The notes: generated by a model not told the origin, from the letters alone. A stretch of 64,000 nucleotides of DNA from Elusimicrobiota bacterium (GCA_051745145.1 JBNJDT010000005.1:1096-65095), one strand, 5' to 3'. Numbered from the stretch's first letter, positions 1-64,000 are shown. Translations and numbers: made by a program.

Positions 1-414
1 ATCTGGGTTTTAATTTTTTCCGGTTATCAGAATGAAAATGTATTTATAAGATTTTTATCCGGTTTTTACGAAGTTTATGATACGGGTATAGGGGCCCTTA
101 AAGATATGATATCCTATTCCAGACTATTCGCTCTGGGAATGGGTACTACAATACTGGGAATGGCGATAAACGAAATATCTAAGTTTACCTTTGAGTTGGC
201 CGGGTGGGCTAGCTATATCATTGTACCCGTAATTTTACTGGCCGGACATCTGGTTATGAACTTATTTATGAGTTCCCTCAGCGCTTATGTTCATACTTCC
301 AGATTAATGTATGTGGAATTTTTTACAAAATTTTTTAAGGGAGGGGGCACAACTTTCAATCCCCTCAGGTGGAAGAATAAAAGAGTTAAGATAGAAAAGA
401 CTCAAGAGACATAA
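1..414 (+). CDS. atpI: V/A-type ATPase subunit I (a), C-terminal fragment; 5' end lies outside the window
   Basis: Frame 1 is open from base 1. The C-terminus (LAGHLVMNLFMSSLSAYVHTSRLMYVEFFTKFFKGGG) resembles the C-terminal end of V-type subunit I. It sits directly upstream of the proteolipid gene, as in ntpIKECFABD operons. Confidence 0.7.
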   Translation: MWVLIFSGYQNENVFIRFLSGFYEVYDTGIGALKDMISYSRLFALGMGTTILGMAINEISKFTFELAGWASYIIVPVILLAGHLVMNLFMSSLSAYVHTSRLMYVEFFTKFFKGGGTTFNPLRWKNKRVKIEKTQET

Positions 415-423
415 TTAGATTAG

Positions 424-912
<489 letters not shown>

Positions 913-914
913 AA

Positions 915-1517
915 ATGAAAAATAAAGAGAGATTAGAAAAACTTTTCCAAGAAATATCTAAAGAAGCCCGGAAGGAAGTTGAAAAAATTCGGGAGAAGGC
1001 CAGCTCCCGGATTGATGAATTGGAAAAGCAGTTTAAAGAAGAGAAGAATAAATATTTTAAAGAACAAAAAGCTAAAATAGATCGCCGGGAAGCTCTGCAC
1101 AAGCAGCAGCAAATAACTAAAGAGCGACTTGAGGAAAAGAAAAAAATACTTAACCGCAAGAGGGAGCTAATAGAAAAAGTTTTCGATATTGCCGTTGAGA
1201 AATTGAAAAATACTGCTGAAAAGAAGAAACAAAAGTTCTTTAAAACAATGCTTGATGAGACAGTTAATTCCGGCGCGGAAGTTGTAAGACCTGCCGGCAA
1301 AAGTTCTGTCATTACGGAAAGCTTCATAAAAAAGGTAAATAAAGAGAAAAACTGGGAGCTGAAACTGGGTTCGGCAATAAAGTCCCAGTCCGGAGGATTT
1401 CTTCTGGAGGGCGAAAACTCTGAGACAGTAGTGGATTGGAAAAATATAAAAGAGTATTTAAAAGAGAAAGAAGAGGATAATATCATCCGTGAACTGTTCG
1501 GGAGCAATGATGATTGA
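915..1517 (+). CDS. atpE: V/A-type ATPase subunit E (peripheral stalk)
   Basis: 200-aa K/E-rich helical protein in the E position of the operon. Its start abuts the atpK stop. Confidence 0.75.
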   Translation: MKNKERLEKLFQEISKEARKEVEKIREKASSRIDELEKQFKEEKNKYFKEQKAKIDRREALHKQQQITKERLEEKKKILNRKRELIEKVFDIAVEKLKNTAEKKKQKFFKTMLDETVNSGAEVVRPAGKSSVITESFIKKVNKEKNWELKLGSAIKSQSGGFLLEGENSETVVDWKNIKEYLKEKEEDNIIRELFGSNDD

Positions 1518-2418
1518 GGACCGGTCGGGTTATCTTTTTCTTATAGGGAAAGTAAGATTTTTGGAAACTCAGATTTTAACTGACGCGGATTTAAATAGAC
1601 TTATTGAGAATAATACGGAGAAAAAACTTGTCAACGACCTTCAGGATACAAAATACGGCAAATATTTGGCTGATTATGATTTCAATGAAGCCCTTGAAAA
1701 ATATATATATAGCTGCTGGCGGGAATTTACCAATAAAATGGAAAATACCTGTATACTAGATTTATTTATGCTGAAAAGAGATGTTTTAAATTTTATAAAT
1801 TTTAAAAAAGATTTTAAAGAAGATAAATTTTTCGCCGGGGGGGTGTATAATTTACAAAGAGAAGAGGATACTGTTTTACCGGGTATATTGAAAAAAGTTG
1901 ATCAAAAACTTAAGAAAAAGTCTCAGGAAAAAGATGAAACTATTCCCGACGGCCTGGTGGAAAAAATTTTTATGGATTTCATAGCAAAAGACTATATTGA
2001 GCCCCTTGAAGGAGGGTTGCTCAAAAACTACTGGAAGGATATGGTGGATATAAATAATTTATTGAAAAATGTTAATCATGAAACACCCCAGGATTACTGG
2101 GCCGGGGGCAATATTGAACAAAGTTTTTGGGAAAAAGTTAAAATAGAGTCTGAAATTCCCCGGAAGTTATCTTCTAAAAAATATATGAAAGCTATTGAAA
2201 GTCAAAAAGATCCCGTAGAATGGGAGTTAAAACTGGAAGAATTTTTGTTAAAATATATTAATTCCATGAGAAAAATAACTTTTGGACCCGAAGCTGCGGT
2301 CGCTCTGCTTTTAAGTCTGTTTACAGAGGCTAAAAATCTTAATATGATAAAAGCGGGCATAAATTTGGAACTGGATAAGAAAGAGATAAGAGATAATCTT
2401 ATTTTAGGTTATGCCTGA
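1507..2418 (+). CDS. atpC: V/A-type ATPase subunit C (V0 d)
   Basis: About 300 aa. The N-terminus (MIEDRSGYLFLIGKVRFLETQIL) matches the start of subunit C/d. The ORF-track start at 1489 is probably too far upstream; the internal ATG at 1507/1510 is the likely start. Overlaps the atpE stop. Confidence 0.7.
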   Translation: MMIEDRSGYLFLIGKVRFLETQILTDADLNRLIENNTEKKLVNDLQDTKYGKYLADYDFNEALEKYIYSCWREFTNKMENTCILDLFMLKRDVLNFINFKKDFKEDKFFAGGVYNLQREEDTVLPGILKKVDQKLKKKSQEKDETIPDGLVEKIFMDFIAKDYIEPLEGGLLKNYWKDMVDINNLLKNVNHETPQDYWAGGNIEQSFWEKVKIESEIPRKLSSKKYMKAIESQKDPVEWELKLEEFLLKYINSMRKITFGPEAAVALLLSLFTEAKNLNMIKAGINLELDKKEIRDNLILGYA

Positions 2419-2725
2419 AGATAAATTTAATATAACAGCACTGGGAAGAAGAGAATTTGTATTACCTTTCGGGGCGGTGGGTTTTAATTATCAAGCCGAA
2501 GAAAAACTGGAAAACGCCATTGAATATATTTTCAAACAGGACTATAAAAGAACACTTTTCATATTAGATGAAGATTTAATTGAAAATATTCAGAAAATTG
2601 AAGAGGCTGAAGAAAGAGGAGCTAATATTCTTATTTTAAAAGCCTGGGGGAAATCTAAATTAGCAAAAAATAAAATAAGACGAGCATCGATAAAGGCAAT
2701 AGGAGCAGATATATTAAAGGAATAA
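2411..2725 (+). CDS. atpF: V/A-type ATPase subunit F
   Basis: 104 aa. Size, operon position and the LGRREFVLPFGAVG motif are typical of subunit F. Confidence 0.75.
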   Translation: MPEDKFNITALGRREFVLPFGAVGFNYQAEEKLENAIEYIFKQDYKRTLFILDEDLIENIQKIEEAEERGANILILKAWGKSKLAKNKIRRASIKAIGADILKE

Positions 2726-2729
2726 TTAT

Positions 2730-4580
2730 ATGAGTAAGGAAAACAAAAAAAGAACTGGGACTATAAAGAGAATCGCCGGCCCCCTTATTGTAGCAGAAGG
2801 TTTAAAAGGGGTAAAGATGAATGAAGTTGTGAGGGTCGGAAAAGAGAAGCTGATCGGAGAGGTTGTGGAATTGAGCAGCGACGGAGTAGCTATACAGGTT
2901 TACGAAGAAACTGCCGGAATAAAGCCCGGCGAACCGGTAACACCTACGGGGGCTCCTCTTTCTGTTGAGCTTGGACCTGGACTAATAAGTTCTATATACG
3001 ATGGAATTCAACGTCCTTTGGATGTGGTTAAAGAAAAAACCGGTGATTTCATAGAACGGGGAGTAGAAATTTACGGCCTGGATCAGAAGAAAAAATGGGA
3101 GTTTTCTCCAAAAGTTAAAAAGGGAGATAAGGTTTCCGCCGGGGATATTATCGGGGAAGTCGAAGAGACTCCTATAATTAATCACCGGATTATGGTACCC
3201 CCGGATGTAGAAGGAGAAGTCAAAAAAATAGAAGACGGAAAGTTTACAGTTAGCGATACTGTAGCGGTTATTAAAGGAGAGAGCAAAGATTACGAGATAT
3301 CTATGAATCAGAACTGGCCTGTCCGTCAAAGAAGACCGTATAAGAATAAAATCCCCCCCAACGAACCGTTAGTCTCCGGGCAGAGAGTTATTGATACATT
3401 TTTCCCCATAGTAAAAGGAGGCGTGGCCTGCATACCGGGTCCCTTCGGAAGCGGCAAGACAGTAATTCAGCAGCAGCTGGCCAAATGGGCGGATGCCGAC
3501 ATAATAGTTTATATCGGCTGCGGTGAAAGGGGAAATGAAATGACTGACGTCTTGCGGGAATTTCCCGAACTTGAGGATCCGTATTCCGGAGAACCTCTGA
3601 TAAAAAGGACTGTTCTTATTGCCAACACTTCTAATATGCCGGTGGCCGCCAGAGAGGCTTCTATATATACCGGTACAACTATAGCGGAATATTACCGGGA
3701 TATGGGTTATAAGGTAGCTCTTATGGCCGATTCGACTTCCCGTTGGGCCGAGGCATTAAGAGAAATGTCTGGTCGTCTGGAAGAAATGCCCGGCGAAGAA
3801 GGGTACCCTGCTTATCTGGCTTCCCGGATTGCCGCGTTTTATGAACGGGGCGGAAGAATGAACTGCCTGGGTGACAGAGAGGGATCACTTTCAATAATAG
3901 GGGCGGTTTCGCCCCCCGGAGGAGATCTTTCGGATCCCGTGGTAAAAAACACTTTAAGAGTGGTTAAAGTGTTCTGGGGGTTAGATGATGATTTGGCTTC
4001 CCAGCGCCACTTTCCGGCAATTCACTGGCTTAATTCTTATTCTCTCTATGTAAATAATATTGAAGAATATCTTACTGAAAATGTGGGAGAAAATTTTTCT
4101 GAATTGAGAGATAAAGCTATATCTATACTTCAGGAAGAAGAGTCTCTTCAGGAAATAGTTAGGTTAGTCGGTGAGGAATCTCTTTCCGACAGGGACCGGC
4201 AGGTTCTGGATACTGCCAAGATGTTGAGAGAGGATTTTCTCCAGCAGCATGCTTTTGACGATGAGGAGACATTCACTGATATTAAAAATCAGTATAGGAT
4301 GTTAAAAGCTATTATGGTTTATCATGAGGCCGCCCTGAAAGTATTAGAGCAGGAGAAAGAGTTTGAAGATATAGTAAACTTAGATGTTAAAAAAGAAATA
4401 GCTAAGATGAAATATATTCAGAAAGAAGATATAGAAAAATTTGACCAGCTTGAAAAAAATATACGGGAACAGTTAGAAAGCGGCGGAGTAGCCGAAGAAG
4501 ACGAATTTTCCGAAAAAGAAAGTGAGCAAGAAGCATACGAAGAAAATGACGAAGAAACTCAAGAAAAGAAGGAAGAGTAA
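2730..4580 (+). CDS. atpA: V/A-type ATPase catalytic subunit A, carrying an acidic C-terminal low-complexity extension
   Basis: Walker [10 protein letters not shown] and the conserved catalytic core ([27 protein letters not shown]). 616 aa ending in an E/D-rich tail. Confidence 0.95.
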
Positions 4581-4585
4581 AAAAT

Positions 4586-6070
4586 ATGAAACAGGAATAT
4601 AAGACAGTTAAGAGTATATCCGGCCCTCTTTTTTATGTGGAGAAAGTAGAAGATGTGGCCTATAATGAGATTGCCACGGTAAAGTTGCCTTCGGGTGAGG
4701 AAAGATTGGGGCAGGTTTTGGAAGTTAATGAAAATACGGTATTATTGCAGCTTTTCGCCGGTACTTCGGGAGCTAATTTAAATAATTCCAGAGTAAAATT
4801 CTTAGGTAAAGAGTTGACCCAGCCGGTTTCAGAGGATATTCAGGGCCGGGTATTTGACGGGATGGGCCGGCCTCAGGACGGCGCCGGAAAAGTTATTGCC
4901 GATGAATATAGAGATATAAACGGGTTGGCTATAAATCCTTCTTCCAGAAGCTATCCCAATGAATTTATTGAAACCGGAATTTCTTCTATAGATGCTATGA
5001 ATACTCTCGTCCGGGGTCAAAAATTACCTATTTTTTCGGGAAGCGGACTCCCTCACAACGAACTTTCCGCTCAGATTGCCCGGCAGGCTAAAGTCAAAGG
5101 TGAGCAGGAGGATTTTTGTGTAGTATTTGCAGCTATGGGTATTACTTATGAGGAAGCCCAGTATTTTAGGGAAGAACTGGAAAAAACCGGTGCTATAGAA
5201 AGATCAGTTATGTTTTTGAATCTTGCCGATGATCCGGCAATTGAACGGTTAGCCACCCCCCGTATGGCTTTAACCGCAGCTGAGTACCTGGCTTTTGAAA
5301 AAGATTATCAAGTTCTGGTATTAATGACGAATATGACTAATTACGCAGAAGCTCTGCGGGAGGTATCGGCGGCCAGAAAAGAGATACCCGGCCGTAGAGG
5401 TTATCCGGGCTATATGTACACTGATCTGGCCAGTATTTATGAAAGAGCAGGTAGGATTCAGGGTAGAAAGGGCTCAATAACCCAGATTCCCATACTTACT
5501 ATGCCTAATGACGATAAAACCCATCCCATCCCTGATTTAACCGGATATATCACAGAAGGACAGATAATATTATCCAGAGAACTTGAGCATAATAATATAT
5601 ATCCCCCTATAGATGTGTTGCCTTCTCTTTCCCGTTTAAAGGAGAAGGGTATAGGAGAGGGAAAGACAAGAGACGACCACTCCGCGGTATCCAGCCAGCT
5701 GTTTGCCGCTTATGCCCGGGGAAAACAGGCCAAAGAGTTAGCTGTAATTTTGGGAGAAGCAGCACTTTCTGAAACAGATAAAAAATTCTCTAATTTTGCT
5801 GATATATATGAGAACAAATATGTAGCCCAGGAAGAATACGAAGACAGGGATATTGAGGAAAGTCTGGATCTGGCCTGGGATCTTCTTAAAAATCTGCCCA
5901 AAGAAGAATTAAAGAGAGTAAAAGAAGAACAAATTAAAAAATATATGGAAGGTTCTTCAAAAAAAGAGACCAAAGAGAAAAAAGAAGATAAAGTGGAAAA
6001 AGAAAAGCCTGAACAAAAAAGAAAAAATGGCCCAGAAGAAAAAGGGGATACCAAAAAAGATAAAGAATAA
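4586..6070 (+). CDS. atpB: V/A-type ATPase regulatory subunit B, carrying a K/E-rich C-terminal extension
   Basis: Conserved B-subunit core ([40 protein letters not shown]). 494 aa, with the last ~70 aa K/E-rich. Confidence 0.95.
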
Positions 6071-6072
6071 AT

Positions 6073-6699
6073 ATGGCTAACGTATTAAATGTAAATCCCA
6101 ACAGGATGGAGCTGATGAAGCTCCGAGATCGCCTGTCGCTTGCCCGCCGCGGTCACCGGCTTTTAAAAGATAAACAGGATGACTTGATGAAACGGTTTAC
6201 TGAAACAACTGAAAAGGTGCGGGAATTGCGGTCAAAAATAGAAGATCAGTACGATTCCTTAAAAATACCGTATTTAATAATAAGGTCGGTCAGTGAAGAT
6301 CGTGGTTTTATCTCTTATTGTAAAAAAGCTTTAATAAAAGCGGATATATGGGGCGTTAGAAAGCATCTTATGAATTTGGTGGTCCCGAAAATTAAAGTTG
6401 AATTTGAAGATAATACCCAGAATGCAGGAAATCTCAATGTATCTTCACTTTTACCGGGGTTTATTAAAAAATTTTTAAATCTTACCCGGGATGTAGTTAA
6501 ATTGGGCAATGAAGAAAAAAAGATGTATTTGCTTGCTGAAGAGTTAGAAAAAGTACGAAGAAGGGTGAATGCGCTGGAATATATATTTATTCCCAAGTTA
6601 GAGGAAACCGTAGATTACATATCCATGCAGTTAGAAGAATTAGAAAGAGAAAATATTACCAGGTTGATGAAAATAAAAGATATTGTTCGAGACCGTTAA
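6073..6699 (+). CDS. atpD: V/A-type ATPase subunit D (central stalk)
   Basis: 208 aa. N-terminus (NRMELMKLRDRLSLARRGHRLLKDKQD) is typical of subunit D. Last gene of the ATPase block. Confidence 0.85.
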   Translation: MANVLNVNPNRMELMKLRDRLSLARRGHRLLKDKQDDLMKRFTETTEKVRELRSKIEDQYDSLKIPYLIIRSVSEDRGFISYCKKALIKADIWGVRKHLMNLVVPKIKVEFEDNTQNAGNLNVSSLLPGFIKKFLNLTRDVVKLGNEEKKMYLLAEELEKVRRRVNALEYIFIPKLEETVDYISMQLEELERENITRLMKIKDIVRDR

Positions 6700-7997
6700 T
6701 GGGCTTGATTTACGAAAATATTTTTCTTTTTATTTATATATTTACTTTTTCTTTACTCATAACCAGTTTAATATTATATATTGAAGAAAGAAGCAGACGG
6801 TCAGAACTAAAATCCCGTCTTAAACAGGTTCGAAAGAAAAGTGACGGTTATATTAAAGATCTAAATAACCTCATCACAATGCTTACCAATCTCCAGGAAA
6901 TAGAAATGTCATATACCAAAATGGATGATTTGGAAAAGCTGTGCAATCTCATTGTAGAATATGCTACGAATATCCTGCAGACAGAAACAGGCTCTCTTAT
7001 GTTAGTCGATAAAACTACCAATAAATTAAAAATTGTCGCATCCAGGGGTTTAAGCCGGGAAATTGTAGAAAGCACAGAGATGGATATAGGAGAGGGAATT
7101 GCCGGGAGAGTAGCCGAAAAAGGGAATCCTATATACTGTTCGGATATCGAAAAAGATGTTAGATTTATGCGTAGCTCTAAAGTCCACTATGTATCCAAAT
7201 CTTTCATTGCCGTTCCCTTAAAAGTAAAAGATAAGGTCATAGGGGTATTGAACGTTAATAGCAAAGAAAAAAATAATCATTTCGGAGAAAAGGATAAGAG
7301 GTTAATTAATATTCTGGCCGACCAGGCGGCCGCCGCAATTGAAAATATTAATCTATACCGGGATATGAAAGATATGTATATAGGTACTATTAAAACTTTG
7401 GCCGAAGCCATAGATGCCAAAGACCCGTATACCAGGGGCCATGCGGAGAGAGTAACGAAATATTCAGTAGCCATAGCCAAAGAGATGGATTTAGATAAAA
7501 AGTTATTGAGAAATATTGAATTTGCGGCTCTTATTCACGATATAGGTAAGATAGGTATAAAAGACAATATCTTATTTAAACCCGGGAAACTTACTGATTC
7601 AGAGTACGAAAAAATCCAACAACATCCTAAAATAGGGGAGCAGATAATATCCCCTGTAGAATTTCTTATTAATGTAGCTCCCCTTGTTTTATACCATCAC
7701 GAATATTATAACGGCCAGGGCTATCCGGAGGGGCTTAAAGGAAAAGAGATCCCCATAGGGGCCCGGATATTAACAGTCGCCGACTCTTTTGAGGCAATGA
7801 TTTCTGACAGACCCTATAAAAAAGGTTTTTCTATAGAGGAAGCTGTGGAGGAATTAAAGTCGTGTAAAGGCGAACAATTCGACCCTGAGGTGGTAGAGGC
7901 GTTTTTAAAAGTACTTGAAAGAGATGGAGAAAATATATCTAACGAGATTAGAGAATTCAATGAAAAAAACAGAACCAAACTGGGTAATTTATTATAA
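6699..7997 (+). CDS. Membrane-anchored GAF-domain HD-GYP phosphodiesterase (likely c-di-GMP)
   Basis: N-terminal TM segment, a GAF-like middle region, and an HD-GYP catalytic domain (HAERV, IHDIGKIGI, HHEYYNGQGYPEGL). Its start overlaps the atpD stop by 1 nt. Confidence 0.85.
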   Translation: MGLIYENIFLFIYIFTFSLLITSLILYIEERSRRSELKSRLKQVRKKSDGYIKDLNNLITMLTNLQEIEMSYTKMDDLEKLCNLIVEYATNILQTETGSLMLVDKTTNKLKIVASRGLSREIVESTEMDIGEGIAGRVAEKGNPIYCSDIEKDVRFMRSSKVHYVSKSFIAVPLKVKDKVIGVLNVNSKEKNNHFGEKDKRLINILADQAAAAIENINLYRDMKDMYIGTIKTLAEAIDAKDPYTRGHAERVTKYSVAIAKEMDLDKKLLRNIEFAALIHDIGKIGIKDNILFKPGKLTDSEYEKIQQHPKIGEQIISPVEFLINVAPLVLYHHEYYNGQGYPEGLKGKEIPIGARILTVADSFEAMISDRPYKKGFSIEEAVEELKSCKGEQFDPEVVEAFLKVLERDGENISNEIREFNEKNRTKLGNLL

Positions 7998-8706
7998 AGA
8001 TTTTATAAAAAACGAGATTGCCTCATCCGGGCGAACCGGAGGAGTTGTAGGGGTATCCGGAGGTATCGATTCTGCTGTGTGTCTCTATTTAACTAATAAA
8101 GCTGTGGGAAAAGATAATACTCATCCGGTTTTTTTGCCCCACCGGAAAAACTCGGAAGATATCAAAAAAAAGGCAGTTAAAATTGTCGAAAAATTAAATT
8201 TAAAGTTAAAAATATATGATTTGAGGAAAATAATAGAAAATTTTAAAAATGAGACAGGTTGTGCAGATAAAATGCAGATAGGTAATTTTGCGGCTAGAGT
8301 TAGAACTGCTTTTCTTTATCAGGAAGCAGCTAGGACGGACTCTCTTGTTATAAATACAAGTAACCGCACTGAATCAATGACCGGATATTTTACTAAATGG
8401 GGAGATGAGGGAGGGGATGTGAGTCCCCTGGGAAATCTATATAAGAAAGATGTTTACGATTTGGCAACACAGGTCGGAGTACCGGAGGATATAATTAAAT
8501 CGCCGCCTTCCGCCGGGTTTTACTCGAGTCAAAATGACGAAGATGAACTGGGTCTAGATTATAAAACTTTAGACAGGGTGTTAATGAAAATAGATGGGGG
8601 CAAAGAGGAAGAGATTGCCTCCGGACTGTTGAATAAAGTTAAAAAACTTATAGATAACTCGGCTCATAAAAGAGATAAACCGGTTACGGCTCCAAGGATA
8701 AATTAA
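7960..8706 (+). CDS. nadE: NH3-dependent NAD+ synthetase
   Basis: PP-loop GVSGGIDSAV plus NadE-like downstream motifs (FTKWGDEGGD, LYKKDVYDLA). The ORF track opens at a TTG at 7915; ATG at 7924 or 7960 is more plausible. The 5' end overlaps the HD-GYP gene. Confidence 0.8.
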   Translation: MKKTEPNWVIYYKDFIKNEIASSGRTGGVVGVSGGIDSAVCLYLTNKAVGKDNTHPVFLPHRKNSEDIKKKAVKIVEKLNLKLKIYDLRKIIENFKNETGCADKMQIGNFAARVRTAFLYQEAARTDSLVINTSNRTESMTGYFTKWGDEGGDVSPLGNLYKKDVYDLATQVGVPEDIIKSPPSAGFYSSQNDEDELGLDYKTLDRVLMKIDGGKEEEIASGLLNKVKKLIDNSAHKRDKPVTAPRIN

Positions 8707-8712
8707 TAAAAG

Positions 8713-9396
8713 ATGGGAACGGGAACTCTATATCTTTTAGCAACTCCCATAGGGCATCTGGAAGATATAACTCTCCGGGCCTTAAAAGTTTTAAAGTCCG
8801 TAAACTTAATTTTATGCGAGGATACCCGTACTACTAAAAAATTACTGGACAGATATAATATTAAAAAGAAGCAGCGGTCCTATTATTCTCCCCGGGAGTA
8901 TGAGCAGGCTGAAAGATATTTGAATTTACTGGAAAAAGGAAAGGATATTGCCCTTGTTTCGGAAAGCGGAACTCCGTGTGTTTCGGACCCGGGTTTAGAA
9001 ATAGTTGACCGGGCCCTTTCAAAAAATATGGATGTTAAACCTGTACCCGGTCCCTCGGCTTTAACTGCGGCAGTTAGTGTTTCGGGGATAAAAGCTGATG
9101 AATTATTATTTACGGGCTTTATTTCCCGTCAAAAGGGAAAAAGAAAGAGATATCTGGAAAAACATATGTCGAAAAGTTATGCAATGCTTATTTATGAATC
9201 TAAACATCGCATTAAAGATACCCTTAAATTTATAAAAGAAATTGATCCGGATCGGACAGTATTTATAGGCCGGGAAATGACCAAGAAATTTGAAGAGTAT
9301 TTAAGAGGACCGGCATTGAAAATATATGATAATATAAATAATAGAGAAAATTTAAGAGGGGAATTTGTAATTCTATGCTCCGGTGCGAAAATGTAA
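8713..9396 (+). CDS. rsmI: 16S rRNA (cytidine1402-2'-O)-methyltransferase
   Basis: N-terminus LYLLATPIGHLEDITLRALKVLKSVNLILCEDTRTT is the RsmI/tetrapyrrole-methylase-fold signature. 227 aa. Confidence 0.85.
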   Translation: MGTGTLYLLATPIGHLEDITLRALKVLKSVNLILCEDTRTTKKLLDRYNIKKKQRSYYSPREYEQAERYLNLLEKGKDIALVSESGTPCVSDPGLEIVDRALSKNMDVKPVPGPSALTAAVSVSGIKADELLFTGFISRQKGKRKRYLEKHMSKSYAMLIYESKHRIKDTLKFIKEIDPDRTVFIGREMTKKFEEYLRGPALKIYDNINNRENLRGEFVILCSGAKM

Positions 9397-9953
9397 AATA
9401 TACTACATCCCCGCCCCGGCAAGTAGAGGTATTTAAAAATTTAGATTTTAAGATAGAAAAAGGCGAAAACACGGTTATTTACGGTGATAATGGGTCGGGC
9501 AAGTCAACTCTGCTTAAACTACTTCTGGGTATTGAAAAACCGGATAGAGGAGAAATCGCTGACGAACAATCCGCCGTTGCGGTTTTTGAAGATATAGAGG
9601 AACAGATACTGTTTTCAACAGTTAGAGAGGAATTGAAATCATCCGATACCTTTGATAATAATCAGATTATGAGTATATTAAAATTAAGACCGCTTAGAAC
9701 CCGAAGCACACTTGAGCTTTCTTTTACCGAAAAGTCGCGTTTAGTTTTTTTTACGGCCTGGCAGACGGGCAAACATTTTATGCTTGTTGATACACCGGTA
9801 GATGATGATTTAATAAATAAATGTATAAAATATTTAACCAGGAATAAAAAGAGAACTGTGGTCCTTTTTTTACCGGTAGAAGAAAAAAGAAGTTTTACAA
9901 ATTCCTGGCAAAAATTTTATATTGATAATAAGAGGATAAATATTGCAAATTAA
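9375..9953 (+). CDS. Minimal ABC-type ATPase-like protein, 192 aa, with degenerate catalytic motifs
   Basis: Walker A GDNGSGKST. Signature-like LSFTEKSRL. Walker B FMLVDTPVDD (no catalytic Glu). No H-loop His. Overlaps the rsmI stop and the next gene. Confidence 0.6.
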   Translation: MLRCENVKYTTSPPRQVEVFKNLDFKIEKGENTVIYGDNGSGKSTLLKLLLGIEKPDRGEIADEQSAVAVFEDIEEQILFSTVREELKSSDTFDNNQIMSILKLRPLRTRSTLELSFTEKSRLVFFTAWQTGKHFMLVDTPVDDDLINKCIKYLTRNKKRTVVLFLPVEEKRSFTNSWQKFYIDNKRINIAN

Positions 9954-10563
9954 TAATTTAAAAGTTAAACGTGAAACGTACCGGGGCAGTAGGATAATAT
10001 TTGATAACTTAAATTTGAAAACCAAGGCCCGGATAAATGTTATATTTGGGCCGCCGGGAACGGGTAAATCAACCTTGCTGGAAGTTATTGCCGGAGTACT
10101 GGAACCGGTGCAGGGTAAGGCGGAAGGTTTTAATTCAAAGAACCACCAGTTTCTTATGCAGGTTCCCGAAAGACAGTTTATATACGGAAGCTGCAGGGCG
10201 GAATTGGAAAAAAAGTGTAAGAATCCCAGGGAAGCACTTACCCGTTTTGGACTTCCTGAAGATATAATGGAGCTATCCCCGTGGAGTTTGAGCAAGGGAC
10301 AGAGAAAAAAACTTTTGCTGGCCGGATTTATAACAGGAAAATCCGGGAATGAGAATTTTATTCTGGATGATCCTTTTAAAGATCTTGATAAAAAAGGTAT
10401 TAATTTAGTGGTAGAAGAATTTTTTAGACCCCGGGCCAACAAAGTAATTATGGCCACCGCCAGCAGAAGAGAATTGCAATACTTGAAGACAAAAGGTATA
10501 AAATCTGATATAATAAATATAAAAGCAATAAAGAACCGAAAATATAAAAATGAGCTGGCTTAA
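9943..10563 (+). CDS. Minimal ABC-type ATPase-like protein, 206 aa, with degenerate catalytic motifs
   Basis: Walker A GPPGTGKST. Q-loop-like QVPERQ. Signature-like LSKGQRKKL. Walker B ILDDPF (Glu replaced by Asp). No H-loop His. Overlaps both neighbours. Confidence 0.6.
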   Translation: MQINNLKVKRETYRGSRIIFDNLNLKTKARINVIFGPPGTGKSTLLEVIAGVLEPVQGKAEGFNSKNHQFLMQVPERQFIYGSCRAELEKKCKNPREALTRFGLPEDIMELSPWSLSKGQRKKLLLAGFITGKSGNENFILDDPFKDLDKKGINLVVEEFFRPRANKVIMATASRRELQYLKTKGIKSDIINIKAIKNRKYKNELA

Positions 10564-12886
10564 AAAAGTAATAAACATTAAGTTATTTTATAAATTTCTC
10601 ATTATTCTGCTGCTCCTTTCCGTAGTGCCAGTAGTTATAGTGGGGTTGAGATTAATAGAAATTAATAGAAGAGGACTGCAGGATGTAATCCTTGAGCTTC
10701 ACACCGAACAGGCTACTTCAATTTCTGATAATGTAGATTCCTATGTAAAAAATTTACAGGAAAGGATAAGATTTATCATAGCCTCACACGGGGAACCGCC
10801 TATAAATTGGACCCTTACCCGTAGAATGCTGAGATCTATGATATCCTCCAGCGAGGAAATTCTGACCGTGAGTACGGTGAATTCTGATGGAAGAGAATTA
10901 ACTAAAGTTTTTCATCCCGATCTTGAAGGAAAAGTAAAACTTGTAAATAGAGCCCAGGATTCCACTTTTAACTCTGCCAAGGAAAGCGGGGAATTCGAAG
11001 TCAGTAAAGTTTATTATAAAGATGGGACCCCCCGAATAAATTCCGTATATCCGTTTACCGACAATATGTATCTGTATATTGAGTCTTCTCTTATGGAGTT
11101 ACTTGAAGAAGTCAAAAATACAACGATAGGGCAGACCGGGTATGCTTATATTGTAGATAAAAACGGAAAAATAGTTATGCATCCGGATTCGAATATGCTG
11201 GAAAAGTCCATTTCCGACAGACCCATTGTTCAGGAAGTTCTTTCGAGAAAATTAATCGGAAGTAAAGAGTATACAACTGAAGATAATAAGGAAATGGTGG
11301 GATCTTATGCTCCTATTCCTGCTTTTGAATGGGGGGTTATTGTCGAGCAGGATAAAGAAGAGGCTTATCTGTCAGTTTCAAGAATGCGCAACAATGCTTT
11401 AGTTTTATTGATTATTGTAATATTTATAGCTGGCGTTGCCGGTTATTTTTTGGCTCAGAATTTATCAAAACCGATTTTAAAACTTACAGAAGCATCCCGA
11501 AGTATAGCGTCTGGCAATTTTGAAGTCACATCTTTATCCAAGTGGCTTAAAAAAGTAAAAGTTAAAGATGAATTAGTTGAGCTGGCATCTACTTTTATAG
11601 TTATGACCCAGCAGTTAAAAAGATATAATGATATGCAGGCTGAAAAGTTAGATGCTATTCTTTTTTCCATAATGGATGGAATAATAATGACAGATTCTTC
11701 AGGTGAAATTCAGCTTACCAACCCCCGGACAAAAAAATTGCTTGATATCGATTTAGAACAGAATTTAGAAGGAATGGATATTAAAAATGTAATAGAACGT
11801 CCGGAAATTGCAGAAAGTTTAGAGGAAGTGGAAGACGAGGAGAAAGAACATATAGTTAAAGAAATGGATTTATCTGAAGGAGAAGATTTGAAATTTTTAC
11901 GGACTGACACTTCAATTGTGGTTCACTCGGATTCCGGTACCCGTATGGGTCTGGTTATGGTAATAAGGGATATAACTTTAGAGAAAGAATTAGAACAGTT
12001 AAAAGACGACTTCATACATTCTATAACTCATGATTTAAGGAGCCCTATGACTTCCATCAGGGGATTTTTGGAATTTTTACTTGATGAAACTGCCGGTGAA
12101 ATAAACGATCAGCAGAGAGAATTTTTAGAAATTATAGATAATTCTTCCCAGCGACTTTTAAATATGATAAATAATATTTTGGATATTGCCAAAATGGAAA
12201 CGGGAACTATGCCCATGGATGTCAGTTCAGTAAATGTTAGTGAGATAGTGGATGATGTAATAAAATCATTATCTTCACAGTCAAAAAAAGACAAGGTAGA
12301 GTTAAAAAAGAAAGAATTAAATGAAATTCCGAAGCAGCTAATTGCGGATGAGGGACTGCTTCAAAGAGCTATAATTAATCTGGTCAGCAATTCCCTAAAA
12401 TTTACTCCTGAAGGCGGGTCAGTTACAGTAAAACTGGAAGATATGGAAGAATATTTAAAAGTATCTGTCGAAGATACAGGCGAAGGAATGCCCGAAGAGT
12501 ACGTGGATAAGATATTTGATCGTTTTGAACAGGTAAAAGGCAGCGAAGGCAAACGCAAAGGAACCGGATTGGGACTTACCATAACAAAATATATTATTGA
12601 AGCTCACGAAGGAGAAATTTGGGCAGAGTCGGAACTGGGCGTGGGCTCGGAATTTATATTTAAGATATCTAAAAATCTGGAAGAAGAAAGTGAGGAAGAA
12701 GAATCAACCGGTGATGAGGAAGAAACTCAGGGGAAATTACCGGAAGATTCTGGATCCGGCAGCAAGGAAAAAAGCGAAAAAGATAGTTCCGGAGAAATTG
12801 AAGAAAAACCTCAAGAAGAACATTCCGAAAATAATAGTAAAACAGATTCTCCCGATAACAAAGAAGAAAATAAAAACTCAGATTAA
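10550..12886 (+). CDS. Sensor histidine kinase: 2 TM segments, periplasmic Cache-like domain, HAMP, PAS, HisKA, HATPase, and an acidic low-complexity tail
   Basis: TM segments near residues 12-35 and 290-312. PAS-like MDGIIMTDSSGEIQL. H-box ITHDLRSPMTSIRGF. G-boxes GTGLGLTITK and GVGSEFIF. 80-aa E/D/S-rich C-terminus. No response regulator nearby. Confidence 0.85.
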   Translation: MSWLKKVINIKLFYKFLIILLLLSVVPVVIVGLRLIEINRRGLQDVILELHTEQATSISDNVDSYVKNLQERIRFIIASHGEPPINWTLTRRMLRSMISSSEEILTVSTVNSDGRELTKVFHPDLEGKVKLVNRAQDSTFNSAKESGEFEVSKVYYKDGTPRINSVYPFTDNMYLYIESSLMELLEEVKNTTIGQTGYAYIVDKNGKIVMHPDSNMLEKSISDRPIVQEVLSRKLIGSKEYTTEDNKEMVGSYAPIPAFEWGVIVEQDKEEAYLSVSRMRNNALVLLIIVIFIAGVAGYFLAQNLSKPILKLTEASRSIASGNFEVTSLSKWLKKVKVKDELVELASTFIVMTQQLKRYNDMQAEKLDAILFSIMDGIIMTDSSGEIQLTNPRTKKLLDIDLEQNLEGMDIKNVIERPEIAESLEEVEDEEKEHIVKEMDLSEGEDLKFLRTDTSIVVHSDSGTRMGLVMVIRDITLEKELEQLKDDFIHSITHDLRSPMTSIRGFLEFLLDETAGEINDQQREFLEIIDNSSQRLLNMINNILDIAKMETGTMPMDVSSVNVSEIVDDVIKSLSSQSKKDKVELKKKELNEIPKQLIADEGLLQRAIINLVSNSLKFTPEGGSVTVKLEDMEEYLKVSVEDTGEGMPEEYVDKIFDRFEQVKGSEGKRKGTGLGLTITKYIIEAHEGEIWAESELGVGSEFIFKISKNLEEESEEEESTGDEEETQGKLPEDSGSGSKEKSEKDSSGEIEEKPQEEHSENNSKTDSPDNKEENKNSD

Positions 12887-12931
12887 AAATTTTTAAAGAT
12901 TTTAGATATGCTGATTAATTCCTGCCTGTAT

Positions 12932-13867
12932 CTATTTTTGAAGTATCTTTTTAAAGTAAGCGATAGTATTTTTTAATCCCTCATCAAGAGGAGTAGTTGG
13001 ATGCCAGTCCAGGATCTCTTGGGCTATAGTTATATCCGGCTGTCGGACCTGGGGATCGTTTTTAGGCAGTTTTTCATTAGTGATAGAACTGTTTGAACCG
13101 GTTATCCGGAGAACTATTTGGGCAAATTTATTTATAGTCATCTCTTTCGGATTCCCGATATTTACCGGTTTGTTATAGTCTGCCTGCATAAGTTTATAGA
13201 TCCCCCGGACAGTATCTTTTACGTAGCAGAAGCTTCTGGTCTGAGTTCCGTCTCCGTATACGGTAAGGGCATCTCCCTGCAGGGCCTGGCTTAAAAAATT
13301 AGGTACCACCCGTCCGTCACCGATTTTCATTCTGGGGCCGTAAGAATTGAATATCCGGGCTATCCGGGTATCCAGCCCGTGAGATCGGTGATAAGCCATG
13401 GTTATTGCTTCCCCAAATCTTTTGGCCTCATCATATACCCCCCTGGGTCCTACGGTATTTACGTGCCCCCAATAATCTTCTTTCTGGGGATGTTCCTGAG
13501 GATCCCCGTAAACTTCAGAAGATGAAGCTAAAAGGTATCTGGCTCCTTTTTCTTTAGCCAGTCCCAGGGTCTTGTGAGCTCCTAGAGATCCCACTTTTAA
13601 GGTTTTAATGGGAAGTTTTAAGTAGTCAACCGGTGATGCCGGACATGCAAAATGCAGTACCCAGTCAATATCTCCAGGCAGGTAGATATAATTAGTGACA
13701 TCGTGTTCGATGAACTTAAATTTTTTTTCCATGGCCAGATGGGAAATATTATCAGTATTACCGGTTATTAGGTTATCCATACCTATAACCCGGTGACCTT
13801 TTTCAAGCAGGTAATCGGCCAGATGGGAACCTAAGAACCCGGATACGCCGGTTACTACTATGTTCAT
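12932..13867 (-). CDS. uxs: UDP-glucuronate decarboxylase (UDP-xylose synthase)
   Basis: Strong similarity to UXS across its full length: [11 protein letters not shown] Rossmann motif, [36 protein letters not shown], and the [13 protein letters not shown] catalytic region. Confidence 0.88.
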
Positions 13868-15165
13868 CTTCCCACCCCTGAATACCGGATACCTTTTTTA
13901 TGCATTAGATCCGGATCAAAAATATTTCTACCGTCAACAATAGTCGGCGGGTCAATAAGTTTGTCTTTTATCTTTTCTATATTCATATTTTTTATTTCAT
14001 CCCACCCGGTGAGAATAAGCAAAAGTTCACAGTCCTGTGCCGTTTCGTAAATATTATCACAGTAGTTAACTGCTCCGGGCAGTATTCTCTGGGCATTCTT
14101 CACTGCCTGTGGGTCATAAGCATTTACAGATGCATTTTCTCTGACGAGTTGCTTTATAATATCAATTGAGGGCGCATTGCGCATATCGTCTGTTTCAGGT
14201 TTAAAAGCTAGCCCCAGAACTCCTACTTTTTTGTTACTTAAATTCCAGAGATTTTCTCTGATTTTTTCCATAATAAGTGCTTTCTGGTTTTCATTTATTT
14301 TTTGTACTTCCTTTAGCATATTAAAATCATAACCCAGATTTTCAGATATTCTTATGAAAGCGGATAGATCTTTTGGGAAGCAGCTTCCCCCAAACCCTAC
14401 ACCGGCTTCCAAAAACTGATTTCCAATTCTCTTATCTAGTCCCATTCCCCGGGCGACTTCTTTGACATCGGCGTTTGTTTTTTCGCAGATATTGGCTACA
14501 GCGTTAATGTATGATATTTTCATTGCCAGAAATGAGTTAGAAGCATGTTTTATAAGTTCAGCGCTTGCAATATTGGTAGTTAAAATATCTGTTTTTTCAG
14601 CTAACGGTTCATAGAGTTTAAGCATTTTTTCTTTTGCCTTTTGACTTTCAATTCCGATTACTATCCTATCCGGGTTTAAGAAATCGTCTACCGCTTTACC
14701 TTCTCTTAGGAATTCCGGATTGGAGGCTACATCGTATTCCACTCCTTCGCCGGCATATTTTTCTATAGTTCTTTTTATCCATTTCCCTGTTTCTACCGGC
14801 ACAGTACTTTTAGATACAATAATCCGGTAATCGGTCATATATTCGGCAATTTCTCGAGAAACGTCTTCCACATAACACAGATTTGCCGAGCCGTCCGGCA
14901 ACGGTGGAGTGTGAACGGCCACAAAAATTATTTCACTTGTATCAATGCCTTCTTCTATACTTGTACTAAAAGAAAGCTTGTTTTTCTCTACATTTTTGCG
15001 AACCAGTTCTTCTAAACCCGGCTCGTATATCGGAATCTGATTGTTTTTTAAAGTTTTTATTTTTTTTGCATTATTGTCGATACATATTACCTGATGTCCC
15101 AATTCCGCCAGACAAGTTCCGGTAACTAATCCTACATACCCAGTTCCTACTATTGCTACTTTCAT
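13864..15165 (-). CDS. ugd: UDP-glucose 6-dehydrogenase
   Basis: N-terminal [24 protein letters not shown], catalytic Cys region [10 protein letters not shown], 433 aa. Overlaps uxs and queF. Confidence 0.9.
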
Positions 15166-15590
15166 TTATTTTCACCTTTCTCTTTAATATATACGGTATC
15201 TACATTTATTGTAATCCCCCCCCGGGCTTTAAAATTTCCGGTTACTTCTACTTTTCGGGGATCACAGACCTCAGCTACATCTTCTTTTATCTTATTAATA
15301 ATTTCTTCCGCAAATCCCTTATAATTTCTATATGAAAACAGATATAATTTTAGAGATTTGCTTTCTATACATTTTTTTTCAGGAATATATTTAATAGTAA
15401 TCGCGGCAAAATCAGGCTGTTCGGTTACCGGACACAGGGAAGTGAATTCCTCAGTTTTAAATTCTATAGTATACGAGTTTTTGGGAGAAGGATTTTTAAA
15501 TGTCTCCAGCTGGGCCTCGGCAGGGTTTGCGGGATATTTAGTTTCTCCCCGGTTTAAAATATTTAAGTTCTCTTTATTTTTATTGTTCAT
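15162..15590 (-). CDS. queF: NADPH-dependent 7-cyano-7-deazaguanine reductase (unimodular type)
   Basis: QueF motifs: catalytic Cys region EFTSLCPVTEQPDFA and the E(S)KS-LKLYL preQ0-binding motif. 142 aa. Confidence 0.85.
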   Translation of the reverse strand: MNNKNKENLNILNRGETKYPANPAEAQLETFKNPSPKNSYTIEFKTEEFTSLCPVTEQPDFAAITIKYIPEKKCIESKSLKLYLFSYRNYKGFAEEIINKIKEDVAEVCDPRKVEVTGNFKARGGITINVDTVYIKEKGENK

Positions 15591-16233
15591 TGATTTTTTC
15601 TTCTCTAAAGCCTTTTTCTCTTATCTTACAACTGGGACATTTACCGCATGCAGATCCGTCTGGAAGCGGATTGTAGCAAGATGAAGTTAAATCCAGATTA
15701 ATTCCCAGTTGTTTGCCTTTAGATATAATCTTAGATTTTTTCATATTAAGAAGCGGAGCTTTTATTTTTATATTCGTAGAATCTCGTGTAGCTAAGTTAG
15801 CAGTTTGCTCGAAATTTTGTAAGAAATCTCTGCGACAATCCGGATAGCCGGAAAAATCTCTTACGTTGGCGCCTATAAAAATAGAATAGGCCTCTTCAAT
15901 TTCTGCCAGACTGACGGCTACGGATAAAAAAATGAGATTTCTTCCGGGCACGTAAGTAGAGGGAATCCCCGTAGTCTCTTCCTCTGGTATTTTCCAGTCA
16001 GTAGTTAAAGCGGAACCGCCGAATTTACTTAGATTTATTTTAAGTATTTTGTGTTTTTTGACATTTTGAGACCGGACTATTTGTTTAGCTGCTTTTATCT
16101 CGTAACTACTGCGTTGACCGTAATCTATGGTTAAGGCCATAACAGAGAAGCCATTTTTTTGAGCTATACCAAGACATACGGCAGAATCCAGCCCGCCGCT
16201 TAAAAGTACTATGCATTTTTTAGTATTATTCAT
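15580..16233 (-). CDS. queC: 7-cyano-7-deazaguanine synthase
   Basis: PP-loop LLSGGLDSAV and the C-terminal Zn-binding cysteine cluster (SSCYN...DGSACGKCPSC). Confidence 0.9.
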   Translation of the reverse strand: MNNTKKCIVLLSGGLDSAVCLGIAQKNGFSVMALTIDYGQRSSYEIKAAKQIVRSQNVKKHKILKINLSKFGGSALTTDWKIPEEETTGIPSTYVPGRNLIFLSVAVSLAEIEEAYSIFIGANVRDFSGYPDCRRDFLQNFEQTANLATRDSTNIKIKAPLLNMKKSKIISKGKQLGINLDLTSSCYNPLPDGSACGKCPSCKIREKGFREEKINEQ

Positions 16234-16853
16234 TTTAACTTGTAAATTCTGTGTATATTCGGTTGTATCCGACCTTGCTGAAAGTATTTTTTTAAAAGCC
16301 GGAGTAACTTCCGAAATCCTATGCCTTCTTTTACCGGAGAAAATAGAAATTCACCGACTTGAATATCTTTTATGTTTTTTATAAAGTCAACAGCCCAGAA
16401 AAAATCTTCTTTATTCTTAATTACAAATTTAATTTCATCTTTCTGTTTCAAAAAATTTAAATTTAATAAATTGTTTTTATCAGTCTCTTTAGAAGAAGGA
16501 GTTTTTAAATCCATCACTATTTTAACTTTTTCCGGGATATATTTTATTAACTTAGAACCGTTAGTTTCAAGAACTACGCGGTATTTTGCTTGTATTAAAT
16601 CTTTTAGTAATTCCAGACAGTTTTCCTGCAAAAGAGGTTCACCACCGGTTATTACTACCAGCGAGCAATTAAACTCATTAATTTTTTTTAAAATTTTACT
16701 GCGGGACATATTTTTTCCACCAGATCGGGCATAAGAAGTATCACACCACGTACAATTTAAATTACACCCACTTAACCTTACAAATACAGCGGGCTTACCC
16801 ACTAATGAAGTTTCTCCCTGGACAGAGTAAAATATTTCACTTATATTTAGCAC
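16230..16853 (-). CDS. queE: 7-carboxy-7-deazaguanine synthase (radical SAM)
   Basis: CNLNCTWCDT cluster-binding motif close to the N-terminus, 207 aa. Sits between queD and queC. Confidence 0.85.
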   Translation of the reverse strand: MLNISEIFYSVQGETSLVGKPAVFVRLSGCNLNCTWCDTSYARSGGKNMSRSKILKKINEFNCSLVVITGGEPLLQENCLELLKDLIQAKYRVVLETNGSKLIKYIPEKVKIVMDLKTPSSKETDKNNLLNLNFLKQKDEIKFVIKNKEDFFWAVDFIKNIKDIQVGEFLFSPVKEGIGFRKLLRLLKKYFQQGRIQPNIHRIYKLK

Positions 16854-16855
16854 AG

Positions 16856-17233
16856 TTAATTATCAGAAATTTCTTTGCTATATGTTGCACAGTAATTATC
16901 AGTTTCAAATACTTTTACGCTGGTAACAGGTACATTTTCAGCAGAAACTTTTTCAAAAATATATTTAGCAATATTTTCGGAACTGGGGTTATTCTCCCTG
17001 AAATATTCCAGCTTATTTAAATTTTTGTGATCCAGTTTTTCAAGAATGGCTTCAGTCATCTTTTTAAGTTTCCTGAAATCGAATGCCATACCATTTTTAT
17101 TTAAACTTTTAAACCCAGCGGTTACTTTGACTTTCCAGTTATGCCCGTGATTATTTTCGCAATTTCCGTTATAATTTCTCAGCCGGTGAGCGGCGGAGAA
17201 AAAAGTTTTTACAGTAATATAATACATTACCAC
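16856..17233 (-). CDS. queD: 6-carboxy-5,6,7,8-tetrahydropterin synthase
   Basis: 125 aa, with the FSAAHRL...HGHNW motif typical of the QueD/PTPS family. First gene of the minus-strand operon. Confidence 0.85.
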   Translation of the reverse strand: MVMYYITVKTFFSAAHRLRNYNGNCENNHGHNWKVKVTAGFKSLNKNGMAFDFRKLKKMTEAILEKLDHKNLNKLEYFRENNPSSENIAKYIFEKVSAENVPVTSVKVFETDNYCATYSKEISDN

Positions 17234-17310
17234 ATTCTATCAAATTACGGTTATTTTTCAACTTTGGATATTAAGGGTCTAATTAAGTGTTTAATACGGT
17301 ATTTAGTTGA

Positions 17311-17346
17311 CACTCCTTTTGAAGTTTGTTATTTTAAAAATCTATT
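17311..17346 (+). promoter_or_regulatory. Candidate sigma70-type promoter for the 17373 gene, in the divergent intergenic region shared with queD
   Basis: TTGACA, a 17-nt spacer, then TGtTATTTT (extended -10-like). AAGGAG Shine-Dalgarno at 17361-17366. Confidence 0.3.
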
Positions 17347-17372
17347 GACAGAACTCTATAAAAAGGAGACAA

Positions 17373-18122
17373 ATGAAAATTGTAAGGTTAATAGTTTTAT
17401 TTTTGCTTTTTACTGTAAGCGGGTTAATTAATCCGGTCTATTCTTCCATTAAAAGTATGGGAAGGGGCTATTTTATTTCCGGTTTTAATACAATTGATAT
17501 GGATGTTTTAAATAACGCTTTGGAATCTAATAATAAAGATTACCCTCAATTTTCAGATAATTTTGTTACAATTGGCGGTGCCGGATACGGGATGGAGAAA
17601 AGATTGATCCTGGGGGGAGAAGGTTTTGCCTTGACCGGCGAAGAAAAACAAAAAGTCCTAAATGGTAAAAGTTATACTACTTCTTTATCCGGTGGGTACG
17701 GTTTTTTTGATATAGGTTTTTTATTATATCCGTCAAAAAAGGTTAACATATATCCGATGATTGGAGTTGGAGGCGGAGGATTGAGTTTTAAAATTACCGG
17801 AGAGGAAACTGAATCTTTTAATAGTATTTTAAATGAACCTGGAAAGAGTGTGAACATGAAAACCGGTGGGTTTTTACTTAATATTTCGATAGCGGCTGAT
17901 TATTTAATTATTTTAGGAGAAGATAAACCGGGTGATTCAAAGCACAGCGGTCTGGCTTTGGGAGTACGTGGAGGATATATATATGATCCTTATCCTGGTG
18001 ATTGGACGGCTGATGATATTGCCGGGATAAAAGAAGGTCCAAATCTGGAAATAACAGGACCGTATATTCAGTTAATGTTGGGTGGAGGAACGGTTACAGA
18101 TACTAAAGATAATTATAATTAA
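17373..18122 (+). CDS. Secreted Gly-rich hypothetical protein (possible small outer-membrane beta-barrel)
   Basis: N-terminal signal peptide (MKIVRLIVLFLLFTVSGLINPVYS). Gly-rich, with alternating hydrophobic patterns and a C-terminal aromatic-rich stretch. Good Shine-Dalgarno. Confidence 0.5.
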   Translation: MKIVRLIVLFLLFTVSGLINPVYSSIKSMGRGYFISGFNTIDMDVLNNALESNNKDYPQFSDNFVTIGGAGYGMEKRLILGGEGFALTGEEKQKVLNGKSYTTSLSGGYGFFDIGFLLYPSKKVNIYPMIGVGGGGLSFKITGEETESFNSILNEPGKSVNMKTGGFLLNISIAADYLIILGEDKPGDSKHSGLALGVRGGYIYDPYPGDWTADDIAGIKEGPNLEITGPYIQLMLGGGTVTDTKDNYN

Positions 18123-18241
18123 ATAGTATATAATTTGAAAGTATATACTATTTTTAGTATTATTAAAAAGCTAACGTAAATTTTTGATTTTGTATTGACA
18201 AGTATAAAAAAATAATTAAAACTATATTTAGTGATTTGAGT

Positions 18242-18319
18242 GACCCCATAGTCTAGCTTGGTCCAGGACACTAGGTTTTCATCCTAGCAACAGGGGTTCA
18301 AATCCCCTTGGGGTCACCA
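18242..18319 (+). tRNA. tRNA-Glu (anticodon UUC), CCA encoded
   Basis: Cloverleaf read by eye: acceptor GACCCCA/TGGGGTC, D-arm GTCTAGCTTGGTCCAGGAC, anticodon stem-loop CTAGG-TTTTCAT-CCTAG, T-arm AGGGG-TTCAAAT-CCCCT, then A-CCA. Confidence 0.85.
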
Positions 18320-18414
18320 AATTTATTTTTTACAATAGAATCTTTCCTTAATTTTTATTACATAGATCAAATTATTTATTTAAATTGTTTTTGTAGACAC
18401 AAGAAGGGATTATT

Positions 18415-19404
18415 ATGGGTAAAATAAGAGCGCTGACTTTACTTTCAGGGGGCCTGGATTCACTGCTGGCCACGGTTCTAATAAAAAACCAGGGCGCAGA
18501 TTTAACCTGCCTCCATTTTTCCAATCCTTTTGAAAATAAAAATGCTTACCCCCTAAAACAGGCCAATAAGTTAAATATTCCTTACAGGGAAGTAGTTCTA
18601 GGAACTGAATTTCTGGATATGTTAAAAAACCCCCGTTTTGGGTACGGAAAGAATTTGAATCCCTGTATAGATTGTCGTATTCTGATGTTAAAAAAGGCAA
18701 AGAATATTCTTAGAATCGAGGACTACGATTGTATAGTAACCGGGGAAGTTAGTGGCCAAAGGCCTATGTCTCAGAAAAATAATACTATACAACTCATAGA
18801 AAGGGAGGCAGGATTAAAAGGTAAGATTTTAAGACCCCTTTCCGCTAAAAATTTTAAATCTACAATTGTTGAAAAGAAAGGAGATATTGATAGAGCAAAG
18901 TTGCTTAAAATATCCGGTCGATCTCGAAAAAGACAGTTAAGTTTGATTCAGGAATTTGGGTTTTCTGCCGATGATTATTCAACCCCTGCGGGTGGATGTA
19001 AACTTACTAATATTGGATATTCCAGGAAGGTAAGAGATTTAATGGAAAAAGAAAATAAGTTCACTTTAAGGAATATAGCTTTACTTAATTTGGGGCGCCA
19101 TTTTAGGACCTCTGAAAAATTTAAAATAATTGTTGGAAAAGATCAAGGTGAAAATTTGAAATTAGAGAAATTTTACCGATCTTCAGAAATTAAGATGGTG
19201 GCTAAAAATTATAAAGGACCGCTTTGTCTGGGTATGGGAAAGTTTTGTACCCATGATATAAAAATTATGGCTAAAATATGTGGAAGGTATTCAAATTACC
19301 CGGGGGCTGGAAAAATAAAATTTAATTATTATAATGGTAATATTAAAAGGGAAATTAAAACAGCTCCGTTTAGTAATGAAAAAATTGAAAACTATAGAAT
19401 TTAA
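18415..19404 (+). CDS. PP-loop ATP pyrophosphatase, similar to the ThiI catalytic domain (tRNA sulfurtransferase-like); lacks THUMP and rhodanese
   Basis: PP-loop LLSGGLDSLLA, a CxxC pair (NPCIDCR), a ThiI-like IVTGEVSGQ...ILRPL block and a downstream GGC. 329 aa. Flanked by tRNA genes. Confidence 0.55.
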   Translation: MGKIRALTLLSGGLDSLLATVLIKNQGADLTCLHFSNPFENKNAYPLKQANKLNIPYREVVLGTEFLDMLKNPRFGYGKNLNPCIDCRILMLKKAKNILRIEDYDCIVTGEVSGQRPMSQKNNTIQLIEREAGLKGKILRPLSAKNFKSTIVEKKGDIDRAKLLKISGRSRKRQLSLIQEFGFSADDYSTPAGGCKLTNIGYSRKVRDLMEKENKFTLRNIALLNLGRHFRTSEKFKIIVGKDQGENLKLEKFYRSSEIKMVAKNYKGPLCLGMGKFCTHDIKIMAKICGRYSNYPGAGKIKFNYYNGNIKREIKTAPFSNEKIENYRI

Positions 19405-19414
19405 TTAGGGCTTC

Positions 19415-19491
19415 GGGCGGATAGCTCAGCTGGCTAGAGCGCTGCCCTTACAAGGCAGAGGTCACAGGTTCAATCCCTGTTCCGCCCACCA
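19415..19491 (+). tRNA. tRNA-Val (anticodon UAC), CCA encoded
   Basis: Acceptor GGGCGGA/TCCGCCC, D-arm GCTCAGCTGGCTAGAGC, anticodon stem-loop CTGCC-CTTACAA-GGCAG, T-arm ACAGG-TTCAATC-CCTGT, then A-CCA. Confidence 0.85.
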
Positions 19492-19523
19492 TCCTACCGG
19501 AGGGCAAAAATTTTAATCCACTG

Positions 19524-19548
19524 TTATAATTATTACATATAATTATAA
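19524..19548. promoter_or_regulatory. AT-only 10-bp perfect inverted repeat (TTATAATTAT-TACAT-ATAATTATAA) upstream of bamA; includes TATAAT-like hexamers
   Basis: Palindrome visible in sequence 14 bp before the bamA start. Could be a promoter -10 region and/or an operator. Confidence 0.25.
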
Positions 19549-19561
19549 TATAAATATCTTT

Positions 19562-21829
19562 ATGAATATACTAAGTAAATACAAATACAGGATTTTATTT
19601 CTGTTATTAACCGTGATAACCGTAACTTTCTCGCCCGTTTTTTCTGCCAATATAATAGAAAAAATTGAGATTAGGGGTAATAAAAATGTACCTACCGAAG
19701 ATATCTATAGTAATTTAACTATTCAAGAGGGGGATGAGTACCAGCAGGAAAAGGTAAGTGAAGATTTAACGAATTTATACGGCATGAAAGAGTTGGAAGA
19801 TGTATCCATTTTACAAGAGACAGTTTCTACCGGAAGTATAAAAATTATTTATGAAGTAACCGAAAGACCTTTAGTTAACGAAATAATATTTAAGGGAAAC
19901 GAAAAGTTATCAACTGGGGATTTAAAGAAAAAGATTGAAATCAGTAAGAAAGATTTTTTTGATAATCTTGTTATGGAAGAAGATGTACAAAAACTGGTAA
20001 GTTATTATAAATCTAAAGGATTTGCCGATGTTGAGGTAGAAGCGTATACCACCACTAAAGAAGCTGAAAACAAGGTTGCGGTTACTTACTTTATTAATGA
20101 GGGCAAAAAAATAGAGATTAAAGAGCTTAACTTTATCGGGGTTATAGAAGGGGATTATAAAAAGGTAAGTAAGGAAGTAGACCTTGACGAAGGCGATATA
20201 TTCAAGTCAGATGTCCTTGAAGAGGGATTACAGAAGATAGAAGCTTATTATAAAGATAACGGTTATTTTAATGTTAATGTACACCAGCCTTTAATAACCT
20301 ATAGCCCGGAAAGAAAATTTATGCATATAACGATATTTATTGATGAAAACAAGAAATTTTATATGTCTGATATAAATTTTATAGGTAATATACAATTAAC
20401 GGATGAAGAGTTGTCTGAAATTATAGAGATAGAAAAAGGGGATATCTATTCAGAGAAAAAGCTGGAAAGAAGTATCCAAAAGATACAGCAGAGTTACGGA
20501 GAAAAGGGGTATATTAAGGCTGCCGTAAAACCGGAATTTTCATTTTCCAGAAAAGAAAATAAGATTTCGGTTGATATAGAGATAAGAGAAGGGCCAAAAG
20601 TATTTGTTAGAAATATTTATTTAGAAGGTAATCTCAAAACCAGGGATTATGTAATAGAGAGAGAATTAAAAATTCACGAGGGTGAGCCATTTGAACTAAG
20701 TAAAGTTAGAAAAACTCAGGCGGAAATATATAAACTCGGTTTTTTTAAAGATATTCAGATTGATATGTTGCCTGCCAATAGCCCCGATCAGACAGACATA
20801 GTCTTTAAAATGGAAGAACAGAAAACGGGAACGGCCAGTATAGGGGCCGGGTATTCCACTCAGGATTCACTGGTGGGAAATTTACAGATATCTCAGGATA
20901 ATTTGATGGGCCGGGGTCAAAAATTATCAGCTATGTGGGAATTTGGCTCTGAAAAACAGGATTACAGGATAAGATTTAGTGAGCCTTATCTTTTTAATAC
21001 CCGCACGCCTTTTAGCGTAAGCGTGTATAATACACAGACAAGAAAATATTATTCTATTGATGATAACCGGCAAAGTTATAATGAGCGCCGCCGCGGGGGG
21101 GATTTAAGTTTTGGTCGGCATTTTACAGATGATTTCAGTTCGTCTTTAAAGTATTCTCTTGAACAGGTGGAAAATTATGACCTTGATGGTCTGGAAGATA
21201 TAATTTCGGATAAAGCTGAAACCGTATCCAGTATTACCCCGGGTTTAACTTATGATACCCGGGATTATCCTTTTAATCCCCGTAAGGGAAGTTATCTTTC
21301 GTTTACCAATCAGATAGCGGGAGGAATTTTAGGAGGTTCAGCAAATTTCAATAAATTTGAGTCTAAAACTACATATTTTCAGTCTATTTTTTGGAAATTC
21401 ACCGGCGTTATAAATTTTAATACGGGAGCCTTATCCAGGTATTCAAATACTTCTGTTCCGGATTATGAAAGATTTTATATAGGGGGAGCGGAGTCGGTAA
21501 GGGGGTATGAATACTGGGATGATATAGGCCCTCCAGGCGGCGGAAAATACAAACTGGTTGGGAATGCAGAAATTAAATTTCCTATAATTTCTGAAAGGGG
21601 TCAGACCGTTTTGCAGGGAGCGATTTTTTACGATATAGGGGGAGTGTGGAATTCTGTAGAAGGCATAAATTTAACTCACGGAGTTGGAAAAGATGATATA
21701 AAGCGGGGTATTGGAGCTGGTATACGTTTTAAAACCCGCGCCTTTCCCATAAGGCTGGACTGGGGATACGGATTGGATAAAAAGCCCAGAGAAGGGCAGT
21801 GGTATTTCACACTGGGCGACATATTTTAA
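19562..21829 (+). CDS. bamA: Outer membrane protein assembly factor BamA (Omp85)
   Basis: Signal peptide, repeated POTRA-like segments, and a C-terminal beta-barrel ending in an aromatic residue (…WYFTLGDIF). 755 aa. Confidence 0.9.
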   Translation: MNILSKYKYRILFLLLTVITVTFSPVFSANIIEKIEIRGNKNVPTEDIYSNLTIQEGDEYQQEKVSEDLTNLYGMKELEDVSILQETVSTGSIKIIYEVTERPLVNEIIFKGNEKLSTGDLKKKIEISKKDFFDNLVMEEDVQKLVSYYKSKGFADVEVEAYTTTKEAENKVAVTYFINEGKKIEIKELNFIGVIEGDYKKVSKEVDLDEGDIFKSDVLEEGLQKIEAYYKDNGYFNVNVHQPLITYSPERKFMHITIFIDENKKFYMSDINFIGNIQLTDEELSEIIEIEKGDIYSEKKLERSIQKIQQSYGEKGYIKAAVKPEFSFSRKENKISVDIEIREGPKVFVRNIYLEGNLKTRDYVIERELKIHEGEPFELSKVRKTQAEIYKLGFFKDIQIDMLPANSPDQTDIVFKMEEQKTGTASIGAGYSTQDSLVGNLQISQDNLMGRGQKLSAMWEFGSEKQDYRIRFSEPYLFNTRTPFSVSVYNTQTRKYYSIDDNRQSYNERRRGGDLSFGRHFTDDFSSSLKYSLEQVENYDLDGLEDIISDKAETVSSITPGLTYDTRDYPFNPRKGSYLSFTNQIAGGILGGSANFNKFESKTTYFQSIFWKFTGVINFNTGALSRYSNTSVPDYERFYIGGAESVRGYEYWDDIGPPGGGKYKLVGNAEIKFPIISERGQTVLQGAIFYDIGGVWNSVEGINLTHGVGKDDIKRGIGAGIRFKTRAFPIRLDWGYGLDKKPREGQWYFTLGDIF

Positions 21830-21900
21830 AATAATATAATTCATATTATCACGGTATTATTCACTGCGACGAAGCTTAAGATGAAAACAAAGAAAAAATA

Positions 21901-22437
21901 ATGAAAAGCAACAAAACATTAATAAAATTTATTCTGGGAATTTCACTGGTATTAGGGGGGTATTCAACGGCTGAGGCAATGAAGTTAACCCCCAGTCGCG
22001 TGGCTTATGTGAAGGTGGAAAAAGTTTTTAATGAATTAAAGAGAGTTCACAAGGCGAAAGATTCCCTGCAAAACCTTATTGATGATAAAAAAGATAAAAT
22101 AGAAGAAACTGAAGATGCAATTGAAGATGTAACTAAAAAATTAGATAATCAGAACGATGAACTTTCCGAGGAGGAAATTGAGAATTTCGAAAAATCATTA
22201 GACGAAAAACGGGAAGATTTGAAAAAATTAAAGCTGGACAGCAAAAAAATTATAGAAGAGGAAGAGGAAAAATTAAGACACAATATAATGGGGGAGATAT
22301 ACGACACTATAAAAAGAGTGGCCGAAGAAAGTGATTATACCGTAATATTAAATAAAGATATGGTTCTTTTTTCTGTGGATAAACAGGTTGATATAACCGA
22401 TAAAATTATAAGAGAGATGGATAAAAATTATGAATAG
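21901..22437 (+). CDS. skp: Periplasmic chaperone Skp (OmpH)
   Basis: Signal peptide followed by a charged coiled-coil body, 178 aa. Sits between bamA and lpxD. Confidence 0.8.
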   Translation: MKSNKTLIKFILGISLVLGGYSTAEAMKLTPSRVAYVKVEKVFNELKRVHKAKDSLQNLIDDKKDKIEETEDAIEDVTKKLDNQNDELSEEEIENFEKSLDEKREDLKKLKLDSKKIIEEEEEKLRHNIMGEIYDTIKRVAEESDYTVILNKDMVLFSVDKQVDITDKIIREMDKNYE

Positions 22438-23458
22438 TATAACCCTAGATAAAATAGCTGAATTAATTGGCGGTGAATTAAACGGCGATAAAAAAGAAAG
22501 GATTTCCAGTGCTAATACTATCCAGGAAGCCACCGCCGGAGAGATAACGTTTTTAGCGAATCACAAATATAAAAAATGGTTAAAGAAGACCACCGCTTCA
22601 TGTGTTATTGTAGACCGGAATATAGATATTAATGATTTGGATAGTTATATAAGAGTTGACAATCCGGTTAAAGCATTTCGCCAGGTAATTGAAAAAATTT
22701 ATGAAGAAGAAAAAAAGTTACCGTTTTCGGGAATAAGTGAGCAGGCTGGTATAGGTTCTGATGTAAAGTTGGCGGACGATGTCCATATTGATAGATTTAC
22801 AGTTATAGAAGATAGTGCGAAGATAGGAAAGGGCAGTGCTGTATATGCTAACTGTTATATAGGTAAAGGTGTGCATATAGGGGAAAATTGCATTATATAT
22901 CCGGGGGTAAAAATTATGGAAGGCGTTAATTTGGGGGATAATGTAATAATCCATTCCGGATCGGTTATAGGGGATGACGGATTCGGGTATTCTACTGAAA
23001 ACGGAAAACATATAAAAGTTCCTCAGGTGGGGGGGGTAAAGATAGGTGACCGGGTAGAGATAGGCTCCAATGTCTCTATTGACAGTGGTTCACCCGGAGA
23101 TACAGTTATAGATGAGGGGACAAAGATTGATAATTTAGTTCAAATTGCCCATAATGTCAAAATAGGTAAAAACTGTTTAATTATTGCCCAGGTGGGTATA
23201 GCCGGCTCTACAGTTATAGGCGACAGTGCAGTACTTGCCGGTCAGGCGGGTGTTGTCGGACATATAAAAGTGGGAAAAGGTGCCCAGGTGGGTGCTCAGG
23301 CTGGTGTTACTCGCGATATTGAACCCGGTCAGGCAGTTTCCGGTTATCCGGCAACTGACCACAAAGAAGCTAGAAAAAAATATGTATTAATGAAAAAACT
23401 TCCTCAGCTTTATAATAAAGTTGAAAAAATAGCTAAAAAAATAGAAAATGCCGAATAA
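22430..23458 (+). CDS. lpxD: UDP-3-O-(3-hydroxyacyl)glucosamine N-acyltransferase
   Basis: LpxD-type N-terminal domain followed by extensive hexapeptide (left-handed beta-helix) repeats. 342 aa. Confidence 0.9.
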   Translation: MNSITLDKIAELIGGELNGDKKERISSANTIQEATAGEITFLANHKYKKWLKKTTASCVIVDRNIDINDLDSYIRVDNPVKAFRQVIEKIYEEEKKLPFSGISEQAGIGSDVKLADDVHIDRFTVIEDSAKIGKGSAVYANCYIGKGVHIGENCIIYPGVKIMEGVNLGDNVIIHSGSVIGDDGFGYSTENGKHIKVPQVGGVKIGDRVEIGSNVSIDSGSPGDTVIDEGTKIDNLVQIAHNVKIGKNCLIIAQVGIAGSTVIGDSAVLAGQAGVVGHIKVGKGAQVGAQAGVTRDIEPGQAVSGYPATDHKEARKKYVLMKKLPQLYNKVEKIAKKIENAE

Positions 23459-24737
23459 TAAACCTCAGTGTACTATAGCTGAGGAAATTAATCTTTCCGG
23501 AATCGGAATACATACCGGGAAAGAGGCGAATGTAACTTTAAAACCGGCGGATGTCAATTGTGGGGTTAAATTTGTAAGAGTTGATCTTAAGGACAGTCCA
23601 CCGATACCTGCTCAGATTGAATATGTTACCGGAGTTATGCGGGGTACAACTTTGGAGAACGGCAAGGCGAAAGTTCAAACTGTTGAGCATTTATTAGCTT
23701 CTCTTTATGGCCTGGGGATAGATAATTTGACTGTGGAAATAGATAAGAGTGAGATGCCCGTAGGGGACGGGAGCGCAAAGATTTTTGTTGAAAGTATCCA
23801 AAAAGCCGGAATAAAAAAACAGGAAGCTTCAAAAAAATATTTTCAGCCGGAAGAACCGGTATCAATTTCTGCCGGGTCGGCGGATATAATAGCTTTTCCC
23901 TCCGATAATTTAACAATAAGTTCGGTGATCTATTACGGTGATAATGTGCTGGGAAGTCAATATAAAAAGCTGGATATAACAGAAGAAAATTTTATAAATG
24001 AAATAGCCTCTGCCCGGACTTATTGTTTTGAAGAAGAAATTGAATTAATAAAAGAGAAGGGGCTGGGAAAAGGGGGAAATGAAAATAACACTATAGTAAT
24101 AGGTAACGAAGAGATAAAAAATACAAAATTGCGGTTTAAAGATGAATTTGTCCGCCATAAGCTTTTAGATTTTTTAGGAGATCTTTATTTGTTGGGTTGT
24201 AATTTAAAAGCCAGGGTTATAGCAATTCGATGCGGACACAATTCTAATATACAGTTTACCAGAAAATTAAAAGAAAAGATGGATAAAAGTTCGCGGTCGA
24301 CCGGCAAGGTTTTGAATGTAGATCAACTTAAAGAAATTTTACCCCATAGATATCCGTTTTTACTGGTGGATAAAATAGAAGTGGGAGATTCTATGAAAAC
24401 CGCAATAGGTTATAAAAATATTACTATTGACGAACCGGTTTTTAAAGGCCATTATCCGGAAGAGGCGGTTTTCCCTCCGGCTTTAATAATTGAATTTATG
24501 GCTCAGTCGTCTGCGGTAATGCTTCTTACCAAGCCGGAAGTGAAAAATAAGCTGGCTTATTTTATAATAATTGATAAAGTTAAATTTTACGGGGATGTAA
24601 AACCTATGGATGTTTTAAAATCTGAGGTAGAGTTAATAAGAGCCCGTTCAAAAGGCGGAAAAGTGAGAGGAGAAACTTTTGTGGGAGATCGTAAAGTTGC
24701 TCAAGCGGAATTTATGTTTACTTTAGTGGAAAAATAA
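23448..24737 (+). CDS. lpxC/fabZ: Bifunctional UDP-3-O-acyl-GlcNAc deacetylase / 3-hydroxyacyl-ACP dehydratase (LpxC-FabZ fusion)
   Basis: N-terminal ~290 aa are LpxC-like (EHLLASLYGLGIDNLTVEI, HKLLDFLGDLYL). C-terminal ~140 aa are FabZ hot-dog (LPHRYPFLLVDKI, GHYP). Confidence 0.9.
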   Translation: MPNNKPQCTIAEEINLSGIGIHTGKEANVTLKPADVNCGVKFVRVDLKDSPPIPAQIEYVTGVMRGTTLENGKAKVQTVEHLLASLYGLGIDNLTVEIDKSEMPVGDGSAKIFVESIQKAGIKKQEASKKYFQPEEPVSISAGSADIIAFPSDNLTISSVIYYGDNVLGSQYKKLDITEENFINEIASARTYCFEEEIELIKEKGLGKGGNENNTIVIGNEEIKNTKLRFKDEFVRHKLLDFLGDLYLLGCNLKARVIAIRCGHNSNIQFTRKLKEKMDKSSRSTGKVLNVDQLKEILPHRYPFLLVDKIEVGDSMKTAIGYKNITIDEPVFKGHYPEEAVFPPALIIEFMAQSSAVMLLTKPEVKNKLAYFIIIDKVKFYGDVKPMDVLKSEVELIRARSKGGKVRGETFVGDRKVAQAEFMFTLVEK

Positions 24738-24738
24738 A

Positions 24739-25524
24739 ATGTCTGAAAATTTAATTCATTCTACAGCAGTATTGGAAGGGGATATAGACCTGGGGAATAA
24801 TGTCCAGATTGGCCCTTTTTGCCTGATAAGGGGGAATATCAGTATCGGGGATAATACAACTATTGACGCCCGGACCGTAGTTGAGGGAAATACGGTTATA
24901 GGTAAAAATAATAATATAGGGATTGGAGCAGTAATCGGAAATCCTCCTCAGGATTTAAAGTATGACGGAGAGCCTACCAGAGTGGTAATAGGGGACAGTA
25001 ATAATATCCGGGAATATGTCACAATAAACCGGGGAACTGAGGCGACCGGAACCACTAGATTGGGAGATGAGAACTTATTAATGTCCTATGTCCATATAGC
25101 GCATGATTGCCATATAGAAGATGAAGTAATTTTTGCCAATTGTGCAACTTTAGGAGGACATATAAATATTGAAAGTAAAGTGGTTATAGGGGGAATGACG
25201 GCGATTCATCAGTTTACAAAGATAGGAAAGATAGCTATGATTGGCGGGGCCTCCCGGGTAACTAAAGATATTCCGCCGTTTTGTAGAGTTGCAGGCAATC
25301 CCCTTAAATTATTTGGTTTAAACAGTATAGGTTTAAAGCGCAGAGATTTTTCGTCAAATGAGAGATCTAACCTCAAGTCGGCCTATAAAATACTTTTTAA
25401 TGAAGGATTGAATACCACCCAGGCTCTGGAAAAATTAAAGAATACTCCTAATCTGGATTCAGAACACGTAGAGCATCTGATAGAATTTATAGAAAAGTCC
25501 GATCGGGGAATAATTAAAGAATAA
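24739..25524 (+). CDS. lpxA: Acyl-ACP--UDP-GlcNAc O-acyltransferase
   Basis: Hexapeptide repeats plus an LpxA-type C-terminal helical domain. 261 aa. Confidence 0.9.
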   Translation: MSENLIHSTAVLEGDIDLGNNVQIGPFCLIRGNISIGDNTTIDARTVVEGNTVIGKNNNIGIGAVIGNPPQDLKYDGEPTRVVIGDSNNIREYVTINRGTEATGTTRLGDENLLMSYVHIAHDCHIEDEVIFANCATLGGHINIESKVVIGGMTAIHQFTKIGKIAMIGGASRVTKDIPPFCRVAGNPLKLFGLNSIGLKRRDFSSNERSNLKSAYKILFNEGLNTTQALEKLKNTPNLDSEHVEHLIEFIEKSDRGIIKE

Positions 25525-25525
25525 G

Positions 25526-27292
25526 TTGAAAAATAAAAAGATAATAAAAAGACTGTATAGATATGTAAAACCGTATCGCAGCCGGTTTATCATAGCGTTT
25601 ATAAGTTTAGTTATTGTAGGGGGGTTAACTCCTTCATTGATTGCTATTGTGAAACCGGTTATGGACGGTATATTTACTGCCCAGGAGAAAGTTCTAATTC
25701 CGGTTATAAATTACCAGCTTCCCCGGGAAAATGTCCTTTATTATCTGGCTGTAATAATAATAATTCTGACAGTTTTAAAGGGGATATTTACTTTTCTTTC
25801 CAAGTATTATATGGCTTATATAGGACAGAATATTACCAAGGATTTCAGAAATAGAATATTCCGCCATTTAATGTTTTTGAGTTTAAGTTATTATTCTACA
25901 AACCCCACCGGACAGTTATTATCCCGGGTGACCAATGACGTAAAATATCTGGAGACTTCTATTGTAAAGATCCCGGCCCGACTTATCCGGGACGGTTTTC
26001 AGTTAATTTTTCTTATATTTTTAATTTTTTATACAAACTGGCAGTGGGCTATTCTTTCTATGATAGGTTTTGGGATAATAATATTTCCGGTCTCTAAATT
26101 TTCGGATATAATGAGAAAAATAGGCCGGACAGGACACCAGAGGATGGCCGATATATATGATTTTCTCTCAGAGAAAATTGCCGGCATAAGGTTAATAAAA
26201 GCCTTTTCCATGGAGAAGGAAGAACACAGGACCATGAGAAAGGTCAACAAAAAATTTGTGGATATTGTTTTAAAATCGGAAAAAATAAATGCCTTCCAGA
26301 GGGCGTTTATTGAGTTTTTAAGTAATGCCGGAGTAGTGGCAATAATTATTCTGGGGGGAAAGTCGGTTATGGCCGGGGAGATAACTCCCGGGGACTTTTT
26401 TATGTTTTTAGGGTTTCTTGTGGGAATGTATCAGCCGGCTAAACATTTTTCGAGTATAAACCAGAAACTCCAGAGGTCCTTTGCCGCTGCGGAAAGAATA
26501 TTTAAAATACTGGACCACAGAGAACACATCTTACAGGTAGAAAACCCCAAAATGCTGATCCGTTTCCGGGATAAGATAGAATTTAAAAATGTCAGTTTTG
26601 CCTATAAGGATGAGGATTATGTTCTGGAAGACCTTAATTTTGAGATAGGAAACGAAGATATAGTGGCTTTTGTCGGGCCATCGGGTGCGGGAAAGAGCAC
26701 GGCTATTAATTTGCTGCCCCGGTTTTTTGATCCTCAGAAAGGGCAAATAACAATTGACGGTATAGATTTAAAGGAATACAATATAAAATCTTTAAGAGGC
26801 AAGATGTCTATGGTAATGCAGGATATAATTTTGTTTAATATGTCGGTGAGGGAAAATATTTGCTACGGTCTGGGAGATTTTTCCCAGGAAGAAGTAGAAA
26901 AATATGCCCGGGCAGCCCATGCCCATGAATTTATACAGGAATTACCTGATGGATATGATACTATAGTGGGAGAAAGAGGGGTAATGCTGTCCGGTGGACA
27001 AAAACAGCGTATTTCAATAGCCCGGTCTTTAATAAAAGATCCCGAGATATTACTGCTGGACGAGGCCACTTCTCATCTTGATACGGAATCGGAACAGTTG
27101 GTACAAAAAGCCCTGGATAAACTTATGGAGAATAGGACCACAGTAGTTATTGCCCACCGTCTCTCTACAGTAAGAAAGGCAGATTTAATTATAGTTATAG
27201 AAGACGGCAAGATTGTAGAACGAGGCAGACACGAAGAGTTACTGAATATCCCGGGTATTTACAGAAAAATGTTTGAGATGCAGTCTCTTTAA
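25526..27292 (+). CDS. msbA: Lipid A export ABC transporter (fused permease-ATPase), MsbA-like
   Basis: Six N-terminal TM segments plus a canonical C-terminal NBD (GPSGAGKST, LSGGQKQRISIAR, LLLDEATSHLD, IAHRLST). Confidence 0.85.
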   Translation: MKNKKIIKRLYRYVKPYRSRFIIAFISLVIVGGLTPSLIAIVKPVMDGIFTAQEKVLIPVINYQLPRENVLYYLAVIIIILTVLKGIFTFLSKYYMAYIGQNITKDFRNRIFRHLMFLSLSYYSTNPTGQLLSRVTNDVKYLETSIVKIPARLIRDGFQLIFLIFLIFYTNWQWAILSMIGFGIIIFPVSKFSDIMRKIGRTGHQRMADIYDFLSEKIAGIRLIKAFSMEKEEHRTMRKVNKKFVDIVLKSEKINAFQRAFIEFLSNAGVVAIIILGGKSVMAGEITPGDFFMFLGFLVGMYQPAKHFSSINQKLQRSFAAAERIFKILDHREHILQVENPKMLIRFRDKIEFKNVSFAYKDEDYVLEDLNFEIGNEDIVAFVGPSGAGKSTAINLLPRFFDPQKGQITIDGIDLKEYNIKSLRGKMSMVMQDIILFNMSVRENICYGLGDFSQEEVEKYARAAHAHEFIQELPDGYDTIVGERGVMLSGGQKQRISIARSLIKDPEILLLDEATSHLDTESEQLVQKALDKLMENRTTVVIAHRLSTVRKADLIIVIEDGKIVERGRHEELLNIPGIYRKMFEMQSL

Positions 27293-27353
27293 TACATTTT
27301 TAAAAAGCAGCTATAAATTTTATTTTGATTATAGTAATTGTAAATTTTTAGGT

Positions 27354-27431
27354 GGCGGCATCGTCTAGCCAGGGCCAGGACACAGCCCTCTCAAGGCTGC
27401 GACACGGGTTCAAATCCCGTTGCCGCTACCA
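27354..27431 (+). tRNA. tRNA-Glu (anticodon CUC), CCA encoded
   Basis: Acceptor GGCGGCA/TGCCGCT (pair 1-72 is a G-U wobble), D-arm GTCTAGCCAGGGCCAGGAC, anticodon stem-loop CAGCC-CTCTCAA-GGCTG, T-arm ACGGG-TTCAAAT-CCCGT, then A-CCA. Confidence 0.8.
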
Positions 27432-27555
27432 ATTTTAAAATACAATTATATGATAAAATCAATATTTTTACTGTCCGAGAAATTATTCCGGGTGAAATAA
27501 ATGAAAAAAAGAAATTCTATATATTTAAATATTATGGTTAGAAAAGATTAAAAAA

Positions 27556-28713
27556 ATGTTTGCCCATTTACATTGTCATACAGTAGCTTCTTTTTCGGAT
27601 TCCACTTTATATATAAAAGACGCTGTAAAAAAAGCAGCTCTTGACGGTCAAAAAGGAATGGCTATAACCGATCACGGAGTACTTTCCCTGCCTTTTAAAT
27701 TAATAGAAGAATGTAAGAAATACGATATTATTCCGGCCGTAGGCTGCGAGTTTTATTTTGTAAACGATGCCCTTAAAACTATAAAAAATTCGGATAACCG
27801 GCGTTATCATCTTGTGCTGATGGCTAAAAATAAAGAGGGGATGTCTAATCTAATAAATTTAATAAATGTATCCTGGAAGAAGTATAATTTTAAGGACAGA
27901 AGAGGATTAATAGACTGGCGACTGCTGAAAAAATATAATAAAGGTCTTGTTGCCCTTTCCGGCTGTTACTGGAATATTATAGCCCGCACGGCAGTCAATG
28001 AAGGTTATGATGAGGCCGATAAAGTATTTGGAAAATTTAAAGATATATTCGGATCTGACTTTTACTGCGAAGTGGGCCGTCACGGAGTAAAAACTGAAGA
28101 AAAGGCCAATAAATTACTGGAAAAACTTGCATCCCGGCACAAGGTGAAAATAATTCTTACCAACGACTCTCATTATTTGGACAGTGATGATAGCCTGGCC
28201 CATGACTGTTATATAAAAAGTAGATTTTATCAGTTATCCGATTTTTCCTATGACGGGCGCGGATTTCACTTTCGCACGGAAGAGGAGATGAAAAACCTGG
28301 GCTTTCCCGACCGCTACTTAAATAATACAGTGGAAGTTCTGGAAAAGTGCCGGGCTTCCCGGGATATGTTACCCGTAGGCGGCGTGGTTCCGAAAAATTT
28401 GACCAGGGAAAATTTTAAAAAATTCATTGACCGGGGCCAGGCGGCATATGTACCAAAGATTGTTAAAGTAGAGAAAAAAAGAGCAAGGTGGATCTGTCAG
28501 AAAATGAATTGTTCTGGCCAGGTAAGTAAAAAATTAACCGGTTTATGGAGAGAGATAACTCCCAATACCCGTAAAATAGCCATAAGCTCTAAACCGGATC
28601 TTGAAAAGATCACCCCCCTTATGTACAACAATAGAAAAAGATTTTGTCAGTTTCCCGAGAGGGAATTACTTAAACAGAATGTAACAGTATTGGGTTTATC
28701 CGCAAACGGATGA
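27556..28713 (+). CDS. Stand-alone PHP-domain protein homologous to the DnaE N-terminus; possible dnaE remnant
   Basis: HLHCHT...ITDHG, GCEFY, LSGC, TNDSHYL and FRTEEEM...NTVEVLEKC align with the DnaE PHP domain up to about residue 290. The last ~70 aa are unrelated and no polymerase core follows (bioY overlaps the stop). Confidence 0.6.
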   Translation: MFAHLHCHTVASFSDSTLYIKDAVKKAALDGQKGMAITDHGVLSLPFKLIEECKKYDIIPAVGCEFYFVNDALKTIKNSDNRRYHLVLMAKNKEGMSNLINLINVSWKKYNFKDRRGLIDWRLLKKYNKGLVALSGCYWNIIARTAVNEGYDEADKVFGKFKDIFGSDFYCEVGRHGVKTEEKANKLLEKLASRHKVKIILTNDSHYLDSDDSLAHDCYIKSRFYQLSDFSYDGRGFHFRTEEEMKNLGFPDRYLNNTVEVLEKCRASRDMLPVGGVVPKNLTRENFKKFIDRGQAAYVPKIVKVEKKRARWICQKMNCSGQVSKKLTGLWREITPNTRKIAISSKPDLEKITPLMYNNRKRFCQFPERELLKQNVTVLGLSANG

Positions 28714-29234
28714 AGAGTGTAAAGGGACTGGTATATACAGCTTTATTTGCCGTACTTACCGGTATCGGAGCACTGGTTATTATCCCGGCAGGACCGGTTC
28801 CCATAACTTTACAGACCCTTTTTTGCCTGCTTGCCGGAGCTATTCTTGGAAAAAAATTTGGTCCGGCCAGCCAGGTAATGTATGTATTGCTGGGAATAGT
28901 CGGTATACCCGTTTTTTCGGGAGGGGGGAGCGGTCTGGGAACTCTCTTTGGACCGACCGGCGGATATGTGATGGCATTTATTCCGGCTTCGTATATTACC
29001 GGATTACTTACCCAAAAAAACATGCTTATACCGGGTATGATACTGGCTACCGCTGTTATATATGCCATAGGAACAGTTCAGCTAAAATTAATTACTGGAA
29101 TATCTTTTGGAAAAGCCGTTTTAACGGGGGTAGTTCCTTTTATTCCGGGTGATATTCTGAAAATAACAGCCGGCGCGGGAGTGTATAAGTATCTGGATAA
29201 GATTGGTTTTACCCTTACCGGGGATAAGTTTTGA
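28710..29234 (+). CDS. bioY: Biotin transporter BioY (ECF-type S component)
   Basis: 174-aa polytopic membrane protein with BioY-like motifs (PITLQTLFCLLAGAILG, GGYVMAFIPAS). Confidence 0.85.
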   Translation: MKSVKGLVYTALFAVLTGIGALVIIPAGPVPITLQTLFCLLAGAILGKKFGPASQVMYVLLGIVGIPVFSGGGSGLGTLFGPTGGYVMAFIPASYITGLLTQKNMLIPGMILATAVIYAIGTVQLKLITGISFGKAVLTGVVPFIPGDILKITAGAGVYKYLDKIGFTLTGDKF

Positions 29235-29285
29235 ATTATAAAATCTGGCAGTTGTTGATATGAAAATTACAATAAGTAAAAAACA

Positions 29286-29792
29286 ATGAATATTTTGTAC
29301 ACCGTAATAGTATTAATATTTGGTTTAGTCGGTATATTGATGGTTTTATCGGGCCTCCCCGGAACAATAGTTACCTGGATAGGTATATTTTTAACTGCCT
29401 TGATAAACGGTTTTGAAGTTATAGATATCTCTCTTTTAATAATTTTTTTAGGAATAATTATCTTAGGCGAAGTGCTGGAGTTTGTAAGCGGCATGCTCGG
29501 AGCTAAAAAATTCGGCGGTTCGAGAAAAGGAAGTGCCGGGGCTATAATCGGGGGGCTGGTTGGCACTGTCTTTTTTACAACTATTGCTCCAGGCATTGGT
29601 ACCCTAATAGGTATTATAGTAGGGACCTTCGGGGGAGCATTTATAGGTGAATATATAGAGGGAAAAGAGGTTTTGAAAGCCGGCCGCGCGGGATGGGGAG
29701 CGTTTCTGGGTAGAGTAGCGGCTATGGGAATAAAAATACTTATTATTTTAGTTATGGGAGCCTGGGCCCTCTCCCGTTATTTTTATATATAA
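29286..29792 (+). CDS. DUF456-family small membrane protein
   Basis: 168 aa and highly hydrophobic, with the GLPGTIVTWIGIF motif. Confidence 0.5.
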   Translation: MNILYTVIVLIFGLVGILMVLSGLPGTIVTWIGIFLTALINGFEVIDISLLIIFLGIIILGEVLEFVSGMLGAKKFGGSRKGSAGAIIGGLVGTVFFTTIAPGIGTLIGIIVGTFGGAFIGEYIEGKEVLKAGRAGWGAFLGRVAAMGIKILIILVMGAWALSRYFYI

Positions 29793-29868
29793 TTACAAAA
29801 GGCAAAAATTTTGTAATGCCGGAAACTGGTTATAGGATATCTATTACGGAAAGTTTTTGGGAAAAGTT

Positions 29869-30840
29869 ATGAAAAAATATATTTTACAGAGATTACTTTT
29901 ATTTATTCCCGTACTTGTAGGGATAACTGTAATCAGTTTTATTATTATGCATTTTACTCCGGGTTCGCCGGTGGATTCGGTTAAAATGAGCCCGGATGTG
30001 GATAGAAAAGCCCAGCAAAGGTTATATAAGACGTATGGTCTGGATAAACCCGTACATATTCAATATGTTAACTGGTTAAAAAGAGTAGTTACTCTGGATT
30101 TTGGCCGTTCTTTTAAAGACGGACGAAAAGTTACGGATAAGATCGCTGAACGCCTGCCAGCAACTTTACTTTTAAATATATGTTCTTTGATTCTTATTTT
30201 TATCATAGCTCTCCCGGTGGGGATAGTTTCAGCGGTTAAGCACAATACTCTATTAGATAAAGTCCTGGCTGTGGGAGTTTTTATGGGGTATTCCGTACCC
30301 ACGTTTGTCGTAGCTTTACTTTTAATGAATTTTTTCGGGGTGAAATTGGGCTGGCTGCCGGTCTCCGGCATGGTATCGGTTAATTATGAATTTCTATCGG
30401 GAGGCCAGAAAATTATAGATATTTTATCTCATCTAATACTTCCTGTGATTGCTTCGGCAATAGGGGGGCTGGCTTTTATGTCCCGGTATATGCGAAGTTC
30501 CATGCTGGAGGTAATAAGGGCAGATTATATAACAGCGGCCCGGTCCCGGGGAGTTGGGGAAAACCGGATTGTTTTTGTACACGCTCTTAAGAATGCTCTC
30601 ATTCCTCTTATAACGATAACCGGTTTGCTGATTCCCTCTCTTATAGGAGGATCGGTGGTATTTGAAACTATTTTTTCCTGGCCGGGTATGGGCCGACTGG
30701 CTTATAATGCTATTATGGCCCGGGACTATCCGGTGGTAATGGGAGTGGGGGTTATTATGGCTGTTATGACACTTTTGGGAAATTTAATGGCAGATATCGG
30801 TTATGCGGCGGCAGATCCCAGGATAAGATATAGAAAATGA
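29869..30840 (+). CDS. oppB: Oligopeptide/dipeptide ABC transporter permease
   Basis: OppB/DppB-type N-terminus (MKKYILQRLLLFIPVLVGITVISF) and an EAA-loop region. The ORF track starts at a TTG at 29857; the ATG at 29869 is preferred. Confidence 0.85.
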   Translation: MKKYILQRLLLFIPVLVGITVISFIIMHFTPGSPVDSVKMSPDVDRKAQQRLYKTYGLDKPVHIQYVNWLKRVVTLDFGRSFKDGRKVTDKIAERLPATLLLNICSLILIFIIALPVGIVSAVKHNTLLDKVLAVGVFMGYSVPTFVVALLLMNFFGVKLGWLPVSGMVSVNYEFLSGGQKIIDILSHLILPVIASAIGGLAFMSRYMRSSMLEVIRADYITAARSRGVGENRIVFVHALKNALIPLITITGLLIPSLIGGSVVFETIFSWPGMGRLAYNAIMARDYPVVMGVGVIMAVMTLLGNLMADIGYAAADPRIRYRK

Positions 30841-31670
30841 AATTATTTAGAATATTGCGAAATAAGATGGTTTTATCGGGCAGCGTAATAGTGGGGTTAT
30901 TGATACTTACCGCCGTATTTAACGGTTTACTTAAGACCCATCAGCCCCATAAACAAAATTTAAAAGACAGACTTAAAGGACCGTCGCAAGAATATATTAT
31001 GGGAACTGATGATTTAGGAAGAGATGTTTACTCTAGAATAGTAGAGGGCAGTAAAGTTTCCCTGACTGTGGGTATAGTGGCTGTTGGTATATCTATCTTA
31101 GTGGGAGTTCCTCTGGGCCTGGCGGCGGGTTTTTTCGGAGGGTGGACAGATAAAATAATAATGAGACTTGTAGATGTTATGCTCTGCTTTCCAACCATAT
31201 TCTTAGTGCTTATGGTTATAACGTTTTTAGAACCCAGTATAGTAAATGTCATGATAGTCATCGGGTTAACTTCCTGGCCGGGTTTAACCAGATATGTAAG
31301 AGGGGAAGCACTTTCGGTTAGAAATAAGGATTATATAAAGGCAGTACGGGCTATGGGGTTATCGAAAGTCAGAATACTTTTTGTACATATGCTCCCTAAT
31401 ACTATTGCCCCGGTACTGATAACAGCGACTCTGGGGGTGGGAACAGCTATATTGACAGAATCTATTCTCTCTTTTCTGGGGCTTGGCGTTCAACCGCCCG
31501 CTCCGTCCTGGGGGAATATATTGACTACCGGAAAAGATTATATGGGCAGAGAGGCCTGGTGGCTTATAGTATTTCCGGGGTTTTCTATTTTCATTACGGT
31601 GTTGGCTTTTAATCTGATAGGCGAAGGCTTAAGAGATGTTCTGGATCCCAGGAGTACAAATAAACCGTGA
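30837..31670 (+). CDS. oppC: Oligopeptide/dipeptide ABC transporter permease
   Basis: OppC/DppC-like, 277 aa. Overlaps oppB and oppD. Confidence 0.85.
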   Translation: MKLFRILRNKMVLSGSVIVGLLILTAVFNGLLKTHQPHKQNLKDRLKGPSQEYIMGTDDLGRDVYSRIVEGSKVSLTVGIVAVGISILVGVPLGLAAGFFGGWTDKIIMRLVDVMLCFPTIFLVLMVITFLEPSIVNVMIVIGLTSWPGLTRYVRGEALSVRNKDYIKAVRAMGLSKVRILFVHMLPNTIAPVLITATLGVGTAILTESILSFLGLGVQPPAPSWGNILTTGKDYMGREAWWLIVFPGFSIFITVLAFNLIGEGLRDVLDPRSTNKP

Positions 31671-32656
31671 GTGAACCGATTATTTTAGATATTAAAAATA
31701 GAACTTTTGAATATTCTTCTTCTTCCGGGCCCGTACCCGCTATTAGGGGAGTAAATCTATACCTAAAGTCCAAAGAGACGGTGGCTCTAATAGGTGAGTC
31801 CGGCTGCGGTAAATCCACGCTGGCGTTATCTATATTACGGTTGATAAATCCTGCCCAAAAGCAGAAAAGCGGCGGAAAAGTGATTTTAAAATCCGGTTCT
31901 TCCCGGGTAGATATAACCGGTTTATCAAAAAAGGATTTACAGAAGATCCGGGCCAATAAAATAGCCTTTGTTTTACAGGATCCTTTTAATACATTTAACC
32001 CGGTTATAAAGATCGGCCGGCAGCTGGAAGAAGCTTTTTTAACCCACCAGCCGTCGGAGCGTAAAAATTGCATGAGCAGTATTGTGGAAAAGCTCAATAT
32101 GGTTCATTTGCCCGATCCCGATAGAATAATAAATTCCTATCCCCATCAACTGTCCGGAGGAATGCTCCAGAGGGTGGGGATAGCAGCCGCTCTTATGCAC
32201 GAGCCTGAAATACTCATCGCCGATGAGCCCACCAGTAATTTGGATGTGACTATTCAGAAGAAAGTTCTCAATACCCTGCTTGAACTAAAAGAAATGTTAA
32301 ATTTGAGTATGCTGTATATAACCCATGATTTAAATCTAATTTCCAGTTTTGCAGATAGAATTTATATTCTGTACGCCGGAAAAATTGTGGAGACCGCTCC
32401 GGCAGAAGAAATTTTTAAAAACCCAGCCCATCCATATACCCGCGGGCTTTTGAATTCCCTGCCGGATATTAAAAATCCCGACCGAGAACTTAAACCTATA
32501 TCGGGCAGCGTTCCCGCGCCGGGTAATTTACCGGGAGGCTGTTCTTTTAATCCGCGGTGTCCGTTAAAAGACGGAAAATGTGAAAAAAATGACCCAAAAT
32601 TAAAAAAGGTACCCGGGGCGAATTCTGAGCGCAGGGTGAGGTGCTTTAAGGTATGA
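31667..32656 (+). CDS. oppD: Oligopeptide/dipeptide ABC transporter ATPase
   Basis: GESGCGKST, LSGGMLQRV, LIADEPTSNLD, and an OppD-type C-terminal cysteine-containing extension. Confidence 0.9.
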   Translation: MSEPIILDIKNRTFEYSSSSGPVPAIRGVNLYLKSKETVALIGESGCGKSTLALSILRLINPAQKQKSGGKVILKSGSSRVDITGLSKKDLQKIRANKIAFVLQDPFNTFNPVIKIGRQLEEAFLTHQPSERKNCMSSIVEKLNMVHLPDPDRIINSYPHQLSGGMLQRVGIAAALMHEPEILIADEPTSNLDVTIQKKVLNTLLELKEMLNLSMLYITHDLNLISSFADRIYILYAGKIVETAPAEEIFKNPAHPYTRGLLNSLPDIKNPDRELKPISGSVPAPGNLPGGCSFNPRCPLKDGKCEKNDPKLKKVPGANSERRVRCFKV

Positions 32657-33432
32657 AGGATAAAAATATTCTCTTAGCGGGAAAAGATATTAAAAAAAAA
32701 TATATTCCCGAGGATTTTTTAGGTACCAGAAGAAAGAAAGTAATAGCTGTTGACGGGGTGAGTTTTAAAATAAGAGAAGGTGAAATTTTAGGTATAGTAG
32801 GAGAATCGGGAAGCGGTAAATCTACGCTGGCTCGACTTATATGTGGGCTTGAAGATGTGAGCTCGGGGGAATTAAACTGGAAAAAATATTTAGATAACCG
32901 GAAAGTTTATCCGGCCCAGATGGTTTTTCAAAATCCGTATAATTCTTTAAATCCCAAGTTAAAAATAGGATATATCTTAAAGGAGGCCCTGAGACTATCC
33001 CATTCTGAGATTGCTGAAAAAGCAGTAGAAAAAAATATTAAAAATCTTTTGCGGGAAGTTGGGCTGCCCGGTGTGGGCCTTAAAGACTATCCCCATCAAT
33101 TGTCCGGAGGCCAAAAACAGAGGGTGGTAATAGCCCGGGCTCTGGCCTTAACTCCGAAATTACTTGTATGTGACGAACCGGTTTCCGCTCTTGATATTTC
33201 CGTTCAGGCCCAGATTGTTAAATTATTGAAAAAATTAAACAGGGAAGAAAATTTATCTATTGTATTTATTGCCCATGATATAGAGATAGTGGGAGCGATT
33301 TCTGAAAATATTGCAGTGATGAAAGAGGGGGAAATTGTTGAATACGGCACCAAAGAAAAAATACTTAAAAATCCCGATAATGAATACACCAAGAAATTAA
33401 TAGAAGCCGTCCCCAGAAATCCATGGATCTGA
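32653..33432 (+). CDS. oppF: Oligopeptide/dipeptide ABC transporter ATPase
   Basis: GESGSGKST, LSGGQKQRV, LVCDEPVSALD, IAHDI. Confidence 0.9.
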   Translation: MKDKNILLAGKDIKKKYIPEDFLGTRRKKVIAVDGVSFKIREGEILGIVGESGSGKSTLARLICGLEDVSSGELNWKKYLDNRKVYPAQMVFQNPYNSLNPKLKIGYILKEALRLSHSEIAEKAVEKNIKNLLREVGLPGVGLKDYPHQLSGGQKQRVVIARALALTPKLLVCDEPVSALDISVQAQIVKLLKKLNREENLSIVFIAHDIEIVGAISENIAVMKEGEIVEYGTKEKILKNPDNEYTKKLIEAVPRNPWI

Positions 33433-35603
33433 GTTTTGATAAAAATAAAAGATTAGTTTTAGGGGCTGTATTTTTAATTTTTACTGTAATATATTTAATA
33501 ACCGTCTGCCCTACCGTACCCCCGTATAGAGACAGCGGAGAATTAATTACGGCTGCCCAGACTTTAAGTATAGCACATTCTCCGGGATATCCTCTGTATA
33601 TGATAGTGGGTAAGTTTTTTATCACAGCCGGTGATTTATTAGGGCTTTCTCCGGCGTTAAGTATGAATCTTTTATCGGCCGTAGCCACGGCGGCTGCAGT
33701 AACCCTGTTATTTTATATTATATATTTTTTAACGGGAAGTATGGCCTCTGCGATCCTGGGCAGTTTTCTCACCGGGCTTTCCTATGTTGTCTGGCTTTTG
33801 GCCGTAGTATCTGAGATGTATGCCCTGAATCTTTTGATGGTGGTGTTTTTAATTTACCTGTTTTTAAAGAAAAAGTATTTACTGGGCAGTTTTGTTTTAG
33901 GACTTACTCTGGGAAATCATCTTACTGCTGTTTTTGCCGCTTTGCCGCTCTTATTTTATGCCGTTAAAAGTACTGAATTTAAAAGAATAAATGTTTGGAG
34001 AATTATTATATTTTTCGGCCTGGGGATTTCAGTATATTTATATCTACCTATAAGAGCGCTGGCGGAGCCGTTTATAAACTGGGGGGATCCCTCTGACATA
34101 TCCGGAGTGATTAGTGTTATTACCCGCGAAGGATACGGACACACTTTGGATCTTGTATCTAAAGAGGTAACTTTAGGGCAGGTTTTAGGACCACAACTGT
34201 GGATATTTTTTAAAGCTTTAGTAAGAGATTTAACGCCGGCGGGTATTTTTTTGGCTCTTACAGCGGTTTATTTGGGTTTCAAAAAAAAGAAGCAGAAAAA
34301 AACGGTAATTTTATTTTCGGCCATATTTTTATTGACCGGGCCCCTGTTTATATATATGGCCAAAATGCCGGTAAACCCCCACGCCCGGGCAATAGTTGAA
34401 GTGGGGTATATTCTCCCTGAGATGGCTCTTTTAGTTTTAGCGGCTGTGGGTCTTAAATTGCTGATAAAAGATCCGGACCGCCCGGCGATATTTTTAATAA
34501 TAGGAGCCATTATTATCTTCAGGTTTTTATCTACCCATCCTAAAGTAGATAAAAGCGATAATTACCTGGCCAGGAATTATGCTATTGACATATTGACTGC
34601 AGTCGAGGATAAATCCGCCGTATTCTTGAGAAAAGATCATACTCTTTTTGCTATGTGGTATATGAATTTTGTGGAAGAATACCGCCCGGAAGTTAAAGTT
34701 ATATCCAAAGGGCTTATATCGGCAAAATGGTACCGCGAAAAACTCAGAAAAGAATATCCGAATTTATACTGGAGTGAAGATTACTATTCCGATGAGAGTT
34801 ACATAGATACATTTATAAATAGAAATAGCGAGCAGCTTAATATCTATTTAACTCCGGCTGCCGCAATGGAATTAGATGGAAAATTTTATGAAAAATGGGA
34901 CATTAAACCGTATGGACTTGTATCTAAAATATTACTTCAAAATGAAAAATATGACCCGAAAACAGTTATAAAGAAAAATAGAGCAATTATTGAAAAATCC
35001 GAAACCTATAATACAGAAAAATATTATGATTTTTTTAGCAGGGATATTATTAAAAATTATGCTATATTCTACAGTAGGCTGGGCAGAGAATTTTTAAACC
35101 GGAAAAAAACTGAACGTTTAAAAAAGCTATATAACTATCGGTACTGGTATGAGAAGGCAATGGAGACAGCTCCGGAATTTCCCGATCCGTATATTGATCT
35201 GGCTTACGGTTTTTATAGGCAAAATAACTTAAATGAAGCAAGCCGTTTATATGAGGAGGGAACAGCTAAATTAGAAGCTAAGATGGAGCAGTATACCCGA
35301 AAAAGTGCTTTCCACGGGCGTTTGGCGGAATCCTATAATAATTTAGGATCAGTTTATGAAAAAAAATATAGACAAGATGGCCAGGAGAAAAATTTTAAGC
35401 TGGCCCTGGAAAGTTATAATTTGGCTTTAAAATACCGCCCTAACTTTTCCCGGGTTTATTATAATAAAGGAGTCCTTTTTTGGAATCGGGATTGGCAAAA
35501 AAGTGCCCGGAATTTTAAGAAAGTTTTAGAATATAATCCCGAAAATAATAAAGCCCGCAATTTTTATCGCAGGGCTATAAAAAATTTGCCAAAACAGAAG
35601 TAA
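33423..35603 (+). CDS. Polytopic membrane protein of the DUF2723 / PMT-like glycosyltransferase-like family, with a C-terminal TPR domain
   Basis: About 11 predicted TM helices in the N-terminal 380 aa (…PPYRDSGELITAAQTLSIAHSPGYPLY…), followed by TPR-like repeats. Overlaps the oppF stop by 10 nt. Confidence 0.55.
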   Translation: MDLSFDKNKRLVLGAVFLIFTVIYLITVCPTVPPYRDSGELITAAQTLSIAHSPGYPLYMIVGKFFITAGDLLGLSPALSMNLLSAVATAAAVTLLFYIIYFLTGSMASAILGSFLTGLSYVVWLLAVVSEMYALNLLMVVFLIYLFLKKKYLLGSFVLGLTLGNHLTAVFAALPLLFYAVKSTEFKRINVWRIIIFFGLGISVYLYLPIRALAEPFINWGDPSDISGVISVITREGYGHTLDLVSKEVTLGQVLGPQLWIFFKALVRDLTPAGIFLALTAVYLGFKKKKQKKTVILFSAIFLLTGPLFIYMAKMPVNPHARAIVEVGYILPEMALLVLAAVGLKLLIKDPDRPAIFLIIGAIIIFRFLSTHPKVDKSDNYLARNYAIDILTAVEDKSAVFLRKDHTLFAMWYMNFVEEYRPEVKVISKGLISAKWYREKLRKEYPNLYWSEDYYSDESYIDTFINRNSEQLNIYLTPAAAMELDGKFYEKWDIKPYGLVSKILLQNEKYDPKTVIKKNRAIIEKSETYNTEKYYDFFSRDIIKNYAIFYSRLGREFLNRKKTERLKKLYNYRYWYEKAMETAPEFPDPYIDLAYGFYRQNNLNEASRLYEEGTAKLEAKMEQYTRKSAFHGRLAESYNNLGSVYEKKYRQDGQEKNFKLALESYNLALKYRPNFSRVYYNKGVLFWNRDWQKSARNFKKVLEYNPENNKARNFYRRAIKNLPKQK

Positions 35604-35622
35604 TTATGTATATTATTAGACC

Positions 35623-36630
35623 ATGATTTTAAATTTTTTAGGTCAATTAAGATTTCTTGGCGGTGTATATCTGGGCTGGGGTGTGGGAGCTAATGATAAT
35701 GCCAACATATTCGGTCCGGCAGTAGCTACTAACGCTATAAAATACAAAACAGCCGTAATGCTTGGAGCTGCTTTTGTGCTTTTGGGAGCGTTGGTTGAAG
35801 GGCCGGATCTTATGGGAAGTGTGTCAGGGATTGCCGGCACTCAGTTTTCTACAAGTGAAATAGGGGCAGTAAACCTTGCTTTTGCCGCCTCTATAGCAGC
35901 AGCCATAACTATAACAATTTTAACCTATCTTTCTATCCCCGCTTCAACTTCTCAGGCTTCCATAGGCAGTATATTTGGAATAAGTATCGCATTGTCCGGC
36001 CTGGGCGGAGCCGAGTGGAGCGAATTTTCCAAAATGTTTGTAGTATGGGTAGTAAATCCGCCGCTGACAGCTTTAATAGCCTTTATACTGTATAAGTCTC
36101 TGGCCGTGCCCGTAAACTATTTTATAAAATCTGATATATGGTACAACAGAGTTTTTTCAACCCTTTTAATATTGAGCGGCTCTTATGGGGCCTACACCCT
36201 GGGGGCTTCTCATGCAGCTGTTACCACTGCTCCTTTTTTAGAAAGCGGAGTATTTGATAAGATGAGTGCATTTATTGGTTTAAGTGCTCCTTTTATTGCA
36301 TCGGCTGCCGGGGGAATTGGGATGGCTCTGGGAGTTTTGACCTATTCTAAAAAAGTTATGAGAACTGTGGGTAAAAAGATCACGGTTCTGGATCATTTCT
36401 CGGCATTTGTGGCAGTATTGGGAGCGGCTTTAACCGTACATATATGTAAAACCATCGGGGTGCCGGTTTCAACTTCCCAGGCCATAGTGGGGGCCATTAC
36501 CGGGGTGGGTATTGTCAAAGGCTCTAAAACCGTCAATTTCAGTTCTTTAAAATCTATTTTTCTGGGATGGGTGATGACCCCCGTTGCCGGCGCTGTATTC
36601 TGTTATCTTATACTGAATATTTTTTATTAA
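35623..36630 (+). CDS. PiT-family inorganic phosphate/sulfate transporter
   Basis: GANDNAN signature (GVGANDNANIFGPAV). 335-aa polytopic membrane protein. Confidence 0.8.
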   Translation: MILNFLGQLRFLGGVYLGWGVGANDNANIFGPAVATNAIKYKTAVMLGAAFVLLGALVEGPDLMGSVSGIAGTQFSTSEIGAVNLAFAASIAAAITITILTYLSIPASTSQASIGSIFGISIALSGLGGAEWSEFSKMFVVWVVNPPLTALIAFILYKSLAVPVNYFIKSDIWYNRVFSTLLILSGSYGAYTLGASHAAVTTAPFLESGVFDKMSAFIGLSAPFIASAAGGIGMALGVLTYSKKVMRTVGKKITVLDHFSAFVAVLGAALTVHICKTIGVPVSTSQAIVGAITGVGIVKGSKTVNFSSLKSIFLGWVMTPVAGAVFCYLILNIFY

Positions 36631-37148
36631 TGAAAAACAGTAAAGTTAAATTTAAACTGCATACTCCCGATACAAAATCGGGTCTGTATGTAGCTCCAAG
36701 CGCAGTAATTATTGGAGAGGTTACTCTGGCTCAAAAGTCATCTGTATGGCCGAATTCGGTATTGAGGGGGGACGTGGATAAGATTGTTGTGGGAAAAAGA
36801 TCCAATATACAGGACGGCACGGTCATACATACCAGTCCGGAGCTGCCGGTTTTGGTAGGGAATAATGTAACTATAGGCCACCGGGCGATAATCCACGGCA
36901 GCAAAGTTAAAGACAATTCTCTTATAGGTATGGGGGCGATCCTTTTAGATGGCAGTGAAGTGGGGGAGAATACAATAATAGCCGCCGGTTCCGTAGTACC
37001 GGAAAACAAAAAATTAAAATCCGGTAAGGTTTATATGGGGATCCCTGCAACTGTATCTCGATCCATTACGGACCAAGAGAAAGAAATGATAAATGACCGG
37101 GCTGTTGAATATGAAAAATTAGCCGCTAACTATGTAAGTGAAGGTTAA
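36630..37148 (+). CDS. Gamma-carbonic-anhydrase-family hexapeptide-repeat protein (YrdA/PaaY-like)
   Basis: Left-handed beta-helix repeats and an HTS...GHRAIIHG region. The ATG at 36630 overlaps the upstream stop (taATG). The ORF-track start at 36567 is probably too far upstream. Confidence 0.75.
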   Translation: MKNSKVKFKLHTPDTKSGLYVAPSAVIIGEVTLAQKSSVWPNSVLRGDVDKIVVGKRSNIQDGTVIHTSPELPVLVGNNVTIGHRAIIHGSKVKDNSLIGMGAILLDGSEVGENTIIAAGSVVPENKKLKSGKVYMGIPATVSRSITDQEKEMINDRAVEYEKLAANYVSEG

Positions 37149-38499
37149 AAAAAGAATGAGGGCTCCTATCAAAAAAAGTCTAATAGTATTATATATTTTA
37201 ATGTTAGCTGCACCAGTAGTCCGGTCCTCCCAATTATCTCTCTATTCTTTAGATTCCCGGGTGATGGCTTTGGGGGGAGCCGGAGCTGCCCTAGAAAATT
37301 TAAACTCTTCTTTAAGTGTTAACCCCGGGGAGATGGCTCGAAGAAATCACTATAAATACAGCTTATTTTATAAAAATATAGATCGTGAAACGCATATCGG
37401 ATATTCAGAATATATCCTTCCCCTTGGATCCTGGGTATCTATTGGAGCGGGTACTTCTGTTAACTTTACGGACATGGATAATTATCTCCAGATTCACAGG
37501 TTTGGTCTGGGGTTTGATATTTTAAAAGTTTTATCATTCGGAGTTTCTCCTAATATTAAAGTAAAAGAGACTTCTCAGGGGTCCGGGGAAGTAGCCGGAA
37601 TAGACGGCGGCATATTATTATCACCTCTGGAGTGGTTAAATATAGGGGTCTCTGCTAAAAATATAAATTATCCCGAAATGGAGTTTGAAAATGTGAGTTC
37701 TACGGTAACTTTTCCGGGAAAAATTAAGGGGGGGATCAATATCTTTTATTCGGATTATTTTAATATTGTAGCGGATGTGTTAATAGAAGATTTTAGGGAA
37801 GAATACGGTGAATATAGTTTAAGAAAAGTTTTTGGGATAGAAATATTTCCGTTTAAGGGGTTGGCTTTAAGAGGGGGAATGGTAAAAGACGAGTGGCAGG
37901 TCGGTCTGGGAATTAATTCTCCGGCTGTGGATTTGTCTTATTCGTATAATAATAATGAGATTTTTGAACATTCCCTGCAGTATACCAGAAAATTTGGGAT
38001 TCCTCCATCAATTCAAGAAAAAGAAATACAGAAAAAAGAAGAAAAATTAAGTAAAGATAAACTTTACCTTAAAGCTCTTACCTATTATAATAATAATGAA
38101 ATTGCCAGGGCCCGGGCTAAAAAAGAGGAATATGTCCAGGAGTACGGCGCTGATGAACGCATCAATGAGCTAAAGCAGGATATAAATCGCTGGCTGGCAG
38201 AGAATAGAAAAGAAAAACTGGAACAGGCGGAAAAGCTTGAAAGCAAGGTGCTGGAATTTTATTACCAGGGCCGGATTGACGATGCCAGAAAGGAGCTTGA
38301 GAATATAAAGGTTCTGGCCCCTGAGTACGGACCTATTAAGTACTTAGAACATCTTCTCCGAGCGCAGGAATTACTTGAAGAAGGGGAATACAGCGCCGCC
38401 GAGCAGGAATTAGTTGAAGCATTAAAATTAAATCCGGACAGTGATCATGTTCCGGCTTTACATAGAAGATTACAGGAGGTATTAAAATTACGTGAATAG
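37138..38499 (+). CDS. Secreted hypothetical protein: putative beta-rich outer-membrane domain plus a C-terminal helical/TPR-like region
   Basis: Signal peptide, then an N-terminal LGGAGAAL motif and alternating hydrophobic beta-like segments. The C-terminal ~150 aa are helical with TPR-like character. Confidence 0.45.
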   Translation: MKVKKRMRAPIKKSLIVLYILMLAAPVVRSSQLSLYSLDSRVMALGGAGAALENLNSSLSVNPGEMARRNHYKYSLFYKNIDRETHIGYSEYILPLGSWVSIGAGTSVNFTDMDNYLQIHRFGLGFDILKVLSFGVSPNIKVKETSQGSGEVAGIDGGILLSPLEWLNIGVSAKNINYPEMEFENVSSTVTFPGKIKGGINIFYSDYFNIVADVLIEDFREEYGEYSLRKVFGIEIFPFKGLALRGGMVKDEWQVGLGINSPAVDLSYSYNNNEIFEHSLQYTRKFGIPPSIQEKEIQKKEEKLSKDKLYLKALTYYNNNEIARARAKKEEYVQEYGADERINELKQDINRWLAENRKEKLEQAEKLESKVLEFYYQGRIDDARKELENIKVLAPEYGPIKYLEHLLRAQELLEEGEYSAAEQELVEALKLNPDSDHVPALHRRLQEVLKLRE

Positions 38500-39925
38500 C
38501 ATACAAAAACATTTATATCTTATTTTAGTTTTATTATTTTTAGTTTCACCTTTAAATTTAGTTTTTGCCCAGGACGACGGTTTAATGGATAGGGCAATTA
38601 AGAATTATCTGGGAGGGGATTACCAGGGAGCCATCCAGGGCTTTGAACGAATTCTTGAAAATGAAGATAATCCCGAGGCCCGCCGCCTGCTTTTTAAGTC
38701 GATAGTTGAAGAGGGAAAGAATAATTTTGAGAATGAAAACTTTGAAAAGGCAAAAGAATATTTTCTGCGGGCTGAAGAATTATATCCCGATGATGAAGAG
38801 GTCAAAAATTATTTAGAAGAATTAGAAGAGGGAGAAGATAAAGAACCGGAAGAAAAACAGGAGTCATCCGGTTCCCCGGCCGATTCCAATCTGGAGGAAT
38901 TAATTGTAGAATTGAGAAACCAGATCTCCCGGGAAAGAGCGGCAAAGAATAGGTATAGGAATACAATTAATACTCTTTCCACTCAAAAAAATAGTTTGGA
39001 AGAATCTTTAAATACAACAAAAGAGAAACTTGCCCAGACCGAATCGCAACTAAAATCTATGGCGGAAAATCTTGAAGAAGACGATATGGCTCTAGGCTGG
39101 ATAGGTTATGGAATCGGGGGGGTAGCCTTAATTATCGGGGTAGTTCTTATAATAATACTCAGGAAAGTCTATTTTACATCTAATGAGAGTATTTATCAGC
39201 TTGACGAGCTTGAAGATCGCATCTTAGGCCGGCTCGAAGAGGCCGAAGAGGAATCCGAAGAACTTGAAGAAAGAGTTTCCAGAAGTATAAACCAGATGGT
39301 TAAGGGACAACAAGAAGCTGTAAAACAGATTTCCCATTCTGCGGCAGGTAAGACCCAGGAGGATATAGAACAGATAAAAAATGAATTAGAAAATCAATTT
39401 TCCAGGCAGCAGGAAAAGCTGCTTGAGCTTCTCAATATGCAGGCCAGAGCCCTATCCTCTGAACAGACAGAAAAGGTGGAACTTAAAAGCGGGAGGGTAA
39501 TAACTGATGTAAATCCTCATGTAAGGGCCAGAGCGGATGGAGTGGAGATGATCCCCAAGACCGTAAGTGATCCCAATGTCGCCCAGAAAATGCTGAAACC
39601 GTATTTGTCGGATTCCAATAATCGGGTAAGAGCTAATGCCTGTGTAGCTATACATCAATACAATCCCGAGCTGGCTGTAGAGACTTTAGAAAAGATGGCC
39701 GACAGTCCCAATAAATGGATGAGACTTTCAGCCGCCTGGGCTTTAGGAGAAATAGCAACTCCCAAGGTTACCCATATATTAAGGAAACTGCTTGATGATG
39801 TGGATGATAGGGTTAAAGAAAAAGCCATGGAAGCATTTGAGAATATGGCGGAGGTCAAACAGGAGGCCGGTTCTGAAATAAGAAAAATGATAGATCGTAT
39901 TCAGAAAGAACAGGAAGAAGAATGA
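38492..39925 (+). CDS. Hypothetical envelope protein: signal peptide, TPR, coiled coil, one TM, and C-terminal HEAT-like repeats
   Basis: Signal peptide, a TPR-like N-terminus, a coiled coil, a TM segment (WIGYGIGGVALIIGVVLIIIL), and C-terminal HEAT/PBS-lyase-like repeats (VRANACVAI..., MRLSAAWALGEI..., DRVKEKAMEAF). Confidence 0.5.
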   Translation: MNSIQKHLYLILVLLFLVSPLNLVFAQDDGLMDRAIKNYLGGDYQGAIQGFERILENEDNPEARRLLFKSIVEEGKNNFENENFEKAKEYFLRAEELYPDDEEVKNYLEELEEGEDKEPEEKQESSGSPADSNLEELIVELRNQISRERAAKNRYRNTINTLSTQKNSLEESLNTTKEKLAQTESQLKSMAENLEEDDMALGWIGYGIGGVALIIGVVLIIILRKVYFTSNESIYQLDELEDRILGRLEEAEEESEELEERVSRSINQMVKGQQEAVKQISHSAAGKTQEDIEQIKNELENQFSRQQEKLLELLNMQARALSSEQTEKVELKSGRVITDVNPHVRARADGVEMIPKTVSDPNVAQKMLKPYLSDSNNRVRANACVAIHQYNPELAVETLEKMADSPNKWMRLSAAWALGEIATPKVTHILRKLLDDVDDRVKEKAMEAFENMAEVKQEAGSEIRKMIDRIQKEQEEE

Positions 39926-40824
39926 AAAAAGTTGACCTCCATTTACATTCTACTCTATCGGACGGGAAACTCACTCCGGTAGAATTAATAAAACAGGCAA
40001 AAAAGAAAAATCTCAAGGCAGTCGCTATTACCGATCACGATATAACCGAAGGGATAGAATCGGCAATTAGATACGGAGCCAAGACCGGTATAGAAGTAAT
40101 ACCCGGAATTGAACTGTCCTGCGAATATAAATCCACTGAAGTTCATTTACTGGGATATTTTATAAACTGGGAAAATAGATGGTTTCAGAGCAAATTAAAA
40201 GTTCTGCAAAAGGCCAGGGAAAGAAGGGCCTATCATATATTAAATAAGCTTCAGAATATAGGGGTAAATATTGATGAGCAGATGCTGTTTGCCCAGGCGG
40301 GGAGCGGGGCCATTGGAAGAATGCACTTTGCCCGCTGTCTGGTAAAGATAGGGGAGGTGAAAACCGTAAGAGAAGCATTCAGAGAATATCTGGGAAAGAA
40401 TTGCCCGGCCTTTGTAAGAAAATTGCGTTTAACTCCTGTCGAAGCTCTTAATATGATTCACCGGGTGGCGGGCATCTCCGTATTGGCCCACCCTTCCTTT
40501 GGCGTCAGTCACAAAAATTTTATTCGCCGTCTGGCCCGGCTGGGGCTTTCGGGAATAGAAATTTATCATCCCCACGTATCGGAGGAAGAACAGAAAAAAT
40601 TTAAAGCAACAGCTTATGAATTGGGGTTATTTGTCACTGGAGGTTCTGATTCTCACGGAATGAGACCGGAAGAAAATCCGGTAGGTAGTATGGAAGTAGA
40701 ATACAGTGCAGTTGAAAATATGAAAAAAGCTTTGCAAAAGGTTGAGTTAAAAAATCGTATTATATTAAATTTGCAGAGCCAAAAATCAACTTTTAAAACC
40801 CGGGAGGTGAAAAAGAGTGTTTAA
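39922..40824 (+). CDS. PHP-family phosphoesterase (TrpH/YciV-like)
   Basis: HLHSTLSDG, AITDHD and GGSDSHG metal-binding motifs. 300 aa. Confidence 0.8.
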   Translation: MKKVDLHLHSTLSDGKLTPVELIKQAKKKNLKAVAITDHDITEGIESAIRYGAKTGIEVIPGIELSCEYKSTEVHLLGYFINWENRWFQSKLKVLQKARERRAYHILNKLQNIGVNIDEQMLFAQAGSGAIGRMHFARCLVKIGEVKTVREAFREYLGKNCPAFVRKLRLTPVEALNMIHRVAGISVLAHPSFGVSHKNFIRRLARLGLSGIEIYHPHVSEEEQKKFKATAYELGLFVTGGSDSHGMRPEENPVGSMEVEYSAVENMKKALQKVELKNRIILNLQSQKSTFKTREVKKSV

Positions 40825-41385
40825 AGTAAAAGAATGCATGATAAAAGAGGTAATGACCGCCAAAAGAGGAACTCCTCTCAATGAGATAATAAAGTTTTTT
40901 AAGGAAAAGCACGTTCATGTTTTGCCGGTAGTAGACAAAGAAGACCGGCTTGTGGGAGCGGTCTCTTTAAATGAAATTACAACTGTATTCGAACCTCATT
41001 CCGCCAAGATGAATAAACTTATGGAGGGAATACCTTTTGTCGATTCAGTTGAAGATAATGAACTCGATCTTGATTATATTACTCCGGAGATGGGTATTCT
41101 TGTAATAGCGGATGAAATAAAGACGGATAGATATCTGTCGGTTCGGCCCGATGATTCAATTTCTAAGGCCTATTCGGTTATGAAGAAAAATAAGACAAAA
41201 TTTTTGATGGTCACCGATGAGCAGGGCCGCTTAAAGGGAGTGCTGGGCATGTTTGATATAGTGTATTTTCTGTTTAAAAATAAAGGTGTTATTCAGTGAC
41301 ACTAAATGTCCTGTTCTCTATAGGAATAATATTTTTAACCGGGGTAATCGGGGCTACTTTAATAAAATATTTAAAATTGCCAAAT
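40815..41385 (+). repeat. Upstream copy of a ~570-bp near-identical direct repeat (Shine-Dalgarno + whole CBS gene + first ~27 codons of the antiporter)
   Basis: Matches 42882..43452 with a single mismatch (GACACTAAAT vs GACTCTAAAT). Identity breaks down after AATAAAATA. Confidence 0.85.
40817..41299 (+). CDS. CBS-domain pair protein (copy 1)
   Basis: Two CBS motifs, 160 aa. GTG start with a GGGAGG Shine-Dalgarno. Overlaps the downstream antiporter. Confidence 0.8.
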   Translation: MFKVKECMIKEVMTAKRGTPLNEIIKFFKEKHVHVLPVVDKEDRLVGAVSLNEITTVFEPHSAKMNKLMEGIPFVDSVEDNELDLDYITPEMGILVIADEIKTDRYLSVRPDDSISKAYSVMKKNKTKFLMVTDEQGRLKGVLGMFDIVYFLFKNKGVIQ

Positions 41386-42483
41386 ATTACTTCTTATATT
41401 TTTGTGGGTATTCTGATAGGGCCTGAATTGTTGGATTTAATATCTCCGGCTCTTATGAATTCCACTAAGTTTGTTACCAATGTGGCTTTAAGTTTCATAG
41501 CTTTCGGACTGGGCCAAAATTTTTCAATTAAAAAACTGCAATCTATAGGGAGTAATATAGTTGTCTTAACTATTGGTCAGATGGTAGTTACATTTTTATT
41601 GGTAGGGGGAAGTTTATATATGTTGCCGGATATTTCCTTTCATATGGCTATTCTGGCGGGAGCTATAGCTACCGCCTCGGCTCCAATAGCGGTGATAACA
41701 ATAATAAGAGAATACCGTTCTAAAGGGAATTTTACGGACAACTTATTGGGAGTGGTTGCCTTCGCCGACGGAGGGTCAATTATATTGTTTGCCGTAATTT
41801 TGGCAGTGGCCCGGGGGATAACTCAAACGGGCGGCAGTCTGGGGAGTTTGGTGGTTTCCGGCTTTATGGAAGCTCTGGTAGAAATTGGTGGTGCGATTTT
41901 AGTGGGAGTTATTATAGGAGCCATATTTTCTAAAACTCCCAAGTACGTGGATGATTCAATTGATATATTATTGTATATTCTCGGTTTTGTTCTGCTTACT
42001 TCCGGGGTAGCCTTACATTTTGGTTTTTCGGCACTTCTGGCAAATATGACTTTGGGGATATATCTAGAAAATAGAGGGGAATCAGAGTTTAGATTTTTTG
42101 ATGCGTTAAAAGATTTGGAAACTCCGTTCTATCTTTTATTCTTTGTACTGGCCGGTGCTAAACTGGAACTGGAAATGCTTAAATATTTACCGGCTGCGGC
42201 AACTGTATATATTATTACCCGGATTGGGGGGAAGGTGTTTGGGTCCTATCTGGGAGCAGTAGTGGCATCTGCAAAGAAAGAAGTAAAAAAATATTTGGGG
42301 ATGGCTCTTATTCCCCAGGCCGGTGTGGCTATAGGTTTTGCTCTTATTGTTCAGTCTGTATTTCAAAATACAGGAGGAGAAAAGATATTTTTATTAATAA
42401 TTTCCACTACGGTTGTAAATGAAATAATAGGGCCAGTATTTACTAAAATAGCTCTTCAAAAATCCGGAGAAATTAGAAGTTGA
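41296..42483 (+). CDS. CPA2-family cation/H+ antiporter (copy 1)
   Basis: About 12 TM segments with the Na+/H+-exchanger-family fold. GTG start. Confidence 0.85.
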   Translation: MTLNVLFSIGIIFLTGVIGATLIKYLKLPNITSYIFVGILIGPELLDLISPALMNSTKFVTNVALSFIAFGLGQNFSIKKLQSIGSNIVVLTIGQMVVTFLLVGGSLYMLPDISFHMAILAGAIATASAPIAVITIIREYRSKGNFTDNLLGVVAFADGGSIILFAVILAVARGITQTGGSLGSLVVSGFMEALVEIGGAILVGVIIGAIFSKTPKYVDDSIDILLYILGFVLLTSGVALHFGFSALLANMTLGIYLENRGESEFRFFDALKDLETPFYLLFFVLAGAKLELEMLKYLPAAATVYIITRIGGKVFGSYLGAVVASAKKEVKKYLGMALIPQAGVAIGFALIVQSVFQNTGGEKIFLLIISTTVVNEIIGPVFTKIALQKSGEIRS

Positions 42484-42628
42484 TTTTTTGAATAGCTGTT
42501 ATAATTTTATATAATACTATAAAATATAAGGAATTGAATTTTTGCTCAATTCAAAAGCAGCAGGTGCCGCTGAAAAAGTTAGAGTAACTATCCCTTATAT
42601 ATATAAATTTTGAGGTAATAAAAGTTTA

Positions 42629-42660
42629 GCCCGCTTGAAAAAAAATCAAGCGGTTTTTTT
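42629..42660 (+). terminator. Rho-independent terminator after antiporter copy 1
   Basis: GCCCGCTTGA-AAAAAAA-TCAAGCGG hairpin followed by a T7 run. Confidence 0.7.
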
Positions 42661-42664
42661 ACGG

Positions 42665-42693
42665 TTGACAGGTTTTGGAAAAACAATCATATT
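42665..42693 (+). promoter_or_regulatory. Candidate promoter for CBS/antiporter copy 2
   Basis: TTGACA, a 17-nt spacer, then CATATT. Lies immediately after the terminator and ~190 nt upstream of the copy-2 start. Confidence 0.3.
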
Positions 42694-42881
42694 CTGTAGT
42701 TATTTTAGGTAAAAAGGGATAAATATAAAATTTTTATTTAGAGGATTCAAAATTCTGCTTAGAACTTTAAAAACAAATTTAGTAAAGTGTAATACAGGGT
42801 GAAAATATAAAGTTAATTTTATGAAAGCCTAATTTGATAAATCCATAAATTAGGAAACGCATTAGCCGGGAGGCAAAATTA

Positions 42882-43452
42882 GAGTGTTTAAAGTAAAAGA
42901 ATGCATGATAAAAGAGGTAATGACCGCCAAAAGAGGAACTCCTCTCAATGAGATAATAAAGTTTTTTAAGGAAAAGCACGTTCATGTTTTGCCGGTAGTA
43001 GACAAAGAAGACCGGCTTGTGGGAGCGGTCTCTTTAAATGAAATTACAACTGTATTCGAACCTCATTCCGCCAAGATGAATAAACTTATGGAGGGAATAC
43101 CTTTTGTCGATTCAGTTGAAGATAATGAACTCGATCTTGATTATATTACTCCGGAGATGGGTATTCTTGTAATAGCGGATGAAATAAAGACGGATAGATA
43201 TCTGTCGGTTCGGCCCGATGATTCAATTTCTAAGGCCTATTCGGTTATGAAGAAAAATAAGACAAAATTTTTGATGGTCACCGATGAGCAGGGCCGCTTA
43301 AAGGGAGTGCTGGGCATGTTTGATATAGTGTATTTTCTGTTTAAAAATAAAGGTGTTATTCAGTGACTCTAAATGTCCTGTTCTCTATAGGAATAATATT
43401 TTTAACCGGGGTAATCGGGGCTACTTTAATAAAATACCTCAAGATGCCCAAT
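42882..43452 (+). repeat. Downstream copy of the ~570-bp near-identical direct repeat
   Basis: See 40815..41385. Confidence 0.85.
42884..43366 (+). CDS. CBS-domain pair protein (copy 2; 100% amino-acid identity to copy 1)
   Basis: The 160-aa translation is identical to that of 40817..41299. Confidence 0.8.
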   Translation: MFKVKECMIKEVMTAKRGTPLNEIIKFFKEKHVHVLPVVDKEDRLVGAVSLNEITTVFEPHSAKMNKLMEGIPFVDSVEDNELDLDYITPEMGILVIADEIKTDRYLSVRPDDSISKAYSVMKKNKTKFLMVTDEQGRLKGVLGMFDIVYFLFKNKGVIQ

Positions 43453-44550
43453 ATAACCTCTTATCTTCTGGTGGGTATATTAATCGGTCCCGAAATTTTT
43501 AATCTTATTCCCGGTGAGCTTTTGAATTCGGCCCACTTGTTTACAAATATAGCTTTGAGTTTTATAGCTTTTGATTTAGGACAGAACTTCACCCTTAAAA
43601 AATTGAGGAATATTGGCCGGGAAGTAGCCTGGATTACAGTGGCTCAGATTATTTTTTCATTTCTTCTGGTGGGGTTGGGTATGTATTTTATAGTAGGAAC
43701 GGAAATGCATATTGCCATATTACTGGGAGCGATAGCTACGGCAACTGCCCCGATAGCTGTTATAATGGTAATAAGGGAGTATAAAGCCAGGGGGAATTTT
43801 ACCGATACACTGCTGGGGGTAGTGGCTCTAGATGATGGCGGTGGGATAATAATGTTTGCTGTTTTTCTGGCAGTGGCCCGGGGTATGACTATGGTCGGGG
43901 AAACTCTGGGAACTTTGATAACTACCGGTTTTATTGAAGCTTCTGTTGAGATAGGCGGAGCGGTATTACTGGGAATTATTTTAGGAGTATTGTTTGCTAA
44001 TTTCCCTAAATTTATCGACAGTTCTATAAGTATACTTATATATATACTGGGATTTGTTTTAATTAACACCGGGATATCACAGCATTTTGGTTTTTCTGTA
44101 CTGCTTGCCAATATGTCTATGGGGATATATTTGGCCAATCAGTCGGGAACTGAATACAGATTTTTTGAAACTTTAAATGAGATAGAGCCACCTTTTTATT
44201 TGTTGTTTTTTGTTCTGGCCGGTGCTGAACTTCAGTTTGGGATGCTTAAACATCTTCCTCTGGCAGCGGGAGTATATTTTATTACCCGTTTTACGGGAAA
44301 AATACTCGGCTCCTATCTGGGAGCAGTAGCGGTGTCGGCGAGAGATGAAGTAAAAAAATACCTGGGAATGGCTCTAGCTCCTCAGGCCGGTGTGGCCATA
44401 GGTTTTGCACTGATAGTGAAGAGTACTTTTAAAGGGATAGGTGGAGAAGAAGTGTTTTTTATAATAATTGCCACTACAATTTTAAATGAAATTTTCGGCC
44501 CGGTATTTACAAAAATAGCTCTTCAAAAGTCCGGAGAAACTAAAGTTTAA
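43363..44550 (+). CDS. CPA2-family cation/H+ antiporter (copy 2; diverged paralog, ~65% identical to copy 1)
   Basis: The first 27 aa match copy 1 (one substitution). The remainder is diverged throughout but clearly homologous. Confidence 0.85.
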   Translation: MTLNVLFSIGIIFLTGVIGATLIKYLKMPNITSYLLVGILIGPEIFNLIPGELLNSAHLFTNIALSFIAFDLGQNFTLKKLRNIGREVAWITVAQIIFSFLLVGLGMYFIVGTEMHIAILLGAIATATAPIAVIMVIREYKARGNFTDTLLGVVALDDGGGIIMFAVFLAVARGMTMVGETLGTLITTGFIEASVEIGGAVLLGIILGVLFANFPKFIDSSISILIYILGFVLINTGISQHFGFSVLLANMSMGIYLANQSGTEYRFFETLNEIEPPFYLLFFVLAGAELQFGMLKHLPLAAGVYFITRFTGKILGSYLGAVAVSARDEVKKYLGMALAPQAGVAIGFALIVKSTFKGIGGEEVFFIIIATTILNEIFGPVFTKIALQKSGETKV

Positions 44551-44596
44551 TTCTTGAATACCGGTTTAGAATTTGATATAAGGAAATCATAAGATA

Positions 44597-44700
44597 AAGG
44601 CAGACAGGGGAAGTCCTGTGAAAGTCAGGCGCTGCCCCGCAACTGTGAAAGTCAGAGTACCTGTTGCCTATATTTGGACTTCGAGGGAAGGACGGGCGAA
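44597..44700 (+). promoter_or_regulatory. Cobalamin (B12) riboswitch aptamer
   Basis: AGGGGAAGTCCTGTGAAAGTCAGGCGCTGCCCCGCAACTGTGAAAGTCAGAGTACCTGTTGCC, which carries the hallmark GCUGCCCC-GCAACUGU segment and a B12-box-like AGUCAGAGUACCUG. An enclosing GGCAGACAGG/CCTGTTGCC helix is present. Sits upstream of a btuFCD-btuB operon. Confidence 0.6.
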
Positions 44701-44733
44701 AACTTTTAAATATAAGTAAAGTTATAAGTCTAT

Positions 44734-44764
44734 CCCGCTTGAAGATAACAAAGCGGGTTTTTTT
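44734..44764 (+). terminator. Intrinsic terminator hairpin that probably serves as the riboswitch expression platform
   Basis: CCCGCTT-GAAGATAACA-AAGCGGG followed by a T7 run that ends directly at the btuF ATG. Confidence 0.6.
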
Positions 44765-45619
44765 ATGTTTGACAAATTAAAGAAAGTTATTTTAACCATA
44801 TTAATTTTTATATTATCCGGGTGTAGTTTTTCGGATGGTTCAAAGAGCAAGCCGGGAGAAACTTACCTTTCTCTATCCCCGGCTACGACGGAGATTATAT
44901 ATGCTTTGGGGGCTCAGAAAAATCTGGTGGGAGTAACCGATTTTTGCAATTATCCGGCGGAAGCTAAGGAGAAAGAATCAGTGGGAAATTTTATGAATCC
45001 TTCCTTAGAAAAGATTTTTTCCCTCAACCCGGATATAGTATTTGATGCCGGTCTGCCTCAAAAAAAACTTATAGACAAATTAAAGAAAAGAGGCATAAAA
45101 GTTATTACTGTCGAGCCGGAAAACATTGAACAGTTAAAAGAGAGTATTAAACGTATTGGTAAAATAACAAAAAGAAAAGATAAGAGTAGGAAAGTAATTT
45201 CAAAAATCCACTGGCAGCTAAAAGAAGTTACCCAAAAAGCAGCAAATGTTAACAGAAAAAAGGTTTATGTAGAAATATCGGCAAATCCGATGATGACTGC
45301 GGGGAGAAAAAGTTTTATAACTGAACTTATCGATATAGCCGGAGGAATAAATGTCGCCGGGGATGTAGCAAAGAATTATTTTACTGCCGGCTTTGAATTT
45401 CTAGTAGAAAAACAGCCGGATGTTATATTACTGCTTTCTCAAAATCCAGATAAGAGAAAAAAAGAGCTGGAACGAATTTTAGATAATAAAGGCCGTCATT
45501 CCAAAAAACCAGAAATATTTCCTGTCTCAGTTGAAGAAAAAGATCTATTTTTAAGGCCGGGACCCCGGATCGGCCGGGGAGCGCGGAGAATGTTTGAGCT
45601 GATTCACCGTGAACAGTAA
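44765..45619 (+). CDS. btuF: Periplasmic cobalamin-binding lipoprotein of a B12 ABC importer (BtuF-like)
   Basis: Lipoprotein signal peptide with lipobox (ILSGC). TroA/BtuF-like N-terminus LSLSPATTEIIYALGAQKNLVGVTDFCNYP. Confidence 0.75.
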   Translation: MFDKLKKVILTILIFILSGCSFSDGSKSKPGETYLSLSPATTEIIYALGAQKNLVGVTDFCNYPAEAKEKESVGNFMNPSLEKIFSLNPDIVFDAGLPQKKLIDKLKKRGIKVITVEPENIEQLKESIKRIGKITKRKDKSRKVISKIHWQLKEVTQKAANVNRKKVYVEISANPMMTAGRKSFITELIDIAGGINVAGDVAKNYFTAGFEFLVEKQPDVILLLSQNPDKRKKELERILDNKGRHSKKPEIFPVSVEEKDLFLRPGPRIGRGARRMFELIHREQ

Positions 45620-45688
45620 ATTTTTCGGTCTGCCGGTGGTAAGTATTAAGGTAATGATACCGATAGAAATTTTCACGGGAACCGTTTA

Positions 45689-46618
45689 ATGAAAAGACAT
45701 TTATTATTTTTTAGCTTATTTACCGCCGGTGCTGTAATAATAGCTTTAAATCTGGGCAGCTCCGGAGTAACTTTATTTAACATGACCGGCAGTAACGTAA
45801 TTCTCAATTTGAGAATTCCCCGTATAATTATGGGGCTGGTGGTGGGGTCGGGGCTTTCCGTGGCCGGAGTGATACTGCAGGCACTGCTTAAAAATCCTCT
45901 TGCCGAACCTTATATTGTGGGAACTTCCTCGGGAGCGGCTCTGGGAGCAGCAATAGTATCTTTTATGGGGATAGCATATTTTCGGGCTCCGGCGGCTTTG
46001 GCGGCCGGACTTATTACTACTTTTACAGTATACAGTATAGCAAAGAAAACGGGGCGGCCAGGTCCCAATACTATAATCTTAGCCGGGGTTATTGTGGGCT
46101 CTTTTTTATCGGCAGTCACTCTTATGTTTATGGTTTTAGATCAGAAAACCGCTTACGATATACTGTTTTTCCTTACCGGAAATCTCAGTTTTGAGAGTAC
46201 GGGACGCATCCTGTTTACGTCTGTTTTAATGTTGTCCGGTATAGGGATAGCTTTTTTTTACGGGACCAGACTGGATATTCTATCACTTGAAGATACCGAA
46301 TCCGTAATGCTGGGAGTGGAAGTTGAAAAGGACCGCCGGAATTTATTTATAGTGGCAAATATAATTGTAGCTGTCTCGGTATATGCAAGCGGGATAATAG
46401 GGTTTGTGGGACTCATAGTACCCCATACCGTAAGACTTATGACGGGAACAAAACACAGAAAACTCATATTGAATTCTGCGGTGGCCGGAGCCGGTTTTCT
46501 TGTGCTTTGCGACGGTTTGGCCCGGTCAGTTATTGCTCCCGTGGAGTTACCGGTCGGGGTAATTACCGCGTTTACCGGCGGCCCATTTTTTCTGTATCTT
46601 ATGGTAAGTAAAAGATGA
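45689..46618 (+). CDS. btuC: FecCD-family permease (BtuC-like)
   Basis: 309-aa polytopic protein of the FecCD/BtuC family (RIPRIIMGLVVGSGLSVAGVILQ). Confidence 0.85.
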   Translation: MKRHLLFFSLFTAGAVIIALNLGSSGVTLFNMTGSNVILNLRIPRIIMGLVVGSGLSVAGVILQALLKNPLAEPYIVGTSSGAALGAAIVSFMGIAYFRAPAALAAGLITTFTVYSIAKKTGRPGPNTIILAGVIVGSFLSAVTLMFMVLDQKTAYDILFFLTGNLSFESTGRILFTSVLMLSGIGIAFFYGTRLDILSLEDTESVMLGVEVEKDRRNLFIVANIIVAVSVYASGIIGFVGLIVPHTVRLMTGTKHRKLILNSAVAGAGFLVLCDGLARSVIAPVELPVGVITAFTGGPFFLYLMVSKR

Positions 46619-47376
46619 GTGTTATAAAACTGAAAAATGTTAGTGCCGGTTATAAACAGGGGTTTAAAATGAAAAATTTAAATCTTAAAATGGAAAAAGA
46701 GAATTTTACCGGGATTATCGGCCCCAACGGCAGCGGGAAAACAACCCTTCTGAAAATTATTACCGGTATATTAAAAAATGAAACCGGACAGGTAAAAGTA
46801 GACGGACGCAATATAAAAAACTTAAAACCAAAACAGAAGAGCCGGATAATGGCCTATGTTCCTTCCGAGAGCCTGATTAATTTTAATTATACGGTTCTTG
46901 ATATTGTTATTTTTGGACGGTATCCTTACACGGGGCGGCTGGACAGGTATAAAAAAACCGATAAGAAAAAAGCATTTCGGGCCCTGGAAATCTGCGGCGT
47001 AGCCAGTTTGACTACAAGATTGTTTAATACTTTATCTTCCGGTGAAAAGAAAAAAGTGTTACTGGCCCGGGCTCTGTGCCAAAAAACGGATATTTTATTG
47101 CTGGATGAACCGGCGGCCCATCTGGATATCCATCATGTGAAAGAAATATTTAATTTACTTACTGAACTGTCTGAGAACGGAATAAAGATTATAGCTGTAA
47201 TTCACGATATAAATTTAGCCTCCGTTTACTGCGATGATGTTATAGTATTAAAGCAGGGAGAAATAAAGTATAAAGGGGAAAAAAAAGCTGTAGTAAATAG
47301 TGATTTTTTAAGTAATATTTACGGGGGAGAAGTAGAAGTTAAGAATATTGAAGGAAATAGTTTTATTATCCCTTAA
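46615..47376 (+). CDS. btuD: ABC ATPase (BtuD/FecE-like)
   Basis: GPNGSGKTT, LSSGEKKKVLLARAL, LLLDEPAAHLD, AVIHDIN: all catalytic motifs canonical. Confidence 0.85.
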   Translation: MSVIKLKNVSAGYKQGFKMKNLNLKMEKENFTGIIGPNGSGKTTLLKIITGILKNETGQVKVDGRNIKNLKPKQKSRIMAYVPSESLINFNYTVLDIVIFGRYPYTGRLDRYKKTDKKKAFRALEICGVASLTTRLFNTLSSGEKKKVLLARALCQKTDILLLDEPAAHLDIHHVKEIFNLLTELSENGIKIIAVIHDINLASVYCDDVIVLKQGEIKYKGEKKAVVNSDFLSNIYGGEVEVKNIEGNSFIIP

Positions 47377-47394
47377 AAAAGAAAGGAGAAACAA

Positions 47395-49353
47395 TTGAAA
47401 AAAATTTTATTTTTTATATTAGTTATCGGTATAGTATTAGTTAAGACGGCTCCGGGGGCCGAATATATAGGAGATATGGGGACCATGGTGGTAACTCCGA
47501 TAGGAAGCAAAATTAATTCCGCCTATATCCCCGCCAATATAGAAGTAATAGACCGGGACCGGATCAGTAGTTCGGGTAATGAATCCGTGGCCGATGTTTT
47601 AAGAGATGTAAACGGACTGCGGGTTAGCGACTGGACCGGAAACGGCACTAAAATGTCGGTGGATATAAGCGGTTTTGGGGAGACAGCCAGCCAGAATGTA
47701 CTGATTCTGGTGGATGGCATGAGATTGGACAGCAATGATTTAAGCGGGACAGACTGGCAGCAGGTGACTGCGGATCAGATTGAAAGGGTAGAAATAATAA
47801 AGGGGCCGGGCACCGTAATATACGGTGACAACGCTTCCGGTGGAGTAATAAATATTATTACAGAATCCCGGATTCCCCGGACAAAAAAAATGGTTGAGAT
47901 GTGGGCCACTTCTTATAACGGACTGGGGGGAAAGGCGAAACTCTCTGGAAGTCAAAACAGTTTTAGTTATTCTTTAGCTGGGTCCGGATCAGAAAATCCG
48001 GGTTACCGCCAGAACAGCGAGATAGGAGTAAGAAGCGTATCCGGTGATTTTGGGTATCAGATTGCCGGTCTGCCTTTAAAACTGGATATTAACTCCGGCT
48101 ATAAAAAAATCAGTTACGGCTTGCCGGGAAGTCTGTCGGAGTCGGAACTTGAATCGGGTATCAATAGATATGATTCCACTACCCCGGAAGATAAAGAAGA
48201 AGATAAAAATAGTTATGTTCGTGGTAAATTATCTTTCAGACCGGTAAAAAATTTAAATATTGAACTAAACTCTACCTATAAGACAAAAAAGTCTACAACT
48301 GTGTGGGTATCTATGGGTAGTTCCACCGAATACAAAAATTATAGAAACATTATGGGACTTAAGATAATTAAAAATAAACTTCCCATGGCCCCGGCTGCAA
48401 GAATAACAGCCGGGTTTGACTATGACCGTAATAAAATGAATACTGAAAAAATAGGATTCACTAATTCTATAAGTACTATTCAGGTTGTTTCTGTGGCACC
48501 TTATATACATACGGAAATTCCCGCATCGGAGAAATTAATTTTTTCCGGCGGAATAAGATATCACAATTCCGGTTATAATTTTGCCCACCGGACAGGGGGA
48601 GTAACTACAGAGGAAGAATATGAAAGAGAGGCATTGGCTTATTCAGCGGGGTTAAGTTATCTTTACCGAAAGATGGCTAAAACGTATATAAATTACAGTC
48701 AGAATTTCAGGTTTCCCAAAACCGGAGAATTTTTCAGTATATTTTCAGGTGAGCTTAATGAAGACCTTAAAGCCCAGAAAAGTGATGATATAACTGCCGG
48801 TTTGCGGATATTTCCCTTCTCTGATTTTACCGCGGGACTTCATTACCGGCATTCTTACATTGAGGATGAATTATTTTACAATCCCGAAACGGGGGCTAAT
48901 GAAAATATAGAAGAGACATTTCGGAGAATATATGAGTTGAAATTGAGCTATAAATTAGGGGACCGGCTTTCTTTAAGTGGCGGAATAAATCACCTGGTTA
49001 CCGAAATTAAAAGCGGTGAATATTCCGGGAATAAAATTCCGGGAGTTCCCCATAATAAATTTAATTTTTCCGCTAAAGGACAGCCTGTGGATAATTTAAC
49101 TTTACGGGCAAGTATAACCGGTACAGATGATAGATATTTTATAAGTGATTTTAAAAATGAAGCATCTAAACTTCCGGGATATGTCCGGACTGATCTTACG
49201 GCAGTTTATTCTTTAAGTCCCATGAGTATATCCCTGGGGATTAATAATTTGTTTAATGAAAAATATTCCGAACACGGAACTTATTATGGAGAAAAAAATT
49301 ATTATCCGTCCCCGGTAAGGAATTACACTCTTGAAGTTGGAATAACATACTAA
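47395..49353 (+). CDS. btuB: TonB-dependent outer-membrane receptor (BtuB-like)
   Basis: Signal peptide, TonB-box-like TMVVTP, plug domain (IEVIDRDRI, GLRVSDWTG) and a C-terminal barrel ending …EVGITY. Shares the riboswitch-controlled operon. Confidence 0.8.
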   Translation: MKKILFFILVIGIVLVKTAPGAEYIGDMGTMVVTPIGSKINSAYIPANIEVIDRDRISSSGNESVADVLRDVNGLRVSDWTGNGTKMSVDISGFGETASQNVLILVDGMRLDSNDLSGTDWQQVTADQIERVEIIKGPGTVIYGDNASGGVINIITESRIPRTKKMVEMWATSYNGLGGKAKLSGSQNSFSYSLAGSGSENPGYRQNSEIGVRSVSGDFGYQIAGLPLKLDINSGYKKISYGLPGSLSESELESGINRYDSTTPEDKEEDKNSYVRGKLSFRPVKNLNIELNSTYKTKKSTTVWVSMGSSTEYKNYRNIMGLKIIKNKLPMAPAARITAGFDYDRNKMNTEKIGFTNSISTIQVVSVAPYIHTEIPASEKLIFSGGIRYHNSGYNFAHRTGGVTTEEEYEREALAYSAGLSYLYRKMAKTYINYSQNFRFPKTGEFFSIFSGELNEDLKAQKSDDITAGLRIFPFSDFTAGLHYRHSYIEDELFYNPETGANENIEETFRRIYELKLSYKLGDRLSLSGGINHLVTEIKSGEYSGNKIPGVPHNKFNFSAKGQPVDNLTLRASITGTDDRYFISDFKNEASKLPGYVRTDLTAVYSLSPMSISLGINNLFNEKYSEHGTYYGEKNYYPSPVRNYTLEVGITY

Positions 49354-49549
49354 ATAATAGTTTTAACTATAACCGTATTTAGTAAAAAAGTTCTTAAAAT
49401 ACCCAATTTAAATTGCATTGATCGTTATTTTCTAAAATAGTTTAAATTTGTGACTAAAAAATATTTTACTTTTCCTCTAAATTTAGTATAATAAATTTTA
49501 AATTTAGAATTAAAATATAAGACTTCAAAGCCGTTGAATTTATAAAGGT

Positions 49550-49627
49550 GGGGTGGTAGTTCAGATTGGTAAGAACGCCGGCCTGTCAAGCCGGAGGCCG
49601 CGAGTTCAAGTCTCGTCCACCCCGCCA
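49550..49627 (+). tRNA. tRNA-Asp (anticodon GUC), CCA encoded
   Basis: Acceptor GGGGTGG/CCACCCC, D-arm GTTCAGATTGGTAAGAAC, anticodon stem-loop CCGGC-CTGTCAA-GCCGG, T-arm GCGAG-TTCAAGT-CTCGT, then G-CCA. Confidence 0.85.
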
Positions 49628-49678
49628 TTATTATTAGTAAAAAAGATTTACACTAATTATATAGCGAACTACCCATTA

Positions 49679-52600
49679 ATGAATAAAGAAAAAAAAGAAA
49701 CAAAAAATTACAAAGTTGTCCTGGAAGCCCGTAAAGATGCTCGTAAAAGATTACTGGATGCCCTTGACGAATTTGACCCCCAGGAGGATTCTGAAAGAAT
49801 AGAAAAAGTAAAACAGACCCTAGTCCAGATAAACAAAGAGATAAAAGAACTTCAGAAAAAAACAAGTAATTCGGAGCAAAATACCTCAAAATCCGGTCCC
49901 CGGGCCGACCAGCCTAGTCCTTCCGACCAAGAAGAAGAGAAAGAAAAAGAGGAAACTGAAAAATCAGAGAAGAGCATTGAAGAGATAGATAATTCCCGGA
50001 AAACTCTTCAGTCTGAAGTCAAGGATTTGAAAAACGATATATCCAGTGAAAGAGATAAATGGGAAGAAAAATTATCAGCTAAACAAAGAGAGATAAATGC
50101 TCTTAAATCAAAGATGAATCTCCGCCAGGCCAAGCTCCGGGCCCAGTATCAGTTGAAGAAGCAGAATCTGGAGAGGACCCGTTCGGAATATGAAAAAAAA
50201 TTAAAGCAGGAAAGAGAGAAAGACACCTCTTTTGATCAGGAACGACAGCGATGGTCCAAACGTCTGGAAGAAAAGCAGCGAATTATAGATAAATTAAAAA
50301 TTGAAATTTCTTCAATGGAAAATAGATATCATCAGGATATTGAAGAAATCAGGGATGAGTACAGCCGTGAAAAAGAAGCCCTTCAGGAGAGAGTTAAAAA
50401 CCTCCAAAACCAGAAAAATCGGGAGACTGAACAGCTGCGGTCCAGATTATCTGAAAAACAACGCGCTATTATAAATTTAGAACAGGAACTGGATACAAAA
50501 GAAGCAGATTATGAAAGGGCCCGCCATAATCATTTAAAAGAGATTGAATCTTTAAAAGAAGATTTTAGCAGTGAAAAAGAGAGCATAAGAGAGGAAAAAG
50601 AGTCAAGTATAGATGAGTTAAAGAATGAGATTTCTTTTAAGGAAAAAGAGATCCGTAATTTAAAACAGGAAATTTCTGTAATTGAAGAAAAGAGAAAAAT
50701 AGCCCGGGAGGAATTTGAAGATCAATTAGAAAAATTAAGGCAGTCACAGAACGAAGAGACAAAAAAATTAGATAAAAAAATAGAGAATAAGAATAATTTA
50801 ATACAGCAGTTAAAAGATGAAATAGCGGATATAAAAAGAGACCATTCTATTAAGTTAAATAATTTAAATAATAAAAATGAACAGAAAAAAAATGAACTTA
50901 AACAAAAAATCCGGGACCGGGAAGAAAAAATAGAAAAAGTACGCGAAAAATTTTCTACCCAAAAAACGGAGCATGAGAAAAAAGTAATAAATCTAGAAAA
51001 TGTAATTGATAAAAAAGTTGAGCAGTTAGGTAATGTAACCGATAAAAAAGATAAAGAAATTCAGAATTACAAAGCCCGCCTGGAAGAGATAAAAGAAAAA
51101 TTTTTCGGAATGCAGAGAGAATACGAAAAAATTAAGACTGAAAAAGAAAAGGAAAAAGAAAAATTTGAATCTCAAATAGAAAGTTTAAAAGAAAATGCGG
51201 TTTTGGAAAAGGAAAATCTGCTTGAAAAAATAACTCAAAAAGAAGATAAAATTGGCCAGCTTAATAACGAACTGGAAACCGCCGACCAGCAGCGGGAAGA
51301 TTTGCAAAATAAATATAAAAGAAAACAGGCTAACTTAAAAGAAAGCCTGGCTGATAGAGAAAAAGAGATTGAAAGAATAGCCTCGAAAAAAGAGGAACAG
51401 AAAAAAGAATATCAGGATTATTTAGCGGACTTAAAGGAAAAGTTAGCCGAAGAAAAGAGAAAAACAGATGATTTAAAAAGGGAAAAGAGACAGGTAAAAG
51501 AAGAATTATCGTCAAAAATAAAAAACTTAAACAGTACTAAAGAACTGGAAAAGAAAAATCTCCGGGAAAAAATTAAAAGTAAAAACCGAAAGATAATTGA
51601 AATTGACAATGAATTGGAAAAGGCAAAAGACAGTAATAAAAATTTACAAAAAGATTGGAACCGGGAAAGGGAGAACTTAAAACAGGATTTTAACCAGAAA
51701 CTCACTGAGAAAGATAAACGTATTGAAGAACTTTCAGAATTAGTAGATAGTTTTGAAAATAAATTTAATGTAGAAAAGACAAAGAGAAAAGAAGAAAATA
51801 AAAACTGGGCCAGTAAAACCGGAAATCTGCAGCAAAAGATAAATGAACTCAATGACAATTTAAATACAGCTCAAAATAAGATAGAGCAGTTAGAGCAGAA
51901 AAAAGAGCAGCAGGCTGATCAATTTGAATCCCAAAGAGAAAATTGGGAAAGCAGCATGGAAACTATTAGATCCCGTCTTCACGAAACAGAGGTCGAGTAT
52001 TCGACTAAAGTAGAGGGTCTAAAAGAGAAAATAAACGGACTTAATAAAGAACGGGTCCAGATAACCGACAAATATAACAGCCGGGTTCAGGAACTTGAAA
52101 AACAGTTAAATAATCGGGATAATGATATAGCTCTACTTAAGCAGGAGCACAATCGGGAAAAAGAGAATATCCTTAAAAACTTAAGAAAAGCTGATGAGAG
52201 GTATGAAAAAATAAAAGAAGAATTTTATGCTTCTCGCGATAAAATAAAAGAGATGGCAGGTTCTAATGAAAAGTTAAAAGAACAGCTTGAAGATACTCAA
52301 GCTAAACTGGAAGAGATTAAAACAGAGAAAGATAATACAATCCAGAAATTAAAAGAAGAGCTTGAAGAACAAGAATATAAAGATGAACTTTTACAGAAAA
52401 GGTATAATAAGTTAAAAGCAGATTTTAAGAACAAAGAAGAAAGTTACAGTAAAACAATAAATAAATTAAAAAATAAATTAACTAAAAAAACCTGGGAGGT
52501 AAATAAAGTGCGTGAGGAATTAGAGAGTTTACTTGATGAATTTGAGGAAAGAGTAACAACCCAGCGAAGGATCTGGGAAGAGAAATTAAAAAATAAAGAA

Positions 52601-53713
52601 GAACAGTTAAAATCCATAAAAGAAGAAGCTCAAAATACAAAAGCCAGTTTGGAAGAAAGAATTAATGAATTAAAAGATTCTAATTGGAAACTCCAGGTGC
52701 AGATTGAAGAAGACAGGAAAGCCTGGCGGGAAGATTATGAACAGAAAGAGCAGGAATACCGGAAGCTCAAAAAAGCAAAGGAAGAAAAAGAGCAGCAGCT
52801 TCGCGAAAAGTTAGCTGAAAAGGAGAGTAGCTGGGTAAACCAGAAAAGTGAACTTCAAAAAAAGATAAATCATTTAGAAGGGAAATTGGAAAGTAAAATT
52901 CCGGCTAAGGATGAACAGATAGATAGATTAAAAGAAGAGCTTGCTCAAACTAAAGCCACTCTTGAGAAAAAAGAAAACTATTATGATGAAAAGATAAATA
53001 CCATTAAAGAAGAGATGGATGATAAGCTTTCTCAAATGAATGAAACCTTAAAAGTACTTGAAGAAAAGAATATTGATTTACGTTCTAAAATTTCTGATAG
53101 AGAATCCAAACTTAAAACTCAAAAAAGTGAGTTTGAGAATGAAATTAAGATACTAAAAGACAAGTTTGAAACAAATATTAGTAAATTACAGGCGGAATTA
53201 GCCCGCCAGCAAAAAGAGAATAAAGAGCTCAAAGAATTACTGGATAAAAAAGAGAGAAAACTCCAAAGCGAGGAGGAAATCAAAAAAGAAGAAGTGGGGC
53301 AGATAAGAACCCGGTTAGAAAAAAATATTGAAGATTTCCGTATGAAGATGAAGGAGATAGAGGATAACAATAAACCTTCCGAATACGAAATCGAAGAGTA
53401 TTTAGAAGAGGTAGAAGCTGAAGAAAGGGATGAGGAAAATTCTACCTCAAAAGATCCTGAACCGGAAGAAGATGAAGAAGAATTAGAGGAAGAATTGTCT
53501 GTAAAACAGCAAATTCAAAATAAAAAAAACGAATTAAAAGAATTAAAAAAGAAGACCAAGAAAAAAATAAAGAAAAAGGAAAAAGAGTTTAAAAAAGCAA
53601 CCAGTAAAAAAGAAAAAGATAAGATCAAAGAAGAATTAATAGAACTTGAACAAAAAAGTAGGCAGCGGGAAAAAGCAATTAAAGAAAAGTTGTCGAAATT
53701 AAAGAAGAAATAG
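49679..53713 (+). CDS. Giant coiled-coil protein 1 (1344 aa), E/K/R/L/Q-rich, with no recognizable enzymatic domain
   Basis: Begins MNKEKKETKNYK (the ORF-track start at 49553 runs through the tRNA and is spurious). After a short Pro/Ser-containing N-terminal patch it is almost free of Gly/Pro/Cys. Heptad-like charged sequence with recurring W-x-E-K/R-L motifs. Poly-K C-terminus. Confidence 0.7.
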   Translation: MNKEKKETKNYKVVLEARKDARKRLLDALDEFDPQEDSERIEKVKQTLVQINKEIKELQKKTSNSEQNTSKSGPRADQPSPSDQEEEKEKEETEKSEKSIEEIDNSRKTLQSEVKDLKNDISSERDKWEEKLSAKQREINALKSKMNLRQAKLRAQYQLKKQNLERTRSEYEKKLKQEREKDTSFDQERQRWSKRLEEKQRIIDKLKIEISSMENRYHQDIEEIRDEYSREKEALQERVKNLQNQKNRETEQLRSRLSEKQRAIINLEQELDTKEADYERARHNHLKEIESLKEDFSSEKESIREEKESSIDELKNEISFKEKEIRNLKQEISVIEEKRKIAREEFEDQLEKLRQSQNEETKKLDKKIENKNNLIQQLKDEIADIKRDHSIKLNNLNNKNEQKKNELKQKIRDREEKIEKVREKFSTQKTEHEKKVINLENVIDKKVEQLGNVTDKKDKEIQNYKARLEEIKEKFFGMQREYEKIKTEKEKEKEKFESQIESLKENAVLEKENLLEKITQKEDKIGQLNNELETADQQREDLQNKYKRKQANLKESLADREKEIERIASKKEEQKKEYQDYLADLKEKLAEEKRKTDDLKREKRQVKEELSSKIKNLNSTKELEKKNLREKIKSKNRKIIEIDNELEKAKDSNKNLQKDWNRERENLKQDFNQKLTEKDKRIEELSELVDSFENKFNVEKTKRKEENKNWASKTGNLQQKINELNDNLNTAQNKIEQLEQKKEQQADQFESQRENWESSMETIRSRLHETEVEYSTKVEGLKEKINGLNKERVQITDKYNSRVQELEKQLNNRDNDIALLKQEHNREKENILKNLRKADERYEKIKEEFYASRDKIKEMAGSNEKLKEQLEDTQAKLEEIKTEKDNTIQKLKEELEEQEYKDELLQKRYNKLKADFKNKEESYSKTINKLKNKLTKKTWEVNKVREELESLLDEFEERVTTQRRIWEEKLKNKEEQLKSIKEEAQNTKASLEERINELKDSNWKLQVQIEEDRKAWREDYEQKEQEYRKLKKAKEEKEQQLREKLAEKESSWVNQKSELQKKINHLEGKLESKIPAKDEQIDRLKEELAQTKATLEKKENYYDEKINTIKEEMDDKLSQMNETLKVLEEKNIDLRSKISDRESKLKTQKSEFENEIKILKDKFETNISKLQAELARQQKENKELKELLDKKERKLQSEEEIKKEEVGQIRTRLEKNIEDFRMKMKEIEDNNKPSEYEIEEYLEEVEAEERDEENSTSKDPEPEEDEEELEEELSVKQQIQNKKNELKELKKKTKKKIKKKEKEFKKATSKKEKDKIKEELIELEQKSRQREKAIKEKLSKLKKK

Positions 53714-53724
53714 ATTAACAGGAT

Positions 53725-56700
53725 ATGTCCAGAGAAGAACTTAGAAAACAAGTAGAAAAATTAAGAGAAAGGCTACGCCGGGAAGAAAAGAAACGCCGGC
53801 AGCTGCTCCGCGAGAAAGAAAAAGAAAATTTTGAGCTAAAACAGAATTACGAAAAGAGAAAAAATGAGCTGGAAAATAAGATAGCTGATTTAAAGAATAA
53901 AATAGAGCACCTGGATAGCCGGAAAAAGACCGAATTGAAAAAGCAGCAGCAGGCCTATAATGATAAGATAACTGCCAAAGAGAAAGAAGTTGAACAGCTC
54001 AGGAGAGAAAAAACTCAGCTTGCCAGAAAAGATAAATTAAAATTTAAGCAGCACCAATCCGATGCCGAACAGAAGATAAACGAGCTAAAAAGAAAAAAGA
54101 GAGAACTTAAAACTCAAATTGAAGAACAAAAATCAAAATTTTCCGATTTTCAGGACAGATTGGAAGCAGAAAAACAGCAGCTTAAACACGAGAAAGAGTT
54201 AACCAGGACAGATTTACAAAAAGAAAAGGCGATTTTATCTCAGGAATATCGGGAGAAAGAAGAGGAATACAACCGGAAGATAAGAGAATTAAGCAGCAGA
54301 GTGGATTTTTTAGAGGAAAAACTTGAAGATAAAAAAGAAACACTCAAAAGAGAAGTTAGTGCCCGGGATGCCGAAATAAATGCTTTAAGGGAAGAAAAAA
54401 AGAGTGAAATACAGAGATTAAACAATAGAATAAATGAGAAAAACCGTCAGAAAGAAGAACTTCTAAGTGAACTTGAAGAAGTTAAAAAAAGATATCATGA
54501 TGAGATAGATTCAAAGATTAGTGAAAATAAAGTTTTAGAATCCCAACTTACATTAAAAGAAGAAGAGCTTACCGAAAAAATCCGTCAAAAAAACAATAAA
54601 ATAGAAAGCCTAACCCAAGAGATAAACAGTTTGAAAAGAGAAACTGATGATAAAATAAGAAATCTGGAGAATATCCGGTCTAAAGAAAAAGAAGAATACG
54701 AAAACCGCATAAGTCGTTTGAATTTTGAAATTGAAAGTTTGAATGAGAAAATTGAGAAGACAAATGAGATGCGGGAGGTAGAGAATAAAAACTGGCGGGA
54801 AAAGATTGAACAGCTGCAGAATGATCATTCTGTAGAGATAGCCAGAAGGGATATAGAAGAAGAGGAAAGAGAAAGCGAATACAGATCCCAGATAACCGAA
54901 TTAAAAAATAAGTTGAAACAGGTTGATAAAAGTCTCGAACAGTTAGAAGATGAAAAACAGGATTTAAAAGATGAAACCCGAAAAAGAATAGCCGATAAAC
55001 AGGATAAAATAGATAATTTAGAAAGAACAATAGAAAAGTTAAAATCCGAGAAAGAAGATCAGCGAAAAAGAAAAGAAGCCCAAATAGATCGCATTAAAGA
55101 AGATCTGGAAGCCAAACTTGAAAACTACAAAGAACTTAGCGCCGAAGAAAGCAGGGATCTTAAGGGTAAACTTGAGCGGGTAAAAGAAGAGAAAAATAAT
55201 CTCCAGCTGGAGAAAGATAAGCAGATTGAGTCTCTTAATCAAAAATTAAGAGCTAAGATCGAAGAGCTTGATAATTTCAGGGAAGTTTCTGCAAATAAAG
55301 AGGCCAAGTGGCGGGAAAGACTCCAGGAAGTCAAACAGGAAAAAAATATAACGGAAGATGAAAAAGAAGAAAAAGAGAAACAGCTTGAAAACCTGCGGAA
55401 TCGTCTGGACCGGGAAACAAGAGAGATGGCCGAAGAACTGGAAAAAAAGAAAGAACACTGGGAATGGCTTGTCTCTCAGAAACAGAATGAAATACAGAAT
55501 TTAAAAGATAAGTATCGCAGTGAGATACATAAGATAAAAGAGGAGTATCAGGATAAAGAGCAGAAGTTAAAAGCAGCCCGCGCCGGACTGGAAAAATCCG
55601 TTAAAGAATTAAGTGACCGGATGGAGTCCGAGCGGTCGGAAAAATATGAAGAATTAAAAGAAAAAGACGAAAAAATTCAGAATTTGAAAAGTCGACTCGA
55701 ATCCCAGCGAGTCGAGCTGAAACAGAAGTATAAAGACGAATACAACGAACTTGAAAAGCGCCGGACTAACTTAAGTCAAAAGGTAAATGAGCTGGAAAAT
55801 AAGCTGCATGCTCAAAGAGAAACCTGGCAGGAACGGCTGCAAACTAAAGAGAGGGAACTGGAAGATGCCCGGCAAAATATGAAGGACAGGGAAGAAGAGC
55901 TTTACAATGTCTGGCGGGAAAAAAGAAAAGCTAATAATAAAAGAATTTTTGAGTTATCCAATAAAATTGAAGAACTGGAGGAGAAAAAGAAAAGAGAAAA
56001 CCGGGAATTAGAAGAAAAATTAGAACGACAAAAAGAAAAAAATCGCGAGAACAATATAGAGAACATCCGCCGCGAGAAAGAAATTGAGACAGAGTATAGA
56101 GAAAAGATAAACAGTCTTATCAGAGAAAAAGATAAATTAAAGAATGACAATAGTGTGTTAAAAGAGAAATTAAATTCGGAAAGAATAAAATCTTTTAGAA
56201 AGTTACGGGAAAAATCTGAAGAAATAGAAAAGATCCGGGATAAGGCCCGCAGTGACAGCGAGCAAATATATAATGATTACAAAGAAAAGGAAAAGGAATT
56301 GCGGGAGACTCAGAATAGGCTGGATGACCTCCGGTTTAAGAAAAACAGGGAGATAAAAGAATTAAACCGCAAATTACAGGAAAAGGAAAGTGAAAAAACC
56401 CGTCTGCTTAATGAAATAGAGCATTTTGAAGAAGATAAAAAAAGAGTTATCCGGAGAAGGCAGGAAGATTTTGAGAGGGATAAGAAACTGCTGCGCAATG
56501 AACTTGAAAGATTAAAAAATAAGAAAGATGAACTGTATGAAAAATTGGAGCAAAAAGAAAATAGACAGAATGAAAAGATAAATAATTTAATGCAGGAATT
56601 CCAGGAAAAAGAAGATAACTTAATAAATAATTTTGCACAAAAAGAGAAGAAACTCGTCGGGAAAATATCTAACCTGGAGGATGAACTTAATCAGGCAAAC

Positions 56701-58584
56701 CGGAAGCTTTCTAACGCCCGGCAGGATTTGGCTAGAAAAGAAAATCAGGTAAGAAAAGAGATAAGCTCCGATTTTGAGAATAAAATTTATAAATTAAAGT
56801 TAGATAAAGCTTTGGCAGAAAATGAGCTGGAATGGGTCCGTAAAAAGATGTATTCGGAAAGGAAGAAATGGGAAGAAGAGCTGGAAGAAAAGAAAGAAAA
56901 AAACCGTAAACTTAAATCTTCTGTTTCCGAGCGGATGACCCAGTTAGAGGAAGAATACGATCAGCGGTTTATGGATTTAAATCGGCGCAAGGAACGGCTG
57001 GAGAGGGAAAAAGAAGAAAAAAGAAATAAGTTTGAACAGATAAAAACAGAATATAGGGATAAAATCGATAGCCTTCAGGAAAAGCTTCAGTTGCAGCGCC
57101 AGGAATATCAAGATAAAATTCAGCAGACCCGGCGTGAGCAGCAGCAAAGTCTTTCTGAATCTACGCAGATAAGGAGAAAATTAGAATTTAAAGTTGAATC
57201 TCTTCAGGAAAAACTTAGTTCTGAAGAAGAAAATAAAGAAGAGCTGGAGACGAAACTGGAAAATTACCGGGTTCAAAATTCTGAACTTGAACAGAAAATC
57301 AGCAAAGAACAACAAAATTATGAGCAAAAGATAATGCAGTTGAAAACTGAATTACAGGCTAAAGATACCGAATTAGAGCAGAAAATTGTTAAATTTCAGG
57401 CCCGTGCCTCACAAGAGAAAGCCAGATTGGAAGAGGAATTTAAGCGCAAAGAGAAGAACCTTAGAAATGAAATAGAAGAAAAAAGGAATAAGCTTGTTGC
57501 TAAAGAGGATGAACTTAAAAGATTAAAAGAAGAAATTAAGCGCCGTGAAGAAGGAGAGTCTCAGGAACTGGATCTGGCAAGACAGAAAGTTCGGATGTGG
57601 GAAGAAAAAGAAGAAGAACTTAAGTCCACTATTGAAAATTTAAAGGAAGAGGTTTATAAATCCAGGGAAAAGGAAAGCAAAGCCCGGATGGAAGCAGATA
57701 TGTTAAAAGAGAACCGGGAAAGAGAAATAAATTCCTGGAAAGAAGAAGTCCGGCTTTTAAAAAATTCTCATCAGGAAGAGAAAGAGATGCTTCTCGAAGA
57801 GCGGGAGAGATTAAAGGACGAGATTAACAATATAAAAGGGGATAAGGGATATTTAAGTCAAACCATAACTCAAAAAGAAGAGAAGATTAATGAGTTATCC
57901 AGGAATTTAGAGCAGCTTCAAACTTCCTATCGGGATAAGATTGAAAAAAAAGAAGAAGAATTAAAGGAGCTTAGAAATTCAAAAGAAAAAGAGATAGAAA
58001 GATTAGAAATAGAATATGAAAAAAAGATTCAACAGTTAAACGTAGAACAACAGAAAAAACTGGATGCCCAGGATGCTCACTGGCAGGAAAGGTATTCAAA
58101 CAGAGAACACGAGTTATTGAGTTCTAAAAATCAAGTACAGGAAAAACTTGAGGAATTAAGAAAAGAAAAATTAAGCAGTGAGAGACAATGGGATGTCAGG
58201 TTAAAAGAAAAAGAAGAAGAATTACAGAGAATTCAACTGGAAAAAGCCCAGAATGAATCGTACTATAATAAACAGCTGAATAAAGCTAAAAAACGGCTTA
58301 ATAACTTGATAGCAAAATATAAGAGTATAAAAGAAAATTTAAAAGATAAACAGGAAGAAAACAGGGAACTTAGAGCTCAGATGGCCCAGAGAGATATTCA
58401 ATGGAAGACTGCTTACCGGAATAAAAGAATAGAAGTTAAAAAACTAATGTTTAAATTAGAGCAGAGCCGTAAAAGCAAAATATCAAAATTTTTACAGAAA
58501 ATAACCGGTAAGAAAAAGCAAAAAGAAGAGAATCTTGATAATGAGATTGAAAAAATCAGAAAAACAAATAATATAACTAATTAA
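53725..58584 (+). CDS. Giant coiled-coil protein 2 (1619 aa), paralogous in composition to protein 1
   Basis: Starts 11 nt after gene 1. Same E/K/R/Q/L-dominated helical low-complexity sequence with recurring W-x-E/R-K/R-L motifs. No TM segment, signal peptide or NTP-binding motif. Confidence 0.7.
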   Translation: MSREELRKQVEKLRERLRREEKKRRQLLREKEKENFELKQNYEKRKNELENKIADLKNKIEHLDSRKKTELKKQQQAYNDKITAKEKEVEQLRREKTQLARKDKLKFKQHQSDAEQKINELKRKKRELKTQIEEQKSKFSDFQDRLEAEKQQLKHEKELTRTDLQKEKAILSQEYREKEEEYNRKIRELSSRVDFLEEKLEDKKETLKREVSARDAEINALREEKKSEIQRLNNRINEKNRQKEELLSELEEVKKRYHDEIDSKISENKVLESQLTLKEEELTEKIRQKNNKIESLTQEINSLKRETDDKIRNLENIRSKEKEEYENRISRLNFEIESLNEKIEKTNEMREVENKNWREKIEQLQNDHSVEIARRDIEEEERESEYRSQITELKNKLKQVDKSLEQLEDEKQDLKDETRKRIADKQDKIDNLERTIEKLKSEKEDQRKRKEAQIDRIKEDLEAKLENYKELSAEESRDLKGKLERVKEEKNNLQLEKDKQIESLNQKLRAKIEELDNFREVSANKEAKWRERLQEVKQEKNITEDEKEEKEKQLENLRNRLDRETREMAEELEKKKEHWEWLVSQKQNEIQNLKDKYRSEIHKIKEEYQDKEQKLKAARAGLEKSVKELSDRMESERSEKYEELKEKDEKIQNLKSRLESQRVELKQKYKDEYNELEKRRTNLSQKVNELENKLHAQRETWQERLQTKERELEDARQNMKDREEELYNVWREKRKANNKRIFELSNKIEELEEKKKRENRELEEKLERQKEKNRENNIENIRREKEIETEYREKINSLIREKDKLKNDNSVLKEKLNSERIKSFRKLREKSEEIEKIRDKARSDSEQIYNDYKEKEKELRETQNRLDDLRFKKNREIKELNRKLQEKESEKTRLLNEIEHFEEDKKRVIRRRQEDFERDKKLLRNELERLKNKKDELYEKLEQKENRQNEKINNLMQEFQEKEDNLINNFAQKEKKLVGKISNLEDELNQANRKLSNARQDLARKENQVRKEISSDFENKIYKLKLDKALAENELEWVRKKMYSERKKWEEELEEKKEKNRKLKSSVSERMTQLEEEYDQRFMDLNRRKERLEREKEEKRNKFEQIKTEYRDKIDSLQEKLQLQRQEYQDKIQQTRREQQQSLSESTQIRRKLEFKVESLQEKLSSEEENKEELETKLENYRVQNSELEQKISKEQQNYEQKIMQLKTELQAKDTELEQKIVKFQARASQEKARLEEEFKRKEKNLRNEIEEKRNKLVAKEDELKRLKEEIKRREEGESQELDLARQKVRMWEEKEEELKSTIENLKEEVYKSREKESKARMEADMLKENREREINSWKEEVRLLKNSHQEEKEMLLEERERLKDEINNIKGDKGYLSQTITQKEEKINELSRNLEQLQTSYRDKIEKKEEELKELRNSKEKEIERLEIEYEKKIQQLNVEQQKKLDAQDAHWQERYSNREHELLSSKNQVQEKLEELRKEKLSSERQWDVRLKEKEEELQRIQLEKAQNESYYNKQLNKAKKRLNNLIAKYKSIKENLKDKQEENRELRAQMAQRDIQWKTAYRNKRIEVKKLMFKLEQSRKSKISKFLQKITGKKKQKEENLDNEIEKIRKTNNITN

Positions 58585-58615
58585 AAGAGAAATATAAAAT
58601 TGAAAAGGACAACTT

Positions 58616-60796
58616 ATGAAAAAGATTTTAAATATAATTTTTAAACCCAAAAAAGGAGTTCAAGAAATTCTTGAAACAGAACCGATATTTTCCGGTTTAT
58701 TTATTTTTATCCTTTCGGTAATAGCAGGGAACTTTAATTTAATGAAAAATATAGCAGAACCGGGAATTTCTATTGCCCTTTATCATATTTTTATTGTAAT
58801 TTTATTGTGGGCCGGTGTTCTTAGCATTGTTAACTTACTAATAACGGGGATTATTAAAATGTTAACCACTTTTTCTTCCGGAATTTTGACCGGCGAAAGA
58901 TTTAGAAAATTATTTATAGCAGAATTATATATTTCTGTTATTTTAATTTTACGGCCCCTGTTTGCGATATTTATATCAAATAAACTTGCCTGGATTATTC
59001 TATTTATATGGGGAGTAACTTTAATTTTACTAAGTATAATTTCACTGTGGAATATTACAGAGATAAAGGGTGCTCTGGTTTTAGGCACTTCACTATTGAT
59101 TGTATTTCTGGGATACCGTTTTATAAAAGAGGAAAGAGAATATATTGATGACGGGGATTTCAAAGTATTCATAGAAGATATTGATAAAACTTTACCGGCG
59201 GAAAATGTAGAATTACTGGGCTTTAAAAATAGCGATTCAGAAAACTATGATTATAAAGAGTTAGTTGATACTCTGGATACATTTACAGATAAATATCCCG
59301 AATCTCCGGTCCTTCCTTATGCCCTATTGATTAAGGGCAGAATTAAGCATTTTAAGGGCGAAATTAAACAGGCAGAGAAATCTTACAAAAAAATTTTAAA
59401 ATACGATAAGTTGCCTTCCAATATTAAAAATACGGTATTGCTGAATTTAAAAGATATGCTGAGTAAACAGGAATATATGGAGCTTCCCTTAAGTAATACG
59501 GCTTTAAAATGGAAGGATAATTTAAGGATAATGGGATTTCCTCAAAATTTTGCCTATTACCGCGGAAATATAAGAACAGTTTATACTGTAAATAAATTTA
59601 TCGATTCCCGGGAAACTTTTAAATCTTCTACTACATTGAGTGCTGTTATCTCCAATATAAAAGGCACAGAATTTGAAGACGACATACACTTTAAAGTTGC
59701 GCAAAAACTTACCCAGAAAGAGGACTCTGCCGGAGCAGAGGAATATTTTAACAAGGCTATTCAGTCCGGCACCCGGGCAAGTAAAAATAGAATAAGGGTT
59801 GAGTCTGTAATAAATTATATAGAGCAGCGCACCGGCCTGGATATGCTGACTGAAAAATTTACCCCCCCGTTTGCCTTGCTCCAAAAAGCAAAGTTTTTAA
59901 AGGAAAAAGGAAATACAAAAGAGGCCGCAGCTGCTTACCGGGAGTTATTAAACCGGTTTTCGGAGCATATTCTGGGAAGTGAAGCTTTGATGGAACTGGC
60001 TAAGATAGCGGAGGAAGAAGGGGAATTTAAACAGGCAGCTTTACATTACCGTACTTTGCTGTCTAAATATCCTCTGAGTCATTTGCGGCAAAAGGCGGTT
60101 CATAAGAAAATATTAATTGACCATAACTTAGATAAACCGGATCTGCTGTATTCTTACAGCCGGGCCTGGAAAAAATGGCAGCAGGAAGAATACGGGGAAG
60201 CGATAAAAATTTACAGGAGTCTAATTGAAAAATTTCCCGATTCAGAAGTAGCTTATGAACTTCAATTTAATATTGGGAAGTATTACAAAAATAATGGTGA
60301 TTATATGGAGGCGCTTTCTGATTTCAGGGCCGGATACCGTAAATTTAAAGACACTCCCCGGGGTTTTGATTTTGGATGTCAGGTAGGCGAGATATTGCAT
60401 GAGAATCTTAAATATTACCGACGCGCTGTTAATTGGTATAAAGCTTTAAGTAAAGAATATGAAGCCGGTTATCAATCGCCGTTGAGCGGGCTTGAGAATA
60501 TAGATATTATGTGGACAGCCGCTGATATATGTAAAGAAAAACTCAGGGATTACAATGAAGCCAAAAATATTTACTATGATGTACAGGAAAGATTTAATGA
60601 TCCTAATATAGTTGCCCGCGCTCTTTATAATATAGCCTGGATCGATGAAAATATATATAATGATTATGCTTCGGCTGTAGGAAATTACCAAAAATTAACT
60701 GCCGAATATGCAGACTTAGAATGGGGGAGCAAAGCGAAAAAGGAACTGGAAAATATCCACAACCGCGGTGTCCGTTTGCTTGAACGGTATAGATAA
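58616..60796 (+). CDS. Yip1-like polytopic membrane domain fused to a long TPR-repeat domain
   Basis: The N-terminal ~170 aa carry 5 TM helices of Yip1/DUF1282 type. The C-terminal ~550 aa are TPR-like repeats rich in Y/A/L/K/E. Confidence 0.55.
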   Translation: MKKILNIIFKPKKGVQEILETEPIFSGLFIFILSVIAGNFNLMKNIAEPGISIALYHIFIVILLWAGVLSIVNLLITGIIKMLTTFSSGILTGERFRKLFIAELYISVILILRPLFAIFISNKLAWIILFIWGVTLILLSIISLWNITEIKGALVLGTSLLIVFLGYRFIKEEREYIDDGDFKVFIEDIDKTLPAENVELLGFKNSDSENYDYKELVDTLDTFTDKYPESPVLPYALLIKGRIKHFKGEIKQAEKSYKKILKYDKLPSNIKNTVLLNLKDMLSKQEYMELPLSNTALKWKDNLRIMGFPQNFAYYRGNIRTVYTVNKFIDSRETFKSSTTLSAVISNIKGTEFEDDIHFKVAQKLTQKEDSAGAEEYFNKAIQSGTRASKNRIRVESVINYIEQRTGLDMLTEKFTPPFALLQKAKFLKEKGNTKEAAAAYRELLNRFSEHILGSEALMELAKIAEEEGEFKQAALHYRTLLSKYPLSHLRQKAVHKKILIDHNLDKPDLLYSYSRAWKKWQQEEYGEAIKIYRSLIEKFPDSEVAYELQFNIGKYYKNNGDYMEALSDFRAGYRKFKDTPRGFDFGCQVGEILHENLKYYRRAVNWYKALSKEYEAGYQSPLSGLENIDIMWTAADICKEKLRDYNEAKNIYYDVQERFNDPNIVARALYNIAWIDENIYNDYASAVGNYQKLTAEYADLEWGSKAKKELENIHNRGVRLLERYR

Positions 60797-60811
60797 TTTT
60801 ATCAAAGAAAA

Positions 60812-61468
60812 GTGTCTTCGGTAATAGCGGTAAGAAATGTTTTCTGGCGCCCCTCCGGACCGTATGCCCGGGAAATACTTAAAAATATAAGTATAGATAT
60901 TAAAGAGGGGGATTTTGTAATTTTACGGGGCCCGGCCTGTTCCGGTAAAACCAGTCTATTAAAAACAATATACGGCGACTTATCTCCTTCCTCCGGAATA
61001 GTGGCATTTAAAAACAGGAACTATGAAAACACTTCTAAAAAAGAATTGAAGAATATAAAGAAAAACATAGCTTTCTGTACAGAATTTCCTAAGTTTATAG
61101 ATACTGCCTCTCTATTTGAAAATCTAAAATTCATATTAAAGTTAAAAAAGATACCTGAAGAGATTGTGTTTGACAAGATTATACATATTTTAAAACTAAC
61201 TAATTTAATTTCTATCAGGGATATTACGCCAGATAAATTATCATCTACAGAGAGAAAATTATTTTCACTGGCCCTGGAGTTAATAAAAGAAAAAGAAATA
61301 TTTCTGTGTGATTTTAATCTTTCCGGCCATAGTGACACGCAGATTATTGATATACTTAAGAGTATTTCTTACAGGGAGGGAGCGGTGGTAATTACTGCCA
61401 AAGAAGATGTGAAATTTAAAGCTATGAATATAAAATATATAAATATGGATAATGGATACATTAAGTAA
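60812..61468 (+). CDS. ftsE: FtsE-like ABC ATPase with degenerate catalytic motifs
   Basis: Walker A GPACSGKTS. Signature-like LSSTERKLFSLA. Walker B IFLCDFN (catalytic Glu replaced by Phe). No H-loop His. 218 aa, followed by ftsX and envC. Confidence 0.6.
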   Translation: MSSVIAVRNVFWRPSGPYAREILKNISIDIKEGDFVILRGPACSGKTSLLKTIYGDLSPSSGIVAFKNRNYENTSKKELKNIKKNIAFCTEFPKFIDTASLFENLKFILKLKKIPEEIVFDKIIHILKLTNLISIRDITPDKLSSTERKLFSLALELIKEKEIFLCDFNLSGHSDTQIIDILKSISYREGAVVITAKEDVKFKAMNIKYINMDNGYIK

Positions 61469-62249
61469 ATTATTAACTGGTTTTTTAATTGTACTGGGAG
61501 GGATAGCTTTAAGGAGCTTTTTAATCGCTGATGAAATAGACAGTTATTTTGAAGATAAATTATTAGCCCCCTTAAGCATAGCTGTTTATATGGAAGAAGA
61601 AATTTCAGAAAAAGCAACCGATTCTATAAGGAAAGAGATAAAAAAATACGGAATTATTTTTGAAAAAAACTTCTATTCATCGCAAGAAATTTACAGTAAT
61701 TTAAAGGAAGATCCCCAGGTCAAGCATCAACTTAGTTTAGTCGGTGAAGATTTTTTATTTCCCCCTACTTTGGAATTAGGAGTTAATAAGTTGTCTTTTG
61801 AAAAACTTAATAAAATTTTAAAACAGTTATCTAAACAGGAGTTTATAAAAAGAATAGATGCCCCAAAAGAGTTGTTCAGGGTAACGGAAAGGCTGGGTAA
61901 ACGCATGAAGCAGGGTTTACTTGTAGCTAAGTGGTTAAGTCTTATAACGGCTTTAATCCTTTTTAGCGCAGGCACCTATATTTATTATGATACTTTTGAA
62001 CCGGAAATATTATTTGGTCTGGAAAATGATTTTAAATTTTTTCGGATAATCCGTCCGGTACTTAAAGATATTTTATTTTACGGAATTTTAGCCGGAATTT
62101 CGGGAGCCTTTTTTTGGGATTATTTTTCCACCGAGCTTGATATTGAAATAATAACCGGGCCCCGGGAAGTTTTGATTTTAACGGCGGGGACGTTATTATT
62201 GTCCTTTATTTTCTTTATAATAAACACTCAATTGAGAATTGAGGTATGA
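61452..62249 (+). CDS. ftsX: FtsX-like cell-division permease
   Basis: N-terminal TM segment, a ~130-aa extracytoplasmic domain, then three C-terminal TM segments. 265 aa. Overlaps the ftsE-like gene. Confidence 0.6.
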   Translation: MDTLSKLLTGFLIVLGGIALRSFLIADEIDSYFEDKLLAPLSIAVYMEEEISEKATDSIRKEIKKYGIIFEKNFYSSQEIYSNLKEDPQVKHQLSLVGEDFLFPPTLELGVNKLSFEKLNKILKQLSKQEFIKRIDAPKELFRVTERLGKRMKQGLLVAKWLSLITALILFSAGTYIYYDTFEPEILFGLENDFKFFRIIRPVLKDILFYGILAGISGAFFWDYFSTELDIEIITGPREVLILTAGTLLLSFIFFIINTQLRIEV

Positions 62250-63421
62250 ATTTTAAAAAAACAGGAATTATTTTTACGGGACTGATACCCGTTCTTTTTT
62301 TAAGTACAGTTTTTGCGGCCCCCCCGGAGAAGATAAAAAAGACCCAGAATAAAATAGAAACTCAGGAAAGCCAGCTCCTGCAGCTCAATAAAGAAATAGA
62401 AAAATATGAAAGAAATTTAAGGGAATTAACTGACCGGGAAAATGAATTATTCGGTAAGATAAACAGTATAAAAGAAAATTTAAAACAGCAGAGCAAAAAG
62501 TTAAATGAGACAAAAATTAAGATAGCAGATGTAAAGAAAAAAATAGATAAACTTAATAAAAATTTGGTCCAGGCCCGGGAGGAGGGTAAGAAATACAGTA
62601 AATATTTAAAAGATTCATTAAAATTTTACTATTATAAAAATTTTAGTGAAAAAATGTTGCCGTGGTACAGCAGTTATCTGGGAGCGGATAAAAATTTTTG
62701 CTATTACGCCGGAGAATTAGTAAAAGCCCCGGCCCAAAAATATACCGGTATCCAGAAAAAAATCCAGGAAATAAGTAATTTAACCCGGGACCTTGAAAAA
62801 GAAAATAATAATCTGGTAAAATTAAAAGAAACGCAGTTAAGTATGCAAAAAAAATATCAGTCCCGGAGAGAGGAACAGCTTGAAATTTTAAAAAAGGTTA
62901 AAGCCCGCCGGGAAAATCAGAAAAATGAGATTCAAAACCTGAAGGAAGAAAGAAAAGAGCTTAAAAATTTAATAACCTCCCTAAAAAAAGAAGTTAAAAA
63001 TCTGGAGAGGTTAGAACATTTATCCCAGTATTTAGTGGAAGCGAAAGGAGAGCTTCCCTGGCCGGTAAAGGGAGAAGTTGTCTCCCGGTTCGGCAAGCAG
63101 CAACACCCCCGGTTAGATACGTATATATATAACCGGGGAATTAAAATAGAAGTTTCCGAAAGCAGGGAAGTCAAATCCGTGGCCGCCGGCGAAGTCGTTT
63201 TTGCCGATGAATTTCAGGGAAGAGGGAAAATGATAGTTGTGGATCACGGAGAAGATTACTATTCTATATACGGGGATTTAGGCGACATAGACGTGGGGGT
63301 GGGAATAGAGCTGAAACCATTAACTGTTTTGGGTTCTACAGGAAATTCTCCCCTGTATTTTGAAATAGGAAAGGGGTCTACTCCTGAAAATCCCCTGGAC
63401 TGGCTGGAGAGAAAAAAATAA
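62246..63421 (+). CDS. envC: Coiled-coil M23-peptidase-domain protein (EnvC-like murein hydrolase activator)
   Basis: Signal peptide, a long coiled coil, and a C-terminal LytM/M23 domain (VVDHGEDYYSIYGDL...LGSTGNSPLYFEI). Confidence 0.8.
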   Translation: MNFKKTGIIFTGLIPVLFLSTVFAAPPEKIKKTQNKIETQESQLLQLNKEIEKYERNLRELTDRENELFGKINSIKENLKQQSKKLNETKIKIADVKKKIDKLNKNLVQAREEGKKYSKYLKDSLKFYYYKNFSEKMLPWYSSYLGADKNFCYYAGELVKAPAQKYTGIQKKIQEISNLTRDLEKENNNLVKLKETQLSMQKKYQSRREEQLEILKKVKARRENQKNEIQNLKEERKELKNLITSLKKEVKNLERLEHLSQYLVEAKGELPWPVKGEVVSRFGKQQHPRLDTYIYNRGIKIEVSESREVKSVAAGEVVFADEFQGRGKMIVVDHGEDYYSIYGDLGDIDVGVGIELKPLTVLGSTGNSPLYFEIGKGSTPENPLDWLERKK

Positions 63422-63523
63422 TTTAAGTATTTCAATTTTATTAGGGAAACAGTTGATTTTTTAGGTCGCGGGCAGTATACTATTCATGAGAAGCTGAATT
63501 GTATATGTAAAAAGGAGATTTAA

Positions 63524-64000
63524 ATGCGTAAGATAAATTTAAAGATAAAGGTGATTTTTATAATAGGAGTTATTGCAATGACGGTGGTAGCTGCAAGAGA
63601 TTATGGGGTGCTTTACTCTAAACAGACTAATTCTAATAACTCTAATGAAGACAATATTTCCCAGCAGATGCGGTTATTTACGGATGCGTTTATGCTTGTC
63701 AAAGAAAATTATGTGGAAGAGATTAATGCCGTAGATCTGGTACACGGTGCTATAAAAGGTATGATTGGCGCGCTGGACCCTTATTCTCAATTTATGGAAC
63801 CGGATATTTCTGAAGTGATAAAAGAGGATACCGAAGGCGAGTTCGGGGGGTTAGGTATAAGAATTACTACTCAGGATGGATACATAACCGTAATTACCCC
63901 CTTACCGGATACGCCCGCTTACCGTAAGGGAATACAGCCGGGAGATAAAATTGTCAAAATTGAAGGAGAATCTGCAGAAGGGATATCAGTTCATGAAGCT
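63524..64000 (+). CDS. ctpA: C-terminal processing peptidase (S41, CtpA-like); N-terminal part only, continues past the window end
   Basis: AAGGAG Shine-Dalgarno. Signal/TM segment, the FMEPDISEVIKEDTEGEFGGLGI motif typical of S41 tail-specific proteases, and the start of a PDZ domain (GIQPGDKIVKIEGE). Confidence 0.75.
   Translation, partial: MRKINLKIKVIFIIGVIAMTVVAARDYGVLYSKQTNSNNSNEDNISQQMRLFTDAFMLVKENYVEEINAVDLVHGAIKGMIGALDPYSQFMEPDISEVIKEDTEGEFGGLGIRITTQDGYITVITPLPDTPAYRKGIQPGDKIVKIEGESAEGISVHEA

Follow-up and report, generated by a model that had tools for sequence, protein, structure and literature searches.

Two adjacent genes in a 64,000-nucleotide stretch of DNA from an Elusimicrobiota bacterium (GCA_051745145.1 JBNJDT010000005.1:1096-65095; hereafter the window) encode giant proteins, p1 and p2, each of which is essentially one unbroken amphipathic α-helix with a narrow hydrophobic seam. 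Judging from their sequences, the two proteins probably constitute an undescribed internal scaffold. The p1 gene (49679..53713) encodes a 1344-residue coiled-coil protein made of a head, a linker, a rod, an acidic linker and a basic tail, while p2 (53725..58584) is a headless coiled-coil protein of 1619 residues whose rod starts at residue 2; these and all other features described below lie on the + strand. The two adjacent open reading frames, 11 bp apart, had been pointed out in an earlier sequence-only reading of the window, and they prove to be real genes with orthologs. A mechanical call places the start of p1 further 5′, at a GTG (49553) that falls within the tRNA-Asp gene (49550-49627); the equivalent of ATG 49679 is the start in all p1 orthologs.

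Glu (19.3%), Lys (18.6%) and Leu (9.2%) are abundant in p1, which contains 10 Gly, 8 Pro and no Cys. The corresponding values for p2 are 20.4%, 16.6% and 10.4%, with 9.6% Arg, 7 Gly and neither Pro nor Cys. The longest run free of Gly and Pro spans 369 residues in p1 and 480 in p2. These figures agree with the E/K-rich, Gly- and Pro-poor, Cys-free composition that the sequence-only reading had described. That reading had also asserted the absence of a signal peptide, a transmembrane segment and a Walker motif, and motif and hydropathy scans bear this out: neither protein contains a Walker A sequence ([AG]xxxxGK[ST]), and no transmembrane segment or signal peptide was found in either because the highest Kyte-Doolittle score over 19-residue windows is ≤ 0.0.

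Across orthologs, the hydrophobic seam recurs every 3.565-3.575 residues in p1 and every 3.58-3.5825 residues in p2. The window's own proteins peak at 3.565 (p1, with a power of 89 times the variance) and 3.5825 (p2, 114 times), and all eleven sequences peak at 3.565-3.5825 with powers of 36-114 times the variance. At the heptad period of 3.50 the power in these orthologs is 0.4-2.4 times the variance, with no peak, and at 11/3 it is about 1-2.5; the EnvC-like coiled coil of the same window, used as a heptad control, has a period of 3.48. Because the period is 3.57-3.58 and not 3.50, the seam is best described as mixed heptads and hendecads (lags 7 + 11 = 18, 25, 43, 61). Its phase is continuous over residues 97-1250 of p1 and over 1311 residues of p2, where the standard deviation is 24 degrees. 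Hydrophobic occupancy is 0.59-0.74 within the central 60 degrees of the stripe, ≤ 0.13 beyond ±60 degrees and ≤ 0.09 in the far half; the two rods together contain 19 Trp, of which 15 are no more than 60 degrees away from the seam centre, and basic residues flank this narrow seam. AF2 models both proteins as continuous helices (pLDDT 86-90). The previously claimed continuous helical coiled coil is thus supported by seam phase, periodograms and structure prediction, with the refinement that it is a non-heptad one of 3.57-3.58 residues per turn. Accordingly, p1 and p2 differ both from ER/K single α-helices, which are charged and seamless whereas here the seam is 59-74% hydrophobic centrally and ≤ 13% beyond ±60 degrees, and from canonical heptad coiled coils of the tropomyosin/myosin-rod type, whose 3.50 period they lack.

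A search for long-range charge periodicity or a preferred axial stagger in the rods, such as myosin and IF rods display, returned only spectral peaks inside the shuffled null, and therefore one expected sign of staggered filament assembly is missing. The possibility that p2 folds at its midpoint into an SMC-like hairpin, or has an antiparallel dyad there, was also considered and rejected: local periodicity has no mirror symmetry around the midpoint, and the antiparallel charge-complementarity scan is silent at the centre, its best centres (273 and 333, z ≤ 2.9) lying within noise.

The W motif shared by the two proteins had been proposed as the trace of an ancestral repeat, and all six of the examples quoted in support are present in p1/p2. 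Each protein has 3-4 occurrences of the pattern W-x-[EDRKQN]-[KR]-[LIMV], where shuffling leads one to expect 0.2-0.4 (P ≤ 0.007 in 7/7 sequences), and the form common to p1 and p2 is E-R-x-x-W-x-E-K-L. Within p2, self-similarity is strongest at lag 61 (z 11.5). A 172-residue super-repeat suggested by W357, W529 and W701 was discarded because lag 172 does not stand out beside it (z 6.7); these three residues are simply separated by whole numbers of turns. The proposal of an ancestral repeat is upheld by the shuffling test, by the prominence of lag 61 and by the Trp found every 61 residues in a related protein, P0010. The pattern in p1 and p2 derives from a degenerate 61-residue (17-turn) unit that carries E-R-x-x-W-x-E-K-L with its Trp in the seam. 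The two proteins look like paralogs, hhalign aligning them with their rod starts matched at a probability of 98.5% (E 3e-15), although such scores between coiled coils may be inflated through shared composition.

P0010 (MCB4791983.1) is a protein of 1854 residues from Ca. Liberimonas magnetica, also an elusimicrobiote, and is annotated as 'tetratricopeptide repeat protein'. It carries Trp at exactly every 61 residues (17 turns) and eight exact 61-residue repeats, and phmmer (E 7e-4) and hhalign (probability 88%) identify it as a distant homolog. It resembles p1 and p2 as a giant coiled coil that carries their W motif, with a period of 3.5875, and the next gene encodes a second W-motif coiled coil, of 1211 residues. 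It differs from the pair in its near-perfect 61-residue repeats, its C-terminal TPR domain and its neighbourhood, which contains a FliG_M/FliG_C-TPR protein and a CHU_C protein but no ftsEX. P0010 is itself uncharacterised and gives no functional anchor; the Ca. Liberimonas paper makes no mention of coiled-coil or TPR proteins. Another apparent relative, P0009, was dismissed as a spurious match to an unrelated Ala-rich coiled-coil stretch of a 1661-residue protein (period 3.62).

The p1 head (residues 1-67; 49679..49879) is a conserved helix-loop-helix, modelled by AF2 as helices 2-29 and 38-67 with a pLDDT of about 90 over residues 11-60. Its motif ARKDARKRLL-AL-EFDP is invariant in 4 sequences, and a Foldseek comparison of the model with the PDB gave no significant match, only generic helical hairpins (E ≥ 0.49). 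A disordered Pro/Ser/Glu linker follows (residues 68-98; 49880..49972; pLDDT < 50 at residues 67-90) and differs in sequence and length between orthologs. The rod itself (residues 99-1230; 49973..53368) would measure about 168 nm when fully extended; it is charge-neutral (net +2), conserved at both ends and indel-rich in the middle, with 31 gap runs among orthologs. It leads into an acidic, Pro-containing linker (residues 1231-1275; 53369..53503; net -20 over 45 residues), which has a variable Pro/Ala-rich counterpart in orthologs, and then into a Lys-rich basic tail (residues 1276-1344; 53504..53710; net +19 over 69 residues), parts of which, with the motif EKEKD-KKA, recur in the L003 and L009 orthologs. 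Of the poly-Lys tail announced by the sequence-only reading, the Lys-rich character of the end therefore stands, and what follows the acidic linker is better described as a helical segment that is basic and conserved.

The length of p1 varies, whereas the first roughly 1300 residues of p2 have a constant length in five orthologs from deeply diverged genomes. This length-conserved rod (residues 1-1300; 53725..57624) would extend over about 193 nm, and alignment columns 4-1300 (about 1297 residues) contain zero gaps in the five full-length orthologs at 39-42% identity. At its centre lies a conserved hub (residues 561-735; 55405..55929) with the motifs EMA-LE-K-EHWEWL-SQKQ-EI, GLE-ELSD-ME-ER-KY and R-EE-LY-W-EK and an invariant G621. 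Invariant columns, many of them polar, are densest there, with fractions of 0.40-0.50 in four 30-residue windows over residues 561-734. The next segment is a variable module (residues 1301-1440; 57625..58044), in which orthologs carry insertions of up to about 270 residues (L001) and the seam phase makes an excursion. Beyond it, a conserved C-terminal rod (residues 1441-1582; 58045..58470) is modelled by AF2 as a single helix (pLDDT 90) and carries the motifs QLEKAQNES and MAQRDIQWKTAY, which are invariant in 5-7 sequences. The C-terminal end (58471..58581) comprises a short amphipathic helix (residues 1585-1594, KISKFLQKIT) flanked on either side by helix breaks in the AF2 model, an invariant T-G and a basic cluster, KKK. 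The hydrophobic moment of this helix is 0.42-0.68, against a p2 mean of 0.33, and the pattern hydrophobic-x-K/R-hydrophobic-hydrophobic-x-x-hydrophobic-TG-x-x-KKK is kept in 7 orthologs; it is a candidate membrane-targeting element. Separately, the metagenomic fragment P0007, from a 1-kb contig, shows a 40-residue tandem duplication within the otherwise gap-free block.

The genomic context of the pair is conserved. The best sigma-70-like promoter match (TTTACT-16-TATAAT; 49465..49492), a consensus match only, lies upstream of tRNA-Asp (GTC; 49550..49627) and p1, and no terminator-like site was found on the + strand between this match and ftsE. The tRNA-Asp gene, directly upstream of p1, is conserved 50-230 bp upstream of it in L001, L003, L010 and L006. 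Downstream of p2 are a gene for a polytopic Yip1-like membrane domain (residues 1-175) joined to a TPR/CpoB(YbgF)-like domain (58616..60796), an ftsE-like ABC ATPase gene (60812..61468), an ftsX-like gene with an FtsX_ECD domain match (61452..62249) and an envC-like gene encoding a coiled coil and an M23 (LytM) domain (62246..63421). The sequence-only reading had called the first of these a Yip1-TPR protein. The TPR part is confirmed by its match to tol-pal YbgF/CpoB (91.1 bits, above the cutoff of 90.1), while the Yip1 identity falls below threshold (E 7.6e-4, 19.8 bits, cutoff 28.6). Orthologs of this gene occur in L003 and L005; in L010 only the membrane domain is encoded (38% identity), and L001 lacks the gene. 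Six genomes or contigs contain p1 and/or p2, and four of them show the entire order tRNA-Asp, p1, p2, Yip1-like membrane protein (absent in one), ftsE, ftsX and envC-like, with ftsE present after the pair in every locus that reaches far enough; conserved synteny with ftsE/ftsX/envC in related genomes, which the earlier reading had left to be checked, is thereby established. The two genes are 0-14 bp apart in four loci containing the junction, and a fifth, L009, has a gene for a 103-residue LexA-N-like wHTH protein between them. The vicinity of ftsEX may nevertheless be a coincidence.

Orthologs of p1 were found in L001, L003, L010, L006/P0002, L009 and L011, and those of p2 in P0001/L001, L003, L010, P0006/L009 and L004, with fragments in P0003-5, P0007 and P0008. 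No sequence on record matches p2 exactly. An exhaustive HMMER search of 1.84 billion (1.84e9) representative proteins retrieved only this uncharacterised family, as two full-length p2 orthologs and fragments, and the named sources were all Elusimicrobiota; the family is confined to a handful of metagenome-derived genomes of this phylum. Identity between p2 orthologs (39-42%) compares with 34-40% for FtsE and 35-44% for EnvC in the same genome pairs, which marks them as real genes under purifying selection. We found no paper linking Elusimicrobia to coiled-coil proteins like p1 and p2.

No Pfam or NCBIfam family reaches its cutoff with either protein, so that a known catalytic or adhesin domain, which would have contradicted the sequence-only reading, did not appear. 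A PDB sequence search gave no relatives above threshold, and the best PHROGs and PADLOC matches (E 3e-4 to 8e-5, 16-22 bits) are coiled-coil noise. The SMC models require 567-729 bits but reach only 35-59 (for TIGR02168, 58.6 and 35.5 bits, cutoff 567), roughly ten-fold or more below the family cutoffs; these matches cover coiled-coil arms only, and SMC_N and AAA_23 (Pfam) find no match. SMC, MukB and Rad50 resemble the pair in their long irregular coiled-coil arms, which provide its sole weak database similarities. However, these proteins and RecN have ABC ATPase heads, in N- and C-terminal halves, with Walker A, Walker B and signature motifs; p1 and p2 lack such heads, and in place of the hinge or zinc hook of SMC/MukB/Rad50, where the coiled-coil halves fold back antiparallel, p2 has neither Cys nor a non-helical centre, its seam phase and amplitude being unbroken midway, with no sign of a fold-back. 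The earlier judgement that the proteins are not SMC/RecN-like holds on all these counts.

In having a long rod and no enzymatic or nucleotide-binding domain, p1 and p2 match the bacterial IF-like/coiled-coil-rich class, although Pfam, NCBIfam, PDB and HMMER searches detected no sequence homology to a characterised IF-like or coiled-coil-rich member. On sequence grounds they would belong among the bacterial coiled-coil-rich proteins (CCRPs), their non-heptad repeat being unusual. In Streptomyces, the genes for the IF-like coiled-coil cytoskeletal proteins Scy and FilP are neighbours, and their products serve as scaffolds at the membrane and the cell pole; the Scy repeat spans 51 residues in 14 turns. 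A non-heptad repeat was reportedly described for these proteins by Walshaw, Gillespie and Kelemen in 2010 (J Struct Biol 170:202). They are like p1 and p2 in being very long (Scy about 1300 residues), free of enzymatic domains and built of heptads and hendecads in a regular non-heptad periodicity. In contrast, the p1/p2 repeat takes 61 residues to complete 17 turns, or 25 to complete 7, with 3.57-3.58 residues per turn where Scy has 3.64; homology is undetectable, the phylum is another one, a DivIVA-like N-terminal motif is absent, and the context is ftsEX-envC and not a polarisome. Crescentin and eukaryotic IF rods share with the pair the head-rod-tail layout (p1), a conserved rod length (p2) and stutters, but their rods are about 300-400 residues long, heptad-dominated and divided by linkers, as opposed to 1100-1580 residues with an unbroken seam; a Pfam Filament or crescentin-like match and an IF-like charge periodicity were both sought in p1/p2 and not found. 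Spectrin/EzrA three-helix bundles are built of units of about 106 residues with helix-breaking loops and a Trp in helix A, whereas p1 and p2 have no Pfam Spectrin/EzrA match, no periodic breaks and their Trp on a 61-residue unit. The best precedent for an adjacent CCRP pair acting as one heteromeric system is ZicK/ZacK (Alr4504/Alr4505) of Anabaena sp. PCC 7120, adjacent coiled-coil-rich genes whose interdependent products form an obligate heteropolymer, co-assemble without nucleotide and influence cell shape (bioRxiv 10.1101/553073). There is no sequence relationship to p1/p2.

Based on the above data, we tentatively propose that p1 and p2 are a lineage-specific, paralogous pair of cytoplasmic rods forming a membrane-associated scaffold tied to the division operon. 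A cytoskeletal or division role is suggested by protein architecture and gene neighbourhood, and we infer the oligomeric state, strand orientation, homo- or hetero-pairing, membrane binding and filament formation of the proteins. Through pairing of the helices, long coiled-coil rods with weak supercoiling would arise, measuring about 170 nm in p1 and 190-235 nm in p2. A full-length, in-register p1/p2 heterodimer is unlikely because p1 is indel-rich, unlike p2, and the periods differ slightly (3.565 vs 3.5825, a drift of about 1.5 turns over 1100 residues); homodimers would be likelier. The p1 and p2 rods could then co-assemble through their conserved ends and the central hub of p2. The amphipathic C-terminal helix of p2 with its basic cluster, together with the basic tail of p1, may hold the assembly at the inner face of the cytoplasmic membrane, where it could serve as a scaffold or strut for the envelope/division machinery encoded downstream. 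A bolder version, which we regard as improbable, is that p1/p2 form a new bacterial cytoskeletal element, a membrane-anchored lattice or strut of nearly straight 61-residue-repeat coiled coils in which the ~193-nm p2 ruler cooperates with FtsEX-EnvC and the Yip1-like/CpoB-like protein to set the width of the cell or the geometry of the division site. Ultrasmall Elusimicrobiota cells have a reported diameter comparable to the ~193-nm p2 rod.

The same features might suit a non-polymerising ruler or tether, in which individual p2 rods of constant length (about 193 nm for the conserved block) would define a distance or attach a partner to the membrane; p1 would act as an adaptor, and filaments would not form. 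The about 1297 indel-free residues in five p2 orthologs, compared with the variation in p1 and in the C-terminal third of p2, are consistent with such a device, as is the lack of a charge periodicity or stagger signal favouring lateral assembly; the mid-rod hub and conserved end, with their many invariant polar residues, suggest docking sites. Yet P0007 has its 40-residue duplication inside the conserved block, a partner structure of fitting size is not known, and filament-forming rods, IF rod domains and tropomyosin among them, are likewise characterised by a conserved length. We consider this arrangement rather unlikely. Somewhat more doubtful still is a nucleoid or chromosome scaffold, whose rods would organise or segregate DNA like headless SMC/MukB arms or Scy-ParA-type organisers while the basic p1 tail and the basic p2 end bind DNA instead of membrane. 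The net charge of +19 over 69 residues in the p1 tail and the LexA-N-like wHTH gene between p1 and p2 in L009 would fit this role, as would the fact that the sole, sub-threshold similarities are to the coiled-coil arms of SMC, Rad50 and JetC. These SMC matches, at 35-59 bits against cutoffs > 560, nonetheless mirror coiled-coil composition; ATPase head, hinge and zinc hook are all missing, and the conserved neighbours are envelope/division genes, with no kleisin, ParAB or other DNA-handling genes.

Export to the cell surface, as an M-protein-like or tetrabrachion-like stalk or an adhesin using an unrecognised route, appears highly improbable: M-protein-like fibrils have a signal peptide and an anchor or secretion domain, whereas p1 and p2 lack a signal peptide, transmembrane segment, lipobox and recognisable C-terminal secretion domain, their ends are both highly charged, and the conserved neighbourhood is devoid of secretion genes. 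What speaks for it is that surface stalks commonly contain long non-heptad coiled coils and that P0010 of Ca. Liberimonas magnetica lies near a CHU_C (T9SS-type) protein. Finally, the open reading frames might be low-complexity artefacts, misassemblies, or cargo of a mobile element or phage, for example a tape-measure protein. The GC content of the region (0.33-0.36) is slightly below that of the rest of the window, its A-skew is higher, and related MAG assemblies break inside the p1/p2 genes. Against this, the base composition is an effect of Lys, Glu and Asn codons, no long DNA repeats were found, and PHROGs and PADLOC yield only noise, without a PHROG tape-measure match or the tail-gene context of such proteins. 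The order relative to housekeeping genes is kept in six genomes or contigs, with conservation equal to that of FtsE, and these conservation data effectively refute a selfish or artefactual origin. The low-complexity assembly artefact that the sequence-only reading had named as its own refutation thus finds no footing in DNA without long repeats and with orthologs for both genes.

Whatever their function, p1 and p2 represent a rarity in nature, a hydrophobic seam that keeps its phase for > 1000 residues with a period of 3.57-3.58 (patterns 61/17, 43/12 and 25/7). With about 1300 residues free of indels despite deep divergence, they are of interest for coiled-coil theory and for the design of long rigid protein rods. 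If the proposed scaffold role is true, the pair would add a phylum-specific family to the few bacterial cytoskeletal systems made of coiled coils. A system of this type would then also be tied to FtsEX-EnvC, part of the septal machinery, in a phylum that has been little studied and is largely uncultured.

Two adjacent forward-strand genes, separated by 11 bp, encode the giant proteins p1 (49679-53713, 1344 aa) and p2 (53725-58584, 1619 aa), an arrangement first noted in a sequence-only reading and reproduced by our ORF calls. A longer mechanical ORF for p1 begins at a GTG at 49553 and overlaps a tRNA-Asp gene; the ATG at 49679 is equivalent to the start in all p1 orthologs. The same reading had described charged proteins poor in Gly, Pro and Cys, as the residue counts bear out: Glu makes up ~20%, Lys 17-19% and Leu 9-10% of both, p1 contains 10 Gly, 8 Pro and no Cys, p2 contains 7 Gly and neither Pro nor Cys, and the longest runs free of Gly and Pro span 369 (p1) and 480 residues (p2). 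The Lys, Glu and Asn codon content accounts for the lower GC and strong A-skew of the DNA. The proposed lack of a signal peptide, transmembrane segment or Walker motif also held, since motif scanning found no Walker A in either protein, no 19-residue window had positive Kyte-Doolittle hydropathy, and neither N-terminus is signal peptide-like. The proteins had further been set apart from SMC/RecN-like ATPases; in searches of Pfam, NCBIfam, PHROGs, PADLOC and PDB sequences every family stayed below threshold, and the sole matches were to coiled-coil arms (SMC, Rad50 and JetC), with scores about tenfold or more under the family cutoffs.

The suggestion that both proteins are continuous α-helical coiled coils is upheld by structure prediction and by their hydrophobic periodicity. 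AF2 models of p1 residues 1-240 (pLDDT 86) comprise a helix (2-29), the loop DEFDPQED, a second helix (38-67), a disordered linker (68-89) and a single helix (90-239); compared with known folds, this p1 head gave generic helical hairpins only. The p2 C-terminus (1440-1619, pLDDT 90) is modelled as a single helix up to residue 1582, beyond which come a short separate helix (1585-1594, KISKFLQKIT) and, after an invariant T-G, a basic helix. Each hydrophobic periodogram is dominated by a single narrow maximum, which lies at 3.565 residues per turn in p1 (power 89x variance) and at 3.5825 in p2 (114x), with power of only ~1-1.6 at the heptad value of 3.50 and ~2.3-2.5 at 11/3. These periods recur in 11/11 analysed orthologs (p1, 3.565-3.575; p2, 3.58-3.5825), whereas the EnvC-like coiled coil of the window, used as a control, peaks at 3.48, so the periodogram does report heptads where they are present. 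The phase of the hydrophobic seam wanders by ~127° in total over p2 1-1311 (SD 24°) and stays within ~120° over p1 97-1250. Because loops or hairpins would randomise it, this continuous phase indicates one unbroken stripe per rod. After drift correction, hydrophobic residues fill 59-74% of positions in the central 60° of the stripe and 40-46% in the next 30° on either side; farther out they fill at most 13%, and on the opposite half of the helix at most 9%. The seam is bordered by basic residues, 15/19 rod Trp lie within 60° of its centre, and both rods are charge-neutral. Such a stripe is the signature of a coiled coil as opposed to a seamless ER/K single helix, and since the period lies nearer that of an undistorted helix, coiled-coil theory would predict weak supercoiling.

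An ancestral repeat unit had been suspected behind a recurring Trp motif, and its length could be read from a distant relative, P0010, an 1854-aa protein of the elusimicrobiote Ca. Liberimonas magnetica whose sole annotation is as a TPR protein. In P0010, Trp occurs at positions 61, 122, 183, 244, 305, 366, 427 and 488, then at 825, 947 and 1069, and the period is 3.5875 (= 61/17; power 124). The top self-similarity lags are 61, 18, 43 and 25 in p2 and 50, 25, 18 and 7 in p1, all combinations of heptads and hendecads, and the motif E-R-x-x-W-x-E-K-L-x-x-K-E is ~10-fold enriched over shuffles in every ortholog. By these sequence criteria the ancestral unit has 61 residues in 17 turns, a length that four heptads and three hendecads, for instance, would give. 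Alignment with hhalign placed the p1 rod start (S106) opposite p2 residue 2 over 1081 columns (probability 98.5%, E 3e-15), and near the rod start the L001 orthologs of p1 and p2, from another genomic locus, read DEREIWEEKL and DEQLAWNEKL. We read the two as putative ancient paralogs, bearing in mind that coiled-coil profile scores can be inflated.

The P0010 locus (L007, JAJAPY010000010) has genes at 8006-9832, 10001-15565 and 15589-19224. P0010 itself combines eight exact 61-aa W-motif repeats with a C-terminal TPR domain; 5' of it lies a 608-aa protein with FliG_M and FliG_C fused to TPRs, and 3' of it a 1211-aa W-motif coiled-coil protein with near-identical 33-aa tandem repeats (ERTVWAEKLQAK...). 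According to the Ca. Liberimonas magnetica paper, flagellar motility is absent from magnetotactic Elusimicrobiota, which makes a FliG-domain protein beside giant coiled coils odd.

The genes are genuine, conserved and very rare. Among 5.8 billion proteins, a word-indexed search recovered one full-length p2 ortholog (P0001, 40% identity, from an Elusimicrobiota MAG). When p2 residues 1-1200 were run exhaustively with HMMER against 1.84 billion cluster representatives, six matches reached E <= 1e-3: full-length P0001 and P0006, fragments P0007 and P0008, the distant P0010, and P0009, which was counted as spurious. Loci L003, L004, L010 and L011 came from scans of genomes and metagenomes, and P0002-P0005 from queries with the conserved ends; p1 and/or p2 are present in six genomes or contigs. 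L004 (JAIVZN010000124) is a 5.3-kb contig binned as 'Deltaproteobacteria', with a p2 ortholog (42% identity) in two ORFs (92-3121, 3118-4137); the split is probably a low-coverage frameshift and the contig probably mis-binned Elusimicrobiota. In GCA_034723895.1 (L005/L006) the assembly is broken within both giant genes, leaving the p1 N-terminus and p2 C-terminus at different contig ends, so short-read assemblies and protein catalogues probably miss some members of the family. The p2-carrying genomes are deeply diverged by protein identity (FtsE 34-40%, EnvC 35-44%, FtsX 22-30%), and p2 itself is 39-42% identical among them. It is thus conserved as well as an ATPase, FtsE, which argues against a mere need for coiled-coil composition.

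Length is also constrained. Five full-length p2 orthologs align without a gap over columns 4-1300, show large indels at 1301-1440 (up to ~270 aa in L001), and beyond that share a strongly conserved C-terminal rod and terminus. The exception is P0007, an ENA metagenome fragment on a 1-kb contig aligning to p2 aa 990-1310, in which 40 aa near residue 1083 are tandemly duplicated (NSERQRWQ...DYKEKL twice); the duplication is either true variation or an error in assembling so short a contig. In the same genomes p1 has 31 gap runs, conservation being confined to the head and to the two ends of the rod (99-230 and 930-1230). Invariant p2 columns cluster in a central hub (561-735; EHWEWL, G621, ELSD-ME-ER-KY, R-EE-LY-W-EK) and the C-terminal 180 residues; many are polar, suggesting that they make specific contacts and do not simply serve generic packing. 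At the C-terminus of p1, an acidic linker (45 aa, net charge -20) leads into a basic tail (69 aa, net charge +19). The p2 end, its least polar segment (hydrophobic moment 0.42-0.68), conserves the pattern hydrophobic-hydrophobic-x-K/R-hydrophobic-hydrophobic-x-x-hydrophobic-T-G-x-x-K-K-K. MinD and FtsA carry amphipathic membrane-targeting helices, to which we presume the p2 C-terminal helix to be similar.

Synteny with the Yip1-TPR and ftsEX genes, anticipated from the window, extends to every locus that reaches far enough, with three exceptions. The conserved order is FecCD, ABC, TonB-dependent receptor, tRNA-Asp(GTC), p1, p2, Yip1-like membrane protein (with or without TPR), ftsE, ftsX, envC-like M23, S41 protease, Polysacc_deac_2 and tsaD. 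L001 lacks the Yip1-like gene; L010 has the membrane domain alone, with 38% identity to residues 1-177 of its counterpart in the window; and the metagenomic L009 carries, between p1 and p2, a 103-aa gene (813-1124) with a LexA-type N-terminal wHTH DNA-binding domain. In the polytopic Yip1-like protein the TPR part scores above the YbgF/CpoB cutoff (91.1 vs 90.1 bits). The tRNA lies directly 5' of p1 in 5/5 loci covering the junction (window 49550-49627; L001 5428-5505; L003 3455-3532; L010 9856-9933; L006 2566-2644), even though flanking proteins are only ~35-45% identical. The best promoter-like site of the window (49465-49492) precedes the tRNA, which may therefore share a transcript with the co-oriented, tightly spaced giant genes; no terminator-like site was found on the + strand ahead of ftsE.

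Elsewhere in the window, two consecutive gene pairs (40817-42483 and 42884-44550), each of 160 aa + 395 aa with 4-bp overlaps, suggest that a two-gene module was tandemly duplicated immediately 5' of the iron-uptake genes. A single ORF (23448-24737) downstream of BamA (19562-21829) joins LpxC (UDP-3-O-acyl-GlcNAc deacetylase) to a FabA/FabZ-like dehydratase domain, consistent with a diderm, LPS-producing organism, and 2730-6070 encodes V/A-type ATPase A and B subunits (ATP-synt_ab with V/A-type C-terminal domain) instead of F-type.

Based on these data, p1 and p2 are very probably structural coiled-coil rods without catalytic function. Their helices would pair into long, weakly supercoiled coiled coils; with a rise of 0.1485 nm per residue, the p1 rod would measure ~168 nm and p2 193-235 nm. 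Homodimers are likelier than a full-length in-register p1/p2 heterodimer, because p1 tolerates indels where p2 does not and the two periods diverge by ~1.5 turns over 1100 residues. By analogy with ZicK/ZacK, the rods would probably co-assemble through their conserved ends and the hub, and the p2 C-terminus and p1 tail would probably hold the assembly at the inner membrane surface. We infer the biological role from the gene neighbourhood: the Yip1-like/TPR protein, FtsEX and the EnvC-like LytM factor indicate that the assembly may be an envelope or division-site scaffold linked to these operon partners. This full membrane and division model is put forward tentatively, at slightly under even odds.

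The scaffold model is limited by negative results on the rods: no long-range charge periodicity, preferred parallel or antiparallel stagger, or mirror symmetry about the p2 midpoint was found, so they lack the sequence features usual for filaments packed with a stagger and for an SMC-like fold-back. A fixed-length, non-polymerising ruler or tether, which the gap-free p2 block would favour, is unlikely. A nucleoid scaffold appears a little less likely still, and a secreted fibril highly improbable. That the ORFs are artefacts or mobile-element cargo is barely conceivable: low-complexity DNA had been raised as a possible source of error, and the p1/p2 DNA contains no long direct or tandem repeats and orthologs exist.

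Homology failed to place the rods in any characterised family tested, and we found no literature on the family. Functionally and architecturally, bacterial IF-like and coiled-coil-rich proteins come closest, Scy and FilP as giant proteins with a non-heptad repeat. The repeat of p1/p2 (61/17, 43/12 or 25/7; 3.57-3.58) differs both from the heptad (3.50) and from the Scy-type 51/14 (3.64). As an adjacent, interdependent pair, ZicK/ZacK of Anabaena, neighbouring coiled-coil-rich proteins that co-assemble (bioRxiv 10.1101/553073), are closest. Judged from sequence, p1 and p2 would thus be classed as uncharacterised bacterial coiled-coil structural proteins restricted to one lineage and few uncultured genomes. 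A seam in phase for >1000 residues at a non-heptad period, and a ~1300-residue block whose length is kept across deep divergence, are structural features that would surprise a specialist and are directly testable.
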